The position numbers and the translations under genes are program-made. 64,000 nucleotides of DNA from positions 110,007 to 174,006 of the IMG/VR virus record IMGVR_UViG_3300028886_000029. The stretch is one strand, 5' to 3'. This DNA is from a virus (lineage: Duplodnaviria > Heunggongvirae > Uroviricota > Caudoviricetes). The notes beneath the pieces were generated by a model. The model worked only from the letters and a program-made list of their open reading frames with translations, did no database searches and was not told the DNA's origin. Below are positions 1 to 64,000 of this stretch, piece by piece (position 1 is the stretch's first letter; each line of letters begins with the position of its first letter).

Positions 1-279
1 TTCAATTACATTGTCAACCGAAATACTTGCACCTGAAGTAATCATATTGTTCACTTCTTCAACGCTTGGGAATCTAACCGCAGTATTACCATCTTGTGCA
101 AGTGTCCATAAACCTGTATTACGTCTTTTTTCCTCCTCATTAGCCCCACTTCCAAGTTGTACTGCGATTTCACCCATCGCAACGGTTCCTGATAATATAG
201 AACTTATTTCAGCATCGCTTTTTGTTGTCCTTATATTTTGCAAGACTTTTCTTTTTAATTCACTAGCATTTTTTGCCAT
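1..279 (-). CDS. 5' part of a fibre-like protein running off the window (MAKNASELKRKVLQNIRTT...GEIAVQLG...)
   Basis: ATG at 279; reading frame open to position 1 (93 codons, translated by hand, not in the ORF track). GEIAV matches the GEIGV N-terminal motif of 372..4811. Upstream ACTATTTAT motif at 326-334. Confidence 0.7.
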   Translation of the reverse strand, partial: MAKNASELKRKVLQNIRTTKSDAEISSILSGTVAMGEIAVQLGSGANEEEKRRNTGLWTLAQDGNTAVRFPSVEEVNNMITSGASISVDNVIE

Positions 280-371
280 AATTTTTAGTTGTTTTTATCT
301 TTTTATTATTAATTTTTTTCCTATCATAAATAGTGTTTTCGTTTCAAAAACAAACATTTTTTTTATATTTT

Positions 372-3300
372 TTAGTAATTACCTCCTTGGAAAACGTTCA
401 CATCATTTTCAAGTGATGACAATCTGCTCTCAATGGCGTTAAGCCTGTCATTAAGGTCATTGAACGCCTTGGCAACCACATAAAGGTCATCCTCATATTC
501 TGTTCTCTCTATCAAATTTGCCAATATGTTGTTGACAACAGTGGCATCAACAACACTACCTGTTGTGGACACACCTGATAATGCGGCCTCACTTGTGATT
601 ATGTCACTTGGTGTGAGAACAGTACCCAAATCAACGGCATTATTAGTTTTTGTCTGTGCCGTGCCGTTCATTGTGATGGCGGTTATGGCATTACCGACAG
701 CGGTCTCCATCGCCATAGTGGACGCACTCAAATTACTAAGGTCATCAGTCAAGTCAACGATATCTGCCGTATTGTTATTCACACTTGACTGTAATGCGGT
801 AATAGCATCTGTTGATGTGCTGCTGTTACCACTTAACTCATTAACCCTTGTGTTAATCTCATTGAATGCGGCTGCAATAACTTTCTCATCCTTCACATAT
901 GCGCTGACAGGAACAAAATCACCTAACAATCCGTCAATATCATCTTTGTCATAGTAATCTGTCTCCACAACACCACTCAATGCAGCCAAGTCATTCTTCA
1001 CCACCACAGTGCTTGCGCTTAAATCAACAACACTACCACTAAGGGTCTCTATCTTGGTGTTGAGTTGTCCACTTATGGCATCAACCTCAGTCTTACTGTA
1101 TGTCTGACCAGTTGTGTAATAGTTGCTTGGGTCAAATATACTCGTTAAAGGAATTGAAATACTCTCTTTCTGTGAGTCAGTGTTGAATGTGATAACAAGA
1201 TTACCACCACTAATCTCAACATTACTGACCATTCCATCTTTAATGAAATTAGTGGCATCAATTGTTGCTGAGGTGATTATTGTCGCACCGTGTTTAAAAT
1301 AAATCTTCTTATCAGTACTGTTATATTCAGCACCGTCAAAGTAAGGTTCAACACTTGGCACTGTGATGTCAACAGCCTTGTCGGTAACCGTAAGGGCTGT
1401 GCCGTTAACCTTAACCGTCTCAATGACATTGGTGTCAGCGGAAATAGCGGCCACTTTGTTTGTCACAGTCGCAGGTGTTCCGTTCACGGTTATACCTGTC
1501 AACATGCTTTCATATGCGCTTGCACCTGATGATGCGTTGTTCCTTATTGTCTCAAGGTCAGAGATATTGTTTTGTTTACCATTCCAAGCCTCTTTCTCCG
1601 CTGTTGTGACATGCACGGTTGCGTCAGATGTGTGCGCTGTAATCTCAGTCTCAAGTGTACCGCTTATGGCGTTCACCTCTGACTTGGTATAATACTCACT
1701 CAAATCAACTGTCTTACCACTAAGAATGTCAATCTTGTCATATATGTCATCAGTGGCCGCACTTAACGTGTTTGTCCTGTCGTTAAGGTAATTGAATGCC
1801 GCTGAGATTGCCATCTCATCCTCAGTATATGAGGATATTGACAAGAAAGTGGCATCAGACTCTGACTTGGTATAGTAATCAGATAAATCAATGTTTCGAA
1901 TTTCCTCATATAATTCATCATCTTTGTTATCAACTTCTGACTTGGTATAGTAATTACTCAAATCAACCTCAACCGTTTGTCCACTAAGTTCAATAATCCT
2001 GTCATTAAGGTCGTTTAACGATTCGGAGATAATTTCCTCCTTACTACTCATCTCTTCCTTGGACAAGTAGTCGTTAGCCATGGTATCAATTTCTGACTTA
2101 GTATAATAGTCATTACTTGTTTTAGCACTAATTTCCTTAATCCTGTTGTTCAAATCATTAAGTGATTCCGCCACAACAAGCTCTTTCTCACTGATTTTCT
2201 CCTTGGTGTAGTAGTTTTCAATAACACTACCGCTTAACTCAGTCAAACCACTCTCAATAGCAACTGTGCTTGCACTTAGCTCAATAACACTACCGCTCAA
2301 TGTGTTAAGGTTAGACTCAATAGTGACTGTGCTTGCACTTAACTCAACAACACTACCACTTAACGCTTCAAGATTAGACTCAATTGCCACAGTGCTTGCG
2401 CTTAAATCCTCAACACTACCACTTAATGTGTTAAGATTGGTCTCTATTGTCTGAGTGGCACTACTCAAAGACTCAACACTACCACTTAATGTGTTAAGAT
2501 TGGTCTCTATTGTCTGAGTGACACCACTTAACTCAACGACACTACCGCTTAATGTGTTAAGGTTAGACTCAATAGTAACTGTGCTTGCGCTTAACTCAAC
2601 AACACTACCACTAAGAGTCTCTATCTTGGTGTTGAGTTGTCCGCTTATGGCATCAACCTCTGTCTTGGTATAATAGTTACTAGGGTCAAAAATATCGCTT
2701 AAAGGAATATAAATATCCTCTTTTGCTCCTGCGTCCTCATTAAAAGTGATAATCAAACAAGTCTCACCTGAATGTGTTCCACCTGAGGCGGTGTCAACTG
2801 TCACACTGTCAACCATTCCATCCTTAATGAAATTAGTCGCGTCAACATATGCTATTGTATTATCACCATGTTTAAAGTTAATTCTCTTACTTGTACTGTC
2901 ATAGACAGCACCATCGAAATAGTTGTTGTTGTCAGTAATATAACCAGCGTCATTAGTAAAGACACTGACATTTGTCGGTTTATTAAGAATTTGAGCGTCA
3001 CCTGATGTGGCGTTCCAATCAGCGTTCACATTAACCTCAGCACCTTCAGCAATACCTGCCAATTTTTCTTTTTCTGCCACAGTATAGTTGGCATCAGTAT
3101 GTACATAACTTGCGTCAGAAACAAAGTCTGAGTCATTTGTCAAATCACTTGTCTTGGTTGGAACGGTCACATCAACAGCCTTATCGGTAACCGTAAGGGT
3201 TGTGCCATTAACCTTAACTGTCTCAATGACATTGGTCTGTGCGCTTGCCTCAATGGTACCCAATTTGGTTTTCTCATCTGTCGTGTAGTTATTGTCGGTA

Positions 3301-4811
3301 TGGACATAATTCGCGTCAGTGACAACATTGTCAATTGTTTTTCTTGTGGCCGTAAGCGGAAGATTCTCACCATCTGTCGCTGTGGCGGCACCTGCCAAAG
3401 TCTCAACATAGGTTATGCTATTTGTGTCGTTTTGTGTCGGTGTGCCATTAGTGACATCAATCTTATGTTTCGCATGGTCAGTTGTGACCGTAAGTTCCAC
3501 AGCACCATCAGTAACTGTTTGGGCTGTCCCATTCAATGTGATACCAGTGACAACTGTTCCGATATTGGCGACCTTATTGGTTTTGGCGACAGGTGAGCCG
3601 TTCATGGTCACACCTGTTAACATATCCGTATATGCGCTTGCGCCTGATGAGGCGTTATTCCTTATTGTCTCAAGGTCAGATATAGCGTCTTGTTTTCCGT
3701 TCCATGTGCTCTTTTCTGTTGCGGTGACATGAATATCAATGTCACTTGTATGTGCCGCAAGTGTGTCATTGATTGATTTTGTGCTTGCGCTCAAATCAGT
3801 GATTTTGCCATTGATGACAAGTTCTTTTCCATCAATTTCGGTTTTGGTGTAATAATTTGTCTCAACAGCACCGCTTAAGGCTTTAAGGTCGTTTTCAATC
3901 GCCACAGTACTTGCGCTTAAATCCTCAACACTACCACTCAATGTGTTAAGATTGGACTCAATTGTCTCCGTGGCACTGCTTAAAGATTCTATTTTAGTCT
4001 CAATTTCACCACTAAGGGTATTAATCTCAGTTTTGGTGTAATATAAACTTGGGTCGAAAAAGTCTGTTAGTGGAATACTGACATCTTGTTTTCCTGAGTC
4101 TGTATTGAAATCAATAACCAAAGATTTTACGCCCCCATTGTCCACAATGGCAACCCCATCAACCATTCCGTCCTTAATGAAATCAGTGGCATCAATAGTG
4201 TCAATAACCTCACCTAACTTGTTGTAGAAACAAATTGTCTTGGCACTTTCAACATACTCAGCGTCACCAAACAGATTTTGGTTAATGTTATTCTCAACGG
4301 CTATTGTGGCACCGCTTAACTCATCAACCTTTGTCTGCATGGCTGTGGTAACAGCGTCATTAAACCCACTAAGACCTGTTATGTCATTTATTGTCACGGC
4401 AGTTGTTCCTGTGACATGGCCGAAACCATCAACACTCACTTTATCAAAACCATCTGAAAGTCCGCTTACTGTTTTATGCTTAACACTTAAAGTTGTGCCG
4501 CTATTTTGGTCATCCTTACCTGTCAAAGTCACCGTCACTGCCTCATCACCTTCCACAACACTAATCAAATTGTCAACAACATCACCGATAACGCTATATA
4601 CACTTGATATTTTGTTATTGATGGCGTTTTCGGTGATAAATGTGGCCAAGGTTCCTGATGTCGGAGCGTTCTCATTTGTCTCAACATATAATTTAGCATC
4701 AGTTGTGTTGGTGTGAACAACACCAATCTCACCAAGAGACAATTGACTTACTGGCATTTTATCATCAGCACTGTGTAGGTTTATGACCTGTTTCCTATTT
4801 TTTTCTGCCAT
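372..4811 (-). CDS. Long repetitive tail-fibre/spike-like protein (1479 aa) with internally duplicated modules and coiled-coil repeats
   Basis: N-terminal LSLGEIGV motif, as in fibre attachment domains; three IDATxFIKDGMV...DPSxYY modules; 21-aa TLSGSVVELSASTVTIESNLN repeats; repeated AxSLNDLN/AAFNxLN coiled-coil segments. Confidence 0.65.
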   Translation of the reverse strand: MAEKNRKQVINLHSADDKMPVSQLSLGEIGVVHTNTTDAKLYVETNENAPTSGTLATFITENAINNKISSVYSVIGDVVDNLISVVEGDEAVTVTLTGKDDQNSGTTLSVKHKTVSGLSDGFDKVSVDGFGHVTGTTAVTINDITGLSGFNDAVTTAMQTKVDELSGATIAVENNINQNLFGDAEYVESAKTICFYNKLGEVIDTIDATDFIKDGMVDGVAIVDNGGVKSLVIDFNTDSGKQDVSIPLTDFFDPSLYYTKTEINTLSGEIETKIESLSSATETIESNLNTLSGSVEDLSASTVAIENDLKALSGAVETNYYTKTEIDGKELVINGKITDLSASTKSINDTLAAHTSDIDIHVTATEKSTWNGKQDAISDLETIRNNASSGASAYTDMLTGVTMNGSPVAKTNKVANIGTVVTGITLNGTAQTVTDGAVELTVTTDHAKHKIDVTNGTPTQNDTNSITYVETLAGAATATDGENLPLTATRKTIDNVVTDANYVHTDNNYTTDEKTKLGTIEASAQTNVIETVKVNGTTLTVTDKAVDVTVPTKTSDLTNDSDFVSDASYVHTDANYTVAEKEKLAGIAEGAEVNVNADWNATSGDAQILNKPTNVSVFTNDAGYITDNNNYFDGAVYDSTSKRINFKHGDNTIAYVDATNFIKDGMVDSVTVDTASGGTHSGETCLIITFNEDAGAKEDIYIPLSDIFDPSNYYTKTEVDAISGQLNTKIETLSGSVVELSASTVTIESNLNTLSGSVVELSGVTQTIETNLNTLSGSVESLSSATQTIETNLNTLSGSVEDLSASTVAIESNLEALSGSVVELSASTVTIESNLNTLSGSVIELSASTVAIESGLTELSGSVIENYYTKEKISEKELVVAESLNDLNNRIKEISAKTSNDYYTKSEIDTMANDYLSKEEMSSKEEIISESLNDLNDRIIELSGQTVEVDLSNYYTKSEVDNKDDELYEEIRNIDLSDYYTKSESDATFLSISSYTEDEMAISAAFNYLNDRTNTLSAATDDIYDKIDILSGKTVDLSEYYTKSEVNAISGTLETEITAHTSDATVHVTTAEKEAWNGKQNNISDLETIRNNASSGASAYESMLTGITVNGTPATVTNKVAAISADTNVIETVKVNGTALTVTDKAVDITVPSVEPYFDGAEYNSTDKKIYFKHGATIITSATIDATNFIKDGMVSNVEISGGNLVITFNTDSQKESISIPLTSIFDPSNYYTTGQTYSKTEVDAISGQLNTKIETLSGSVVDLSASTVVVKNDLAALSGVVETDYYDKDDIDGLLGDFVPVSAYVKDEKVIAAAFNEINTRVNELSGNSSTSTDAITALQSSVNNNTADIVDLTDDLSNLSASTMAMETAVGNAITAITMNGTAQTKTNNAVDLGTVLTPSDIITSEAALSGVSTTGSVVDATVVNNILANLIERTEYEDDLYVVAKAFNDLNDRLNAIESRLSSLENDVNVFQGGNY
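2225..2620 (-). repeat. Imperfect 63-bp tandem repeats encoding the 21-aa LSGSVVELSASTVTIESNLNT unit
   Basis: Recurring units such as acactaccacttaatgtgttaag and gtgcttgcacttaactcaac at 63-nt spacing, about six copies. Confidence 0.85.
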
Positions 4812-4857
4812 GTTATATATATTTTTTTCTTAAATGATATTATTCATAAAATCATTT

Positions 4858-4866
4858 ATAAATAGT
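4858..4866 (-). promoter_or_regulatory. Recurrent upstream motif ACTATTTAT (sense strand), putative phage late promoter
   Basis: The same 9-mer (ataaatagt on +) lies upstream of minus-strand genes at 326, 4858, 18640, 39094, 40502, 41972, 49264, 52947 and 63905. Confidence 0.6.
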
Positions 4867-4900
4867 ATGAAAACGCCAATAATTTTTAAGAACAATAAAA

Positions 4901-4929
4901 AAAAGATGATTTGTTAAAAATCATCTTTT
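4901..4929. terminator. Intrinsic terminator hairpin downstream of 5085..6215
   Basis: AAAAGATGATTT-gttaa-AAATCATCTTTT, a perfect 12-bp stem with A/T flanks. Confidence 0.7.
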
Positions 4930-5084
4930 AGCAGAAAAAAACATCTAATAACAATGGCAAATAAGGTAAGTATATATCGTAGTATATATAATTACCACAA
5001 ATTACAGTAATCAAATATTTAAGTTTTGTAATTGTTTTTCTCATTGCGCTCTTTATTTTAAAATAGTGTCTATTATTTGAAAAG

Positions 5085-6215
5085 TCAAGTTTTTTTGTTT
5101 TTAATGTGTTCCGATGTTGATGACATTTGGATTTTCTTTTTTGGCCATCCTGTCAATTCCATTATGTCGTTCTCAAGTTTCCGTCTTTTATCGGTAATAT
5201 CATTGTATTGTCCCAGGAAAAAAACCTGTCTTATCTTGTTTTTTTTAACCATATCTTGAAGGAGGTTATAGAACCTGATTGCGTCTGATATTGTCTTACA
5301 AAACACGATGTCCATTGTGTCATCATCATATTTGAATATAATCTTGTTCTTATAAATCAGGATTCTCACAATACTATATTGTATGGATATGTTTTTCATG
5401 AGAATATTGTCATATATCCACATAAATGTTTTCCTGTCATTTTTATTGTTGTAACCCCAAACCCAAAATGTCTCCTCAACATCAAAACTGAATTTGTCGT
5501 ATATCACCCATTTTTCACTGTCGGTTTTTTGCTCAACCATTTTTCCGATATCATTTCTTAAATAAACCACATCGTTATCATCATTTTTTCTTTCCAATAT
5601 AAGGTATTCATACTTGTTGTCCCCAACAGTGTCGCTATGTGTCGTTTTCATCGGATAAATGACCTTTTTACTGTTTTCAAGCAACTCATCCATCTTATTA
5701 TATGCCGATTCCACATCAATATACTTCCCAACATAACCAACTTGCCTATTATTCCTGCATATGACAATCTTATAGTTCCAAGACACTTTCTTTTTCTCAG
5801 GTGGTGTCCAATTTTTGGGTTTCCTCTTATATTTTTTCTTTGGTCCTCTTTTTTTCGGTCTTCCGACAGGTCTTTTCTTTTTGGGCTTCTCAATCGGATG
5901 CTCAGCCAAATACTTTTCTTTTTTCTCTTTCTCTATTTGTCTCAGTCTTTCTTTTCTTTCCCTATCTTTTTCCCTACGTTCTTCCTGTTTTTGCTTTTTT
6001 CTCAATTTTTCTTTCTCCTTTTTCTTTTTCTCCCTTTCTTTTTTTAGTTCGGTTTGCCTTTTTCTTTTTTTCCTGTACTCCTCAAGCCTCTTGTTCCTCA
6101 TTTCCATGGTTTTCTTGACCTGCCTTAACTGAAAAATCGTGAGACCCCTTTCCTTTGCCTCCAATTCCTCCTTTTCAAGAAAATCCTTATCTAAAATATA
6201 TTTTGTTTTTGCCAT
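5085..6215 (-). CDS. Hypothetical protein with a K/E/R-rich coiled-coil and an AT-hook-like motif
   Basis: 376-aa ORF; RPVGRPKKRGPKK follows a highly charged N-terminus; globular C-terminal half not recognised. Confidence 0.7.
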   Translation of the reverse strand: MAKTKYILDKDFLEKEELEAKERGLTIFQLRQVKKTMEMRNKRLEEYRKKRKRQTELKKEREKKKKEKEKLRKKQKQEERREKDRERKERLRQIEKEKKEKYLAEHPIEKPKKKRPVGRPKKRGPKKKYKRKPKNWTPPEKKKVSWNYKIVICRNNRQVGYVGKYIDVESAYNKMDELLENSKKVIYPMKTTHSDTVGDNKYEYLILERKNDDNDVVYLRNDIGKMVEQKTDSEKWVIYDKFSFDVEETFWVWGYNNKNDRKTFMWIYDNILMKNISIQYSIVRILIYKNKIIFKYDDDTMDIVFCKTISDAIRFYNLLQDMVKKNKIRQVFFLGQYNDITDKRRKLENDIMELTGWPKKKIQMSSTSEHIKNKKT

Positions 6216-6266
6216 TTTTTTATATATATTTGTACCACATTAATAATATATTAAATATTAAACCAA

Positions 6267-7394
6267 ATGTCAATAAACAAAAGAGGCATCGTCATAACAA
6301 TACCCAAAACAATAAAATGGGAAGAGTATCAAAAAGAACTTGACGCGGTTGCCGATTGGTCACACGTGATGAATTTTAAGATTCATAATAAACCGAAAGA
6401 TTTGAACATCGGTGACAGGGTGTATTTATGTTATAACGGTCAAATTATTGGTTGGCAGACATTTGTCGGATACTATCAAGGTAGTTTCGATTGTACGACA
6501 ACTGGAAATGAATGGGAAGGTACTTTTATTCAAAGGAGCGGACCTTTTCATTATCTTCAAACACCAATACCATGTAACGGATTCAGGGGATTTAAATACT
6601 TTGACTACCAAATCAACGAGTCAATATCTTCCAAACAATTAATGCAGGAAGAACACAGCAGAAACACTGTTGTACAGGAAGAAACCAAAAAGTTCATTAA
6701 CAGTATTTCCGCACTAATAAACAACAAATACGGTAAACAGGTAATTTCAATACCCTTAACTGTTTTTGGTGTTCAGGTTAAACCGATTATAACATTATAT
6801 AATTTTAAAAACAATAATGATTGTGTCTCAACCAAAAACAGCCAAAACAAAACAAACGAATACAATGAAACAACACATGTTTTAAATCTATATCTTTTTT
6901 TTGTTAATGGCCAGCCAATCTATGACACCTTTGATTCCGTGGCACATGAGTTTTCCCACATATATCAAAAGGCATTATCGGATGATGGTTATGCCACTGA
7001 TGTATATAAAACATCATTAAAATACAGAAACTCAAAAAACAAATTTGAAACAAGATTGTCCTGTTTGTTTTATTTGTCAGATTCCCATGAACAGGATTCA
7101 ATCGCACAAGGTTTGGAATCATGTTTGGAAAACTCACCGCTTAGTAGTGATGAAGTGCTTAACGCCACACAAACCAATGATTATCTCATGGTTTTCGAAA
7201 AACTAATTAAGGACTTTGAAAAAAATAAAGAAAATTATATTTTAGCATTAACACCGTACAGAAAATACGGATTGGACTACTCAAGATGTCTGAGAAAATT
7301 CAAAAACCAATACAAAAGGCTTAAATTAAAAATCGGACATATCCTTGACTTACACGAACAAACTAACAAAATAAACATAAAAAACATTTTATAA
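6267..7394 (+). CDS. ASCH/EVE(PUA)-like N-terminal domain fused to a HExxH zincin-like metallopeptidase domain
   Basis: N-terminal IGDRVYLCYNG...GFRGFKY resembles PUA-like folds; VAHEFSHIYQ zinc motif with downstream YLSDSHEQDS. Confidence 0.5.
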   Translation: MSINKRGIVITIPKTIKWEEYQKELDAVADWSHVMNFKIHNKPKDLNIGDRVYLCYNGQIIGWQTFVGYYQGSFDCTTTGNEWEGTFIQRSGPFHYLQTPIPCNGFRGFKYFDYQINESISSKQLMQEEHSRNTVVQEETKKFINSISALINNKYGKQVISIPLTVFGVQVKPIITLYNFKNNNDCVSTKNSQNKTNEYNETTHVLNLYLFFVNGQPIYDTFDSVAHEFSHIYQKALSDDGYATDVYKTSLKYRNSKNKFETRLSCLFYLSDSHEQDSIAQGLESCLENSPLSSDEVLNATQTNDYLMVFEKLIKDFEKNKENYILALTPYRKYGLDYSRCLRKFKNQYKRLKLKIGHILDLHEQTNKINIKNIL

Positions 7395-7396
7395 TT

Positions 7397-7861
7397 ATGG
7401 CAAAGTTTTACGAAGCAGATGATGAAATGCAGAATTTAGTACATGAAGTGGCAGCAGAACTAAATCTTGAAAACTTCATGGATTTTGAGGCAATTTGTGT
7501 ACCTAAGGCAAAAGAAATTGTATCAGTGACAAGAGCAAGCAAGATGGCTGAATTTCTTAGCAACCGTAGCGATTTGATAATCGTGATATTTTTCCAAGAA
7601 ATTTTTGACCAATTTGATGAAAAAACAAAGTACATGTTTGTTAGAATGGCAATGGACCAAATTTCATATGATAGTGAACATGATAAAATCAATATTGGTT
7701 GCCCTATGATTAATGTTCCTGTCGGTTTCTATCAAAAGTACGAAAAAGCGGCGGTTGACACCGCACTCCTTGGTCAAATATCAATAGCCCAATGGGAAGA
7801 TAAAAAGAAACAGGAAAAAGAGGAGAAAAAAGCCCTTAAAACAAAAAAACAAAAGCAGTAA
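7397..7861 (+). CDS. Phage metallopeptidase-like protein (catalytic motif apparently lost)
   Basis: Overall pattern resembles the putative phage metallopeptidase family, but RMAMDQI occupies the position expected for HExxH. Confidence 0.4.
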   Translation: MAKFYEADDEMQNLVHEVAAELNLENFMDFEAICVPKAKEIVSVTRASKMAEFLSNRSDLIIVIFFQEIFDQFDEKTKYMFVRMAMDQISYDSEHDKINIGCPMINVPVGFYQKYEKAAVDTALLGQISIAQWEDKKKQEKEEKKALKTKKQKQ

Positions 7862-7903
7862 AATCTTTTATTGATTTTATCATGGTTAAACAACAAAAAC
7901 ATA

Positions 7904-7933
7904 AAAAGAGAGGTAAGTGATTACCTCTCTTTT
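7904..7933. terminator. Bidirectional terminator/palindrome between convergent genes
   Basis: AAAAGAGAGGTAA-gtga-TTACCTCTCTTTT, a perfect 13-bp stem. Confidence 0.8.
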
Positions 7934-7959
7934 CTTTTTAATACATGAACAAAAAACCA

Positions 7960-8715
7960 TTAAATGACAACAGTATCACCAAAAGTGATTTTGGTTCCCC
8001 TCCTGTCAAGTTTTCCGATTAGTTCCTTTGACTTTGACCAGAACATATCAACACCATCAAATGTCAGGTCACATATACCACCGACATTTACTTTTGTCAT
8101 ATCCCTACCAAAACCGTTGACAATGAATTTTCCATATATTTTTTCAGTCTCACCTGTCTCAAACCTTTCCAGAACACTATATTGGCCATTAACTTGCCAA
8201 TCTTTGTCTGGCATATCTTCAGGAACAACCATTTTTATTCCCCATTGTCTGTCACTTTCCCCATGAGTGATTTCCTCAATTGAGAATGTCACCTGTGGCA
8301 CAGTTTCCGTTTTTCTATAATGAACATTTACAGATGTTTGGTTGAAACCGTTACCGTTCGGCTGTACGAACTCAATGGCGTTCAAATCAAAGCCATCACC
8401 TGACTTATATTCTACCAAATAAGTGAATATACCGTCAGTGGTCTCTTTTTGTAAGGTAACGGAAACTGTATTATCATCAAAAAGTAATCTTGTAACTGGC
8501 CTGATTGCTTTTGTGTTAATTACTTTTCCGTATTTTTTTGTCAACATTTGTGATGTTACCCTCACAACCGCCGTGGGTGTTGTCTCACTGACATATACAC
8601 CATGTGGCAACACGACAAATTTTGTTTCTGTTTTTTCTTTGGCCAAATAAGACCAACCAACAATTAGCCCAACCAATACACATAAGGCTAAAACTGTAAT
8701 AATGTAAACTGACAT
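7960..8715 (-). CDS. Membrane-anchored hypothetical protein
   Basis: Hydrophobic N-terminus MSVYIITVLALCVLVGLIVGWSYL followed by a beta-rich soluble region. Confidence 0.7.
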   Translation of the reverse strand: MSVYIITVLALCVLVGLIVGWSYLAKEKTETKFVVLPHGVYVSETTPTAVVRVTSQMLTKKYGKVINTKAIRPVTRLLFDDNTVSVTLQKETTDGIFTYLVEYKSGDGFDLNAIEFVQPNGNGFNQTSVNVHYRKTETVPQVTFSIEEITHGESDRQWGIKMVVPEDMPDKDWQVNGQYSVLERFETGETEKIYGKFIVNGFGRDMTKVNVGGICDLTFDGVDMFWSKSKELIGKLDRRGTKITFGDTVVI

Positions 8716-8721
8716 CTCTTT

Positions 8722-9126
8722 TTAAAACTTTACTCTTTCCATTTTTATTTTTTTGAATTTGTATTCTATTGTGAACATCAATGAGTTTCCGTTACCATAT
8801 TCCAACTCAAACATTCCATAACCCAAATTGAAAGGCAATTTTCCCACATATTTGGGTTTTTTAATGTGAATGTCAAATATAGCCTCACCAAAACGGGATA
8901 ACAACTTAATTTTTATTTCCTTATATTTTTTCCGTATATTATCAAAACATGATACATCAGAATCAAGCGTTAGTTGTATAATTTTGTTTTTTTCATCAAC
9001 AAAAACCTTGTTAATGCTGTTGATAGGTGTTCCATCACCGTAAACACAAAAATAGTTTTTTAATAATACATTGTCAGAACCATCCATAAAAATAAAACAC
9101 ATTATATTGATTATATCTGTTCTCAA
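8722..9126 (-). CDS. Hypothetical protein, possibly a divergent tail-tube-like fold
   Basis: 134-aa ORF in the same operon; EIKIKLLSRFG...FELEYGNG...FTIEY loosely recalls the C-terminus of gp19-like tube proteins. Confidence 0.4.
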   Translation of the reverse strand: MRTDIINIMCFIFMDGSDNVLLKNYFCVYGDGTPINSINKVFVDEKNKIIQLTLDSDVSCFDNIRKKYKEIKIKLLSRFGEAIFDIHIKKPKYVGKLPFNLGYGMFELEYGNGNSLMFTIEYKFKKIKMERVKF

Positions 9127-9155
9127 TATAATGTGTTTTATTTATAAAGTAAAGA

Positions 9156-11663
9156 TTAATCAGGTATTTTGTGTGGTTGTACTATTTTCTTAGATGTTAA
9201 CTGAGGAAAATTCTCACTTCCACCCGTAACTAAAGTAAAAGCATCAGGCAATCTAACTGTTAGATATGTAGTTTCACCCCCACTTTCAGTTGAGACATTT
9301 ATTATTTGACCTGCCCAATTACCATCTTGATAACAATTATCACAAGATTTACCAACACCATCTGATAACCCCACATTGGTTACACCCAAACCAAATTCAT
9401 CGGTTTTACCGGTAACATAAATAGGATTTGGCCAGTTATCAAGTACTTCATTTTCTTCGCCAAGATTATTTTTATATTTCACACGAAATTTTGCATTAAT
9501 TATTTCATACATCCAAATAACACCAGGTGTTGCACCTGTACCATCAAACACATATGGAATCCTAATACCAAAACTTTTTTCATCTTCTACATGGACACCG
9601 ACACCGGTTGTGCCAGTGTCAATTTTTGGATACACAATCTCAGTTATTATTGAATTATCCTTGAATGTATATGTCTTTGTGTCATCTGTACATTCAGGAT
9701 GTGAGAATGTCACCGTACCCAAGTCAATATTTTGCCCCTGTTTCTTGCTTGTAATGACATACCTATGGGTGTAATTTGTTGTTGGTGTACCTGTCACAAC
9801 ACCAATGTTCGCACTACTACTGTTTACAAATGTAGGGTCAACATTTGTTGTTTTGGTTTCCCTGCTTTTCTCAACACCTTCTTGTTTAAGAACCCATTCA
9901 CCGGATGTTAACTTAACATATTTGTCACAATACACCACCTCATCATATTTCTTTTGTGATTTGATGTCAACAGTAAACGCCGTGTTACCGGTGGTAAATG
10001 TCGTACCTGTTGTTGAAGGTGATATAGTCCACACACATTGACTATTCTCAGTTTTTGTCTCACAATTCCTATCTTCAGTCTCAGTCGTTTCTTGGTTAGC
10101 TTCTTGAGTGAACGTGAGTTTTGTCTTGCCCCCGTCAAAACCAACACTACTCATATCAGATGTAAACGCACTACCCATAAAGGTAAATGAATATCTAGTT
10201 ATTTCACAGACAGTCTGTTCGTTACCAAGTATGGTTCCCCTATTTGTCGCACCAACACAAAAATCGGTGTTACTGAATGTGCCACCATTTGTGGTGGTTG
10301 CGGTCATCTTTAAGTCAGAGAAATTATCAATTGTGTCGTCCTCAACACCATTTTTTTTATATATGATTTTTAAACCATAACCACAAGATTTTTCTTCCCG
10401 TGCGGATGCCCTACCGTTTGCCAAGAAATCATAATCAATATATTTTAACACAGCGGAAACAAACTCATATGTATCACCATCTGGTTCCAAATTAAATGTA
10501 ATGCAGTTTTTACCATCTACAATAACAGTACTTCCACTTTGTTCAATATAACCCATTTTAGTCGCATGCCAGTCAAGTTTTTTACCCACACGAAAATAAT
10601 TATCAAGACTTTCAAAACATTGTTGCGTACCACCGGTGTAGTTTACCCAACGCGATAGAGAGTCTGTAGGTACAGATAAACTAACCCTCACATCTGTTGG
10701 TGTACTATCACAAACACATATTTCTCCGTAGTCACACACCGGAACATAAATTTTAGTTGTTCCACTATAACCATTATAACCAGCGGTAATTGTTACTGTT
10801 TTACCTGCCGTAGTTTTATTATAGTACTTGACATTACCCTTATTCACTGTAGCCACATTTGTGTTATTGCTACTCCAAGTCGCCGAATTAGTGACATCTG
10901 TTGAGGCTGATTGTACCAACGCACCGTTTTCATATGTGTTATATGTGGCTGTAATTTGCACACTGTCTTCGCATGTGTCAGCAGACATGTTAGTTATACT
11001 GTTAATCACATCATGTGTAATTGTTGGCTCAGGTGTAGGTGCGTCACATTGGGGAACAGACACTGTAAATTGTGTACTTGTCACACCGTTATATTTCGCC
11101 GTTATCTTCGCCGTACCCTGACCCTTCGGTGTTATTTTACCTCTACTGACAGTGGCAACACTTGTGTTGTTGCTACTCCAAGTCGCTGAATTGGTGACAT
11201 TTGTTGAGGCTGATTGTACCAACGCACCGTCAGCATATGTGTTATATGTGGCGGTAAGACTAATGTCTGTCGGTGAGTAAACACCGTCATTACAAGCGAA
11301 TGCAGTAGTACCTGTGTTACCTAAGACAACATCATAGGTATATGTCGGTTCAGGTGTGGGTGGTCTGTACGCCTCTTGTGTCCATGTTATACCCGTAATC
11401 TTATATTTCTTTGTACCATCAGCAGACAGCACGGTATTTGAGTCAAATGATATTTTATCGGTATCAATTTCCTCACCGACAGGTGTTGCCCAATCGGTTT
11501 GTTTCTCAGTGTTTTTCGTGTGTGAGATTGTGTAACTGACACTATTCTCACCATGTGTGGGATAATACAATGTCACAGGTATCGCCACATTCTCACTATA
11601 TTCGTGATACAATGTGGTTATTTTCCATTTTCCATTTTCCCCATCTTGTGTCAATGTCGGCAT
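9156..11663 (-). CDS. Ig-like (Big_2-type) repeat protein, array member 1
   Basis: Shared N-terminal module; two near-identical ATWSSNNTxVATV Ig-like units. Confidence 0.75.
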   Translation of the reverse strand: MPTLTQDGENGKWKITTLYHEYSENVAIPVTLYYPTHGENSVSYTISHTKNTEKQTDWATPVGEEIDTDKISFDSNTVLSADGTKKYKITGITWTQEAYRPPTPEPTYTYDVVLGNTGTTAFACNDGVYSPTDISLTATYNTYADGALVQSASTNVTNSATWSSNNTSVATVSRGKITPKGQGTAKITAKYNGVTSTQFTVSVPQCDAPTPEPTITHDVINSITNMSADTCEDSVQITATYNTYENGALVQSASTDVTNSATWSSNNTNVATVNKGNVKYYNKTTAGKTVTITAGYNGYSGTTKIYVPVCDYGEICVCDSTPTDVRVSLSVPTDSLSRWVNYTGGTQQCFESLDNYFRVGKKLDWHATKMGYIEQSGSTVIVDGKNCITFNLEPDGDTYEFVSAVLKYIDYDFLANGRASAREEKSCGYGLKIIYKKNGVEDDTIDNFSDLKMTATTTNGGTFSNTDFCVGATNRGTILGNEQTVCEITRYSFTFMGSAFTSDMSSVGFDGGKTKLTFTQEANQETTETEDRNCETKTENSQCVWTISPSTTGTTFTTGNTAFTVDIKSQKKYDEVVYCDKYVKLTSGEWVLKQEGVEKSRETKTTNVDPTFVNSSSANIGVVTGTPTTNYTHRYVITSKKQGQNIDLGTVTFSHPECTDDTKTYTFKDNSIITEIVYPKIDTGTTGVGVHVEDEKSFGIRIPYVFDGTGATPGVIWMYEIINAKFRVKYKNNLGEENEVLDNWPNPIYVTGKTDEFGLGVTNVGLSDGVGKSCDNCYQDGNWAGQIINVSTESGGETTYLTVRLPDAFTLVTGGSENFPQLTSKKIVQPHKIPD

Positions 11664-11665
11664 AA

Positions 11666-11806
11666 TTATTCTGTTTTTTCCTTTTTATTTTCATTTTTCT
11701 GTTCAATATTTCCGGTGGCAGTCAAATTAATTACATTACTGTTTTTCATTTCCTTTATAAGAAAATAAACCAAAACCAATAGTAGACCAGATATTAATAT
11801 TTCCAT
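11666..11806 (-). CDS. 46-aa membrane micro-protein missing from the ORF track (MEILISGLLLVLVYFLIKEMKNSNVINLTATGNIEQKNENKKEKTE)
   Basis: Translated by hand: ATG at 11806, TAA at 11666-11668. It fills the gap between two array genes and stops 2 nt before the next ATG. Hydrophobic N-terminus. Confidence 0.75.
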   Translation of the reverse strand: MEILISGLLLVLVYFLIKEMKNSNVINLTATGNIEQKNENKKEKTE

Positions 11807-11833
11807 TTTAATTGTATTGTTCTTTATTAATTA

Positions 11834-14326
11834 TTAATGCACATCAGGGTCAGGTTCTATATCCATGTCATCATCACCGTTCCAATTTGTTACTTCATCA
11901 TTAATCAATACATTCATACTACGACAACTTATAGTCATTTTGTAATAACTTGTTGGACCTGTTGGCTCTACATTATCTATAGTAAAGACTCTATATTTAT
12001 ATCCTCTTTGTGGAACTAATATTGGGTCAAAAGAAACATTATTTTTAACAAATGTCTGATACCCACCCTCTGTAGTTCCAGTAACATTAACAACTATATC
12101 ACTAAATGTTTGACTAACAATATCCTTATTTGTAAAACCAACACCAAATCTTATTCGTTGTGGTGCTTCAGGACTTAAGACCCATGTGTCCGTATCATCC
12201 TTCCTTTCGCCACCAATTCCAAGAATTTTTGCTGTGTTAGGCGTTGAGGGTGCTTCATATGCTCTTTGTGTTATATTGATAACGGCATATGTTGAAGCAT
12301 CTGCATCATCATATAACCTTATTGTCGCATATCTTTCTGCGCCGGTATTAACACCGGTATAATATATCAATACCCTACCATTAGTTATTTCCACAGTTCT
12401 TATAAAACTATTTTCCTCTAATACTTTCCAAGCCAAGTTACCCCTTAAATCAGTCGCAGTCACAGAAGGCGCACCATTAGTGGTATCAATTCTGTCATCA
12501 CCAAATCCAGAATCAAGTGATGTGGGGTTAACCGTGATTTTACCTGCACCGACATATTTTACGGTAACCGCAACCGTGTTAGATACAACACTGTCTTTAT
12601 AACTGTTTGTTGCTTTTAAATAAAGTGTTTGTCCTGTTGCGTCAGTTCCAACTTTCAAATGTCTGACATCGACCAAAGTAGGGTCTTCATCTTCTTCAAG
12701 GTGAGCGATATCACTACTTACCGCACCTCCGTTCGCAGTTGTAAGTGACCAAACAGCACCATGTTGTGTGGTAAATGTTGGCGTATACGACAAATCAAAC
12801 TGTTGTGTGTTGTTCTGATTTTGAATTGTCAACGGACCTGTTGGTTGAATTTCCATTGATTCACAAGGTATATCATCTGACGAAGGTTCTTTTTGTGTAA
12901 ATGTTGTGTCTCTGTTAATGGTATTACCATATATATCCTGTCCACTAATTCGAATATCACCTGTTCTAAAAGTAGTACCTTGAGCATTTGTTGTGGCTGT
13001 TATGTACAAAACAGGGGAAGCACCTGTCACAATAGATAAACCTGTAATCCAATCATCATGACTTGTATTAGTAGCAGTCAATGATGTCTGAACCATATCT
13101 ATACATTCGAAGTTTTGGCTTGCTTCGGTTTTCATACTTGCAACCATTATACTACCAACAATGATGATTTGTCCCTTCTTAGTATTTTTACATACAATAA
13201 ACGATGTGGTACCAGTGTTACCATCATATGAACCTTTTACGGTTACACCAACATCTTCTGAAACATTTTTATTATCATAATCAATTCTACCTTTAGTTGT
13301 TGTTGATGCTGTTGCAACATTGGAACCGTTGGTGATTGTCCATGTTGTTTCGTTTGTCACATTTTCTTGTTTTGTCACAACACCATTTACTTTTGTTATG
13401 TACCAAGCACCAACATTAACATAACCCGTACTTGTCTCCGTAGTACCTGTTGTCTCTCCAGAAACAACAAATTCATAAGTCTCTTCATCCCCACCACTTT
13501 CACTCATCTCAAATTTCTCAAGGGTGTTTCCTGTTATCTTGACACTATCATTAATTGTGTCATATCCGTCCTTGGTTATTGTGTATGATACAGTCTGATT
13601 TTTAACATACTGACCTTCAGTCACCAATGTTCCACCTGTGTAAGTATAAGTCTTGTCACCACTTACCTCAATACTTGCGCCAGTGACATTACCACTAAAT
13701 GACAAGGTATATGTCTGAACAGGCTCATCACTCTTTTTAGGAACAGTCACATCCACATTATCAGTATAACCGTTATATGTTGCTGTAATCTTGATTGTGG
13801 TATCAGTTGAACCGGTGTTATTAAATGTCACATTACCATTATTGATTGATGATATAAGGGCTGTTTTATTCACAGACCAAGTACAGTTCACATTGGAAGT
13901 GACATTCTCAGTGTTTACCAATGTGCCGTTGTTAAATGTCTTGTACCATGCGCCGAAAGTCAAACTGTCATTATATGACGCAGCCGCATAACTTGCGCCT
14001 GAGACAACAAGACTATAAGTAAATGAGTCTGGTTTCTCATACGGTTTGACCGTACCCCAATTTATTTTGTTGATTTTATAAATTGTTGAGCCATATGTCG
14101 CCGTACCTGATGACAAACTGATTTGGTTTGTGTTAATCGCCGTACCAAGAGCGGTTTTCCATTCAGTCGCAAGCGATTTTTTTGTGTTACTTATATTGGT
14201 TTCCACTGATTTACCACCATAAGTCAATTTAATCGGTATGCTGAGATTGTACACATTTTCAGTCTCATGTGTACATAAGTCAACAATTCTCCATGTTCCT
14301 TCTGATGTTTGATTTACACCTGCCAT
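11834..14326 (-). CDS. Ig-like/BACON-like multidomain protein, array member 2
   Basis: Shared N-terminal module; WSVNK/WTIT Ig units; BACON-like DDWITGLSI...RTGDIRI...FTQ and AERYATIRL...INITQ. Confidence 0.75.
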   Translation of the reverse strand: MAGVNQTSEGTWRIVDLCTHETENVYNLSIPIKLTYGGKSVETNISNTKKSLATEWKTALGTAINTNQISLSSGTATYGSTIYKINKINWGTVKPYEKPDSFTYSLVVSGASYAAASYNDSLTFGAWYKTFNNGTLVNTENVTSNVNCTWSVNKTALISSINNGNVTFNNTGSTDTTIKITATYNGYTDNVDVTVPKKSDEPVQTYTLSFSGNVTGASIEVSGDKTYTYTGGTLVTEGQYVKNQTVSYTITKDGYDTINDSVKITGNTLEKFEMSESGGDEETYEFVVSGETTGTTETSTGYVNVGAWYITKVNGVVTKQENVTNETTWTITNGSNVATASTTTKGRIDYDNKNVSEDVGVTVKGSYDGNTGTTSFIVCKNTKKGQIIIVGSIMVASMKTEASQNFECIDMVQTSLTATNTSHDDWITGLSIVTGASPVLYITATTNAQGTTFRTGDIRISGQDIYGNTINRDTTFTQKEPSSDDIPCESMEIQPTGPLTIQNQNNTQQFDLSYTPTFTTQHGAVWSLTTANGGAVSSDIAHLEEDEDPTLVDVRHLKVGTDATGQTLYLKATNSYKDSVVSNTVAVTVKYVGAGKITVNPTSLDSGFGDDRIDTTNGAPSVTATDLRGNLAWKVLEENSFIRTVEITNGRVLIYYTGVNTGAERYATIRLYDDADASTYAVINITQRAYEAPSTPNTAKILGIGGERKDDTDTWVLSPEAPQRIRFGVGFTNKDIVSQTFSDIVVNVTGTTEGGYQTFVKNNVSFDPILVPQRGYKYRVFTIDNVEPTGPTSYYKMTISCRSMNVLINDEVTNWNGDDDMDIEPDPDVH

Positions 14327-14380
14327 ATATATGTTATTTTTTACACTAATTTATTAATAAATATCATTTTATTTGGTTTT

Positions 14381-15547
14381 CTACTCACTATTTTGTGTGA
14401 GGTCAGCATAACCAGGTATTGTTTTTTCCGATGGTTGCGGTTTCCCATATATGTTAAAATATTGGCTGTCACTGCCATACTTGTTATGTGTCGCAGTAAC
14501 TTTAACTGTCGTGTTACTTGTTGAGTCGTTTTTATAATTTACAGACCCCTTTGTCGTGGTACTTGCTGTCGCCACATTTGTCTTGTCCACAGACCAATCG
14601 CATTGTGTTGTTATGTCATCACCTTTAACACCATCGGTTAAAAGATAGGCGTGATATTCCATTGTACCTGCACTATGACCTGCGTTATAAGGGTCTGTGG
14701 TCGTACCTGTCGGCTCAACACTAATTGCATATGTTTTTTCTGCTAATGTAAATGTTATAATATTTTCTTTGTCTTGTGTCACATTACCGTTTATGGTTTT
14801 GGTACCTGACTTAGTGTTATACCCCTCACCATTCGATGCTGACCATTTAATAACTGTGCTTTTTAAATATTTCCCAATATATTGCTTACTTCCGGTTGTC
14901 GTGTACGTGGTACTGTCACCTTCAATTTTAAATGTTGAGCCTGAAGGTTTGCCATTAACATATAAAAGACCATATTCAGGTAAACCTTTCACTTTTAACG
15001 CCGCATTACCAACCACTTTGTTATATGTGGCACTGACTGTTATATTCAAATTGTCAGCAGTTTCATTTTTGTAGTCAACACCACCATTACCATACAAAGT
15101 AGCATATCTGTCATCACTTAATGACCACTCCGCTAAATCTGTCACATTTAATCTTTCAACCTCAATACCATTATTTTCTGTCACATAAAAAGCACCATAT
15201 TCTGTTGAACCAGATGTCTTGTTATCATCAACAACTGATGGCTCAACGACAACTTTATACACAATGTCATTCTTTTTAGGGTGTAACTCCCAATTAACAG
15301 AACTGATTGTGTATTTTTTATTTTGCTCTTCCATAACAACCGGTTCATACTCAACCGTTATCAATTTTTCATCCAAAGAGACACCTGGTTTTGTCGCCCA
15401 TAATGTTTCCACCTCTTGCGGTGTCTTTGTCAAATTCACACTAACAGGATTTTTTCCGTCATATTTGAATGTGGCAGGTATTACCACATCATCAGGTGAA
15501 TTGTGGTACAATTTAATTTTCCAAGTTTTATTTGTTACATCTGCCAT
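14381..15547 (-). CDS. Ig-like protein, array member 3
   Basis: Shared N-terminal module; AEWSLSD and CDWSVDK Ig units; ends with KTIPGYADLTQ. Confidence 0.75.
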   Translation of the reverse strand: MADVTNKTWKIKLYHNSPDDVVIPATFKYDGKNPVSVNLTKTPQEVETLWATKPGVSLDEKLITVEYEPVVMEEQNKKYTISSVNWELHPKKNDIVYKVVVEPSVVDDNKTSGSTEYGAFYVTENNGIEVERLNVTDLAEWSLSDDRYATLYGNGGVDYKNETADNLNITVSATYNKVVGNAALKVKGLPEYGLLYVNGKPSGSTFKIEGDSTTYTTTGSKQYIGKYLKSTVIKWSASNGEGYNTKSGTKTINGNVTQDKENIITFTLAEKTYAISVEPTGTTTDPYNAGHSAGTMEYHAYLLTDGVKGDDITTQCDWSVDKTNVATASTTTKGSVNYKNDSTSNTTVKVTATHNKYGSDSQYFNIYGKPQPSEKTIPGYADLTQNSE

Positions 15548-15552
15548 AATTT

Positions 15553-18114
15553 TTAACCTTCCTCATTTACATATAATATATCCAAAAAATCGTTTGTCAC
15601 TGTTGATTGTATCGCTATGAATATGTTCCTATCACTTCCACTTCTGTTTGGGGCAATAGTAACTGTCATGTTTTCGATTGACTCAGAATGTTCATCGACA
15701 TCGCATGATACCCAGTCAAGGTCAACAATTTCCCTATTATAGTTATAAGCAAGTGTCCTGAATTTCCACGCGGTATTTGAATCAACACTGAGGTTTATTT
15801 TACCGCCGTTTTTGGACAGCAAGGTATCACTGTGTGTGTAAATGAATTTACCATATTCAAAAACTTGACTATCTGTACTTGTGTCAACACCAGGAACAAT
15901 CAATATAACACCATCCTTATCGGAACCAGATTTCCCCTCAATCAATATTGGTACATCAAATATGGTTGTGTTGTTGTAGTAGACAACATATTCACCATAT
16001 TGGTTGACCTTACCTTCTTTAATAATTCCGGTTCCAAAATCATTATATGACCAATCACAACTTGTTACTTTCATCGCACTCCATTGTCCATCACCGTACC
16101 CATGAGTTAACCACGCGTAACAACGAGGTGTCGCCCCATTTGGTTTTAATGCGGTCTTTTGGTCAGTCACAACCATAAAAGCACTTCCATACACATATTT
16201 ACCCACTTTTTTCGCTATAGTAAAAGACTCTGTGGCCGACAAACCATTGTATGTGGCGGTAATTGTAATTGTTTCAGCGGCTTTGGCGTTTGTATTAGTA
16301 AAGTTAAGTCTTGCTCTTAACCAATCATATGTCTTTCCTTTAAACATGGGACTATCTGAAGTCACGACAGCATCTCTTGACACATTTTTCTGATTAATCA
16401 ACACACCATTAACATATGTCTTTTCAAAAATAGCCGCGTTTATGGAACCATCATCAATTTCACTGTTTTTATCAGACAAAATTATTTGCAATTCCCTTTT
16501 GGTCTCAACCGCTTCATTATCTGGAACCAAAGTGACTTGTATGCCGTTCTCACCTGCGCTGCTTATCTTATATGTATTTGTTATCGTGACATAACCTTTT
16601 TTAATAACAGTATAACTTATGGTACTGCCCACTTGGTATTTTCCCTCTATTTTCGCTACACCGTTGTTGTCAAACTTTTGCATCGTGAAACCTGCGGTGG
16701 TGGCTAACGGCACTCTTACAACACCATATGGGTATTCCTCACTGTCAACCCTTTCAGTAGGTGTCACATAAAATATCAAATTCGCAACCGATGTATTTTT
16801 AGGACAAACACATAGTCTTGTTGTTTTCTCATACAAATAATCACCATATTTATATTTTGCGATGACCGAAAATGATTGTACAGAATCACTACTGTTGCTA
16901 TACTCAAGTTTACCGTTTTCGCTTATCTTGGCGATGTTTGAGTTATCAACACTCCATTGCACATCATTAGTCACATCGTTTTCATGTATATCACCCAAAG
17001 AAAAATAAGCCTTAAAATCCTGCTCACCTGTTGTCGGTAAAACCATATTGATTTTATCCTCTGTTGTTGGTGTTATTACAAATGTCCCACCTGCGTTCTC
17101 ACTTGCGGCCACCCTGAATGTATATGACTCTTCCGCATGTATGCCTTTAAAACTTGCCCTTATTGTCACTGTTTGTTCAGTACCTTTAGTGTTTAACCAA
17201 GTGACAGACGCTTCTGTCGCAAATGGATATATCTTAACTATTGGATTATCACATGACCATTCAACTATATCAGACACATTACCTGGGTCATCGGCAGGAC
17301 CGTAATCAGGGTCTTTTTCCCAATATGAAAGTGCCCCATAACCTTTATAAAACACAGCCTTTATTGTAATTATCCCAATATCGTTGTTATACAAATATGG
17401 TTCAGTATAACCTTCTTTAACCTTAGGTGTCAACACCAATTTGTGTGTTTTAATTTCCTCCTGTTTTTCCTTTCCTTTCTGTATTGTGATACTTTTTGTT
17501 TCGGTTATATTGTTATAAGTACAAGAAATTGTGATAACTCTTGCCGTGTCACCGGTATTACTGTACAACAAAACATTGTCATCGAAATAAGCGACAGTCT
17601 CATCACTTGATGTCCATATCCCTTCTTTTATCTCATTGGTATTCGTCACTTCCCCATTTACCTTGACAATATACTTGGCAACAGGTGAATATTTTCCCTG
17701 TCCAAACAAATTGGGTATGTCCTCTATTTCTATTGTGCATTCAGCGACACCTGCGGCAAGACCGTCCACATACTTAACATCTTGTTCGGTTTCAGGCTCT
17801 GTGGTTCCTGTAACTGACGGATTATAACCTTTCATATTGAAACTAATTTTATTAATCACATATTTTGTTTTACCATCACTCGAATATGCTGGTTCTGCCG
17901 AATATTTTATATCTTCAAGATTTATGTTCTCATTTAGTTCTGTTACCCAAGGTGTCTCAATTATCCTGCTATAAGAATCTTTCGAAACACCGGTGACAGT
18001 AAAACTACTGTCTTTGTAAGTAAATGTAATATCGAACTTCACATCATCAGTCAAACCTGTGACAAAGAGATTTGACATAACCCATTTACCGTTTTTATTA
18101 ACAATATCCGCCAT
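15553..18114 (-). CDS. Ig-like multidomain protein with a C-terminal BACON-like domain, array member 4
   Basis: Shared N-terminal module; WTSSDETVA and WSVDNSNIA Ig units; C-terminal SVDSNTAW...DWVS...PNRSGSDR BACON pattern. Confidence 0.75.
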   Translation of the reverse strand: MADIVNKNGKWVMSNLFVTGLTDDVKFDITFTYKDSSFTVTGVSKDSYSRIIETPWVTELNENINLEDIKYSAEPAYSSDGKTKYVINKISFNMKGYNPSVTGTTEPETEQDVKYVDGLAAGVAECTIEIEDIPNLFGQGKYSPVAKYIVKVNGEVTNTNEIKEGIWTSSDETVAYFDDNVLLYSNTGDTARVITISCTYNNITETKSITIQKGKEKQEEIKTHKLVLTPKVKEGYTEPYLYNNDIGIITIKAVFYKGYGALSYWEKDPDYGPADDPGNVSDIVEWSCDNPIVKIYPFATEASVTWLNTKGTEQTVTIRASFKGIHAEESYTFRVAASENAGGTFVITPTTEDKINMVLPTTGEQDFKAYFSLGDIHENDVTNDVQWSVDNSNIAKISENGKLEYSNSSDSVQSFSVIAKYKYGDYLYEKTTRLCVCPKNTSVANLIFYVTPTERVDSEEYPYGVVRVPLATTAGFTMQKFDNNGVAKIEGKYQVGSTISYTVIKKGYVTITNTYKISSAGENGIQVTLVPDNEAVETKRELQIILSDKNSEIDDGSINAAIFEKTYVNGVLINQKNVSRDAVVTSDSPMFKGKTYDWLRARLNFTNTNAKAAETITITATYNGLSATESFTIAKKVGKYVYGSAFMVVTDQKTALKPNGATPRCYAWLTHGYGDGQWSAMKVTSCDWSYNDFGTGIIKEGKVNQYGEYVVYYNNTTIFDVPILIEGKSGSDKDGVILIVPGVDTSTDSQVFEYGKFIYTHSDTLLSKNGGKINLSVDSNTAWKFRTLAYNYNREIVDLDWVSCDVDEHSESIENMTVTIAPNRSGSDRNIFIAIQSTVTNDFLDILYVNEEG

Positions 18115-18134
18115 ATAATCAATTTGTTTTTACA

Positions 18135-18626
18135 TTATTCGTTTTGTGTCGCGATGCCAATCACAGGGACACCAATGTTAGTTGCCGTATCTTTGTTCTC
18201 AATATCACCAACAATGTCAACTTTTTTGGTCACAGTGCCTTCTTCTTCAATAACCTCTTGTTCCACATCAGACACCACATCAGTCTTAACAACCTCAGTT
18301 ACAGTGCTTTCACCGCTTGGGTCATTCTCATCATCATATACGCTAACATCATCCCAAGTAACCGCAGTGACAAGATATTTTCTTGTTCCATCATCTGAAA
18401 AAACAGGCGTTGATGACCAAGTGATTTTGGTTGTGTCAATCTCAACACCAATCTCAGTTACCCATTTGGTTTGTATACTGGTATTGTTTTTTATCGTGGC
18501 AATAGCGGAAACAACACTACCACCGTTGTACCATAATTTTAACGGTAATGATACATTATCGTCAAGGTCATGTGTTAACTTCGTTATTGTCCAAGTGCCA
18601 TTGGCATTCTGTTGCAATGCTGCCAT
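18135..18626 (-). CDS. Short array member 5: N-terminal module plus an acidic tail carrying strand motifs
   Basis: 163 aa; shared module followed by VKTDVVSDVEQ, KKVDIVGDIEN and IGVPVIGIATQ. Confidence 0.75.
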   Translation of the reverse strand: MAALQQNANGTWTITKLTHDLDDNVSLPLKLWYNGGSVVSAIATIKNNTSIQTKWVTEIGVEIDTTKITWSSTPVFSDDGTRKYLVTAVTWDDVSVYDDENDPSGESTVTEVVKTDVVSDVEQEVIEEEGTVTKKVDIVGDIENKDTATNIGVPVIGIATQNE

Positions 18627-18662
18627 TATCTTTTTTAAAATAAATAGTTTTATTTTTTGTCT

Positions 18663-20276
18663 TTATGCGTCTTGATGTACTTTATAGACCATATTGTCAG
18701 GAAAAGTTATTTTTGCATCTCTTGCTTTTCCTGTTGTGTTTTTTTGCGCTTTAATTGGTACATAATACCTCAACGTGTAACCGTTAAACCATGGTTCACC
18801 ACTAGGACGCATTGGCACAACACCATCAATTTTTCCTGTCATCTCATATTCCATCAGTTGGTCACTTGTCCATGTGTTCGTGCTTATCACTTGAAACTTG
18901 GATGTTTCTACAGTTAACCATGATGAGTCCACTTGCACTTGACTGAGCACCGTTCTACCACAACCTGCGCCACATATAAATTCAATACCACCTAAACCGG
19001 TACTATAATTATTAGTAAAATAAAATGTACCGTTGGCATCACAAACACTTTTAGTGTAATTATGGAAACTTTTGATATAATCCGCCGCTTCTTGCACTAT
19101 TTTTACAGCAACACCCTTATCATTACTAAAATATCCTCGTACCCAAACAGTTTTTTCAAGTTTGTTTCCATAATTAGTTGCGAAAGTCACGGTCAATATA
19201 TTACCATCTTGTGTTTTCTTCGCATCTTCTATTCCCGTCACACCGTAGCCTGTATGATGACCGTTAAGGTCAATATACTCAACATGAAAAGTTCTTGTTG
19301 ACGATTCCGCAGGTATTGTCACTGTTGTTGGTGTTACAGCGGTAACAATTGTACCGTCTGGTGATACCGTTACCTTACAAGTGTCAAAGTATTTTTCATC
19401 ATATGTACATGCCGAAATGGTCACCGTACCCAAGTCATTATTGGCAGGAACCTCAATCCAACCCCTGTTGGGGGCTTTATAGGATTTAACTTTTGCAATT
19501 CTACTATTAGATGATTTCCATATGACGTTTTTGTTTGTTGCGTTTGATGGTGTAATTGTGGCATACACAAATTCAGCCGTATTACGGTAAGTATTCAAAT
19601 CCACTGTATGTTTATCCAATGTGATGCCTGTCGGCTCAATTACCACATCACCACTGCCATCACCACTACTGTCCTCACTTGTACCATTGGGGTCACCTTT
19701 CACAGTTATCTCCACAAAACCAGACACATTGTTATATATTGCACTAATCGCAACCGTTTTATTGTACTTGGTTTTGTTTACACCTGTCACTTTACCTTTA
19801 CTGACTGTGGCAATCGCACTGTTAGCACTGTTCCACACAATGTTATTCACATTCAGGTCTTCTTCCTTAACAACCTTGTCACCGTCATACTCATAATATT
19901 TAGCTGTACAGTTAGTTGTACCGGTGCATGTTATCTCATTGTTGTTTGCGGTAACAACAATTTTTTTGACTATATCAGTCTCACCATAAGGCACAACTGA
20001 TGTCCACTTTACATCATCAACTGAATATATCGCATTACCATATTTTACGCTTTCAGAAGACAAAGAAATATATTTTGTGTCAATCAATGTCCCAAGAGGT
20101 GTTATCCAATCAGGCGCATCAATACTTTTTTCCTCTGTTGTGGCGGTTACCGTATGTGATTTTCCCTCATATGTGAAAGTAGTTGGTATTTGCAAATTAG
20201 ATGGTACAGAACTACCTGTATCAATTTTAAAATATATTGTCCAACTACCATCGTTATTTTGTTTTGCGCTTGCCAT
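18663..20276 (-). CDS. Big_2 Ig-like/BACON-like protein, array member 6
   Basis: Shared N-terminal module; WNSANSAIATV and PSNATNKNVIWKSSNSRIA (classic Big_2); C-terminal NTTGKARDAKITF. Confidence 0.8.
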   Translation of the reverse strand: MASAKQNNDGSWTIYFKIDTGSSVPSNLQIPTTFTYEGKSHTVTATTEEKSIDAPDWITPLGTLIDTKYISLSSESVKYGNAIYSVDDVKWTSVVPYGETDIVKKIVVTANNNEITCTGTTNCTAKYYEYDGDKVVKEEDLNVNNIVWNSANSAIATVSKGKVTGVNKTKYNKTVAISAIYNNVSGFVEITVKGDPNGTSEDSSGDGSGDVVIEPTGITLDKHTVDLNTYRNTAEFVYATITPSNATNKNVIWKSSNSRIAKVKSYKAPNRGWIEVPANNDLGTVTISACTYDEKYFDTCKVTVSPDGTIVTAVTPTTVTIPAESSTRTFHVEYIDLNGHHTGYGVTGIEDAKKTQDGNILTVTFATNYGNKLEKTVWVRGYFSNDKGVAVKIVQEAADYIKSFHNYTKSVCDANGTFYFTNNYSTGLGGIEFICGAGCGRTVLSQVQVDSSWLTVETSKFQVISTNTWTSDQLMEYEMTGKIDGVVPMRPSGEPWFNGYTLRYYVPIKAQKNTTGKARDAKITFPDNMVYKVHQDA

Positions 20277-20288
20277 ATTTCTTAAAAA

Positions 20289-23200
20289 TTACTCATTATT
20301 TTGTTTTAATCTACCTGCCAAGTTGACACTCACATAATCCAATATAGGACTGTTTTGCCTGATATTACCTCTAACAGCCGCTTTAACCTCCGTAACAGTT
20401 GCAATGTTGGATTGTACCAAACCTGCGTAACCAGGAATAACAACCTCACTTGAAATCTGTTCCAAATCAGCGTAACCAGGGATTGACATCTCTGTTATAT
20501 CCTGCACAACAGTACCTGACGCTGGAATACCTATCGGTTCACTGAAGTCATTACAGAATCCCCATTCAAAAATTGTCGTTGACGGTAACAGTTGTTTCAT
20601 GTATTCAACGACAACTTTTCTTATATAATCCTGCCATTCTCTTTTGAAATCAGGCTCATCAACAGGCGAATCAACAAACTCAATCCTCATATTTTTCAAA
20701 TTCACAAGTGAATATGACGCAGGTTCCATATAATTGTTACCACCCTCAGGATTATATAAAATATTCATATCAACACTTGTCGCACTACCACATATACCCT
20801 CAGTCACACTTTTGTCAATCATATTCTCAACCTCAGGTAAAGTGTTTTTACAATCATAAGTGTTACCGTCAGTTTGTTCTATTACAGTCAAATCAGACTT
20901 ATACCTTGGTCTGAAATAATCAACTTTCCTATTGTCGGTATAACCGCTTTTAATATTAAAATCATATGTTGTTATCGCACTTTCAACATCAAGTGTTGAA
21001 AACCTGCTGAAGTTATTGTTTTTAATATTGTATTCAAATATGTTGCTTAATACCCTAACATACTCAGCACCGTCATCATATGCTGTTTTCGCTATATGTG
21101 GGTTATTACCATTTGTTTTCTCCTTAATTGCTTCCTGATATAATACATTTGTACCGTCTACCGAAGAAGCATTTAAAATGTCTTTCAAATAAATGTATCT
21201 CCAACCACAGCCACCAAACAAACCCACAGCATTTGTTTTGAAAATGTTGTCAAGGACAAAATAATGTGAATATACTGTATTCCCATCCTCAGTCATCTCC
21301 GCTGTTTCGGGGTTATTGCCACTGTTAATGATGTAAAACCCATCCATAACCTCACGCAAGGCTGATATGTCATTGACATAGCAAATATCACCGACAGAGA
21401 CCTCATTAGGTAAAAAACCTATCATCTCATAGATGTCAGAAGCGAATTTTAACCTGTTTTTCGTCTCATCATAGAAATTATCACCTGCAATAAGACCACT
21501 TGGGATATATTTTTTTACATCATATCCTTGTATCTGTAACTCAGAAACATCTATAATTGGTTTTTTACCCCAACCACCTTTCATTTGGAAATAAAGGCCA
21601 TTGTCATATTCCTTTTTGGGGTCATACCATGGTATTACATATCTTTTAATTGTGTCATCTTCATAGTTTCGAACAACAACCGGTTTACATGCTATACCAT
21701 AGTAATCATCAACACTCTCATTTATTGGATAATTGTCTTTCCTACCGTTAATAACCTCAACATCAATAGCGTCAGGATATTTACAGTTAAATCTATCAGT
21801 CGCTTCCAAACCCCTTAGTTCCGCAATATCCATTTTACAGACATCACCGCCCTGCGCCACACCAATGTGTTCCTTAATCCTATATTCTGTCGGTTTCAAA
21901 CCAAGTAAACCAAACATGGTCTCAAGCCCCTCCCTTGTTCCTTTAAGGGAATTGATATAATGTGAGTTGATTTTAAGGTTCCTCATGAACTGGGTGTTAC
22001 CGTCAACCTCATTGTAACCTGTCGAAAAACCACTGTACAACGCCTCAGTAACAACACTTGTCTTGGCCGTAGGATTAGGCAAAATAGCGTCAAAACCACT
22101 TAACTCAACCACATCGGTCAAGTGATAGTCAGGTAAATTGTTCTTTTGGTCATATGACACATTGTTACTGAATTTGATATTATCAATATACCTTTTAAGT
22201 CCATCATATTGTCTTGCGTATAACTGTAACACAGCCTCAATTCTGGAAGAATCAATATTTGACAAGTCCTCTATATCATCACCACTATGTCTAAAAAAAG
22301 TCCAATCAAGGTTCTTTATCGCCTCATGGGTCATCATCCTCCAAATATTGTTGGAATCAAACTCATCATGATATTGAGCTAAAGAGATTAGCCTGAACAA
22401 GTATGAGTTAAACGCCGTTGTCGTAATCTGTGGATTCCAATTGTTTCGTGATGGCCATGTGTAAGGCTCCATTGTGTACTCATAACCGTTATCGGTCTCA
22501 TAGGGTGTCTCAAAAACCGCTTTGTATATCGGTTTGCTTTGTCTGTTCAACAATATTGACTCAAATTCATCAATCGTTTCAAAATACTCAATGACAATCG
22601 CTTCGTTAGGTCTGATACTTGTGCCAGCGATTTTGTTCTCCACCTCAATCTCACCTGCGTTAGCGTTAACCCTAACCACATTGTTTGACTTCAACATTGT
22701 CATTCTACTCTCAACAGGTTCCTGTTGCAACAAATGTCCCTTTCCTGCTATATTGATATCAATAACATCATATTCTTGTTTAAGATGCCCCTTCGCAGGA
22801 ATACCGACATCCTGAACATTATCTTGCACCAAATGGCCAATCGCACCAATATCAATCTTGGCAGGGTCTTGCACCAAATGTCCTGTCGCATCAATATCAA
22901 TGCTTTGTATAACCTCATAAATATATATTTTTTCGCCGTTCTGAATATATATACACACTTTAATGCCACCTATCTCAGCACAGCCAAGAATACCGTCATT
23001 ACAACCGTCATAATCTGGATTCCGATGAAAATTAGACTTTGTAAGGTTTTCCTCAATAACCTCACCATCTTTCATTTTAACATAATCTTGGATTGATAAG
23101 GTAAGATATCTGTACGGATTCTCTATGTTTTCCTCATTAATGAAGTCAGACTCAAAATTAATCCCAAACTCGTTATGTGCTATCCTAAAATCACTGACAG

Positions 23201-23696
23201 GTCTTTTCTCACCGTCAAGCATCACATATTCAACATAATTTCCGTTTCTGTCCAATGGTTCGAAAGGCTCATTACCAAAATAAATCTCAGCAGGAAACCA
23301 TTTTATGACATGGTTAACCGTGGCATGTACCATCTCTATCGCCGAACCATAGTATGCGAAATCCCTAATGGAATTATAGTTCGGCTTAATTCTGATTTTA
23401 CTCTCATCTGAAATTGGTGCTTCGTTAAGGTCTTCAAGTGTCCAAACCTCACTACCATCAGGTGTTTTTAACCATGTGTTTCTATTATATTTTCTTTTCA
23501 AATCAATATCAGTTCTTGTACTGAATTTGAAATTTGAGTCGGAATAAAGAATTTCCTGGCCATCACCAAACAATGAGTCCAAAGGCGTTATTGTCATGAT
23601 GTCGTTCTCAAAAATATCGCCCTTGTCAGTTGTCTGATGTTTTTTTCTTAAAAAAGTGTAATCAGATTTTACTTTATATTTGTTGTTGTTTACCAT
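20289..23696 (-). CDS. Large structural (baseplate-associated) protein with two clusters of 11-aa repeats
   Basis: 1135 aa, inside the structural operon; four GHLxQ repeats internally and about five related repeats at the C-terminus. Confidence 0.6.
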   Translation of the reverse strand: MVNNNKYKVKSDYTFLRKKHQTTDKGDIFENDIMTITPLDSLFGDGQEILYSDSNFKFSTRTDIDLKRKYNRNTWLKTPDGSEVWTLEDLNEAPISDESKIRIKPNYNSIRDFAYYGSAIEMVHATVNHVIKWFPAEIYFGNEPFEPLDRNGNYVEYVMLDGEKRPVSDFRIAHNEFGINFESDFINEENIENPYRYLTLSIQDYVKMKDGEVIEENLTKSNFHRNPDYDGCNDGILGCAEIGGIKVCIYIQNGEKIYIYEVIQSIDIDATGHLVQDPAKIDIGAIGHLVQDNVQDVGIPAKGHLKQEYDVIDINIAGKGHLLQQEPVESRMTMLKSNNVVRVNANAGEIEVENKIAGTSIRPNEAIVIEYFETIDEFESILLNRQSKPIYKAVFETPYETDNGYEYTMEPYTWPSRNNWNPQITTTAFNSYLFRLISLAQYHDEFDSNNIWRMMTHEAIKNLDWTFFRHSGDDIEDLSNIDSSRIEAVLQLYARQYDGLKRYIDNIKFSNNVSYDQKNNLPDYHLTDVVELSGFDAILPNPTAKTSVVTEALYSGFSTGYNEVDGNTQFMRNLKINSHYINSLKGTREGLETMFGLLGLKPTEYRIKEHIGVAQGGDVCKMDIAELRGLEATDRFNCKYPDAIDVEVINGRKDNYPINESVDDYYGIACKPVVVRNYEDDTIKRYVIPWYDPKKEYDNGLYFQMKGGWGKKPIIDVSELQIQGYDVKKYIPSGLIAGDNFYDETKNRLKFASDIYEMIGFLPNEVSVGDICYVNDISALREVMDGFYIINSGNNPETAEMTEDGNTVYSHYFVLDNIFKTNAVGLFGGCGWRYIYLKDILNASSVDGTNVLYQEAIKEKTNGNNPHIAKTAYDDGAEYVRVLSNIFEYNIKNNNFSRFSTLDVESAITTYDFNIKSGYTDNRKVDYFRPRYKSDLTVIEQTDGNTYDCKNTLPEVENMIDKSVTEGICGSATSVDMNILYNPEGGNNYMEPASYSLVNLKNMRIEFVDSPVDEPDFKREWQDYIRKVVVEYMKQLLPSTTIFEWGFCNDFSEPIGIPASGTVVQDITEMSIPGYADLEQISSEVVIPGYAGLVQSNIATVTEVKAAVRGNIRQNSPILDYVSVNLAGRLKQNNE

Positions 23697-23701
23697 TTTA
23701 A

Positions 23702-24586
23702 TTAAACGTTATCAATCACCTTATCATAAGACTCACCATTATCAATACTATCCCTATTTTTCTTGACATCATATAATGGCTCACCCAAAGAACTTTTTAC
23801 TGTATAATAATCTTGTTGCTTATAGATTTCACGCTCATCATTATATGTTGTGATAATTGCCTTATCCCTGTTCCTAACTTGGTCACCTTCTATCATATAT
23901 GTTAATGTGTCCGCATCATGGTCAACCATCTCAATCTCCAATAACTTAGGGTCAAATTTTGTGTTCACCAAATAAACCTCACCACCAGGAACACCGATAT
24001 ACGGTGTGACATTTGGCCTGAAACTACTTGCGGATGAAGGCGTAACCGTACAGAAAACCAAATTGGAAGAAGTGTCCGTAAACCTGTATCTTGTTGTTTT
24101 CGGATATGAATCCGCAACCGTGACCAACACAGGCTCACATCTGTTACATGATGTAATTAGTCTGCTTATATCAGTCCTATTACCGCTGGTATCAAGGTAG
24201 TCAATCCTGTAACCCGTTAAATCCATCACGCCATTCAAATCACTTAAATTAATGATAACACCCTTAACATCAGGATATGTGGCAAGCACACTGACATCAG
24301 TAAGTTTAATCCTTTCCTCTTTTGGTCTTATATATACCGTATAAAACCCCTTTTGATTAAAAACATCAAGAGGTAATCTCAACTCATATAAGCCAAGAAT
24401 GTCAGATATCGGCTCATTCAGGTCATTATCATATTGAGCCTTAACCAAACAACTACTATCCAAAAATCTAAACCCTGTCATGTCATCAGGGTCAGTGCTT
24501 CTTGTTGGTCTGTAGAAATAAAGTATCTCAACATCATTATCAATGTCCAAATTACTTGTCCTTACTGTTCCGTATAAACTTGCCAT
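23702..24586 (-). CDS. Putative structural protein
   Basis: 294-aa ORF tightly packed in the baseplate operon. Confidence 0.6.
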   Translation of the reverse strand: MASLYGTVRTSNLDIDNDVEILYFYRPTRSTDPDDMTGFRFLDSSCLVKAQYDNDLNEPISDILGLYELRLPLDVFNQKGFYTVYIRPKEERIKLTDVSVLATYPDVKGVIINLSDLNGVMDLTGYRIDYLDTSGNRTDISRLITSCNRCEPVLVTVADSYPKTTRYRFTDTSSNLVFCTVTPSSASSFRPNVTPYIGVPGGEVYLVNTKFDPKLLEIEMVDHDADTLTYMIEGDQVRNRDKAIITTYNDEREIYKQQDYYTVKSSLGEPLYDVKKNRDSIDNGESYDKVIDNV

Positions 24587-24607
24587 GTCATTATATTAAT
24601 TTTCTTC

Positions 24608-26233
24608 TTATTCAAAAAAACTACCGTTCGCAATCTCCTCCAAATCCTGCATTGTGTTACATTCAGTTAATTTAAAATGCCTCTCAAACGCCGCCGCATT
24701 ACCTCTGTCAACCTCAATATCAATATCCAAATTTGAGTCCATTGATATACCCATGAGATAATCTTCCTTAAATACAGGAGTATTTAAACAACTTCCATCA
24801 TATTCCCACACATCACCAGTTTTAATCTGTTGTACATCACTTACAAGTGTTTGTCTACTCAAGTTAAAATCACCACTATAAACATAGGTTTTTTGTGTCT
24901 CAAAATCAATCTCATTGTACCAATAATTCACTTCAAAACCGTCAATTTTCGCTGTCGCAACCCTATTTGGATAATAATTGTATGTTTCCTTATAAATAGT
25001 GCCGCCTCTTGCTGTTTCCGTATCATACGCGTCACTATTAAAAATGGCACCAATGACATAAGTAAATGTCACTTTATTGCCATTTTCCTGTATTTCCTTA
25101 ATAAAATCACCTGAGTAAACACCGTTATAACCATCCCTGTTAAACACCGTTTTTTCGGTATATGGTATTCTCATCGGTGTGTCCTCACTGTTGTTGTACC
25201 TTACCAAAAAATAATAAGTGTCACCACCATTAGGCGCAACTGTATCCAAATATGACTTAACAACCTCAATTGTCGTCAAAACCTTATATTTTTTCTTATT
25301 GACAGTGTTTTCCTCATCGTCAGCACACTCCAAATCCCTTGTGTTGTACTCTGATATATCCCAACCGCCATTAGAATAAACACATTTATAAAATTGTCCG
25401 TCACCGTCAAAATCCATAAATATACCAGGCAGGATATTACCGTCATCATCTGAGAAATATTGTGTGTCCTTCAATGTGTTTAACTTTGATTCAAGAACAA
25501 TACCCTCATTAGACACATCAATAATTTTGTCCTCAGTTAAACCACTTGATTCAACACCAAAACCAGTTCCTGATGTTGTTAAACCTGATATATTAACATC
25601 AAACCAATCTTTAGAGTTGTTATTTGAAAACACCTTGTCATCAAGCCACCCAAAATAATCAGTCATCAAACCGACATCGGCATATTCCCTTGTCAGCAAA
25701 ACAGGAACCGGTATATACGGTGTTTTATCAAACCTTTTTCCTGACGCATTGGTATATATTGTCTCATTTATCTCTCTTAACCAATCTAAGCCACCATAAC
25801 CCTCATATCTGTCCCAATCATTTTCCGATACCAAGATAACATACTCATGTGAGACATCACTATCATTACTTGTATAATATTTTCCATCATCTGACAGCGT
25901 GAACGCGGACACAATAAACACACCAATATCCTCGTTCATTATAAAATGTTCGGTTGTGTCCGAATAACGGAAACCCAAATAATATTTGTTATATACCCTG
26001 TCACTGTCTTTTCCACAGTCATTGACATTTGACAGTCTTTTGAGATGAACACTATGCCTCATTATCTCCAACAAAACATTGTATCTTCTCATCATCTCAC
26101 ATGTTCTCATTCTAGCATTGTCATAAACAAACTCACCAAAATTAGAACCCCCATCACCACCCACAAATGGAAGTACCCCATTTATGTGTGACCTGAAAGG
26201 ATATAATGATATTTTCTTTTTAATTATTTCCAT
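24608..26233 (-). CDS. Putative structural protein
   Basis: 541-aa ORF overlapping the upstream gene; operon context. Confidence 0.6.
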   Translation of the reverse strand: MEIIKKKISLYPFRSHINGVLPFVGGDGGSNFGEFVYDNARMRTCEMMRRYNVLLEIMRHSVHLKRLSNVNDCGKDSDRVYNKYYLGFRYSDTTEHFIMNEDIGVFIVSAFTLSDDGKYYTSNDSDVSHEYVILVSENDWDRYEGYGGLDWLREINETIYTNASGKRFDKTPYIPVPVLLTREYADVGLMTDYFGWLDDKVFSNNNSKDWFDVNISGLTTSGTGFGVESSGLTEDKIIDVSNEGIVLESKLNTLKDTQYFSDDDGNILPGIFMDFDGDGQFYKCVYSNGGWDISEYNTRDLECADDEENTVNKKKYKVLTTIEVVKSYLDTVAPNGGDTYYFLVRYNNSEDTPMRIPYTEKTVFNRDGYNGVYSGDFIKEIQENGNKVTFTYVIGAIFNSDAYDTETARGGTIYKETYNYYPNRVATAKIDGFEVNYWYNEIDFETQKTYVYSGDFNLSRQTLVSDVQQIKTGDVWEYDGSCLNTPVFKEDYLMGISMDSNLDIDIEVDRGNAAAFERHFKLTECNTMQDLEEIANGSFFE

Positions 26234-28064
26234 TGTCTAATTTCGGCTCAACTAAATTCAAACTTATTGTGTTATCGTTCAATGTTATATACTCGTTCTC
26301 ATTAAATGTGTATACAAACATTTTCTCTTTACTGGCATTCTCGTTCTTATCCAATAATTTAATGGTGATTGGTGTGAATAACCTGTCTTTAGCCTCAGCC
26401 AATGACAAACCATTATTACCATGCGGCCATAATATCATTGGAACGGTTCTACCATATTTCGCGTGATTAAACTCTATCTTCATATAAATAGTTCTTTCCC
26501 CATTTTCTATAGCGTCAGGGAAGTAATAAAAATTAAATCCCTCACTTGATTTTTCCGTAAAATACTCATCCCTGACAACGAAACTACAATCCAATCTATA
26601 ATCAGTATCTTGGGAATTAAGGACAATATTTGTTGTTGATAAACCCTTCTTATTCAATTGGCTTTTGGCTTTAATATACTTACCGAACAACGACCCACTG
26701 TCAAAAAATATTGTTGAGTAATAGAGTAGTTTTTGTGTCAAAGGGTCTTTACTATCATAAAATGACAATCTCAAAAAAGTCTTTTTCAAATTCATTTTTT
26801 GGTTTTGCACATCATTGTCACTGTAGCCCAAGTAATACAACATATCAGACACGTTATTTTCACCCAAATTACTTGGTGTGACACCATTGTTCCATATTGC
26901 CGAACTATCCATATATTGCCAGCCTTCATTCACTAAATCCCTTACCCTAAAATGGAGATTGTATGTTATACTGGTTAACGCCTTATATTCGTCACCATCC
27001 TTATAATATGGGGCATATTTAACTTTTTCCATGTCAATGACAGGTGCGTTCTCTATCACAGCGTCTTTAATTTTCTCAGTGAAAACCTCATTAATCACCT
27101 GTTCCTGATTAAGATGAACATAATCGTTTGTCTGCGCCAAACCGACAGGAACATTCCAATAACCCGTTTCTTTCGCTATAACAACATTGTTGTATTTATC
27201 AACACCGTTGGTCTCAACATCCCTTTCAAATCTCTCACCGTTTATTGTCACAGCACTGACATCCCTCCAAACATGACATTTATGTCCTGTTATGCCACTA
27301 TAATAATATGGTGTGGTCTCATTGTCATCGCAAAAATAAAAACTATTGTGTTTGTAGTAAATCAGTTTATCCAATAAATTTCCCTCATAACTACCCCAAA
27401 TATTCAATTCATTACCCTTAAATGGTATATAATAGTACATCGGCTCAGTCTGTGGATTTTTTGTTTTTTCCGTTCCACAATCCTTATAGTCAATAACATT
27501 CCATTTATTGATGATAAACTGTTCAGGTGTTTGGCAACCGCTTGTTATATAAACCCTATTACCTGGATTTACTATGTTGTCTGTCTCAGTAAACCTAAGA
27601 TTGGTCACAAAATCAATGTATTTTCCTGTCCCATACTCATAATATTGCAATGTTGTGTCAACACCTTGTTGTTTGGCGTACACAATATCCTGAACAAAAA
27701 TATTAGGGGGTGTACGCAAGTCAATTCTATTGTTGTCAACATCCTTTAAAACGTGTTCGATGTTGAGTTTGGTTTTGGGTATTTTGTTTAGTTTTATAAT
27801 CGTTTTGAAAACCTTTGTTGTCGGTCTGTCATATATGACCTCTTGCACAACCCTTCTGACATAATCAACCGCTTTCAACGCCTTAACATCTTCTCTATAT
27901 ACATTCCTGACAAATTTTATAACATCACCTTCCCTCACACTATAATAACCGTCCACAACAATATAAAGATAGTCACCACACTCATACATTTCATATGGTG
28001 TAATCACATCATCAACCGGTATTGGCGTATTTATGTTAATCTTAATCGTCTCCATTATTGGCAA
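26220..28064 (-). CDS. Putative structural protein
   Basis: 614-aa ORF overlapping both neighbours. Confidence 0.6.
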   Translation of the reverse strand: MPIMETIKININTPIPVDDVITPYEMYECGDYLYIVVDGYYSVREGDVIKFVRNVYREDVKALKAVDYVRRVVQEVIYDRPTTKVFKTIIKLNKIPKTKLNIEHVLKDVDNNRIDLRTPPNIFVQDIVYAKQQGVDTTLQYYEYGTGKYIDFVTNLRFTETDNIVNPGNRVYITSGCQTPEQFIINKWNVIDYKDCGTEKTKNPQTEPMYYYIPFKGNELNIWGSYEGNLLDKLIYYKHNSFYFCDDNETTPYYYSGITGHKCHVWRDVSAVTINGERFERDVETNGVDKYNNVVIAKETGYWNVPVGLAQTNDYVHLNQEQVINEVFTEKIKDAVIENAPVIDMEKVKYAPYYKDGDEYKALTSITYNLHFRVRDLVNEGWQYMDSSAIWNNGVTPSNLGENNVSDMLYYLGYSDNDVQNQKMNLKKTFLRLSFYDSKDPLTQKLLYYSTIFFDSGSLFGKYIKAKSQLNKKGLSTTNIVLNSQDTDYRLDCSFVVRDEYFTEKSSEGFNFYYFPDAIENGERTIYMKIEFNHAKYGRTVPMILWPHGNNGLSLAEAKDRLFTPITIKLLDKNENASKEKMFVYTFNENEYITLNDNTISLNLVEPKLDNGNN

Positions 28065-30727
28065 ATTCCGTTAAACAATTTATTATAAGTGGTTTTTTCA
28101 AAATTAACAGGGTCCCAACCCCAAACTTTATATTGGTTTAACACATTACTGACTCTTGACGTTGGTGGACTAAGCAAACCATACTCATTAATTGGGTCTT
28201 GTCTCTTTAAAAACAAATTCACATTTTTCTCAATGTAAAAACATCCGTTGGCAAATGGTCTGTCCGCAATGTCACTGTCTGTCGGCAATTCAGATGACGG
28301 AACAAATGACCTCCACACAAAACTATGTGAGTTCGGTAGATATTTAGCGTATGTCGGAACACCCTCATTTGTTTTCACTATATACACCTCTTTTCTTAAT
28401 AACCAACCTGCGACCTTACTCATGTTAATGTTGTCAGACGCAAAACTCACCTCACAACCATCAACACCAAACACATTTAACCAATAAATGTCACCTGTGT
28501 CAATATGATAGAAAGCGACAGTATCGTTCTTCACGAAACCATAATCAATGGATGTCCTTAAACTAACCACAGCAAGACTGACAGTCTCATTTTCCTCATT
28601 TTTAATTTGCTCAACACCCATACTTATCGTACCAGAATCATATTTGATATTGGTTCCGTTCACCTTGTTTTTGTTGTCTAATTCCTCCTGTAATTTAATT
28701 TTTGTGAAAGGATTATAAAAGTATCCTTCAGGATTTAAATTGCCGTAAAATGTCTTATTTCTAACTGTGGCGATATTGGATGATGAGACTGTGAACTCAC
28801 TCACAACATTGTCGTTCTCATCCTTTGTCACACCCACATCATAATCATCATAAAGCAACCTGTCGTATATAACCTGTCCAAATTTATCATCTTTATAATG
28901 TTCCCTTTGTGCGGTGTTAAATCTTTGCTCAACAAAACAAATGACATTTTCCTTATAATTGTAAACATCAAACTCAATTATGTCACCATACCAAAACTCA
29001 TCATCAATCGTTATCGCTGATTGTATTGGTTTAATCTCTTTCAGGTTTTCAAAGACAATTTTGTTACCGCTGTCTGATGTAAATGTTTTGACATCTATGT
29101 TGTGTAATTTCCTGACATTATAATCATCAACATCAGGCAACATGTCAATACCGCTTGTGACATCACCGAAACAATGGGAAAACTCAATGTCTTCAGTATT
29201 TGTTATACCCTCATCGTACCATTTCTCATGTCCCTTGTTTCTTTTGATGACCGTAAAATACATATCAGATATTGTTCTGCCTTTCTCATCAAGCAAACCC
29301 TCAACATCAACGGTATCAGTGAAAACAACCTGCGCAATCCTATCACCGTAAATATTTTCACCGTAAGCCATTTTATTGACAACACTGATAAGGTCATCAC
29401 CGTTAATATTTTTAATTTTTTTGAATTTTCTTAAATAATATTCACAGTCATACCCCACCACATTTTTCTTATAATAAAAAATCGGTGTTTTACCGTCTTT
29501 GGTTACTATGTTGTTGTCATCGTCCAAATCAAATTTACTTGTGATTTCACTGAATCTGAATGAAAAATACCTATCGGTCTCATTTCCCTCATAATCACCG
29601 GTTGTCAACACATTGATTTTATTGGGTAATTTATTAAGAACACCATCAACCAAATAATATAGTGTAATATAATCACCCGCTTTTATTGTTGTTTTTAATA
29701 CCGATTCCAGTCTAACCAACTTGTTTCCTGTACTTGAATAGGTTAGTTTCGCTGACTGCACCTTTATTGAACCCCCACCGTTGTTCGTAGTCAAATCCTC
29801 ATCCAATCCCATAATAACATTTAACATCCTGACATCTTTCTCATATGGGTAAGATAAGCAATAATCCCAATTTTTCTCAATCCTATGTCTATATTTGTTT
29901 ACTTTCGGTATAAACGAATACAGACTTCTGTCTGGATACAAATCAATCAACTCACAAGGTTTATTGTTGTTCATCACCTTGTTTATTGATATTTCCGTAT
30001 CCTCATTATCCTTGTTTTTAACTATGGCATTTGGTATAGCGATATTTGTTGTGTTATAAAAACCATACCAACCATCCTTTTCCTTAAGATTTTCAATAAA
30101 AGCATCATAAAAACTCATTACAGTATCATATTGGTAAATGTGGACATTTGATTTCTCACCATCAACATCCGTTAAGGAAACAACTTCCTTAACCTCATTA
30201 CCGTCATTGTCTCTCACCACATCACTCAACGTGTTAAAAATACCGTTTTTCCTTTTTGTTTTGTTAATATAAACAAAATCGTTTTTCCTTAACATATGGT
30301 TATTGAAAATATCAAAACCACAATGATAAACATAAGGTTCACCATTGTCTTTCGCATATAAATCAGGATGTGTGTACTCAGTGTCTCTTAATGCCTGTTT
30401 CCAATCAAATGTTGTTGTGTTAACCGCCTGACCTGCGTTTCCCACTTTATTACCAACCAATAACTCACAGTTGTCTGACCCCTCATATCTAACAACCTCA
30501 GTCCTAGTGTTAAACAAAACATTACTACAAATGGGATTGACCGCCAGTATAACCCTATATTTTGTACACTCATTCCTTTCTTTTGTATACAAATCATTTA
30601 AACTTAAAACATCATTTGTGCTGTTATAAGGTAATAATCTGGCTTTAGAGGATAAATCCACACCTAAATGGATATCCTCATTAACCGATTTCTTACTTCT
30701 GTTTTTTTCTAAAAAAATGTTTCTCAT
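28055..30727 (-). CDS. Putative structural/baseplate protein
   Basis: 890-aa ORF; operon context. Confidence 0.6.
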   Translation of the reverse strand: MRNIFLEKNRSKKSVNEDIHLGVDLSSKARLLPYNSTNDVLSLNDLYTKERNECTKYRVILAVNPICSNVLFNTRTEVVRYEGSDNCELLVGNKVGNAGQAVNTTTFDWKQALRDTEYTHPDLYAKDNGEPYVYHCGFDIFNNHMLRKNDFVYINKTKRKNGIFNTLSDVVRDNDGNEVKEVVSLTDVDGEKSNVHIYQYDTVMSFYDAFIENLKEKDGWYGFYNTTNIAIPNAIVKNKDNEDTEISINKVMNNNKPCELIDLYPDRSLYSFIPKVNKYRHRIEKNWDYCLSYPYEKDVRMLNVIMGLDEDLTTNNGGGSIKVQSAKLTYSSTGNKLVRLESVLKTTIKAGDYITLYYLVDGVLNKLPNKINVLTTGDYEGNETDRYFSFRFSEITSKFDLDDDNNIVTKDGKTPIFYYKKNVVGYDCEYYLRKFKKIKNINGDDLISVVNKMAYGENIYGDRIAQVVFTDTVDVEGLLDEKGRTISDMYFTVIKRNKGHEKWYDEGITNTEDIEFSHCFGDVTSGIDMLPDVDDYNVRKLHNIDVKTFTSDSGNKIVFENLKEIKPIQSAITIDDEFWYGDIIEFDVYNYKENVICFVEQRFNTAQREHYKDDKFGQVIYDRLLYDDYDVGVTKDENDNVVSEFTVSSSNIATVRNKTFYGNLNPEGYFYNPFTKIKLQEELDNKNKVNGTNIKYDSGTISMGVEQIKNEENETVSLAVVSLRTSIDYGFVKNDTVAFYHIDTGDIYWLNVFGVDGCEVSFASDNINMSKVAGWLLRKEVYIVKTNEGVPTYAKYLPNSHSFVWRSFVPSSELPTDSDIADRPFANGCFYIEKNVNLFLKRQDPINEYGLLSPPTSRVSNVLNQYKVWGWDPVNFEKTTYNKLFNGICQ

Positions 30728-30741
30728 CCCATGTTTTTTTA

Positions 30742-33700
30742 TTAATTAATTTCCGGATATATCCTAATCAATTTCATATTAGTTTTTCCATCCTCACTCA
30801 ACATCTCTTTCTTATATGCGACAACATAGTCGTTCGCACCAACAGTTCCCAAAGTGAAAGGCTCACCATAAGTAATAGGCAACACAGTTCCCAAGTCAAT
30901 TCCTTCTTCAATATCATCTATGTAATCCTTGAAACCACCACCTCTATTGTTTGTCGTGTATTTTTTAATCAAAACCAATTTTTGCTCATTCAATTTTTCT
31001 TTCACTAATCCCCCATCAGGTGTCTCCAATTGGTTAAGCAGGACAGATAAGACTTTATTCGCTATATAAATAATACCTGTTGTTGTCATACCACTTTCAT
31101 CAATGTAATTGTAAGTGAAAACAGTATCAAGACCCACAGTAGCAGCCGTAACTGTCACCAATGAACCAACCTCATTGTAGCCTGTCGTGTCAAATCCGTT
31201 TCCTATTTTACAAACAATATAAGCACCATTGTCACTTATTTGCTTGTAAACATAACCGTTCTCAACCAACGGCATCGCAATGTTCTTCACCAAATAATAC
31301 TTATCTTCTTCCGTGTCATTAGTATCATTGGTAAATATTGTCCTACCGCCATCGGTTTTCTTGATAATACGATTGGCACAGTTTATTGTCTCACCTTGTG
31401 ACACTGTTATAGGTGTAATACCAAAAGGTTGTATTTGTTCCTCAGTAAGACCTGTAGGCACACCTTCTGTTATAGAATAATCAAATCCCTCAACAAGTTC
31501 AACATCATTGTCAATGTTGTCAACATAATATGTTGACTTCGTGATAGGATATTCCAAATCACTTGTTCTCTCATCAATATCAATTGGAACACCGTTAAAT
31601 GTTGTCTCACCAAATTTACCCCTATATGTCAAACCATTATAAATGTCCATTCTAAACAAATACCTTTCATTACCATAACCCAAATCATTACTCTCACTAA
31701 CATATGGACTAACCCAATCCATAACATATGATTCCACATAGAAAGGTTTGTACATCACCGGATAACTGAACGTCTTATGCCATGATAAAGTATCACCCAC
31801 ACTTAACATCTCACCCTCATATCTGAATGTGTTTCCACCTAAGCCAACACCACAAATAATACTACCATAAACAGTTTTGAATATATATCCGGTATTTGTG
31901 CTAAATCCACCACCATTGGTTGTCACAACATAGTAATCACCCCTGTCAACAACATCACTAACAGTCACATCACCTTCCTTTGGAGATGCCACAACACCGT
32001 CATTAACAACCATCTCATTAAAGTTCGCCCTCACGTTGGTGTTATCTTTCCATGTTGGTATAATACTGCTGTCATCTATGGCACCTTCATATGTGTCATC
32101 CTCATAGTAGTAACCATTGACCAGTTCAGCACCATTATTTGTCTCAATCTCAGGTTGTCCGAACAATACCGTGTCCATTTGAGTGTCATATAATGTGTTT
32201 GCACCAAACACATTGTTTTTGTAATATTCTGTATCAATCTCAGTTCTTCTGAAAACAGCGTATCTTTTTAACCAATTGTCAACACCACCTCTGTCAGAAC
32301 CAATGTCGTTCCACCAACCATCATCCCATGTTGACAACTTTGTGCTATATGGGAAATAGTAAGACCCAAGGAAAAGGTCAACACTGTCAATGCCCTCAAT
32401 CAAATAACTGCCGTTAAGATATGGTTTATTGCATTTGTTCCATAAATATAAATCATATTTCACACCTGTCTTCCACAAATATACCCTTAAACCACCGTTT
32501 TCAGTCATAGCTGTCTGTGGTGTGACAACAGACCCCATTGTCACACCAGGAACACTGTTACCACAATAAGACTCCACAACACCCCACTTGTTTTTCTGAA
32601 CTAATGTTACCCTGATATTATCCGGTGCAACATCATCAAACGTAACATCATCAATGTCAATATAACCGTTACTAAGTTCTTTGGCTTTGTTTGACACCGC
32701 ATTATAATCCATACCTGTTGTTTTGAACTCAAAATCCTTGGTTGTCACAATAGCGTTTATTGAGCCACTACCTAAAACGATTGTCTGTTTAGATTCCACC
32801 AGATTGTCATCAATCGCAATAAATGTATATGAACCAAACGGTAAGGTCAAATCCTGAACCTCATATAATCCACCGTTTTGTGTTATTTGGTTAGGGGCAA
32901 TGGTAACAGTCTGTTTCACATTATTACTGTCATAATACTCATAACTAATTTTAAGACCGTCAACAGCGTCACTACCATATAGTTTAACAACAGATGTCAA
33001 CGCACAGGTATCAGGTGTGTCAGACACATTTAATTTAAGACTTTTTTTCAATATACTTCTGTTCTCACACACAGAGAAAAATTGTTTGTTGAACTCATCA
33101 AACGCAGTTGAACCGTTTCTTAAACCAAAATAAAAATAAAATGAGTTCTCATATTGCGGTAAAGAATAACCGTTGTTTACTATTAAAAACCTTTTTGCTT
33201 GCTCATTAAGACTAAGGTCTTCCAACCCCATTCTGAACTTATAATAATCAACACTTCCGTTTTCTATTGTTCTTGTATATGTCTCACCTGTCTCATTTAT
33301 ATCCTCATCACTGTCCCTTGCGATGTTTCCACCCAATGTGTTATACTCATCTGTTATTTCAAGCCTTGTGTTGTAGTTATCATCCCTATTAATCTTATCA
33401 GCCAACACCCCATCAAAACCAGCGTTTCTCAAATAAACAAAATCATAAACAGGATAGCCTGTCCTGTCATCAACCTTGTCCTTACATAATAATCTCCTAT
33501 GGTTCATAGTGGCAAACATCGTCCTGAACTCAGAACCATTAATTTCATCGTTCGCAATAAAACCTGTCGGAACAAAATATCTTGCGTTGAAAACATAACC
33601 ACCGTTACTTTCCTCCACACTTCTAATCTCTTCCCTTCTTTGTGACTCATTGGAACCAACCTCACATATCCTTTGAAGATTTACACATGACTTGATATTC

Positions 33701-36474
33701 GTCTCAGAGTTTGTACATGATATACCAAGGAAATGGCCACCAGGGAAATAAAGACTTTTTTTAACATTATCACTCTTTTCCCCCTGACCAGGCCCCGTAT
33801 AATTCCATGCGATACCTGCCGCCTCAGTTAACGGAATTGTGTCGTCAAAAACAACGCTACCATTATCATCCTCATTGGTTCCATACATAATCATGTTATT
33901 TTCCTCAGATGTTGTTGAATAATATGTCTGTGTACCACTGAAACTGACATTGACTTTCTCTAATTTATATTTGTTGATATCAGCCTCTGTCATTTGTTCC
34001 AATTCTGTCGGTTCTGGACGGGTACCGTTACATATCGTGCCTTTTTCGTCAGCGTACAATTGTCCATCATCATCCATATTGGTCAACGCCAAATTTGTCG
34101 GCATTATATAGGATGAACTGGTTAAATACTTAAATGCTTGTGGTACACCATACATGTTACAGTCCAATAACGAACCCAGTAATACTATATCATTGGCAAA
34201 CAATATTGTTTTTTTACCATTACTATTTCTCCACTCACATGGTTTAAGATAATAGACATATTGCTGTTTCATTGTCTGTGTCTCATGAACAATTCCACCA
34301 TTACCTGAATACCCACTATTTTTACCACCAAAAATCGTATATCTTAACTTACCGCTTGCCTTATGACATTTTTGTTTTTTACCATTAGCTTTGGTACAAC
34401 CATTTGAGGTCGTAACCTTGTTTATCATATTACCCTTGTAAGCGTAAGACAAGGCACATTGTTGGACATAAAACCTTGATTTTTTAAACACGCTTGTGTC
34501 ATCAGAACAAGCCTTAATTTTTTGTTTAATGTTAATAAGTCCGAAAAGCAAATTTCTTTTTTTCCTTATAAACCTCATCCACCTTGGCATATAGATGACA
34601 CCGTTAACCCAATCATTATAAAAATCAAAATTAATGACTTTATACTCTTGTGCCAACGCCATCTCAATACAAGAAATAAGGTAATCTGTCTTGATGGTCA
34701 AACAAATATTATCACCCCCATCATTGTTAACCGTATCTGTAGAGTGCTCATCAAACAATTTGGGGTCATTGTCCTCACCCCCATTCGTGAGGTTTTCTAA
34801 TGTTTGTTTTAAAACATTTAATTGATAATCCCCCTTTTTTCCTTTAACATTAATGTCTTTTATGAGAGGTTTCTTTACCGGCGCAAAGTACCAATTTTCC
34901 AAATCAGGACACAAACCGTCAGCAATTGTTATATATCTATATTTTTTCAAACTTTGGGAATCAAACTTACCGGCAATTAAAGGTAACCTGGAAATTGCGG
35001 TAAGAATATTTAACAAAACATTAGTGACATTGTTAATGACATAAACAATCCTGATGTAAGATTTAATCAACGCACACAAAATAGTGAACATCAAAGGCAA
35101 TTTAATCCTGATGTTGTTATATGGCATTGGATTATTGTTACCGTATATGTTACAATGCTTAATACCTGTGAATCTTTCGGTTCTGACATTCCTGCTTTTT
35201 TGAAACCTTGGTATGTATGATTTAACTGTGTAGACATTGTTCCACATCAAGTCCCTGAAAGAATCCTCTTTGGTATTTGTACCAAACTCATAGTCATATT
35301 CCTCATGCATCGCACTATTTCCACTGAAACTCTGTGGATTGTGTGGTACAAGCACTTTCGCCCTAAAATAATTGTCGGTGTTTATCTCATTGTCTTGCAT
35401 TGAGATTCTAAATCTCACCCTTGTCCTTGTCGGTATTCCCTTGTCAGGGTCATCCGTGGGAACCATATTACCATATTCATCCGTCATCATATAATCCAAA
35501 TTCATTGGAATCTGATAACACCACACACCGTTTCCGTCAATTAATTGCGTTCCTTTAATTTGAAACTCCTCAACATCACCACCAGGTGTTTTCCTAATCA
35601 TTTCTATAGTACCCTCACCTGTGGTTAACTCATCCATGGCACCCATTTGATTTGTGGGAACACATTTTTTACTTATACCGTTAGATGAGTTATCTGCGAC
35701 AACCGAACCGATAAACACACATGTAGGTTCAAACTTAAAAGCCACATTTATATCAGCCCTTGTGATACCGATGCTCTCACCATTTTCCGTATTCCCCCAA
35801 AAAGGAATAACATTAACCGCTTGGTTTTGTGAGAATATCTGGCTTAAACTATCCAAATTAGTACTAGTCTTAAATTGGTTCGGATTTTCGAATTGCTCAA
35901 TGGTATAACCCTTGTAAACAAAATCCCTTGGTCTCTGTGACAACATGCCGCAATCAGATAAGTCCAAGTCCATATGTATGGTCTGATTACCGACAGGCAC
36001 ACCCATTATAATATAATCACCTGAACTGTTTGTCCTTGTCGTATAAACATAATATTTATCAAAAACCTCAATAAGAACATCATTGTCAAGTAAATAAGTT
36101 TTGTTAGGAAAAGAACCGACAACTTGGTGACAGTTGTCAACATTGTTATCAGGCAACAAATTATATCTCACACCATCACCGTTTTTTGACGATGTGCTTG
36201 TATACGGATAAACAGTGTTCACCATTTCACTGCTTTCGAAATCACCCTCAATGAAAACACTTATCTTGGCGTTTGGAATACCGAAACTCTCATTGGCCAA
36301 AACCCTACCTGCGATAACCCCATAGTTTGAACTATGAAGTTTGTACATGTCAGATGACTTTAATTTCAAAGATAATATTTCAAATGAATCATATGTCTGG
36401 TCTAAATTAACCGAGACATATGAATCACCATTAACATTTGTCCTAATCCTTAAACTTTTATTGTTGTCACTCAT
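30742..36474 (-). CDS. Very large baseplate/tail-associated protein (1910 aa) with an N-terminal carboxypeptidase-regulatory-like Ig unit
   Basis: GRVLANESFGIPNAKISVFI pattern; Cys-rich central part; hydrophobic segment LPLMFTILCALIKSYIRIVYVI; lies next to the gp6-like gene. Confidence 0.55.
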   Translation of the reverse strand: MSDNNKSLRIRTNVNGDSYVSVNLDQTYDSFEILSLKLKSSDMYKLHSSNYGVIAGRVLANESFGIPNAKISVFIEGDFESSEMVNTVYPYTSTSSKNGDGVRYNLLPDNNVDNCHQVVGSFPNKTYLLDNDVLIEVFDKYYVYTTRTNSSGDYIIMGVPVGNQTIHMDLDLSDCGMLSQRPRDFVYKGYTIEQFENPNQFKTSTNLDSLSQIFSQNQAVNVIPFWGNTENGESIGITRADINVAFKFEPTCVFIGSVVADNSSNGISKKCVPTNQMGAMDELTTGEGTIEMIRKTPGGDVEEFQIKGTQLIDGNGVWCYQIPMNLDYMMTDEYGNMVPTDDPDKGIPTRTRVRFRISMQDNEINTDNYFRAKVLVPHNPQSFSGNSAMHEEYDYEFGTNTKEDSFRDLMWNNVYTVKSYIPRFQKSRNVRTERFTGIKHCNIYGNNNPMPYNNIRIKLPLMFTILCALIKSYIRIVYVINNVTNVLLNILTAISRLPLIAGKFDSQSLKKYRYITIADGLCPDLENWYFAPVKKPLIKDINVKGKKGDYQLNVLKQTLENLTNGGEDNDPKLFDEHSTDTVNNDGGDNICLTIKTDYLISCIEMALAQEYKVINFDFYNDWVNGVIYMPRWMRFIRKKRNLLFGLINIKQKIKACSDDTSVFKKSRFYVQQCALSYAYKGNMINKVTTSNGCTKANGKKQKCHKASGKLRYTIFGGKNSGYSGNGGIVHETQTMKQQYVYYLKPCEWRNSNGKKTILFANDIVLLGSLLDCNMYGVPQAFKYLTSSSYIMPTNLALTNMDDDGQLYADEKGTICNGTRPEPTELEQMTEADINKYKLEKVNVSFSGTQTYYSTTSEENNMIMYGTNEDDNGSVVFDDTIPLTEAAGIAWNYTGPGQGEKSDNVKKSLYFPGGHFLGISCTNSETNIKSCVNLQRICEVGSNESQRREEIRSVEESNGGYVFNARYFVPTGFIANDEINGSEFRTMFATMNHRRLLCKDKVDDRTGYPVYDFVYLRNAGFDGVLADKINRDDNYNTRLEITDEYNTLGGNIARDSDEDINETGETYTRTIENGSVDYYKFRMGLEDLSLNEQAKRFLIVNNGYSLPQYENSFYFYFGLRNGSTAFDEFNKQFFSVCENRSILKKSLKLNVSDTPDTCALTSVVKLYGSDAVDGLKISYEYYDSNNVKQTVTIAPNQITQNGGLYEVQDLTLPFGSYTFIAIDDNLVESKQTIVLGSGSINAIVTTKDFEFKTTGMDYNAVSNKAKELSNGYIDIDDVTFDDVAPDNIRVTLVQKNKWGVVESYCGNSVPGVTMGSVVTPQTAMTENGGLRVYLWKTGVKYDLYLWNKCNKPYLNGSYLIEGIDSVDLFLGSYYFPYSTKLSTWDDGWWNDIGSDRGGVDNWLKRYAVFRRTEIDTEYYKNNVFGANTLYDTQMDTVLFGQPEIETNNGAELVNGYYYEDDTYEGAIDDSSIIPTWKDNTNVRANFNEMVVNDGVVASPKEGDVTVSDVVDRGDYYVVTTNGGGFSTNTGYIFKTVYGSIICGVGLGGNTFRYEGEMLSVGDTLSWHKTFSYPVMYKPFYVESYVMDWVSPYVSESNDLGYGNERYLFRMDIYNGLTYRGKFGETTFNGVPIDIDERTSDLEYPITKSTYYVDNIDNDVELVEGFDYSITEGVPTGLTEEQIQPFGITPITVSQGETINCANRIIKKTDGGRTIFTNDTNDTEEDKYYLVKNIAMPLVENGYVYKQISDNGAYIVCKIGNGFDTTGYNEVGSLVTVTAATVGLDTVFTYNYIDESGMTTTGIIYIANKVLSVLLNQLETPDGGLVKEKLNEQKLVLIKKYTTNNRGGGFKDYIDDIEEGIDLGTVLPITYGEPFTLGTVGANDYVVAYKKEMLSEDGKTNMKLIRIYPEIN

Positions 36475-36477
36475 TTT

Positions 36478-36720
36478 CTAAGCCTGTCTTAATGTCAAAT
36501 TCTTGATTTTTATTGTCTTTTTTTTTCCAAATAACGCGGTTCCTAAAACATGTAAAACCATTATGGGTAAAATTGGAACAATTAAAATATATAACCAAAT
36601 CTTTTTGAAAAACTCACCTATTTTAAATTTTAACATCGTGGGTTTTGAGACCGGTATGTTATGCCCATATTTTTTATGAAGATAATCTATCTGTTTATTA
36701 ACCTTACACGCACACGCCAT
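36478..36720 (-). CDS. Small membrane protein (MACAC...)
   Basis: 80 aa; CxC N-terminus and hydrophobic WLYILIVPILPIMVLHVLG. Confidence 0.7.
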   Translation of the reverse strand: MACACKVNKQIDYLHKKYGHNIPVSKPTMLKFKIGEFFKKIWLYILIVPILPIMVLHVLGTALFGKKKTIKIKNLTLRQA

Positions 36721-36722
36721 AA

Positions 36723-38681
36723 TTATATTGTTTTACATCTTACTTGTATGTCTTTCTCAGGCTGTCTTATTTCGAGTAATGAGTCATTATCAGCAAGAAC
36801 CATATAATCACTTGCGTCCAAATCAAGTTCAATCGCTTTCGCTGTGCTGTCCGCACTGTATGACATTGACTCACCCTTGGTTTCCTGTTTTGTCATTGTC
36901 TTGGAATAACCACCTGAATAAACATTATATATCCTTATGTCAATCAAGTTAAGAACACCATCAACTGACGAAATCGCCCTCTTAATGTCCCCAACGAACA
37001 TATCATCACCCATATTGTGTTTGTTGATGTCCATATAGTCAGTTATTGTGGAAATTATACCGGCCATAACATCAGCCTTGTTGTAGTTCCTGTCAACAAA
37101 AACATCAACCTCAAAAGACAAGTTAATTATCCTTCCTGACTTGATTTCAACATAGTCGTTTATTGTCCTATACTCAGCCAAATAATCCCTTATGTTCTCA
37201 ACCAATGCGGTCGGAAGTGTGTCATCCAATTTTCCGTTGTTGTTCAAACCAAGCAAGTTCAACATTATCTTGTTGTTTTCCTCACTTGCGCTGACCCTGA
37301 AAGGCGTACCATATTTCGGTGGCATCTGTAACACCCTACTCACATAATCCTTCACCGTAACACATCTGTTTTGCGCGCCACTGTTGTATTTAATCAAATA
37401 TTTCAACTCCTCAGGCGTGGGCATATCCTTACCTGATACTGACGGTGTGGTACTCTTTACCTTGATACTCTGTCTCACAGCATCAGATATCGCCCTCTCA
37501 CTACCACCAATCTCACTGTTCAAATAACCGATATTATTAATGGCACCTGCCGCAACATTACTCACTTTTCCACCACCAACTCTATAAAGAACAAAAATCG
37601 TTGAGTTTTCCCTTGGCAAATACCCCAAAGAGTCGTTTCTGATTATTCTTGAAATCTGAAATTTGGAAAATGGCTTCGCATCAGACAAATCAACGGAATC
37701 AGATGTACTGTCCAATCCTGAACCGAAAGTTATTTTCAAATAACCCTTGTCAGTAAACTCAGTGATGAATTTGTTATGTATGTTTTTCCATTCTCCCCTG
37801 ACAATTGAATATGTCGGAACACAATTATTGTTTGCATCAACATATCCGTAAAGATACGGCTCACCACCGTTTTTCTCTTCGTTCACACCCCAAATCTTCT
37901 GTTGGGCTAATGACTCAACCTCAAAAAACCTCTTTGTACCACAATCATTACCGTTCTTATCCTTAATATCCTCATTGTTGGAATAAAATTCACCATAAGA
38001 CGGATTCGAATATAGGTTAATACCGTCCTTAACCACAATGGACTCCACATTCATGACATTGGTGTCAGGCAACACGATTTCCATAAACGGTTTAATATCA
38101 CTTGCGACCACCGCTTTCTTGTAAATCCTTGTCTCACCTGCGACAACAACAGCCAATTTACCAATCTTATAGCCAACAACAATGTTGTTTGAGTCAAACC
38201 TTGGTGTTATTGTTCTGTCTGAATTACCATTATTGTCAAACTGTTTACCAAAATCAACATCATCCAACAACTCAAATGTCTGTGAACCAGCGTTCAGTTT
38301 CGTTCCCCTTCTTATAATCGGCGCATATTGCCAATCAGGACCGATATCACCTTTAGGTGGTAACAGGCAAGTGAACTCAACCTCAGCCATTGACCCTTTT
38401 CTACCAGGAACCTTAAACCCATTGTTTCTTGCCAATGAATACAATGAACCCCTCTCAGCGGCGGTGTCAATGTTGGTTTCCTGATATACCCTATCAATGT
38501 GATAACTCAAATTGTCAGCGATATCAGCGTTCATGTCCACAAGCCATGACCCCACAGAAGCGTCATTCCCTAAATCAAAATCCAAATCAGGATAATATTT
38601 CTTTGAGAACTCTATCAAAGCGTTCCTGTAATCATTATAATCCCTGTTTAAATAACTTATACCTTTTGTTTGTGTAGCCAT
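36723..38681 (-). CDS. Baseplate wedge subunit (T4 gp6 / baseplate-J-like)
   Basis: YLNRDY...L start; RVYQETNIDTA.ER.SLYSLARNNG; YRVGGG; QNRCVTVKDY, all typical of gp6-like proteins. Confidence 0.85.
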   Translation of the reverse strand: MATQTKGISYLNRDYNDYRNALIEFSKKYYPDLDFDLGNDASVGSWLVDMNADIADNLSYHIDRVYQETNIDTAAERGSLYSLARNNGFKVPGRKGSMAEVEFTCLLPPKGDIGPDWQYAPIIRRGTKLNAGSQTFELLDDVDFGKQFDNNGNSDRTITPRFDSNNIVVGYKIGKLAVVVAGETRIYKKAVVASDIKPFMEIVLPDTNVMNVESIVVKDGINLYSNPSYGEFYSNNEDIKDKNGNDCGTKRFFEVESLAQQKIWGVNEEKNGGEPYLYGYVDANNNCVPTYSIVRGEWKNIHNKFITEFTDKGYLKITFGSGLDSTSDSVDLSDAKPFSKFQISRIIRNDSLGYLPRENSTIFVLYRVGGGKVSNVAAGAINNIGYLNSEIGGSERAISDAVRQSIKVKSTTPSVSGKDMPTPEELKYLIKYNSGAQNRCVTVKDYVSRVLQMPPKYGTPFRVSASEENNKIMLNLLGLNNNGKLDDTLPTALVENIRDYLAEYRTINDYVEIKSGRIINLSFEVDVFVDRNYNKADVMAGIISTITDYMDINKHNMGDDMFVGDIKRAISSVDGVLNLIDIRIYNVYSGGYSKTMTKQETKGESMSYSADSTAKAIELDLDASDYMVLADNDSLLEIRQPEKDIQVRCKTI

Positions 38682-38684
38682 ATA

Positions 38685-39077
38685 TTATATGTTAATTTTT
38701 ACTCCAACACTTGTTGATTCAAGTTTATTTCCTTTCTTGATACCATATTTCACAATAATAATCATACTATGCTCATCATTCTCATCTTTACTGAAACTGA
38801 TGTCATTAAAAAGCACACCATTAACGTATTTGCCAATGTCCTCAGTCAATGATTTTTTAAGTGACTCAAATGTCATGTCGTCACTCGGTGAAAATATGTA
38901 CTTTATCAAATCAGTTCCGAAATCAGGATTTCTTAATCTCTGCCCTTTGGGTGTGAACAACACATGCAAAACCTCTGACTTAACCCTATCAGTCATGTTC
39001 TTGTCCAAATCCAAAAACACCTCCTCATCATTATTGGATGAGAACGGATATGTAATACCAAATTTTTTCGTCAACAT
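38685..39077 (-). CDS. Baseplate wedge subunit, gp25-like
   Basis: GITYPF...VLFTPKGQRLRNPDFGTDL signature, adjacent to the gp6-like gene. Confidence 0.9.
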   Translation of the reverse strand: MLTKKFGITYPFSSNNDEEVFLDLDKNMTDRVKSEVLHVLFTPKGQRLRNPDFGTDLIKYIFSPSDDMTFESLKKSLTEDIGKYVNGVLFNDISFSKDENDEHSMIIIVKYGIKKGNKLESTSVGVKINI

Positions 39078-39274
39078 ATTTTTTCGTTTAACAATAAATA
39101 GTTTAACTGATATTTTTCCTTAAAAATAATATAAGGTTTTTAAAAGAAAAAGTGAAGAAAAATACATGCTAATTTTGGTTTTTACTTAGTCATATACTAT
39201 TTAATAGTATATAACTGTCCTCATTGTAAAATTAGATACAGTCATTTAAAATAAAGGTTTGAGTAAAAAAACAT

Positions 39275-40129
39275 ATGAAATATCTACATGAATTTGATAC
39301 AATCAATAACTACAATGAAATGAGATTTGGTGAGGAATATGAGGAACCATGGGTTAGTCTTACCAATGAAAACAGTAAGGTTAATTATAATATAACTGAG
39401 GAAGAACGGGAAAAAGAAAGAGAAGAATTGTTAAATACACCACTTACCTTCACAATAACCAATGCCGGTAATATTATTTGGAAACAAGGAAAATCAGGAA
39501 ACACGAAAAATGTTATAGAATATTCAAAAAACAAAGGGGTGTGGACACCAATAACAGCAAACACCGACAATATCACAACAAGTGAGATTTCAGTTGTACC
39601 TGGTGATATAATACAATTTAGGGGTAACAATAATACATATTCCGCATCGGTAAATGATTTTGACACTTTTAGTGGAAGTACCGCACAGTTCAAAATCAAA
39701 GGTAATATAATGTCATTAATTGACAGTACAAATTTTAGTGGAACAACTACATTAGAAATCGACAACACATTTAGTCAAATTTTTAGAAACTGTACCGGTT
39801 TAACAAGTGCAAGTCAATTATTATTACCTGCAACCACATTAACTAAAGCTTGTTACTACGGAATGTTTCGATATTGTACTAATTTAATAACAGCACCTGA
39901 GTTACCTGCAACAATATTAACTGAGCGTTGTTATGAGTATATGTTTCAAGGTTGCACTAAACTTAATTACATTAAGTGTCTTGCAACTAATATATCAGCA
40001 GGTTATTGTACATATAACTGGGTAAGTGGTGTGGCATCATCAGGTACATTTGTCAAGGCGGCATCTATAACATCTTGGTCAACAGGCGTAGATGGTATCC
40101 CAACAGGTTGGACAAGGATTAATGCTTAA
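39275..40129 (+). CDS. BspA-like/leucine-rich repeat surface-type protein
   Basis: LPATTLTKACYYGMFRYCTNL / PELPATILTERCYEYMFQGCTKL repeats and a C-terminal GIPTGW. Confidence 0.75.
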   Translation: MKYLHEFDTINNYNEMRFGEEYEEPWVSLTNENSKVNYNITEEEREKEREELLNTPLTFTITNAGNIIWKQGKSGNTKNVIEYSKNKGVWTPITANTDNITTSEISVVPGDIIQFRGNNNTYSASVNDFDTFSGSTAQFKIKGNIMSLIDSTNFSGTTTLEIDNTFSQIFRNCTGLTSASQLLLPATTLTKACYYGMFRYCTNLITAPELPATILTERCYEYMFQGCTKLNYIKCLATNISAGYCTYNWVSGVASSGTFVKAASITSWSTGVDGIPTGWTRINA

Positions 40130-40137
40130 CATATATA

Positions 40138-40167
40138 AAAAGAGAGGTAATCACTTACCTCTCTTTT
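40138..40167. terminator. Bidirectional terminator/palindrome, exact reverse complement of 7904..7933
   Basis: AAAAGAGAGGTAA-tcac-TTACCTCTCTTTT between convergent genes. Confidence 0.8.
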
Positions 40168-40190
40168 CTGTTAAATAACAACCATACTAT

Positions 40191-40484
40191 TTAGAATTTC
40201 CTTTTGTTCCATTCCTCAGCGTCCTGTGTGATTTTTTTTGCCCACTCATACAGCTCAACCTTAGGGTCATAGTTACTATTCACCATACTGTTTTTCTTAA
40301 CCAAAGACAACTCCTTGGCAATATTGAAAGCCGCATCGTACAATTTACCTAACTCCTCATGTAATTTCGTGTTCAAAGCATAAGCCTCTTCATCTGTATA
40401 TGGGTAACCTTCTTTTAGTACTTTCTTCACACTTTCGCCAATAATGTTTCTTAATTGTTTCTCATTAATCTTAATTTCAGCCAT
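40191..40484 (-). CDS. Small protein with an N-terminal INExQLRxIIxESVxxVLxE motif (putative internal head protein)
   Basis: MAEIKINEKQLRNIIGESVKKVLKEG; upstream ACTATTTAT at 40502. Confidence 0.65.
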   Translation of the reverse strand: MAEIKINEKQLRNIIGESVKKVLKEGYPYTDEEAYALNTKLHEELGKLYDAAFNIAKELSLVKKNSMVNSNYDPKVELYEWAKKITQDAEEWNKRKF

Positions 40485-40526
40485 AATATAATATTTTCTT
40501 TATAAATAGTCTGAAAACAAGAAAAA

Positions 40527-41846
40527 TTATATTCTTGTTCCTTCTACCAAATCAAAATCAACTAAATATCTTCTTATATCAAAATCATTGATGTCATCAA
40601 TCGTAACATATACCATTTTAATATTATGTTCTTCACATAATTTCTTTTTCAATTTGTCCCTTTTTTGTAATAATTTAAATTGTTTTTGAGCATCTTCTTT
40701 CCCTTTACCTGAAAAATCAACCGGTACGAAATGTTGACCACCTTGGCATTCGATTGCAATATTATAATCCGGAAGAAAAAAGTCCAGTCTTAATTTACCT
40801 TTATATTTTAACCAATCAAACATTTTTTGTTCAACAAAATTTATGTCATTTTCAGTCAAATATTCTCTCATTTTCTTTTCCAATTTCGAATCAGAACATT
40901 TGGGACAACCAATGCCCCTTAAATGATGATTTGCTCTCTGCCAAAACTCACCATGTTCTGGACATATTATGCATATTTTATCTAAAATTTGTGTATATTT
41001 TACTTTACTGTAATCATATTTATTGTCATGAACTTTTTTACATGCTTCGATAAAACTTTCATTATCATACACATTTCTCACACATTTTGTACATCCACAC
41101 CCAAGTAAATGTACCCCAGGTGTTTGCCAAAATTCTCCATGCTCAGGACATATTATGCATATAGGCGTGATATTATTAATATATTCTACTTTTGAATAGT
41201 CATATCTGTCACCATGTATTTTTTTTGCTTTATTGATAAAATCTTCTGTTGTTTCACACCTTCCAGCACATTTAGGGCATCCTTGTTTAGCTGACAAATG
41301 TTTGTTTGGTTTTTGCCAAAATTCACCATGCTCAGGACATATTATACATACCGGTGTTTTTGTATTAACATAGTTCACTTTACTATAATCGTATTTATCA
41401 CCATGAATTTGCCTCGCCTTTTTAATAAAATCTTCTGTACTCAACAAATTTTTACTTGAGTACTTCTTGATGCCGCATTTTTTACACCCTTTTCCATGTA
41501 AATGATTCCCAACTTTTTGTGTAAACTCCCCATGTTCAGGGCATATTATTGTTACAGGCGTATCCCAATCAACATAAACCGTTTTCGAATAATCATATTT
41601 ATCTCCGTGAACTTCTTTTGCTCTTTTTATAAATTCTTCTGTTGTTTTATATTTACCAACACATTTAGGACAGCCAACACCGTTCAAATGATGACTTGCT
41701 CTTTGCATAAATTCACCGTGTTCAGGACATATTATACAAACTTTAGTATGATTACCTTTATATTCGACTTTAGAATAGTCATATTTATCTCCGTGAACTT
41801 CTTTTGCTCTTTTAATAAATTCTTCTGTTGTTAATTTTTTTGACAT
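40527..41846 (-). mobile_element. Free-standing homing-endonuclease-like gene: five Zn-binding CPxHGEF...GCPKC repeats plus a C-terminal Vsr/DUF559-like PD-(D/E)xK nuclease
   Basis: Five YDYSK...CPEHGEF.Q...HL.G.GC..C units; RLDFFLPDYNIAIECQGGQH. Confidence 0.8.
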
Positions 41847-42029
41847 GATACATTAAAGAAAAAGAAGAAAGTACTAAAATGTCTATTGTGAGACCTAACA
41901 TTAAAGTACAATCTTCCCATATTTCTTTTGTTAATTCAGGGTCTCACTTCTGTATTAACTTATTATCATTTATAAATAGTATTAACACTACAAAAATATA
42001 AAAAATAATTTAAAAAAACAAATATTTAG

Positions 42030-43712
42030 TTATATTCTGGTACCTTCGATAAGGTCAAATGGCACTTCATATCTACGATTAGGTTTTATATTAACTTGTA
42101 CCCACAAAGAAAAAAGCCTTTCGCCAAGGAAGCCCAATACGTGACATTGCCAATCGTAAGTCCTTGAACTTAAATTAGTTACATCAACACCTTCCATTTG
42201 ATATCTAATATATTTTCCTTCAAGTGTATTCTTTTTTACATGTGCTAATATATCTTCATTTGAATTGATATTATTCTCTTTAAGCCATCCTTCAAGGCAG
42301 TTAAACATAAACTCACAAAATTCATCGTATTTCTCAGCTTTCATGATATATCCAGATGAATAATACAAATCCTCACCATGTTCAATATATTTATTCCACC
42401 ATCTTCTATACTCAGAATAAAGTTCACCAACAACTTTCCTTAATGATTCAAGGTCATCAACACAATGTGAGAACCTATATCCACCCCTTACGGTTTTCGC
42501 CGGAATATAATCATAATTTTTTGGGTAGTTATATGGTTTGGCGCAAATCACGTCATAATTCTCAAATATCTTATCAAAATCAGTGTTTTCATCAATTCCC
42601 TGAAATCTTCTTCTATATTGGCAATTTCCCTTGTATTTTGCGTCCTTAATGTTTTTCCATATCCAATAGACACCGGTATTCTCAACATAAAAATAGTTTT
42701 TGTCAGATATATTGTCGCCCGTGTTATCTTTCAATTGACAGACATTATGTGGGTTAACCGCAGCACCACATTGTATTGGTGTCATAATGCTATTATCAAT
42801 GAAATCATAGTCTTTCTTTTCATAACATAACATGAACAATTGCACATCTTTTCTCTTCTCACCTTTAAATGTTGATTCGGCAGGTAAAAGATATGACATG
42901 TCTTTGCCCAATCTTTCCTTAACAATCTTTATTTTCTCAGGTGTTGGTGTGTTGTACCTGAAAAATCTTGTCTCTGTGTAATATACGCTTTTCTCATCAG
43001 TAATAACGTGGTCAGGAAATCCTCTTAACATCTTATCACAATACTCATCAATGGTTTTTGTACTATAATGTCTTAGATATGCCTCCGAAAAATCATAATC
43101 AGAAAATGGGGAGGTTGGATTCACACATCTTTTACCGACAGCGTTACATTGGCTCTTTATGTTTGTTGAGTGTGACTGCGCCCTAAACTTAAAAGGAATG
43201 TCAAGGCATCTTGCTATGGTTTTGATGTGATTATTTTCAGGTATCTTATATGTCACCTGTTTATCAAACGGCAAGGGTGTCTTGAACCTTTCCAAAACAG
43301 GTCTTCCGTCATTTGTCAACATATCATTGTCACCATAACACATCCAATTAATTTTTATGGCGTTAAATTGTTGGAATTTTTCTTGTGACAGATATTCTGT
43401 TATCGTACCTACTTTCGTGAAAGTAAGAAACTCATCACAATCAAAAAAAGCAATCCAATCATATTGGTTCTTGTACTCATTGTAACATTCCTCATATGCT
43501 TGCAATTGGCACACCTTCCTGTTTCTGTAATCTTTTAATATCACAAAACCGTTACCAATATAGTCCCCAATCACTTCCTCAAAATGTTCCTCACCGTCAT
43601 AGTTGTTATCATATAAACAAATGTTAGTGAAACCTAAAGCCTTGTAATACTCAACATATTCTCTGATATATTGATTTTCTTTTCTTCCTATACAACAAAG
43701 TAATGTTCTCAT
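42030..43712 (-). CDS. Two-domain glycosyltransferase: GT-A (GT2/GT92-like) plus DUF4422 (GT111-like)
   Basis: IAFFDCDEFL DxD motif; PIQCGAA...DNTGDNISDKN...YWIWKN...QYRRRF is the DUF4422 signature. Confidence 0.75.
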   Translation of the reverse strand: MRTLLCCIGRKENQYIREYVEYYKALGFTNICLYDNNYDGEEHFEEVIGDYIGNGFVILKDYRNRKVCQLQAYEECYNEYKNQYDWIAFFDCDEFLTFTKVGTITEYLSQEKFQQFNAIKINWMCYGDNDMLTNDGRPVLERFKTPLPFDKQVTYKIPENNHIKTIARCLDIPFKFRAQSHSTNIKSQCNAVGKRCVNPTSPFSDYDFSEAYLRHYSTKTIDEYCDKMLRGFPDHVITDEKSVYYTETRFFRYNTPTPEKIKIVKERLGKDMSYLLPAESTFKGEKRKDVQLFMLCYEKKDYDFIDNSIMTPIQCGAAVNPHNVCQLKDNTGDNISDKNYFYVENTGVYWIWKNIKDAKYKGNCQYRRRFQGIDENTDFDKIFENYDVICAKPYNYPKNYDYIPAKTVRGGYRFSHCVDDLESLRKVVGELYSEYRRWWNKYIEHGEDLYYSSGYIMKAEKYDEFCEFMFNCLEGWLKENNINSNEDILAHVKKNTLEGKYIRYQMEGVDVTNLSSRTYDWQCHVLGFLGERLFSLWVQVNIKPNRRYEVPFDLIEGTRI

Positions 43713-43718
43713 ATTTAG

Positions 43719-44663
43719 TTATTGTTTTTCTATGTAATTCATTATATTTTTTTTCATTTTTCCAAGTGTGGTTTCAGACACCTGTATAATTTTCTGTTTG
43801 TTTTGTTCAATAAACCTATCAACATCAAATGTTTCAGGTTTGTACAATTGTATTGGCATGTTAAAGTAATAGAAGTTCAACATTGGTCTTGTCATACATT
43901 GTGTTATGTATTCTTTGTCTTCTTTTGTTGGTTGTAGTGTTGTCAGTTTGTTTAAAATCTTAACATAAATCTGATAAGTATCACATTGCGCTAACGCTTC
44001 CTGATAGTCTAATGTTTTTATGTTGTTTTTCTTTTTATCTTTAAAATACTCACCCATAAAACTACCAATTGTTGATACATTAGCGGAAACCTCTATTGAA
44101 TATGAACAATATAAACCATAAAAAAAATATCGTGTAAACTCACTATTGCTTCCATTAACAAAATCAGATAGATATCTATATAAAATCATTGATTTTTCAT
44201 TCACGCCTTTTATTTTAGGTAAATTATCCTGAAAACAATGCATTATCTCATGGCACACAGTTGTTATCAATTTATATTTTGGTGTTCCACCCCATATGAT
44301 TTTCAATTTAATTGTAGGCGTGTTATCGTCATATTCTCTAACACCTTGTACTGTTTTTCCTTTGAAATTAATGTCTAATGTCCATTCACTGATAACCTTA
44401 ACTTTCCCAACACCTTCTATATCACCAACAGTTTCAACAACCGTAACATCATTGTTTTGTGTGTTTTGACCTCCATTAAAATCACTAAATATTTTATCTG
44501 TGAGTTTTTTTACCGAATCATATTGTCCAGGAAATGAACCATATGCTTCATTTAGCATTTTTTCAGAAAACAAAGAATTTTGTTCGTGGAAAATTTTTTG
44601 TTCTTCCAAAAAAAACCTACGACAATCAGCATCAATCCACATCTGTCTCAATTTATTTTCCAT
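43719..44663 (-). CDS. HExxH zincin-like protein
   Basis: VCHEIMHCFQ with downstream LYCSYSIEVSA. Confidence 0.55.
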   Translation of the reverse strand: MENKLRQMWIDADCRRFFLEEQKIFHEQNSLFSEKMLNEAYGSFPGQYDSVKKLTDKIFSDFNGGQNTQNNDVTVVETVGDIEGVGKVKVISEWTLDINFKGKTVQGVREYDDNTPTIKLKIIWGGTPKYKLITTVCHEIMHCFQDNLPKIKGVNEKSMILYRYLSDFVNGSNSEFTRYFFYGLYCSYSIEVSANVSTIGSFMGEYFKDKKKNNIKTLDYQEALAQCDTYQIYVKILNKLTTLQPTKEDKEYITQCMTRPMLNFYYFNMPIQLYKPETFDVDRFIEQNKQKIIQVSETTLGKMKKNIMNYIEKQ

Positions 44664-44726
44664 ATTTGTTCCAAATAATTATTAAACGACTTCTTAATTC
44701 CTTCCGCTTGTATTTCTTGTTTAATT

Positions 44727-45476
44727 TCATTTTTTAATAAATATTTCACCTAAAACAGTTTCAACACAGTTTACCTCTTTAGGTACTATTACTCTATTAT
44801 TTAAATATTTTTTATCAATTTCTTTTAAAATATCACTGCTTTCCCGTTTTTTTATTTCTTCTAAACATCTTAAACAAATAATCTTGTTTAATTTTTTAAA
44901 ATTAAATTTTTCTTTATATGAATCAGATTCAAGAGTTCTCAAAACCGTAAAATAATCAACACCCATTGTCTGATATAACTTAAACAAATTAAAAGTAATT
45001 CCGACATCATCAACACCTGTATAAAGTGGCTTCAATTCAAGACTGTCAAACAAATCTTTTAAAACACATCTATTAAAAACAAGCAAATTTCCCCTTAAAA
45101 ACGGTATTCCTTGACTACCTACATTTGACACCACTTTACAACCATACAATTCTCTCTTATTGGGGTCAAGGGTTTCCAATGTGTCTAATAACAAATCCAC
45201 ATTAACCCAATTAGATGTATTTGTCCGTATTACAAAATCATAATCTTTGTTTTTAAAAACATATAAAGCCCTAACAGTTTTTAGAAATGTGCTATTTAAA
45301 TCATCTTTACAATTTAGCAATAACACATCCCCTTCAAGGGTGTCGTCACCCTCTCCCCTGTAATAAAATATATCACAGTCCTTCCTGAGCCTTTTAGCCC
45401 ATGTTTCCCTTATAATCTGTTCCTCATTTAAATATCTTTCCTGATTACAGGACTGTACTAAAAATAAAACTCTCAT
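44727..45476 (-). CDS. GT31/galactosyltransferase-like GT-A protein
   Basis: DDLNSTFLKT...YDFVIRTNTS...G.LLVFN...VDDV pattern. Confidence 0.6.
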   Translation of the reverse strand: MRVLFLVQSCNQERYLNEEQIIRETWAKRLRKDCDIFYYRGEGDDTLEGDVLLLNCKDDLNSTFLKTVRALYVFKNKDYDFVIRTNTSNWVNVDLLLDTLETLDPNKRELYGCKVVSNVGSQGIPFLRGNLLVFNRCVLKDLFDSLELKPLYTGVDDVGITFNLFKLYQTMGVDYFTVLRTLESDSYKEKFNFKKLNKIICLRCLEEIKKRESSDILKEIDKKYLNNRVIVPKEVNCVETVLGEIFIKK

Positions 45477-46894
45477 TGCAAATTAATAACTAAAGGCTTA
45501 CTAATGGTTAATTTTCCGTGTGCTTCATATATCTCAATTATAACATCGTCAAAAACAACATTTTCAAAATATTGTTTATTAGACTTACTATTTCTATTAT
45601 CCAAAAAAACAACTTCTTTATAATAACAACATAATATTGGTATTGCAGGTATTAACATACTATCACCTGTCACCAACAATTTTTTATCATTATCAATTGT
45701 CTCATTAATAATTTTACAACATGAATGACTTCCCCTAAACAATTTATGATAATTTGAATTAATCTCATAACCGGTAGTATCATCCCATACTTCATTTACA
45801 AAGTTTAATGATGAAAAATCACCATGTTCAGATAATACTTTTCCTTCTTTGCTAAAAGTAAACTTCATATCTTTATTTTTAGGCACCAGATAACTTAAAT
45901 CATGTCTTTTATCTTCACTAAAATAATCAACCAACTCAAAATCATTCATGTTAAAATTAAGATTTTTAATGTAAAGGTTCATTAGTGGTAAAATCATTTT
46001 ATAAAAATTACTTGGATATAGGTGATGTTCATTACATTTGTAGCCAACCATATATTTCAAATTCAACCACCTCATATCAATTGTTTTTTTATCTTTTAAA
46101 AAACTATCCCAATCAGATAATGACCATATGGTTTGTTCAGGCTTAGGAAATCTCATCCAAAATATATTATCATTTGATTTTGCTAATAATGTAGGCTTTT
46201 TAACATCACTGTGCGTTACATTCCATTTAAACACATCACCATGAAATATGGCTTTATCAAGAACAACAATATCAGTATTGTTACCCCCTTGTCTATCTTT
46301 CCATAAACAATAATATAACGATAATTGGTCTCTATGTGATTTTTCCCTTACTTCGTCCCACCATAATTCCATTAATCTTTTACAATTCTCATTATTGTGA
46401 TATCTAAATATAATACAAGTTTGTGTCAAGCCATAATGTAATGGCATACCTTCTTTGTGATATTCAATTACTTGGTCAGCAATTTTATGGGCATCATCTT
46501 TTCTTGCATAAATACATGCTTTGGCTTCGTCAAAAATACAATCTCTATCAGGGTGTTTACCGATAAAAATATAACCTTTAGTTTTTGGGCAATTTTCTTT
46601 GATATACGTGTTAACATCACCAACAACTTGTACATTACCATCAATATAAACAGAAAAATCATATTCTGGAAGATATTTATGTGTCAATATTTTAATTGCC
46701 CTTTGTTGCTTTACGAAAGAAAGCCCTTTTAATTCCTCAGGTATTTTCCTAAAAGTCCAAATGTCACTTTTAAGTTCGGTATTGTCTGTAAAACAAACAT
46801 AATCATACCCCTTAATTTGAGGTTGTTCAATTAAGTTGTCATACCCACCGGTAATAACCGTATATATTACTTTTTTACTCTTAGTCGCTGCCAT
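45473..46894 (-). CDS. DUF616-like glycosyltransferase fused to a C-terminal SGNH/AlgX-like (GDS) domain
   Basis: VIYTVITGGYD, YVCFTD, VYIDGN, HPDRDCIFDEA and RDQLS motifs; C-terminal KKLLVTGDS. Confidence 0.65.
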   Translation of the reverse strand: MAATKSKKVIYTVITGGYDNLIEQPQIKGYDYVCFTDNTELKSDIWTFRKIPEELKGLSFVKQQRAIKILTHKYLPEYDFSVYIDGNVQVVGDVNTYIKENCPKTKGYIFIGKHPDRDCIFDEAKACIYARKDDAHKIADQVIEYHKEGMPLHYGLTQTCIIFRYHNNENCKRLMELWWDEVREKSHRDQLSLYYCLWKDRQGGNNTDIVVLDKAIFHGDVFKWNVTHSDVKKPTLLAKSNDNIFWMRFPKPEQTIWSLSDWDSFLKDKKTIDMRWLNLKYMVGYKCNEHHLYPSNFYKMILPLMNLYIKNLNFNMNDFELVDYFSEDKRHDLSYLVPKNKDMKFTFSKEGKVLSEHGDFSSLNFVNEVWDDTTGYEINSNYHKLFRGSHSCCKIINETIDNDKKLLVTGDSMLIPAIPILCCYYKEVVFLDNRNSKSNKQYFENVVFDDVIIEIYEAHGKLTISKPLVINLQ

Positions 46895-46897
46895 TTT

Positions 46898-48604
46898 CTA
46901 ATAGTTATGCATATTATTTTCACCAATATTCTTTTTCCTTGCCCTTGCCTCATATATAGCCTTAATCCTCTCGGCCTTATCTTTTCTCACATAAGGAACA
47001 CTGACGGTTTTTTTAATCCCAACATTTTTCTCTTTCTCAGTTTTGGGTTTCACCGCATTGACATAACAACTGATGTCACTGTCTTTAGTGATTTCCTTAT
47101 ATGTGTTTGTCATTCTCACACAAATAGCATCATCAGCGGATTTTACCCAACCTTTCACCCTCTCACAATAGACAAGATTTCTCCTTCGCTCAGGTGACGC
47201 AAAATTTGTCGCCTTGGCAACAGTTAGATTTGTGGTGTGGATTCTTCTGTCAAACAACACTTTATCAAGCCTCTTTCTTCTGACAATTTTCCTTAACCTT
47301 ATCTCAAACTCAGAATCCGCACTACAAGACCATGGCATGTACCCACCATATTTGTCAAAATATTCATGTCTCACCATAATCTGTCCACATGCCCATTGCA
47401 CATTTTTCCGTTTTCCAAAGTTCTGCATCTTGAAATTGATAAAGTCAGTGTCTTTCATGGTGTTCACCAACGTCTCAATCATCTCAGGTCTCATTATATC
47501 ATCACAATCAAACCTCACCAACTTATCATATTTCGCCAATGACATCATGGTGTTTGTTGTCACATAAGTACCCCTATTACTGTCCATCATAAACACCCTG
47601 AGATTCTTGTAATTACCCATTATTTCCTGAACCTTCTTCAATGTGTTGTAGCAATAATCAACACCCAATAAAATCTCCCAATTATCATGTGTCTTGAACC
47701 ATGTCTGTTTCTTTATTGAATCCAGCGTTTCCTCAACATAATCAGCCACATCATATCCAGTCAAACAAATAGAGACACCTTCCTTATATTTGGGTAATGT
47801 CGGTAACTTCAACATATTACCGACCATTATCTCATCTTCAGGTTTCTTATATCTGAAATATCCCCTACCAGGTGTGAATGTCATTTCACCCAAGTAAACA
47901 ACACCGTCAACACAATAAAAGTCAACCCTGACGAAATGAAAATCCTCCGACAATTTCTCAGCGTACTCAACCATTGTGTTGAATCCGTTCGGTTTCTCAT
48001 ACTTATCATTCACACCAACACCATATAAATCAATCGGCCTGTCATTCATGTCATAGTACATAATGTCGCCATGGCCATGACCGTCATTTATTGTCCACAA
48101 TCTTGGTTTACCGTTAAAACACCAAAATTTATAATCATATAATGAACTGACTTGCTTCTCGTCACCCAACAATTTCTCCGCAAATATCTTTGGGGTTATA
48201 TATGAGTAATGTGGTTGACAACTCTCATAACCAAAATCTGTCGCCAACCATGTTTTACACTTCTTAATGACATCTTCTTTATTTAATTTGGATTTGTCCT
48301 TACAGATGATATTCATGTTGTACCCATGGTTTGCCTTAATAACAAACTCGTTGGGTAAGTCATCGAACTTAATATCATTAACATCATTAAACACCTTAAT
48401 GACAGGCACACAAATGTCCTTACCTAATTTTTCTATTACATATTGATGTAAGCCTAATTTATCGGCACACCTCCCCTTTAATGGAGTAGAATCATGTATT
48501 TTTAACCAATTAATCTTATCTTCAATTGTCTTAGGTGCTTTTATATTTACCTTGTTTTTTTTGATTTCGTCAACCAATTGTCTATTGTTCAATTCTAACT
48601 GCAT
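46898..48604 (-). CDS. TupA-like ATP-grasp domain fused to a GT2 glycosyltransferase
   Basis: ADKL...FVIKANHG...IFAEKLL...DYKFWCFNG...FVRVDFY...YLGEMTFTPG; GT2 part has RFDCDD. Confidence 0.8.
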   Translation of the reverse strand: MQLELNNRQLVDEIKKNKVNIKAPKTIEDKINWLKIHDSTPLKGRCADKLGLHQYVIEKLGKDICVPVIKVFNDVNDIKFDDLPNEFVIKANHGYNMNIICKDKSKLNKEDVIKKCKTWLATDFGYESCQPHYSYITPKIFAEKLLGDEKQVSSLYDYKFWCFNGKPRLWTINDGHGHGDIMYYDMNDRPIDLYGVGVNDKYEKPNGFNTMVEYAEKLSEDFHFVRVDFYCVDGVVYLGEMTFTPGRGYFRYKKPEDEIMVGNMLKLPTLPKYKEGVSICLTGYDVADYVEETLDSIKKQTWFKTHDNWEILLGVDYCYNTLKKVQEIMGNYKNLRVFMMDSNRGTYVTTNTMMSLAKYDKLVRFDCDDIMRPEMIETLVNTMKDTDFINFKMQNFGKRKNVQWACGQIMVRHEYFDKYGGYMPWSCSADSEFEIRLRKIVRRKRLDKVLFDRRIHTTNLTVAKATNFASPERRRNLVYCERVKGWVKSADDAICVRMTNTYKEITKDSDISCYVNAVKPKTEKEKNVGIKKTVSVPYVRKDKAERIKAIYEARARKKNIGENNMHNY

Positions 48605-48764
48605 ATATAAATCAATTTGTTTTCAAAATAAAAGATAACACTAAAATAGTCAACAAAATATAATATATATTTCTAACAAAAAAAAAAGAATAACATATCC
48701 ATAATCAGATATATTATTCTTATGTATATTGTTTATTACACATTTGTTGTAACAAACTTGAACC

Positions 48765-49250
48765 TCAGCTTTCATTTAACACTTTCCTTACGCTTTCAGC
48801 GACAATATTCATCATTTTTTTCTCGTTTAGTTTAATACCGCCACTTTTTTTTGATTCTGTCATGTTGTCGTCCTCAAACGGATTATACTCCTTCTCACCA
48901 TATTCCATTATGTAATCTTGTATTTCACTCTCATGTTCCTGCACAAAATTTTCAAAGGCCATGTCATCGTTCTCATCAATTCCCATATCCCTTGCCTCAT
49001 CCACAAGCATGTTCTCAACATCGTAATAATTAATTGTCATGCCATTGTAAATCAACTCAGGGTCTGAAAATTCACCATGCCACCTAACTTTTATATTTTT
49101 ACACCCATAAAAATTATCTGTTTCACCCAATTTTCCACCACCCAAAGTAGTGTCATACAGTTCACTGTCTTCCATTAGATGTTTATATACGGACTCCACA
49201 ATCATGCTTCTTAATTGGTTCTCGTTTATTTTAATCTTTTCCATATTCAA
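48765..49250 (-). CDS. Acidic protein with two copies of the LNExxLxxIVxESV motif (putative internal head protein)
   Basis: KINENQLRSMIVESVYKHLMED at the N-terminus and KLNEKKMMNIVAESVRKVLNES at the C-terminus. Confidence 0.65.
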   Translation of the reverse strand: MNMEKIKINENQLRSMIVESVYKHLMEDSELYDTTLGGGKLGETDNFYGCKNIKVRWHGEFSDPELIYNGMTINYYDVENMLVDEARDMGIDENDDMAFENFVQEHESEIQDYIMEYGEKEYNPFEDDNMTESKKSGGIKLNEKKMMNIVAESVRKVLNES

Positions 49251-49291
49251 AACTATTTTCTTTATAAATAGTATGGAAAATTAAAAAACAA

Positions 49292-49549
49292 CTACATCGT
49301 TTCAACCATATAACCACCACATTCAAATTTTGTTACACACCCACAATTAGAACATCTTATATTAACTTCAATTCTATCAGTGTTAACCTCAATTCTGTCT
49401 GGTTCCTCATTTGTTGTCACAACATTTATGTCCTCAAAACTCAAATAATTTCCACATCTGGAACATTTGTGTGACATAATGTCATTGTTAATACCCACAC
49501 AATCAAAAAATGTTATGTTATCAACCGCGCTCAAACAATTTTTAGCCAT
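49292..49549 (-). CDS. Small Zn-ribbon protein
   Basis: CSRC...CSNC pairs. Confidence 0.6.
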   Translation of the reverse strand: MAKNCLSAVDNITFFDCVGINNDIMSHKCSRCGNYLSFEDINVVTTNEEPDRIEVNTDRIEVNIRCSNCGCVTKFECGGYMVETM

Positions 49550-49550
49550 A

Positions 49551-50060
49551 CTATATCTTTTTCCAGAACTTATATGTTATATCCTTCCATCCCATATGTT
49601 GGGGGTTCTTTATACCGTTTTTAATCTCATCAACCCTCCATTCAGTCTTATAAGCGTACATTCTCTGATTGGTTGTTTCTTTGTTAAGTGGTCCTTTTTC
49701 CTCATTATACTCGCCCAACTTAAGATAGTCAAAAACATCCCACATTCTTTCATCAACATCAAATGTACCACAATAAATGGCTGTTTTCAAACCTTTCAAA
49801 TGCACATGTACCGCCAAGTCCAAAATTTCTTGCACATCATTTCCCTCACCCAAAAAACAAACACAAGTGACACCCTCATTTTTCTCAATTAAATCATCCA
49901 AGACATCATTAGTCAATTCATCACCAATGTCTTTTCTTAAGTATGGACTATGACAACCTTTACAATGATGCGGACAGTTAGATATGTTCAAAGTTAAACT
50001 AATCTCATCAGGCACTTCTGAAAAAGTGACCATAACATCATCTTTAATGTATTTAACCAT
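49551..50060 (-). CDS. nrdG: Anaerobic ribonucleotide reductase activating protein (radical SAM)
   Basis: FSEVPDEISL..NISNCPHHCKGCHS CxxxCxxC motif; TTNQRMY; near nrdD. Confidence 0.92.
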   Translation of the reverse strand: MVKYIKDDVMVTFSEVPDEISLTLNISNCPHHCKGCHSPYLRKDIGDELTNDVLDDLIEKNEGVTCVCFLGEGNDVQEILDLAVHVHLKGLKTAIYCGTFDVDERMWDVFDYLKLGEYNEEKGPLNKETTNQRMYAYKTEWRVDEIKNGIKNPQHMGWKDITYKFWKKI

Positions 50061-50062
50061 AT

Positions 50063-50581
50063 TTAATCATTATTTTCTATTTCGTCAAAATAATACCTAA
50101 TTTTATCTCTCATATCTTCAGCGTGTTCAATGTTTCCTTTATTGTCAATATTAAGATAAACATAGTCCCCATACCCATTATCTTCCAGAGAAAGAAAACC
50201 AGGAACATAATATTGGTCATACTTATCAGTGATGTTCACCACCTCATTCATGTTCTCATCCAAAAAAACATATTCACCATCATCAGCAACCTTATATTGC
50301 GCCTTCAACCAAAAATTATCTGGCCAGTTCAAAACCTTACCGTTGTCAATATCAATAACAATCTCCCAATAATCAGAAGGTTTATAACCAATATCTTTTC
50401 TTACAACACATGGCGTTATTTTTTTCATGTTTTCACTTTCCTCATCGGTATCTTCCACATTTGGGTCAATATAATTACCACCATCTGTGGAATATTCGCA
50501 ATCTTGCCAATATCTTACACCCATAGTAGCGCGAAGATACTTAATGTCCTGTTCTGTTTTTACAGTTCTACTAATTTTCAT
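50063..50581 (-). CDS. Hypothetical protein
   Basis: 172-aa ORF between nrdD and nrdG, 2 nt from nrdG. Confidence 0.7.
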   Translation of the reverse strand: MKISRTVKTEQDIKYLRATMGVRYWQDCEYSTDGGNYIDPNVEDTDEESENMKKITPCVVRKDIGYKPSDYWEIVIDIDNGKVLNWPDNFWLKAQYKVADDGEYVFLDENMNEVVNITDKYDQYYVPGFLSLEDNGYGDYVYLNIDNKGNIEHAEDMRDKIRYYFDEIENND

Positions 50582-50649
50582 GTTTTTTTTTTTATTAAAA
50601 ATTTATTTTTATAAAAATATAAAAATGTTTTGAAAATAGCAACAAAAAT

Positions 50650-50674
50650 ACCCACAAATTTTTAGTTTGTGGGT
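50650..50674 (-). terminator. Intrinsic terminator after nrdD
   Basis: ACCCACAAA-loop-TTTGTGGGT, followed by a U-rich tract on the minus strand. Confidence 0.65.
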
Positions 50675-50707
50675 TTGTTTACATAAAAACAATCGGAATT
50701 ATCCCTT

Positions 50708-52885
50708 TTAGTTATACACTCTTTGATTAGCCTCAATTTGTCTTGGTTCACTAAAATCCTTTATTTTCTTCAAATAACCAATAATTCTTGTTAAATGACT
50801 GACATTTGAACTACCACACTTTGGACATTTGTCAAGTGTATGTACATCAATATGTCCACAACCTTCTTCCTCACAAACAGTTCCCATAACATTAAATGTG
50901 AAATACGATGTGCCATTTTTTGCAGCAAATTTCAATAGTTTTCGATATTGTTCCTGTGTTAAAAACTCTTTTAAATTTTGGTGTAATGCCATTCCACCAT
51001 CGCATTTAGACGAAAACCTTCTACCATGCAAAACAAACTTATCCAAAATACTAACATTTTCATCTTCTGGATTGTAAAAATATGAACTATACATCATATG
51101 TTTATTAGAAACATAGTAGCCATCTTTTTTATCCCATTCATAATGTTTATATGAAACATTTTCACCAGGAATAAACTCAGTATTGAACATACAGTCTCTT
51201 GTTTTATCCTTTCTATTACTAAGATTGATTGTCTCAAGAATTAAGTTAGCGAATTCTTCATAATCTTCATTTGGTGTAATTTCAAGACCCATAAATTCTG
51301 CCGCATCAGTTAACCCATTAACACCAACGGTTAAATATTGCTTTCTCATGTCAATAAAACCAGCGGAATAAACAGGTAACATGTTTGCATCATAAAAATC
51401 CTTAACAATTGCATTAAATGATGTTAAATATTTGTGTACCCTTTCAGTAAGTTCAGTTATATAATTTTTAACATAGTCATAAACCTTTGTTCTATCTACA
51501 TTCTTTTGTAGTTTTTCACCTTTTTTATATTCAATGTTATTGTCTTTATAATATCTAAATGTTGCGTCTTGAACCGCTCTATTTAAGTCAATTGTCATAA
51601 CACATTTTGAACCAGTCGCAACTGAGGCTGTTCCCATTGAAAACTGATGGGTTGTATGATTAAATTCATCTTCTTCATCTTGTTTCTTTAAGCCCGACCT
51701 AAGTCGGCAACAGCTACTGAGCGAGTCAGGACTATCACTTAAATAACAGAAGAAACTATGACCTTTTGACCACATTTCAGCGGTAAAATCGGCATATTCT
51801 TTATCAAGAAAATCATCGTTACCATCAGTAAGTAATGCCATTGTTTCAACGGGAAATGTTAATACATATTTTTTCCTTTCCTCTAAGAAAAAGTTCATAA
51901 ACCTCTTTTGTAACCAAGACAATGTTTCCCAAATTGGTTTGGTTCCGTCAGGAAAAACAAAATCTCCAAAGACACCTTCAAAATAATATTTATCAAAATA
52001 AGAAACATTCCAAAATACGGTTTGATATCCACGATTACCAGCTGGCATGTTCATACTATGCACAACTTGTTGAAAACAGTTCTCAATAACTTGGTCAAGC
52101 GTTCTCTCTTTCTTGTTAATCTCAACAACTTTATCCAATTTAGTGAGATAATCATCACCATAATCCTTTCTTATAAACCAGTCCATACAAAGCAAAAACT
52201 CAGGGGTTGCAACAGCACCCATAAACTGAGATGATATTGAATAAACCAAATTAATGAACTCACCACAATATGATTTCAAATCAGTTGGTGCGACTGAAAC
52301 ACCACCCAACTTTTTAAGACCATCCACAAGAAAAGGATACATGGTGATTGCGACACAGTAAGGAAAACCAGGCGTCCCTGACTCATCATGCCTGTAAATA
52401 ATATGATGTTCCAAATCGTAAATGTATTGGTCAGCAAGTTTTTTACTATATAATGATTTGATTTTATTATGCATTATATATCTATTCTGTTGTATGTTTT
52501 CTCCTTTATGTATCTCTTGTCCAAGAGTCACAATATTTTTATTGGAGACATTAGCGTTAGAATCATATTTTGAACCGGTCGCCGCATTAGACGCTTTAAT
52601 ATAGTTTTTTACAAAATCATCATTCTTTTTGAGTATTTTTCTGTTTGTTCCATTTTCAACAAAACTCTTAGCGACTTTTTTATTGATAGACATCAATGCT
52701 TCCGTTACTTGTCTATCAATTTCAAGTGTTGTCATCTTGTCATAAACATATAGTTCATTCACAATCGCATCCAGAATCACATTGTTACACTCCTCACCGA
52801 CAGAATTATACGCTTCACAAATACTTTTTTTTACTTTATCTCTACTGAATTCCTCATAAGAGCCATCACTTTTTCTAACATCCAT
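50708..52885 (-). CDS. nrdD: Class III anaerobic ribonucleoside-triphosphate reductase
   Basis: N-terminal ATP cone; SCCRL; C-terminal CxxC/CPKC Zn site and the TRIIGYL glycyl-radical motif. Confidence 0.95.
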   Translation of the reverse strand: MDVRKSDGSYEEFSRDKVKKSICEAYNSVGEECNNVILDAIVNELYVYDKMTTLEIDRQVTEALMSINKKVAKSFVENGTNRKILKKNDDFVKNYIKASNAATGSKYDSNANVSNKNIVTLGQEIHKGENIQQNRYIMHNKIKSLYSKKLADQYIYDLEHHIIYRHDESGTPGFPYCVAITMYPFLVDGLKKLGGVSVAPTDLKSYCGEFINLVYSISSQFMGAVATPEFLLCMDWFIRKDYGDDYLTKLDKVVEINKKERTLDQVIENCFQQVVHSMNMPAGNRGYQTVFWNVSYFDKYYFEGVFGDFVFPDGTKPIWETLSWLQKRFMNFFLEERKKYVLTFPVETMALLTDGNDDFLDKEYADFTAEMWSKGHSFFCYLSDSPDSLSSCCRLRSGLKKQDEEDEFNHTTHQFSMGTASVATGSKCVMTIDLNRAVQDATFRYYKDNNIEYKKGEKLQKNVDRTKVYDYVKNYITELTERVHKYLTSFNAIVKDFYDANMLPVYSAGFIDMRKQYLTVGVNGLTDAAEFMGLEITPNEDYEEFANLILETINLSNRKDKTRDCMFNTEFIPGENVSYKHYEWDKKDGYYVSNKHMMYSSYFYNPEDENVSILDKFVLHGRRFSSKCDGGMALHQNLKEFLTQEQYRKLLKFAAKNGTSYFTFNVMGTVCEEEGCGHIDVHTLDKCPKCGSSNVSHLTRIIGYLKKIKDFSEPRQIEANQRVYN

Positions 52886-52948
52886 ATTATTTTCCTGTTT
52901 ATATTTTATATTTTTTATTATTGTTCAAGTTTTACCTTAGGGTAATAT

Positions 52949-52994
52949 AAATAGTGGAAATTCTGAGTTAATCACCTTAAAATTTCCACTATTT
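52949..52994. terminator. 14-bp inverted repeat downstream of the helicase, overlapping the putative promoter motif of nrdD
   Basis: AAATAGTGGAAATT (52949-52962) ... AATTTCCACTATTT (52981-52994). Confidence 0.6.
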
Positions 52995-53048
52995 TTCAAC
53001 AAAAATCAGAACCAATTAACTCTCAAAACATTGTCAAAGAAAATTTTT

Positions 53049-54485
53049 TTACATTTTTTTCTTGTCTGAATTTATAGCGTCCCTGACTATTTTTATTTGT
53101 TCAACATAGTTCCTATTCTCAATTCTTGCTTGCTCATCTTCCCATTCTTTTAGTGAATCCAGTTCTTCCACCTCATCACATTTGATAATAGAAAGACCGT
53201 TATCAAAATAGATATTTTTGAAAATCTTGGAACCTCTTCCTGACCTATTTTTAAGCAAAGCCAATGTTGCCCTATTATTTTCCCTATCCTCAGTTGTTCT
53301 TGCGATTGAGATGATAACTTGCGCAATCTGACCTTTCTTGATTGAACCACCTGATTTATCAACGGTGACAATCTCAGCCATAATACTATCCTTATTACCT
53401 TGAGTCGGAATCCACATGGCGATATTAAGTTCCTTTGCCATCGCCTCCAACTTTCTCATGGTTTTTCCTTCTCTTGTCCATTCGGAATCAGATGAACTTC
53501 CACCTTTTTCCAATTCAAGGCATTCAAAATAATCAAGAATTACAAGGTCAGGTTTAAAACCTTTGTTAGTTAGTTTTAGGATGAAATTTTTAATGTCACC
53601 TACGGTCATTTCACCCGTCTTAAAAGACTTAAGCCTAAGATTCTCCGCCAATTTATCCCTATCTGGGTGATGTGATAGAATATTCTTAATATCCGTTTTT
53701 TTATTGGTGTCAAGTCTTTTAAATTCACAAGCCTCAACATCAGTAAGTCGTGAGAAGTGTTTTCTTGTTATATCAACATCATCGTCCTCAAAATAAATCT
53801 GAAGGGTTTTCCATCCTTGGGATGCGGCGGCTGAGGCGAAAGCCGTGGAAACCGTTGTTTTACCTGCGCCAAGAGGTGCGATAATCAAACCGATTTTTCC
53901 TTTATCAATTCCACCACCAAGAATATCATCAAGACCTGCAACACCTGTCGGAATTGACACAGTATAGTCAGCGGAAAGGGCTTTTTCCTCCAAATCAAAA
54001 ATCGAATAACCATAATCATCAACAGCATCACTTTGTAGTGCTTCCTCAATCATTTGTTGACACTCATCGAACTGCTCAATATCGCCTTTGCCAACCTTTT
54101 CCAACATTTTGTTAGCCGCCTTGATTAATCTCTGTTGCTTAAAAAATTTAAGGGCATTCTCTTTGACAAGAGTGTTGCCCTCATAATTCAAGTTTTTCAG
54201 TTTGTTAATCAGTTCTTCCCACTCCTTTATTTCGATTTCATCATTTGCTTTGCTTCTTAAAGCAATGTCAATTGTTGAATATGATGGTACAATATTCTCT
54301 TTATTATAATAGTCTTTTATTGTACCAACAAATCTTTTTAAGAGTTGGTCAGTAAAGGCGTTTTGGTCAACAATATTGGCAATTTCATTGAAAAAATTAT
54401 GGTCTTCCATGAAATATTTAACCAATTTATATTGGAAATCTATTCCAAGATAACCTAAATTACTTTTGTCAATTGTTTTACCCAT
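53049..54485 (-). CDS. Replicative DnaB/gp41-like helicase
   Basis: Walker A APLGAGKTT; VILDYFECL; WIPTQGN; LLKNRSG. Confidence 0.92.
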   Translation of the reverse strand: MGKTIDKSNLGYLGIDFQYKLVKYFMEDHNFFNEIANIVDQNAFTDQLLKRFVGTIKDYYNKENIVPSYSTIDIALRSKANDEIEIKEWEELINKLKNLNYEGNTLVKENALKFFKQQRLIKAANKMLEKVGKGDIEQFDECQQMIEEALQSDAVDDYGYSIFDLEEKALSADYTVSIPTGVAGLDDILGGGIDKGKIGLIIAPLGAGKTTVSTAFASAAASQGWKTLQIYFEDDDVDITRKHFSRLTDVEACEFKRLDTNKKTDIKNILSHHPDRDKLAENLRLKSFKTGEMTVGDIKNFILKLTNKGFKPDLVILDYFECLELEKGGSSSDSEWTREGKTMRKLEAMAKELNIAMWIPTQGNKDSIMAEIVTVDKSGGSIKKGQIAQVIISIARTTEDRENNRATLALLKNRSGRGSKIFKNIYFDNGLSIIKCDEVEELDSLKEWEDEQARIENRNYVEQIKIVRDAINSDKKKM

Positions 54486-54487
54486 TC

Positions 54488-55282
54488 TTACGCTTCTGCC
54501 TCATTAAGTTTTCTCATTCCATCATCAGTCAAACCATAAAGTTTAAACAAATCAGCGTCTGACTGAACATTATAATAAGTCTTGTCACCAAAGACATCAT
54601 CAACCACATAAAGGTTATCGTTCCTAAAAGAACAAACAACACAAATTTCCTTAATCAGCCCCCAAACCAAATCAGACTTACCCTTTACAATCTGATAATC
54701 AAGGTATTGTTCGAAACTGAGATGGAAAATATCTTCGTCTGACTGTTTACCCCTCTTATTTGACAAATCAATTGAGTTCCTAATGTACTTAGGGTAATAC
54801 CCGTCCCAAATCTTAGAACAGACCTCCTTACCGTCCACAAGGAAAGCGAACTTATATGTCGCGGTTACAATCTCAGGACTGTCATGTAACTCACCGTCAT
54901 CAAATTTAAAATCAAGGGGTTTAACACCCTTCTCAGTCCATGCGTAATCAGTGGCGTGACCTTTAACCACAATACCCTGACCAAGACTCATCCTGTTCCT
55001 GTTGGCAGGGTTTTCAAAAAACTTCTCCATTTCGTCCATACTATCAAAATACTGTGGTGTGTAAATACCCAAATAAGTGATAGTTTTTTCTTTAAGGTCA
55101 TTGTCAATAACATCAACACAGTCACTAATAACCTCTGAAAGATTATATGACTTTAGACTGAGAGGATTAAAATTGTTAATTCTGAAATAACGTTGGCAAA
55201 TGATATTGTTGTCAACTGTTAGTTTAAATTCAAACCTTTCTTTGTAATCCCTAACTGGGAACTGTTTTCTAAATTCTACCAT
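54488..55282 (-). CDS. Hypothetical protein in the replication cluster
   Basis: 264-aa ORF tightly coupled to the helicase. Confidence 0.75.
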   Translation of the reverse strand: MVEFRKQFPVRDYKERFEFKLTVDNNIICQRYFRINNFNPLSLKSYNLSEVISDCVDVIDNDLKEKTITYLGIYTPQYFDSMDEMEKFFENPANRNRMSLGQGIVVKGHATDYAWTEKGVKPLDFKFDDGELHDSPEIVTATYKFAFLVDGKEVCSKIWDGYYPKYIRNSIDLSNKRGKQSDEDIFHLSFEQYLDYQIVKGKSDLVWGLIKEICVVCSFRNDNLYVVDDVFGDKTYYNVQSDADLFKLYGLTDDGMRKLNEAEA

Positions 55283-55360
55283 TTTTATATATAATTTAAA
55301 GTTAAATGTCTTATTTCTTTTACAAAAATACTAATATTATCATTAAATACAAATTAATTT

Positions 55361-56557
55361 TTAATTATTTTCTTTTTTGTACCTTGAAATTTCCTTATCT
55401 GCTAATGATTTGAACGGCTCAAAAAACCCTGCAAACTTATTTTCATTCCTTAGTTCAGTAATATCATCCTCAACAATATATTTATAAAGATTTTTAAATG
55501 ACCTACCTTCAGGGTCTTGTACATTGTACATCATATTATTTAATTCGTCTTTAGCCTCATCTGATATAAGCGGTTCACTCAAATCAATGATTTTTTTATT
55601 AATCTCATAAAAATTACCATCATAATCACCCCTACTTACACCATTAACAATGTTTTCCTGCCATTTCAACGGTTTCTTTTTATTATTTATTCTTTCAGTC
55701 ACCATTGTCTTGGCTCTCTCAATCACCTCATCAATAGTAATTGGTCTTTCTTTAATTTCAGGTATCAACTCATATAACCTGTTTTGGCTTACACCATCTA
55801 TATTTTTAATATTATCACTTGTGTCACCACAAAATATTTTTTCCAACACAACATTCTCACTTGGAATGCCTCTGATTTTCTTAATATTTTCTTTGGAGAT
55901 AAACTTGTTTATTTTCTTATCATAAATACACACAGTGTCAGATATTAACTGTGTCAAATCATGGTCAGTTGACATGATTACGATTCTTTCCTCAGGTCTC
56001 TTATTTTTTACATAATATGCGATATAATCATCACCCTCAGTTATCTCATCATCATCAAACATCCATCTAATATATAACTCATTAAAATATTTTAACAGTA
56101 TGTCTCTTTCTCTTGCAAAATTCTCATCAATAAACTTTTCCCTATCACTTTTGTCCCTTTTAGGTTTATTTTTATTAAACAAGTAATTTTGCATTGACTT
56201 TACTTTTGCCTCAAATACCTTGCCGTATTCCGACAAATTTTCACTGTTAACAATTGATTTGTAGTCCTTATCAGGTCTGTTCGCTTTATAACCGTTATAG
56301 ATTAAATAACGTTTAAGACCACTTTTGTGTCCATCAAAAAATATATATACATAATCAAACGCCTTTTTCTGTAACATTAACCTTATCTGTAATAACACCT
56401 GAAAAACACCGCCATAATGATAACCTTCAGTATTTATTTTATCATCAGACATACTTAGGTTTAAAAGATTGTTACCATCTATTAATAAAGTATAAAAAGG
56501 CTTTTTTTCTAATTCGGGTCTCTGCTCTATAATTTTTTTCCTAATCGGTTGTGCCAT
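55361..56557 (-). CDS. 5'-3' exonuclease / T4 RNase H-like flap nuclease
   Basis: LLIDGNNL, FFDG, GYKANR, EGDDYIA, STDHDLTQL and GDTSDNI motifs. Confidence 0.92.
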   Translation of the reverse strand: MAQPIRKKIIEQRPELEKKPFYTLLIDGNNLLNLSMSDDKINTEGYHYGGVFQVLLQIRLMLQKKAFDYVYIFFDGHKSGLKRYLIYNGYKANRPDKDYKSIVNSENLSEYGKVFEAKVKSMQNYLFNKNKPKRDKSDREKFIDENFARERDILLKYFNELYIRWMFDDDEITEGDDYIAYYVKNKRPEERIVIMSTDHDLTQLISDTVCIYDKKINKFISKENIKKIRGIPSENVVLEKIFCGDTSDNIKNIDGVSQNRLYELIPEIKERPITIDEVIERAKTMVTERINNKKKPLKWQENIVNGVSRGDYDGNFYEINKKIIDLSEPLISDEAKDELNNMMYNVQDPEGRSFKNLYKYIVEDDITELRNENKFAGFFEPFKSLADKEISRYKKENN

Positions 56558-56625
56558 CTGTCAATAATTTTAATATTCTATTTTTTTGTAAAAATATATA
56601 AAAAACATAAAAAAACCAAGCATCT

Positions 56626-57576
56626 CTACTTGATTTCTAATTCTTTTAATAGTACTTCATTAAAAAACAAACTACCATTTTTAGTTACACTTTTCAATGC
56701 ATCCATACTTAATAATTTGATTTTGGATAATTCTTTTTTAACATCAATATTAATATCATACATTGCAAAAACTCTTTTTATTTCCTTTTCTGTATTTGTA
56801 TTAATTTCTCGTGGTAAAACATATAATGTTGTGTAAAATGTTTTATATGATTCGGTTTTTATTAAATCTTCCTTATATGATTTTAACAAAAACCGATATT
56901 TTTCATTCTGATTTTCAATTTTTCTTAAATTGTTCTTCAATTGACTAAGCCTGTTTTTGGGATACATTTCAGATAATTGAGAATATGTTGATGACACAAT
57001 GGCCTGTCTTTCATGATAATAACAACTATATATCGCATAAGCAAATAAGTGAACAACTTGACTAATATTATCATTCCGTATTATTGAAATTATTTTAGAA
57101 TACCAATCAGCCACTTCTATGTCTTGTTTAGCCTCAGCCCTTTTTAAAAATATATTACCATGTCCTAATTCATGTGATATAATAGAACTGATTCTTGCTT
57201 TAACCCTTTCTTGTCCCATTTCAACATCGTTTTGTGACAAAAATAAACGTACTAAAAACTTTTCAATTGTATATATATTATTATCAGATTTAGTACCATA
57301 TGGTAAAATATCAGCTTTACTATTTAATAAAAAACCGTTACTTTCCAAAACCAAAACTAAGTTAATATCTTCGCCATCTATACTAATAGTTGTCTCAATT
57401 TCTTTTTCTTTCGAAAGGAACATTTTAAAAAATAATTCTGAAATATCATTGGCAATCTTTCCTTGTTTTTCAAAAGAACCCAATGACTCAGTAATAAACA
57501 TACTTTCCTTTCCTTCTTTCAATAAATTGTTAAAAGGAATAAGATTAATATGCTCCTTAAATTTTATGTATTCCAT
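56626..57576 (-). CDS. HExxH zincin-like protein
   Basis: IISHELGHG with downstream IYSCYYHERQA. Confidence 0.55.
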   Translation of the reverse strand: MEYIKFKEHINLIPFNNLLKEGKESMFITESLGSFEKQGKIANDISELFFKMFLSKEKEIETTISIDGEDINLVLVLESNGFLLNSKADILPYGTKSDNNIYTIEKFLVRLFLSQNDVEMGQERVKARISSIISHELGHGNIFLKRAEAKQDIEVADWYSKIISIIRNDNISQVVHLFAYAIYSCYYHERQAIVSSTYSQLSEMYPKNRLSQLKNNLRKIENQNEKYRFLLKSYKEDLIKTESYKTFYTTLYVLPREINTNTEKEIKRVFAMYDINIDVKKELSKIKLLSMDALKSVTKNGSLFFNEVLLKELEIK

Positions 57577-58909
57577 ATTCTTTGACTATTTCTAAAATTT
57601 TATTTATGTCAGTAAAATAAATGTCATCATCCTCCAAATATTTTACAAATTTCTTTTCTAAAAAATAAATTAACTTAATATTATTCTCTTTGCACAATTG
57701 TTTTTTTAATAAATCTCTTTCTTTTCTAATATTTAAATTTTCTCTTTTTTTAAAAAAATCTTTATCAATAAAGTGTTGTTCACCTTGACATTCAATTGCA
57801 ATATTATAGTCCGGAAGATAAAAATCTAAACTTTGTAAACCCAACCAAGAGAACTTTTTCTGCATTTTATAGTTAATGTTATTTTCTTTTAAAAATTTTT
57901 CAAGATTTCTTTCCAAACTCGGCATTTGACATTTAGGACAACCATGACCTCTTGCAAATTCTCTGGCAATAATATCAAAGTCACCATGTTTTTTACAAGT
58001 AATTGTAATTTTTTGCCTGGCTCCATTAAAAACCGCATTTTCAAACGTATACTTTTCGTTAATATAATCATTTTTAACCTCAGCTAACCACACATCAGTT
58101 GTTTTATTTAATCCCCTACATTTTGGACAACCTCTACCACAGAGGTGTGTATTGGGTTTTTGCTGAAATATGCCATGTTCATTTCCTAAAGCATCTTTTT
58201 CATGACAAATTACATCTACCTTAGTTTGAGAATTGAGATATTCTACTTTGCTATAGTCATATTTATTACCATGAACCTCTTTTGCTTTTTTAACAAAACT
58301 TTCTTTATCATCCTTTTTGGAATCAATTAAACATTTTGGACAAACGCCGCCTTTAATGTGTATAATTGTTTGTTGTGTAAACTCACCATGTTTAGGACAA
58401 ATAATTGTTATTTTATCAGCTTGTGTTTTTAAAACAACTTTCGAATAATCATATTCTCTATTTTTTACTGCATTCCAAAATAACTCACTTAATTTTTCTT
58501 TTTTGCTTTTTTTCCTAATCTTTTTAATTTTTTTCTCATGTTTGAAAACACTACCACTTTTACTACTTAAATGATTTTGTGGTGTCTGCCAAAATTCGCC
58601 ATATTCAGGATGAATTATACATATTTTTGTTGTATAATTAACATATTCCATTTTTGAATAGTCATACTTCCATCCAAATTTTTCCCTTGCCCTAATTAAG
58701 AAAATATTTTTTGTTATTTTATTACACATTGGACAACCTTGGCCACTTTTATGTGAATGTGGTGTTTGTTCAAATTCACCATGTTTAGGACAAATAATTG
58801 TCACTGGTGTGTTGTTATTTATATACTCAACTTTTGAGTAGTCATATTTATCACCATGTATTTCTCTTGCTTTATTAATAAATTCTTCGATATTTGATTT
58901 TTTCGCCAT
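57557..58909 (-). mobile_element. Second free-standing Zn-repeat, Vsr/DUF559-like endonuclease
   Basis: About five CPKHGEF-type repeats; SLDFYLPDYNIAIECQGEQH; directly downstream of recA. Confidence 0.8.
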
Positions 58910-58925
58910 ATAATATTAAGTTCAA

Positions 58926-58953
58926 AAAGTGGAAATATAAATATTTCCACTTT
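58926..58953. terminator. Hairpin downstream of uvsX/recA
   Basis: AAAGTGGAAATAT-aa-ATATTTCCACTTT. Confidence 0.65.
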
Positions 58954-58955
58954 AT

Positions 58956-60104
58956 TTATTCTTCAATACTGTCTTCTTCTGTAAACACAATATCCTCTGC
59001 TTTAGTGTCTTTAATTTCTTCACCAAATAACCCTTTCATTTTTTCAAAAATAATTGGTATCTGTGTTTTTTTATATTCATCTAATTCTTCTTCAGTAATT
59101 ATACCATTATGTACACAACACATTGTACCACTATATGTTATGTTATATGGGGTCGGTAACTGATTTTTATAAACACTGATTTTTGTAATAGTACCATATT
59201 GGTACTCTTTACCTTTAAGTGTTGCTTTAAGTTTTTTTGTTGCGGCCTTCGCAGTACCCCCACAATGAATACCTAATCTGGTTGCATAGTATAAAGTTTT
59301 ACCTCCACTGTTTTCTATTGAAACAGCACCACCCATAGAATTCATCACATCTTGCCAAATTTTATTTACAACAAACAATGTATTTGTGTACGGTGACCCC
59401 ACTTCTTTTGATGCTGAAATTCTTGGGAATATATCTTTAAAAGATGATGCAATAGCGCCAGCATCAAATTGATTATTTCCTGTTTTTGATACTAAACTTT
59501 TTTGTGATTCCACACTCCCCACCGAGTCCCATAAAAATAATAATGGCATTGGAAGTTCACCGTTATCTTGCATATCCAAAAATGATTTAATAATAAAGGC
59601 TATGTCTTCAATAACAGGTGTTGTTCTTTTTTTGGTTACTCTTTTACCTTGTAAATAATCCATATCACCACAATATTCACAAATACCTTTATTAGTGAAA
59701 AGAACAAAATTTCCTTCCCAATCAACAATTTTTTCTTCACCTGTTTCTTCATCTGTTTCATAAACTGGTGTTATATCCATACCACAGTCTTTTGCATATT
59801 GAAAATCAAAATTTCCTTCTGTCTCAAATATAACAGGTAAAATCCCTTGTCTCATTGCACTTGCAATTGCACAATTTTTTAAAGTTGACTTGCCAGTATC
59901 AGACCAACCTCTAACTGAAAATACACCCCTACCCATTGGAATTCCCGGTAAATGCAGTGCTTCTCTGTATGCTTTGGGCATTATTATCCACTCTATTTCT
60001 TTATCCGCAACTTTTGAAATGTTTCCACCTAATTTTTCTTTTTTAAATTCATTAATGTCAAATGTTTTACTTTTCACTTCTTTTTTCTTTAATGGTTGTG
60101 CCAT
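58956..60104 (-). CDS. UvsX/RecA-like recombinase
   Basis: Walker A GWSDTGKST; FETEGNFD; LFLWDSVGS; VVNKIW; GG..LYY..RLGIH. Confidence 0.9.
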   Translation of the reverse strand: MAQPLKKKEVKSKTFDINEFKKEKLGGNISKVADKEIEWIIMPKAYREALHLPGIPMGRGVFSVRGWSDTGKSTLKNCAIASAMRQGILPVIFETEGNFDFQYAKDCGMDITPVYETDEETGEEKIVDWEGNFVLFTNKGICEYCGDMDYLQGKRVTKKRTTPVIEDIAFIIKSFLDMQDNGELPMPLLFLWDSVGSVESQKSLVSKTGNNQFDAGAIASSFKDIFPRISASKEVGSPYTNTLFVVNKIWQDVMNSMGGAVSIENSGGKTLYYATRLGIHCGGTAKAATKKLKATLKGKEYQYGTITKISVYKNQLPTPYNITYSGTMCCVHNGIITEEELDEYKKTQIPIIFEKMKGLFGEEIKDTKAEDIVFTEEDSIEE

Positions 60105-60126
60105 AATATTTACAATTTAATTTAAA
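60082..60126. repeat. 45-bp exact direct repeat (second copy at 60900..60944) covering the recA leader and first codons
   Basis: tttttctttaatggttgtgccataatatttacaatttaatttaaa occurs at both positions. Confidence 0.95.
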
Positions 60127-60922
60127 TTTTATTTTTAATATATTCTTGTTCAATCACTCTTTCAATGCTAATTGCCTGTGGTGGTATATTATCATAAGTA
60201 TACACACAATCAAAGGCATTAGGGTCATATGAGAAATCAATATTTTTAATTAATTCTGTATCTATTTTCAATAATGTATAAGTACCATTATAAACAGTAG
60301 TATTTTTTTGTTTTGCTTTTTTCAGTTCTTCGACATAAAACTGTTTCATTAGAATTAAACAGTCATCATCATCTGGTTCGTGTAAAAAACAATATATTCT
60401 ATCAGGATATACAAATTTTTTATTATATGTTTTTGGTACTAATCCGCTTTTAAGAATTTTATTGACTTTATTTGTGTGCGTCAGATGATAGATATATTCT
60501 TCGTCTTGTACTAATTCATTAACTTTATTTTGATGTCTTGGCTCATAGTAAATGTACAAGGTTGTACCGTCTTTGGATACTATAGTTTCTGATGGAAAAT
60601 AACCACATAATGCCATATCACTATCTACAACATGTTTATTTTCTTCATCATTATAAACACCAATTCTAAAAATTGTTACATTATTATCATTTTCAAATGT
60701 TTCTACAAATGCATATTTACCATATCTTTTTTCTAAATACCTTTTAACTTTTTCAGGCTCATATGTACTAAAAACACCTTCCATTAAGGGACTTTCTTTT
60801 AGTTCTTTTGACATTGTAAAAGGGTTTAGTAAAGATTCTTTCAAATGGAACATAATACTGTTTGTGAGCCTTTCAATATCTTTTTCACTAAAACTACGAT
60901 TTTTCTTTAATGGTTGTGCCAT
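60122..60922 (-). CDS. Probable ADP-ribosyltransferase-fold protein (Tpt1/KptA/DarT-like)
   Basis: YIYHLT...KILKSGLVPK...YPDRIY...LLKID...IPPQAI follows the H-type ART pattern. Confidence 0.55.
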   Translation of the reverse strand: MAQPLKKNRSFSEKDIERLTNSIMFHLKESLLNPFTMSKELKESPLMEGVFSTYEPEKVKRYLEKRYGKYAFVETFENDNNVTIFRIGVYNDEENKHVVDSDMALCGYFPSETIVSKDGTTLYIYYEPRHQNKVNELVQDEEYIYHLTHTNKVNKILKSGLVPKTYNKKFVYPDRIYCFLHEPDDDDCLILMKQFYVEELKKAKQKNTTVYNGTYTLLKIDTELIKNIDFSYDPNAFDCVYTYDNIPPQAISIERVIEQEYIKNKI

Positions 60923-60946
60923 AATATTTACAATTTAATTTAAAAT

Positions 60947-61555
60947 TTATTTATCATCAACGGTAAACTTATAATTTTTGTTATGTGTTTTTTCGAAATA
61001 ACATTTTCTACACAGAGCCACATACCTGTCATCACCACCTATTTCAATCTGACTACCTTCAGTCACAATTTCCTTATTGACATTGATTCTTGCGTTTACC
61101 ATTGTTTTCTTTCCACAATAACAAATAGATTTAATCTCGTGAATTTCATCAGCCAGTTCCAATAGTCTTTTAGAGCCAGGAAAAAGGTGTGTTTTAAAAT
61201 CGGTCTTTAGGCCGTAGCATATAATATTCATGTCGTAAATGTCAGACAAGGCACATAACTGCTCAACTTGTTCAGGTGTTAAAAATTGTGACTCATCAAC
61301 TAAAACCCATTTAATTTTAACCAAATTTATCTCATTAAATGTCACAATTAAATTAAAAATGTTGTCGGTGTCCGATATTGTCACACATTCTCTTGACCCA
61401 AGTGCCCTTGAATAAACTTTATTTTCACCATCCCTGTCATCAATCTCACTTTTTATGACAAGAAAAGGAATACTATGCTCTTGGAAATCATGTGCTTTCG
61501 CTAACAATTGCATAGATTTGCCTGATGCCATTGTTCCATAATAAAAAGTTACCAT
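60947..61555 (-). CDS. tdk: Thymidine kinase (start reassigned to MVTFYYG at 61555)
   Basis: GTMASGKS P-loop; VDESQF; YGLKTDF; CYCG and CRKC Zn ligands. Confidence 0.93.
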   Translation of the reverse strand: MVTFYYGTMASGKSMQLLAKAHDFQEHSIPFLVIKSEIDDRDGENKVYSRALGSRECVTISDTDNIFNLIVTFNEINLVKIKWVLVDESQFLTPEQVEQLCALSDIYDMNIICYGLKTDFKTHLFPGSKRLLELADEIHEIKSICYCGKKTMVNARINVNKEIVTEGSQIEIGGDDRYVALCRKCYFEKTHNKNYKFTVDDK

Positions 61556-61647
61556 AAAATCACAATATATTGGGAATTTAATGTTAAATTCTCCCATTAT
61601 AGTGTAAAAATCATTAAAAATCACACTATAATGGGAAATTTATTTTA

Positions 61648-62682
61648 TTAGAAAGGTAAATCGTCACCATTATCATTGTCTTCAAGAACAATTGAGTTAA
61701 TGAACGCTTTATCCTCAGGTTTTACGCCGTTATCCTTAGGTTTTACGCCGTTATCCATAGGTTTTGTATCGTCAGATTTTAATTTGGCATCAGCCTCTTT
61801 TACTTTTTCTTCCGATTTGGTTTGCTCACCTTTCTTTTTAGCATCAAAAACGGCTTTATCAATCCATTTTTTCTCATCCTTATCCCACCAAGGGTACTTC
61901 CTTTCCGATACAAGTGTAAGATAGTCATAATCTTTTGGAGTAAACACATCCTGCCACTTTTTACTATCGTAAATCCACGCTTTCATTTGTTCATTGTCAG
62001 ATGAAAGTGGTCTTATCTCATCATCACAAGCGATTTGTGGTGCTGAATTACCTTGTGTAAAAGTAATAATGAGGTCTCTTCCGTTATAAATGTCAAGAAT
62101 GTTCTCATCTGGTTTACCATTTTCCCTTGACTTCTGTAATTTCCTATTATAAAGTCTGATAATTTGATTGTAAGGGTCGGTCTTATCATTTCTGAGATTA
62201 AACTTCCAGAATTTAACACCATCTTCCTCATGTCCTCTTTCAATGCATCTCACAATCACAGATTCAGTTGACTTATTGGCTACCGACAACTCAACAAGAC
62301 TCTTCTTCTTAACTGGGTCAGTCTCCTCAAGGGATAACTCATATGCCTTTTTATTTAATTCACAGAAAGGACAATCATTACCAAATTTATCATGGTCAAT
62401 GTCCTTGTTCTTTTTAAGACACAAATAAGATTTCCATTCAACACCGAAAATATCCTTGGGGACTTTTACGGTATGAAAATGTGTGAGAACAAAGGGATTA
62501 CCGGTATTTAAATCCATTGGAAGAAGTCTAATTGTCACCTCTTTTTCTGTCTCACCCTCAGCAAGTTTTGTGTTAAGGTAATTTTTAGTGTCAAACGCAC
62601 TTTTTTTGGTTGGTTTTTCGTCTAAATGTAAGTTATTTAAAACCTCAGGTGTAATGTTTGGTAAATCTACTACGTTACCCAT
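61648..62682 (-). CDS. Single-stranded DNA-binding protein (gp32-like)
   Basis: IRLLP...HFH...CL...CPFCE...GVKFWKF...GRDLII; acidic DDLPF tail. Confidence 0.8.
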   Translation of the reverse strand: MGNVVDLPNITPEVLNNLHLDEKPTKKSAFDTKNYLNTKLAEGETEKEVTIRLLPMDLNTGNPFVLTHFHTVKVPKDIFGVEWKSYLCLKKNKDIDHDKFGNDCPFCELNKKAYELSLEETDPVKKKSLVELSVANKSTESVIVRCIERGHEEDGVKFWKFNLRNDKTDPYNQIIRLYNRKLQKSRENGKPDENILDIYNGRDLIITFTQGNSAPQIACDDEIRPLSSDNEQMKAWIYDSKKWQDVFTPKDYDYLTLVSERKYPWWDKDEKKWIDKAVFDAKKKGEQTKSEEKVKEADAKLKSDDTKPMDNGVKPKDNGVKPEDKAFINSIVLEDNDNGDDLPF

Positions 62683-62822
62683 AATACATTAAAAATTTTT
62701 TAAAATTATTATTAAATTAATAGGGCTTTTTTAGTCCCTTATTTTTTTCCAAAAATATAAAAAATATCTATAAAAAACAAATGCCAACCACATATAATTT
62801 GTTTTTGGTTGGCATTTATTTA

Positions 62823-63629
62823 TTAATATCCGAACATGTCCTTCAAGCCAAAATTATCAAAAGTTTTAGCAATAGAAGCATAATCATTAAAGTTATCAAT
62901 TTCGTCTTTCGTTATTTTATAAACCTCATCATCAGCACCGTTGTTATCATCCGCTGTGCTGTAATTTGATGTGGCTTCTTTGTCTTTCCAATATTCCTCT
63001 GGTGTAACATTGAAAGGATATGAGTCTTTTGACCTTAAAGATAACTTTTCAACAGGGGTTGGGTTTCTTTTCTCTATCTCAGCCCTTAATGTCTCCATTC
63101 TCTCATTACTGTCACTAATCTTTTTATCAAAAGAATCAATCTTGTCAAGCAAGGTATCAAATTTATCAGTTAATTTCTCCAACTTTTTCTCAGTGTCTTC
63201 CTGAGCATCAGTCAACTCATCAACATCAATAACTTCTTCTTCCTCACCCTCCTCAGGAACCATTGGTTGCTCTTGTGCTTGTGGGGCAAATCCCTCAGGT
63301 GCTTCACCACCCATTGCGTTAGGGTCGCCACCCATGGCATTAGGGTCACCGCCCATATTAGGGTCAGTCATAGATGCATCACCACCCATGGCATTAGGGT
63401 CTCCCATAGCGTTAGGGTCACCGCCCATATTAGGGTCAGCCATAGGTGCTTCACCACCCATGGTATTAGAGTCACCACCCATGTTAGGGTCACCACCCAT
63501 AGCATTAGGGTCTTCTTCACCTGCCTCATTTACATTATAAGCACCACCAGGTGTAATATATTCCATAATCTGTTGAAACCTTTTCACTGATTCAGTCAAA
63601 TTATGTTTTTCAATAAATTTCTTATCCAT
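62823..63629 (-). CDS. Low-complexity acidic protein with GGDPNM repeats and a coiled coil (scaffold-like)
   Basis: MGGDPNA/MGGEAP repeats; LEKLTDKFDTLLDKIDSFDKKI heptads; LTE/VNE motifs. Confidence 0.55.
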   Translation of the reverse strand: MDKKFIEKHNLTESVKRFQQIMEYITPGGAYNVNEAGEEDPNAMGGDPNMGGDSNTMGGEAPMADPNMGGDPNAMGDPNAMGGDASMTDPNMGGDPNAMGGDPNAMGGEAPEGFAPQAQEQPMVPEEGEEEEVIDVDELTDAQEDTEKKLEKLTDKFDTLLDKIDSFDKKISDSNERMETLRAEIEKRNPTPVEKLSLRSKDSYPFNVTPEEYWKDKEATSNYSTADDNNGADDEVYKITKDEIDNFNDYASIAKTFDNFGLKDMFGY

Positions 63630-63631
63630 AA

Positions 63632-63886
63632 TTAGTCATTCAATACTTGTCTGTTATCTTCAGTGAGAACAACTTTTTCACTTTCAGTTCTCTCAATTAG
63701 TCCTTTTTCTTTTTTGATAACTTTCACCTTTGGTTTGTTTATATTCTTCACAAGACCTTCGGCTCTTTCTAATTGTTCAGTAGTCATAGTGTTATCTTTT
63801 AAATTTTTATTATTATCTATATCCTCATTAACAATGGTATGAGGAACATTCACTTTTTTTACTCTTTTGTTAATTTGCTTAACCAT
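63632..63886 (-). CDS. Small hypothetical protein
   Basis: 84 aa, ends LIERTESEKVVLTEDNRQVLND; upstream ACTATTTAT at 63905. Confidence 0.7.
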   Translation of the reverse strand: MVKQINKRVKKVNVPHTIVNEDIDNNKNLKDNTMTTEQLERAEGLVKNINKPKVKVIKKEKGLIERTESEKVVLTEDNRQVLND

Positions 63887-64000
63887 AATGTACTATTTTC
63901 TTTTATAAATAGTATGATTTTTTAAAAAATCAACTATATAACCAAGGAATTACATAAGGAACATTTTTAATTGTCATTTTAATATCAATTGGTAAGGAAG

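Follow-up and report, generated by a model that had tools for sequence, protein, structure and literature searches.

The genome of this uncultivated jumbo phage (363-kb, gut or rumen) raises the question of why one 11-residue peptide recurs in a large baseplate-operon protein, in two short proteins encoded beside it and in a membrane micro-protein, and whether the peptide is connected with the module that heads each of six adjacent genes. A preliminary description of the locus had proposed that every copy binds or completes this module, making the large protein, here called the hub, a carrier of many adhesins. The features of the window, that is, of the whole 64,000-nt stretch of DNA analysed, that bear on this question are as follows.

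36723..39077, minus strand: baseplate wedge gene pair (gp25-like and gp6/J-like), the operon context of the hub
38685-39077, minus strand: gp25-like baseplate wedge gene, at the head of the same operon as the hub gene
36723-38681, minus strand: gp6/J-like baseplate wedge gene, likewise at the head of that operon
20289..23696, minus strand: hub protein, 1135 aa, with a conserved core of ~890 aa and two motif arrays
22725..22901, minus strand: internal array of the hub, four motif copies of the form I-x-I-x-A/G-x-G-H-L-x-Q (residues 266-324)
20301..20534, minus strand: C-terminal array of the hub, five motif copies (residues 1055-1132), the protein ending three residues later (NNE)
18663..20276, minus strand: fibre paralogue F, 537 aa, N-terminal module (19977-20276) followed by Big_2 Ig-like domains
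18135..18626, minus strand: putative adaptor E, 163 aa, N-terminal module (18327-18626) and a tail with three motif copies (18144-18290), ending in QNE
15553..18114, minus strand: fibre paralogue D, 853 aa, N-terminal module (17815-18114)
14381..15547, minus strand: putative adaptor C, 388 aa, module (15248-15547) and terminal KTIPGYADLTQ (14393-14425), then NSE
11834..14326, minus strand: fibre paralogue B, 830 aa, N-terminal module (14027-14326)
11666..11806, minus strand: micro-protein, 46 aa, with a hydrophobic helix, one motif (11699-11731) and a Lys/Glu-rich tail
9156..11663, minus strand: fibre paralogue A, 835 aa, N-terminal module (11364-11663) and a DUF3869 domain

The hub gene closes the conserved part of the baseplate operon, and the core of its product is widespread, with >1000 homologues; searches of PHROGs, Pfam, PDB sequences and, by tblastn, 50,697 phage records yielded no match, nor did an ESM Atlas features search (best score 0.86). 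All nine hub peptides listed in the preliminary description are present where it had placed them, four in the internal array (IDIDATGHLVQ, IDIGAIGHLVQ, VGIPAKGHLKQ and INIAGKGHLLQ, starting at residues 266, 281, 297 and 314) and five in the C-terminal one (IGIPASGTVVQ, MSIPGYADLEQ, VVIPGYAGLVQ, VKAAVRGNIRQ and VSVNLAGRLKQ, starting at residues 1055, 1070, 1085, 1104 and 1122), with a spacing of 15-19 residues. The copies that it reported outside the hub were likewise recovered: the 388-aa protein ends in KTIPGYADLTQNSE, the tail of the 163-aa protein holds IGVPVIGIATQ, VKTDVVSDVEQ and KKVDIVGDIEN, and the 46-aa peptide contains INLTATGNIEQ. The beta-strand-like alternation that had been noted is also borne out, with hydrophobic or small residues at positions 1, 3, 5 and 9 of all copies, as in donor peptides; the Gly is fixed, and position 11 is an invariant Gln.

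Chance is excluded as the origin of the hub copies, because they are strongly enriched relative to shuffled sequences and because the hub accounts for every strict match in the genome. The 1135-aa hub contains nine copies of the motif, h-x-h-x-x-x-G-x-h-x-Q, where 0.08 would be expected; in 20,000 shuffles of the hub, the relaxed pattern had a mean of 0.083 matches and a maximum of 3 (observed, 9), and the strict pattern [IVM]x[IVA]xxxGx[IVL]xQ a mean of 0.014 and a maximum of 2 (observed, 7). When the strict pattern was searched in the 2065 six-frame ORFs of the whole genome, it gave 7 matches, 7/7 of them in the hub. The relaxed pattern gave 24 matches genome-wide versus 18 in shuffles, so that one relaxed match alone is not significant, and the single copies are supported instead by the shared IPGYADL, the terminal motif in homologous short proteins and the conserved micro-ORF. 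IPGYADL is common to the hub and the tail of the 388-aa protein, with synonymous differences in 5/9 codons. At the DNA level, the motif copies are not tandem repeats: Tandem Repeats Finder detected none in the hub, and recent duplication as the source of the peptide repeats in this phage was therefore rejected.

Comparison with homologues locates the arrays outside the conserved architecture of the protein. The internal array sits within a ~95-residue insert (roughly 22626-22910) that is present only in P0001, P0006 and P0007 of the hub alignment (A1), and only 1-4 residues separate the terminal arrays of the hub, P0006, P0007, P0013 and the adaptors from the stop codon. In the hub, the arrays are additions specific to this clade, inserted at two or three different sites of the core, and do not occupy aligned core positions. 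The pattern is kept while the sequence turns over (IDIEASGVLEQ, IGIKAKGDLSQ, VFVDLDGILEQ), the copies are homogenised within a phage, and motif subtypes co-vary within one phage, in that the hub and adaptor C share IPGYA here, and LTAHG is common to hub and adaptor C' in the P0006-type phage.

The six module-bearing genes lie directly downstream of the hub gene, and the order hub, F, adaptor, D, adaptor, B is kept in two relatives (L082 and L083). As had been proposed, they share an N-terminal module, of ~95 aa, and there is no seventh copy in the 363-kb genome. A survey of 79 IMG/VR loci, 43 metagenome loci and individually taken contigs detected the module nowhere but in the window, L001, L002 and L003/L101, which are exactly the loci with at least two motifs in the hub; motif and module occur together in 4/4 motif-bearing hub lineages, and the module in 0 of ~120 motif-less loci. 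Relatives that retain the motifs and lack the paralogue array, which the preliminary description had named as evidence against its proposal, were accordingly absent from this set. In one 79-kb record (G001), a hub with two motifs accompanies exactly two module genes. In the window, 9 + 4 + 1 motif copies stand against 6 module types, and the relationship is not 1:1. The closest motif-less hubs (L092 and L093, 50% identity) have a covalent C-terminal extension, their genes stand at the end of the operon, and module genes are absent from the vicinity; the closest motif-less relatives have no fibre array, and the C-terminal extensions of several homologues are BACON or Ig-like. Because the hub core is common to many phages that have no module, the arrays are the only clade-specific candidate attachment site.

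The motif also occurs in a second scaffold family, comprising a 327-aa protein in L138 and 979-aa and 953-aa proteins in L086, with one to four motif copies each and adjoining module-bearing proteins. Outside the motif, no similarity between this family and the hub could be detected (hhalign probability of 0.4%, obtained with the L138 protein, the one tested). The co-occurrence of motif and module rests on few independent lineages, namely, one hub clade and one second scaffold family.

AlphaFold2, run with an alignment on the 163-aa protein, models the module as a complete seven-strand beta-sandwich with a pLDDT of ~96 in the absence of any peptide, whereas the motif tail is of low confidence, has no regular structure and is not docked on its own module; a single-sequence run of the same protein gave a pLDDT of 36. 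In this model, the module is a confident stand-alone domain, an FN3/Ig-like sandwich, and the unstructured tail would be consistent with an exposed linear tag. When the module model was searched against the PDB (Foldseek), 48,161 PDB representatives (VIA-align), BFVD and the ESM Atlas, no specific relative emerged, only generic FN3/Ig-like matches (best E 0.05, Z 5.4, TM 0.45). Complex prediction for the 163-aa module (alignment A3) with hub residues 1046-1135, run without controls, scored 0.06 versus a mark of 0.32, a value that counts neither for nor against binding.

Two of the six module proteins, C and E, are short and combine an N-terminal module with one to three tags at the opposite end, which is why we regard them as putative branch adaptors. 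This architecture, already pointed out in the preliminary description, recurs in relatives: a C-terminal motif is present in 6/18 module proteins of <300 aa and in 0/69 longer ones. In L082, the adaptor E orthologue has 154 aa and the adaptor C orthologue, of 285 aa, ends in MTLTAHGDLTQKNT.

The stop codon of the micro-protein lies 2 nt before the start of paralogue A, and the position of the micro-ORF, the hydrophobic helix and the motif are kept in two other phages, in one of which (L089) the product again has 46 aa in the same position, while in the other (L090) it has 50 aa and a diverged sequence that retains helix and motif. Its motif in the window is closest to the first internal hub copy; since several subtypes tie in the L090 phage, the idea of tying it to one hub subtype was dropped. 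With its one tag and its translational coupling to fibre gene A, the peptide may hold or chaperone a fibre before assembly.

Taken together, the distribution of the peptides suggests that they are plug-in sites for fibres. We propose, with evenly balanced confidence, that the locus encodes a non-covalent, branchable fibre-attachment system, with its polarity reversed relative to known anchor-branch systems; comparative genomics, which here establishes anatomy, conservation and motif-module co-occurrence, forms the whole basis of this proposal, and from it we infer module-motif binding, its geometry and stoichiometry, and any code that would pair motif subtypes with particular module paralogues. 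The hub is a baseplate-operon protein whose core, in most relatives, has a covalent extension at the C-terminus, consisting in several of them of BACON or Ig-like domains, whereas in this clade tag arrays in one predicted surface loop and at the C-terminus would replace that extension. The Ig/BACON strings have genes of their own and are each headed by the ~95-aa beta-sandwich module, which would dock on a tag, most simply by edge-strand pairing. With the two short proteins acting as branch adaptors, hub, adaptors and fibres could build a hyperbranched, multi-fibre appendage, and the number of adhesins per hub could, we infer, reach the nine proposed earlier. In evolutionary terms, it appears from the compared sequences that a covalent fibre extension was replaced by a tag array and detachable fibres.

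A more elaborate version of this proposal, a phage "scaffoldin" with an address code, seems to us doubtful. Approximately five motif subtypes (GHL, IG-I/V-P, IPGYA, VK..V and V.VNL) would each be read by a particular module paralogue, and the order and copy number of tags on hub and adaptors would set which fibres are mounted, how many and where. The membrane-anchored single-tag peptide would serve as a placeholder or chaperone during assembly, and at the joint the motif might exchange strands with the module, whose own first strand is similar to the motif end.

The main rival to the attachment reading, which we consider unlikely, is that the arrays have a structural role as fibrous repeats, in the manner of a triple beta-spiral or as a beta-hairpin solenoid, and fold together into short shafts, with the single copies of the adaptors and the micro-protein co-assembling into the shaft and the N-terminal modules capping its end or attaching elsewhere, not one module per motif. 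Triple beta-spiral shafts, as in the adenovirus fibre and reovirus sigma1, have hydrophobic residues at positions c, e, g, k and m and Pro/Gly at j (PMC3150272), and the arrays come near to this consensus, with a comparable period (15-19 residues here, 15-20 there), alternating hydrophobic or small residues and a conserved turn residue, Gly here and Gly or Pro there (PMC3150272). Homogenisation of the copies within a phage also agrees with a shaft, as does the L138 scaffold, in which an N-terminal domain, three repeats and a BACON domain look like anchor, shaft and head. However, the Gly precedes the Pro/Gly position of the beta-spiral by one residue, position 11 has an invariant Gln where the beta-spiral has a hydrophobic residue, and copies also stand alone, whether at a C-terminus, in the linker between two domains or on a membrane peptide. 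Moreover, known beta-spirals lead into a trimeric head, whereas no C-terminal head domain follows the arrays of the hub, P0006, P0007, P0013 or the adaptors, and one array lies within a loop of a globular core, so that the chain must return. The AlphaFold2 tail has no regular structure either, which, in a monomer model, is weak evidence here.

Two further explanations would change the role of the motif altogether. According to one, which we regard as improbable, it is a flexible spacer or a target of another activity, for instance processing or modification by the phage's neighbouring glycosylation genes, the module attaches elsewhere, and the co-occurrence reflects shared ancestry. Most of the co-occurring lineages are indeed related, the binding is putative, and a glycosyltransferase gene cluster is also located in the window. 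Yet the pattern is conserved despite sequence turnover, it reappears beside module genes on a scaffold with no detectable hub similarity outside the motif, the terminal motif is confined to short module proteins, and the arrays are what distinguishes this clade among hubs with a common core. Cleavage after the Gln as a protease site was considered and dropped, as terminal copies would then release only 1-4 residues and no dedicated protease is suggested nearby. According to the other, similarly improbable in our view, the module is an incomplete Ig-like fold to which the motif donates the missing strand in strict donor-strand complementation, possibly by displacing the first strand of the module itself. 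The alternation of hydrophobic residues in the motif agrees with this, and the first strand of the module, A-x-L-x-Q-[NDT], whose Gln6 is conserved in ≥90% of members, is similar to the motif end G-x-L-x-Q-[NDE], which would fit strand exchange; pilins, moreover, are among the weak fold matches (Z 4.2-4.3). These pilin matches, however, are no better than those to dozens of FN3 domains, and the AlphaFold2 module is complete, with seven regular strands and its cis tail not inserted, so that the completion of an open Ig fold, as proposed in the preliminary description, is not indicated.

Branched fibre systems decide the number of hosts that a phage can recognise and are now used to re-engineer host range. 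If the proposed attachment system is real, its joint would be very simple, an 11-residue tag and a 95-residue module, with a tag that is multivalent, portable between unrelated scaffolds and extendable via adaptors. It would explain how huge gut/rumen phages mount many Ig/BACON adhesins at once and would offer a natural plug-and-play pair for protein display on phage particles.

Among known systems, the cellulosome scaffoldin consists of repeated folded cohesin domains of ~140 aa each, and its cargo carries dockerin. The system proposed here would share with it a multivalent backbone, adaptor scaffolds and one docking module per cargo protein, but here an 11-residue peptide is what recurs along the backbone, the cargo bears an FN3/Ig-like beta-sandwich, and there is no homology; the Pfam search returned neither cohesin nor dockerin, and in that respect the hub is not a scaffoldin. 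Also comparable are the branched TSP1-4 tailspike complex of CBA120, a member of the Ackermannviridae (PMC11414711), and the hyperbranched fibres of jumbo phage PhiKp24 (10.1101/2022.03.15.484430). As proposed for our phage, these large phages carry many different fibres on the baseplate via a hierarchy of attachment proteins; they do so with trimeric tailspikes and folded attachment domains, in contrast to the Ig/BACON-like strings and putative linear-peptide sites described here.

The anchor-branch receptor-binding protein (RBP) systems of Klebsiella phages and coliphages (groups KP32, KP34, K1-5/SP6, G7C, Menlow and PhiK64-1; Latka et al. 2019, PMC6872550; Latka et al. 2026, PMC13352976) use a 7-11-residue peptide at the N-terminus of the secondary fibre and a folded T4gp10-like branching domain, with one or two sites, in the primary one (PMC6872550; PMC13352976). 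The locus resembles them in that RBPs are encoded side by side, the six module genes being clustered beside the gene of the presumed anchoring protein, and probably also in the use of one virion-attached protein, in the pairing of a short docking peptide with a docking domain, in branching that raises fibre number and in modular, exchangeable parts. By sequence comparison of the hub alignment A1 with hhalign, a sequence-only test, the probability was 0.8% for T4 gp10 and 0.2% for gp9. The fibres do not begin with a short docking peptide but with the folded ~95-aa module, and the short conserved peptide is found on the scaffold and at the adaptor C-termini. Hence, in the arrangement that we propose, polarity is reversed: the scaffold has up to nine peptide copies, each fibre brings the folded module, and the tag is additionally carried by dedicated small adaptors and by a membrane peptide.

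The hub lies in the baseplate operon of a phage with a genome of 363,317 bp, of which the window covers bases 110007-174006. The hub, paralogue, micro-ORF and baseplate-operon genes are all on the minus strand; two wedge genes are followed by five large unannotated proteins, then by the hub, and then by the six fibre paralogues (A-F).

38685-39077, minus strand: gp25-like wedge protein, operon start (PF04965, 30.3 bits; cut-off, 27.2)
36723-38681, minus strand: gp6/J-like wedge protein, second in the operon (phrog_219, E 2.9e-19)
20289-23696, minus strand: hub, 1135 aa

The phage may have a further long fibre in the 1479-aa protein at 372-4811 (minus strand), which shows weak matches to coiled-coil families (DUF7310, under the cut-off); at a comparable position, the related locus L089 carries a 1502-aa gene with faint DUF7310/XkdV_N matches. 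In two related phages, TnpB/Cas12f-like (OrfB_IS605) genes occur downstream of the fibre arrays, a few kb away (L002, 17284-18411; L089, 4917-6230).

All motif peptides listed in the preliminary description were found in the sequence. The strict pattern [IVM]x[IVA]xxxGx[IVL]xQ matched seven times in the complete set of 2065 six-frame ORFs, each time in the hub, and 20,000 shufflings of the hub yielded on average 0.014 strict and 0.083 relaxed matches, compared with 7 and 9 observed, respectively. Genome-wide, the relaxed pattern gave 24 matches against 18 expected, so that a lone relaxed match is not significant alone, and single motif copies require, and have, other support. The peptides IPGYADLTQ, at the end of the 388-aa protein (adaptor C), and IPGYADLEQ, inside the hub, differ synonymously in 5 of 9 codons, indicating that IPGYADL has been kept by selection rather than by recent gene conversion; no DNA tandem repeat was found in the hub. 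Among phages, the motif residues vary (IDIEASGVLEQ, IGIKAKGDLSQ, VFVDLDGILEQ) while the pattern and the 15-19-residue spacing remain constant, and motif subtypes co-vary within each phage, with IPGYA in both the hub and adaptor C of the window, and LTAHG in the homologous hub P0006 and its adaptor C orthologue.

More than 1000 hub homologues were detected in metagenomes, and searches of Pfam, PHROGs, PDB sequences and deposited phage genomes returned nothing for the hub. The family shares a conserved core of ~890 aa (hub alignment A1), at the exact end of which certain homologues stop. The majority carry a short C-terminal tail (protein of ~950 aa), some a long covalent extension with BACON or Ig-like domains (1150-1700 aa), and only 4 of the best 120 hits (P0001/P0005, P0006, P0007 and P0013) the motif arrays. 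P0001, P0006 and P0007 carry a second array as an insert in a loop at residues 263-357, and P0007 has an extra copy at a third site. Given that the motif residues vary while pattern and spacing are kept, the motifs are add-on cassettes, not aligned core positions. A similar 'return' segment follows each internal array, namely, MTMLKSNNVVRVN in the window (22626-22724, hub residues about 325-357), NMLGMRLMGRNR in P0006 and FKALTLRTLNRE in P0007, and the third-site copy of P0007 is followed by NRMKLMGNFKNG; a defined closing element seems to end the inserted cassette.

The N-terminal module, ~95 aa from residue 1, is common to the six paralogues, which are the only module genes of this genome. 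Searching 1.84 billion representatives with a module profile recovered only 101 clusters, in nearly all of which the module is the N-terminus of a 500-1500-aa protein. We examined hub-homologue loci from IMG/VR (79) and from metagenomes (43), each with flanks of up to 10 kb, together with the P0007 and P0013 contigs. Within this sample, the only loci with the module were the window, L001, L002 and L003/L101, which are exactly those with at least two hub motifs; the 79-kb record behind L003 combines a two-motif hub with exactly two module genes. The nearest motif-less hubs (50% identity; L092 and L093) have a covalent extension, are the last gene of their operon and lack module genes. By sequence comparison, a covalent fibre appears to have been divided into a hub that bears the tags and fibres that can detach. 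The hub lineages share ancestry and hence represent few independent events.

Independent co-occurrence of motif and module is apparent, at the sequence level, in a second scaffold family. In L138, a 327-aa protein consists of an N-terminal domain unlike that of the hub, three tandem motifs, a BACON domain and a terminal motif, and is followed by two module-bearing fibres; hhalign against the hub aligned the motif region alone, with a probability of 0.4%. In L086, a module adaptor and a module fibre lie between two paralogues (979 and 953 aa) with one motif each. The fibre array of this family ends with a conserved helical protein of 159 aa (L086, 16185-16664; L138, 12293-12772), which could be an assembly factor.

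The putative branch adaptors proposed earlier, proteins combining a module with a terminal motif, recur in relatives: G-x-x-x-Q plus 2-4 residues ends 6 of 18 module-family members shorter than 300 aa, compared with 0 of 69 longer ones. The order hub, F, adaptor E, D, adaptor C, B is kept in L082 and L083, and partly in L084, L085 and L088. Two other phages have the micro-ORF at the same site, flanked by fibre genes of the B and A types; one copy shows a single-residue difference, and the other is a clearly diverged 50-aa peptide that retains the hydrophobic helix and the pattern (IDLSATGEMTQ).

Several observations bear on the module itself. Its first strand (residues 2-7 in all six paralogues; e.g., window 18606-18623), A-x-L-x-Q-[NDT], resembles the motif end, G-x-L-x-Q-[NDE], and Gln6 is present in at least 90% of members. 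P0140 and P0213 carry an internal, duplicated module, preceded by residues that fit the relaxed motif. A few weak family matches with 3-8 tandem module-like domains (P0212, 1705 aa; P0158, 1503 aa; P0206, 1618 aa) were also found, and the C-terminal end of P0212 is a hydrophobic stretch and then basic residues, much as cell-surface proteins have. An Ig-like domain of the ordinary, repeated kind may be the origin of the module.

The preliminary description proposed that each motif binds the module or completes its fold. Co-occurrence and comparative anatomy support putative docking, but the donor-strand detail is not supported. With a 50-sequence alignment, AlphaFold2 modelled residues 1-100 of the 163-aa adaptor (E) as a seven-strand beta-sandwich (pLDDT ~96), and the motif tail (pLDDT ~50) without regular structure and undocked from the module; fold searches returned only generic FN3/Ig-like similarity (best Z 5.4). 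A complete seven-strand model is unlike an open fold awaiting a strand, and strict donor-strand completion is thus weakened by the prediction. The resemblance between the module's first strand and the motif end would fit a strand-exchange variant, and the adaptor model is silent on edge-strand docking.

In the main rival reading, the arrays would fold with each other into a fibrous repeat; the motif is close to the published triple beta-spiral consensus, in which positions c, e, g, k and m are hydrophobic and j is Pro/Gly (PMC3150272). However, the Gly register is off by one position, and an invariant Gln stands where the beta-spiral has a hydrophobic residue; moreover, the arrays lack a following head domain, one is located within a loop, and single copies are found in isolation. 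The most economical reading is that the arrays would be attachment sites for modules, because they are the sole clade-specific feature of a hub core otherwise common to module-less phages, and because the motif-module pair recurs on an unrelated scaffold. The motif region is probably a fibre attachment site in some geometry; that one tag docks one module could equally well prove right or wrong.

We found no description of the motif-module pair in the literature searched. Scaffoldin and chaperone-usher pili are analogies only, and similarity of the hub to T4 gp10 and gp9 was not detectable. Among known systems, the anchor-branch receptor-binding complexes of Klebsiella phages and coliphages come closest. 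There, the secondary fibre begins with a short conserved peptide, which docks on a T4gp10-like branching domain in the primary fibre (PMC6872550), a peptide-domain interaction that has been experimentally validated (PMC13352976). The attachment logic, read here from sequence comparison, would be the same, but with reversed polarity: many peptide copies are on the scaffold, and a folded module is on every fibre.
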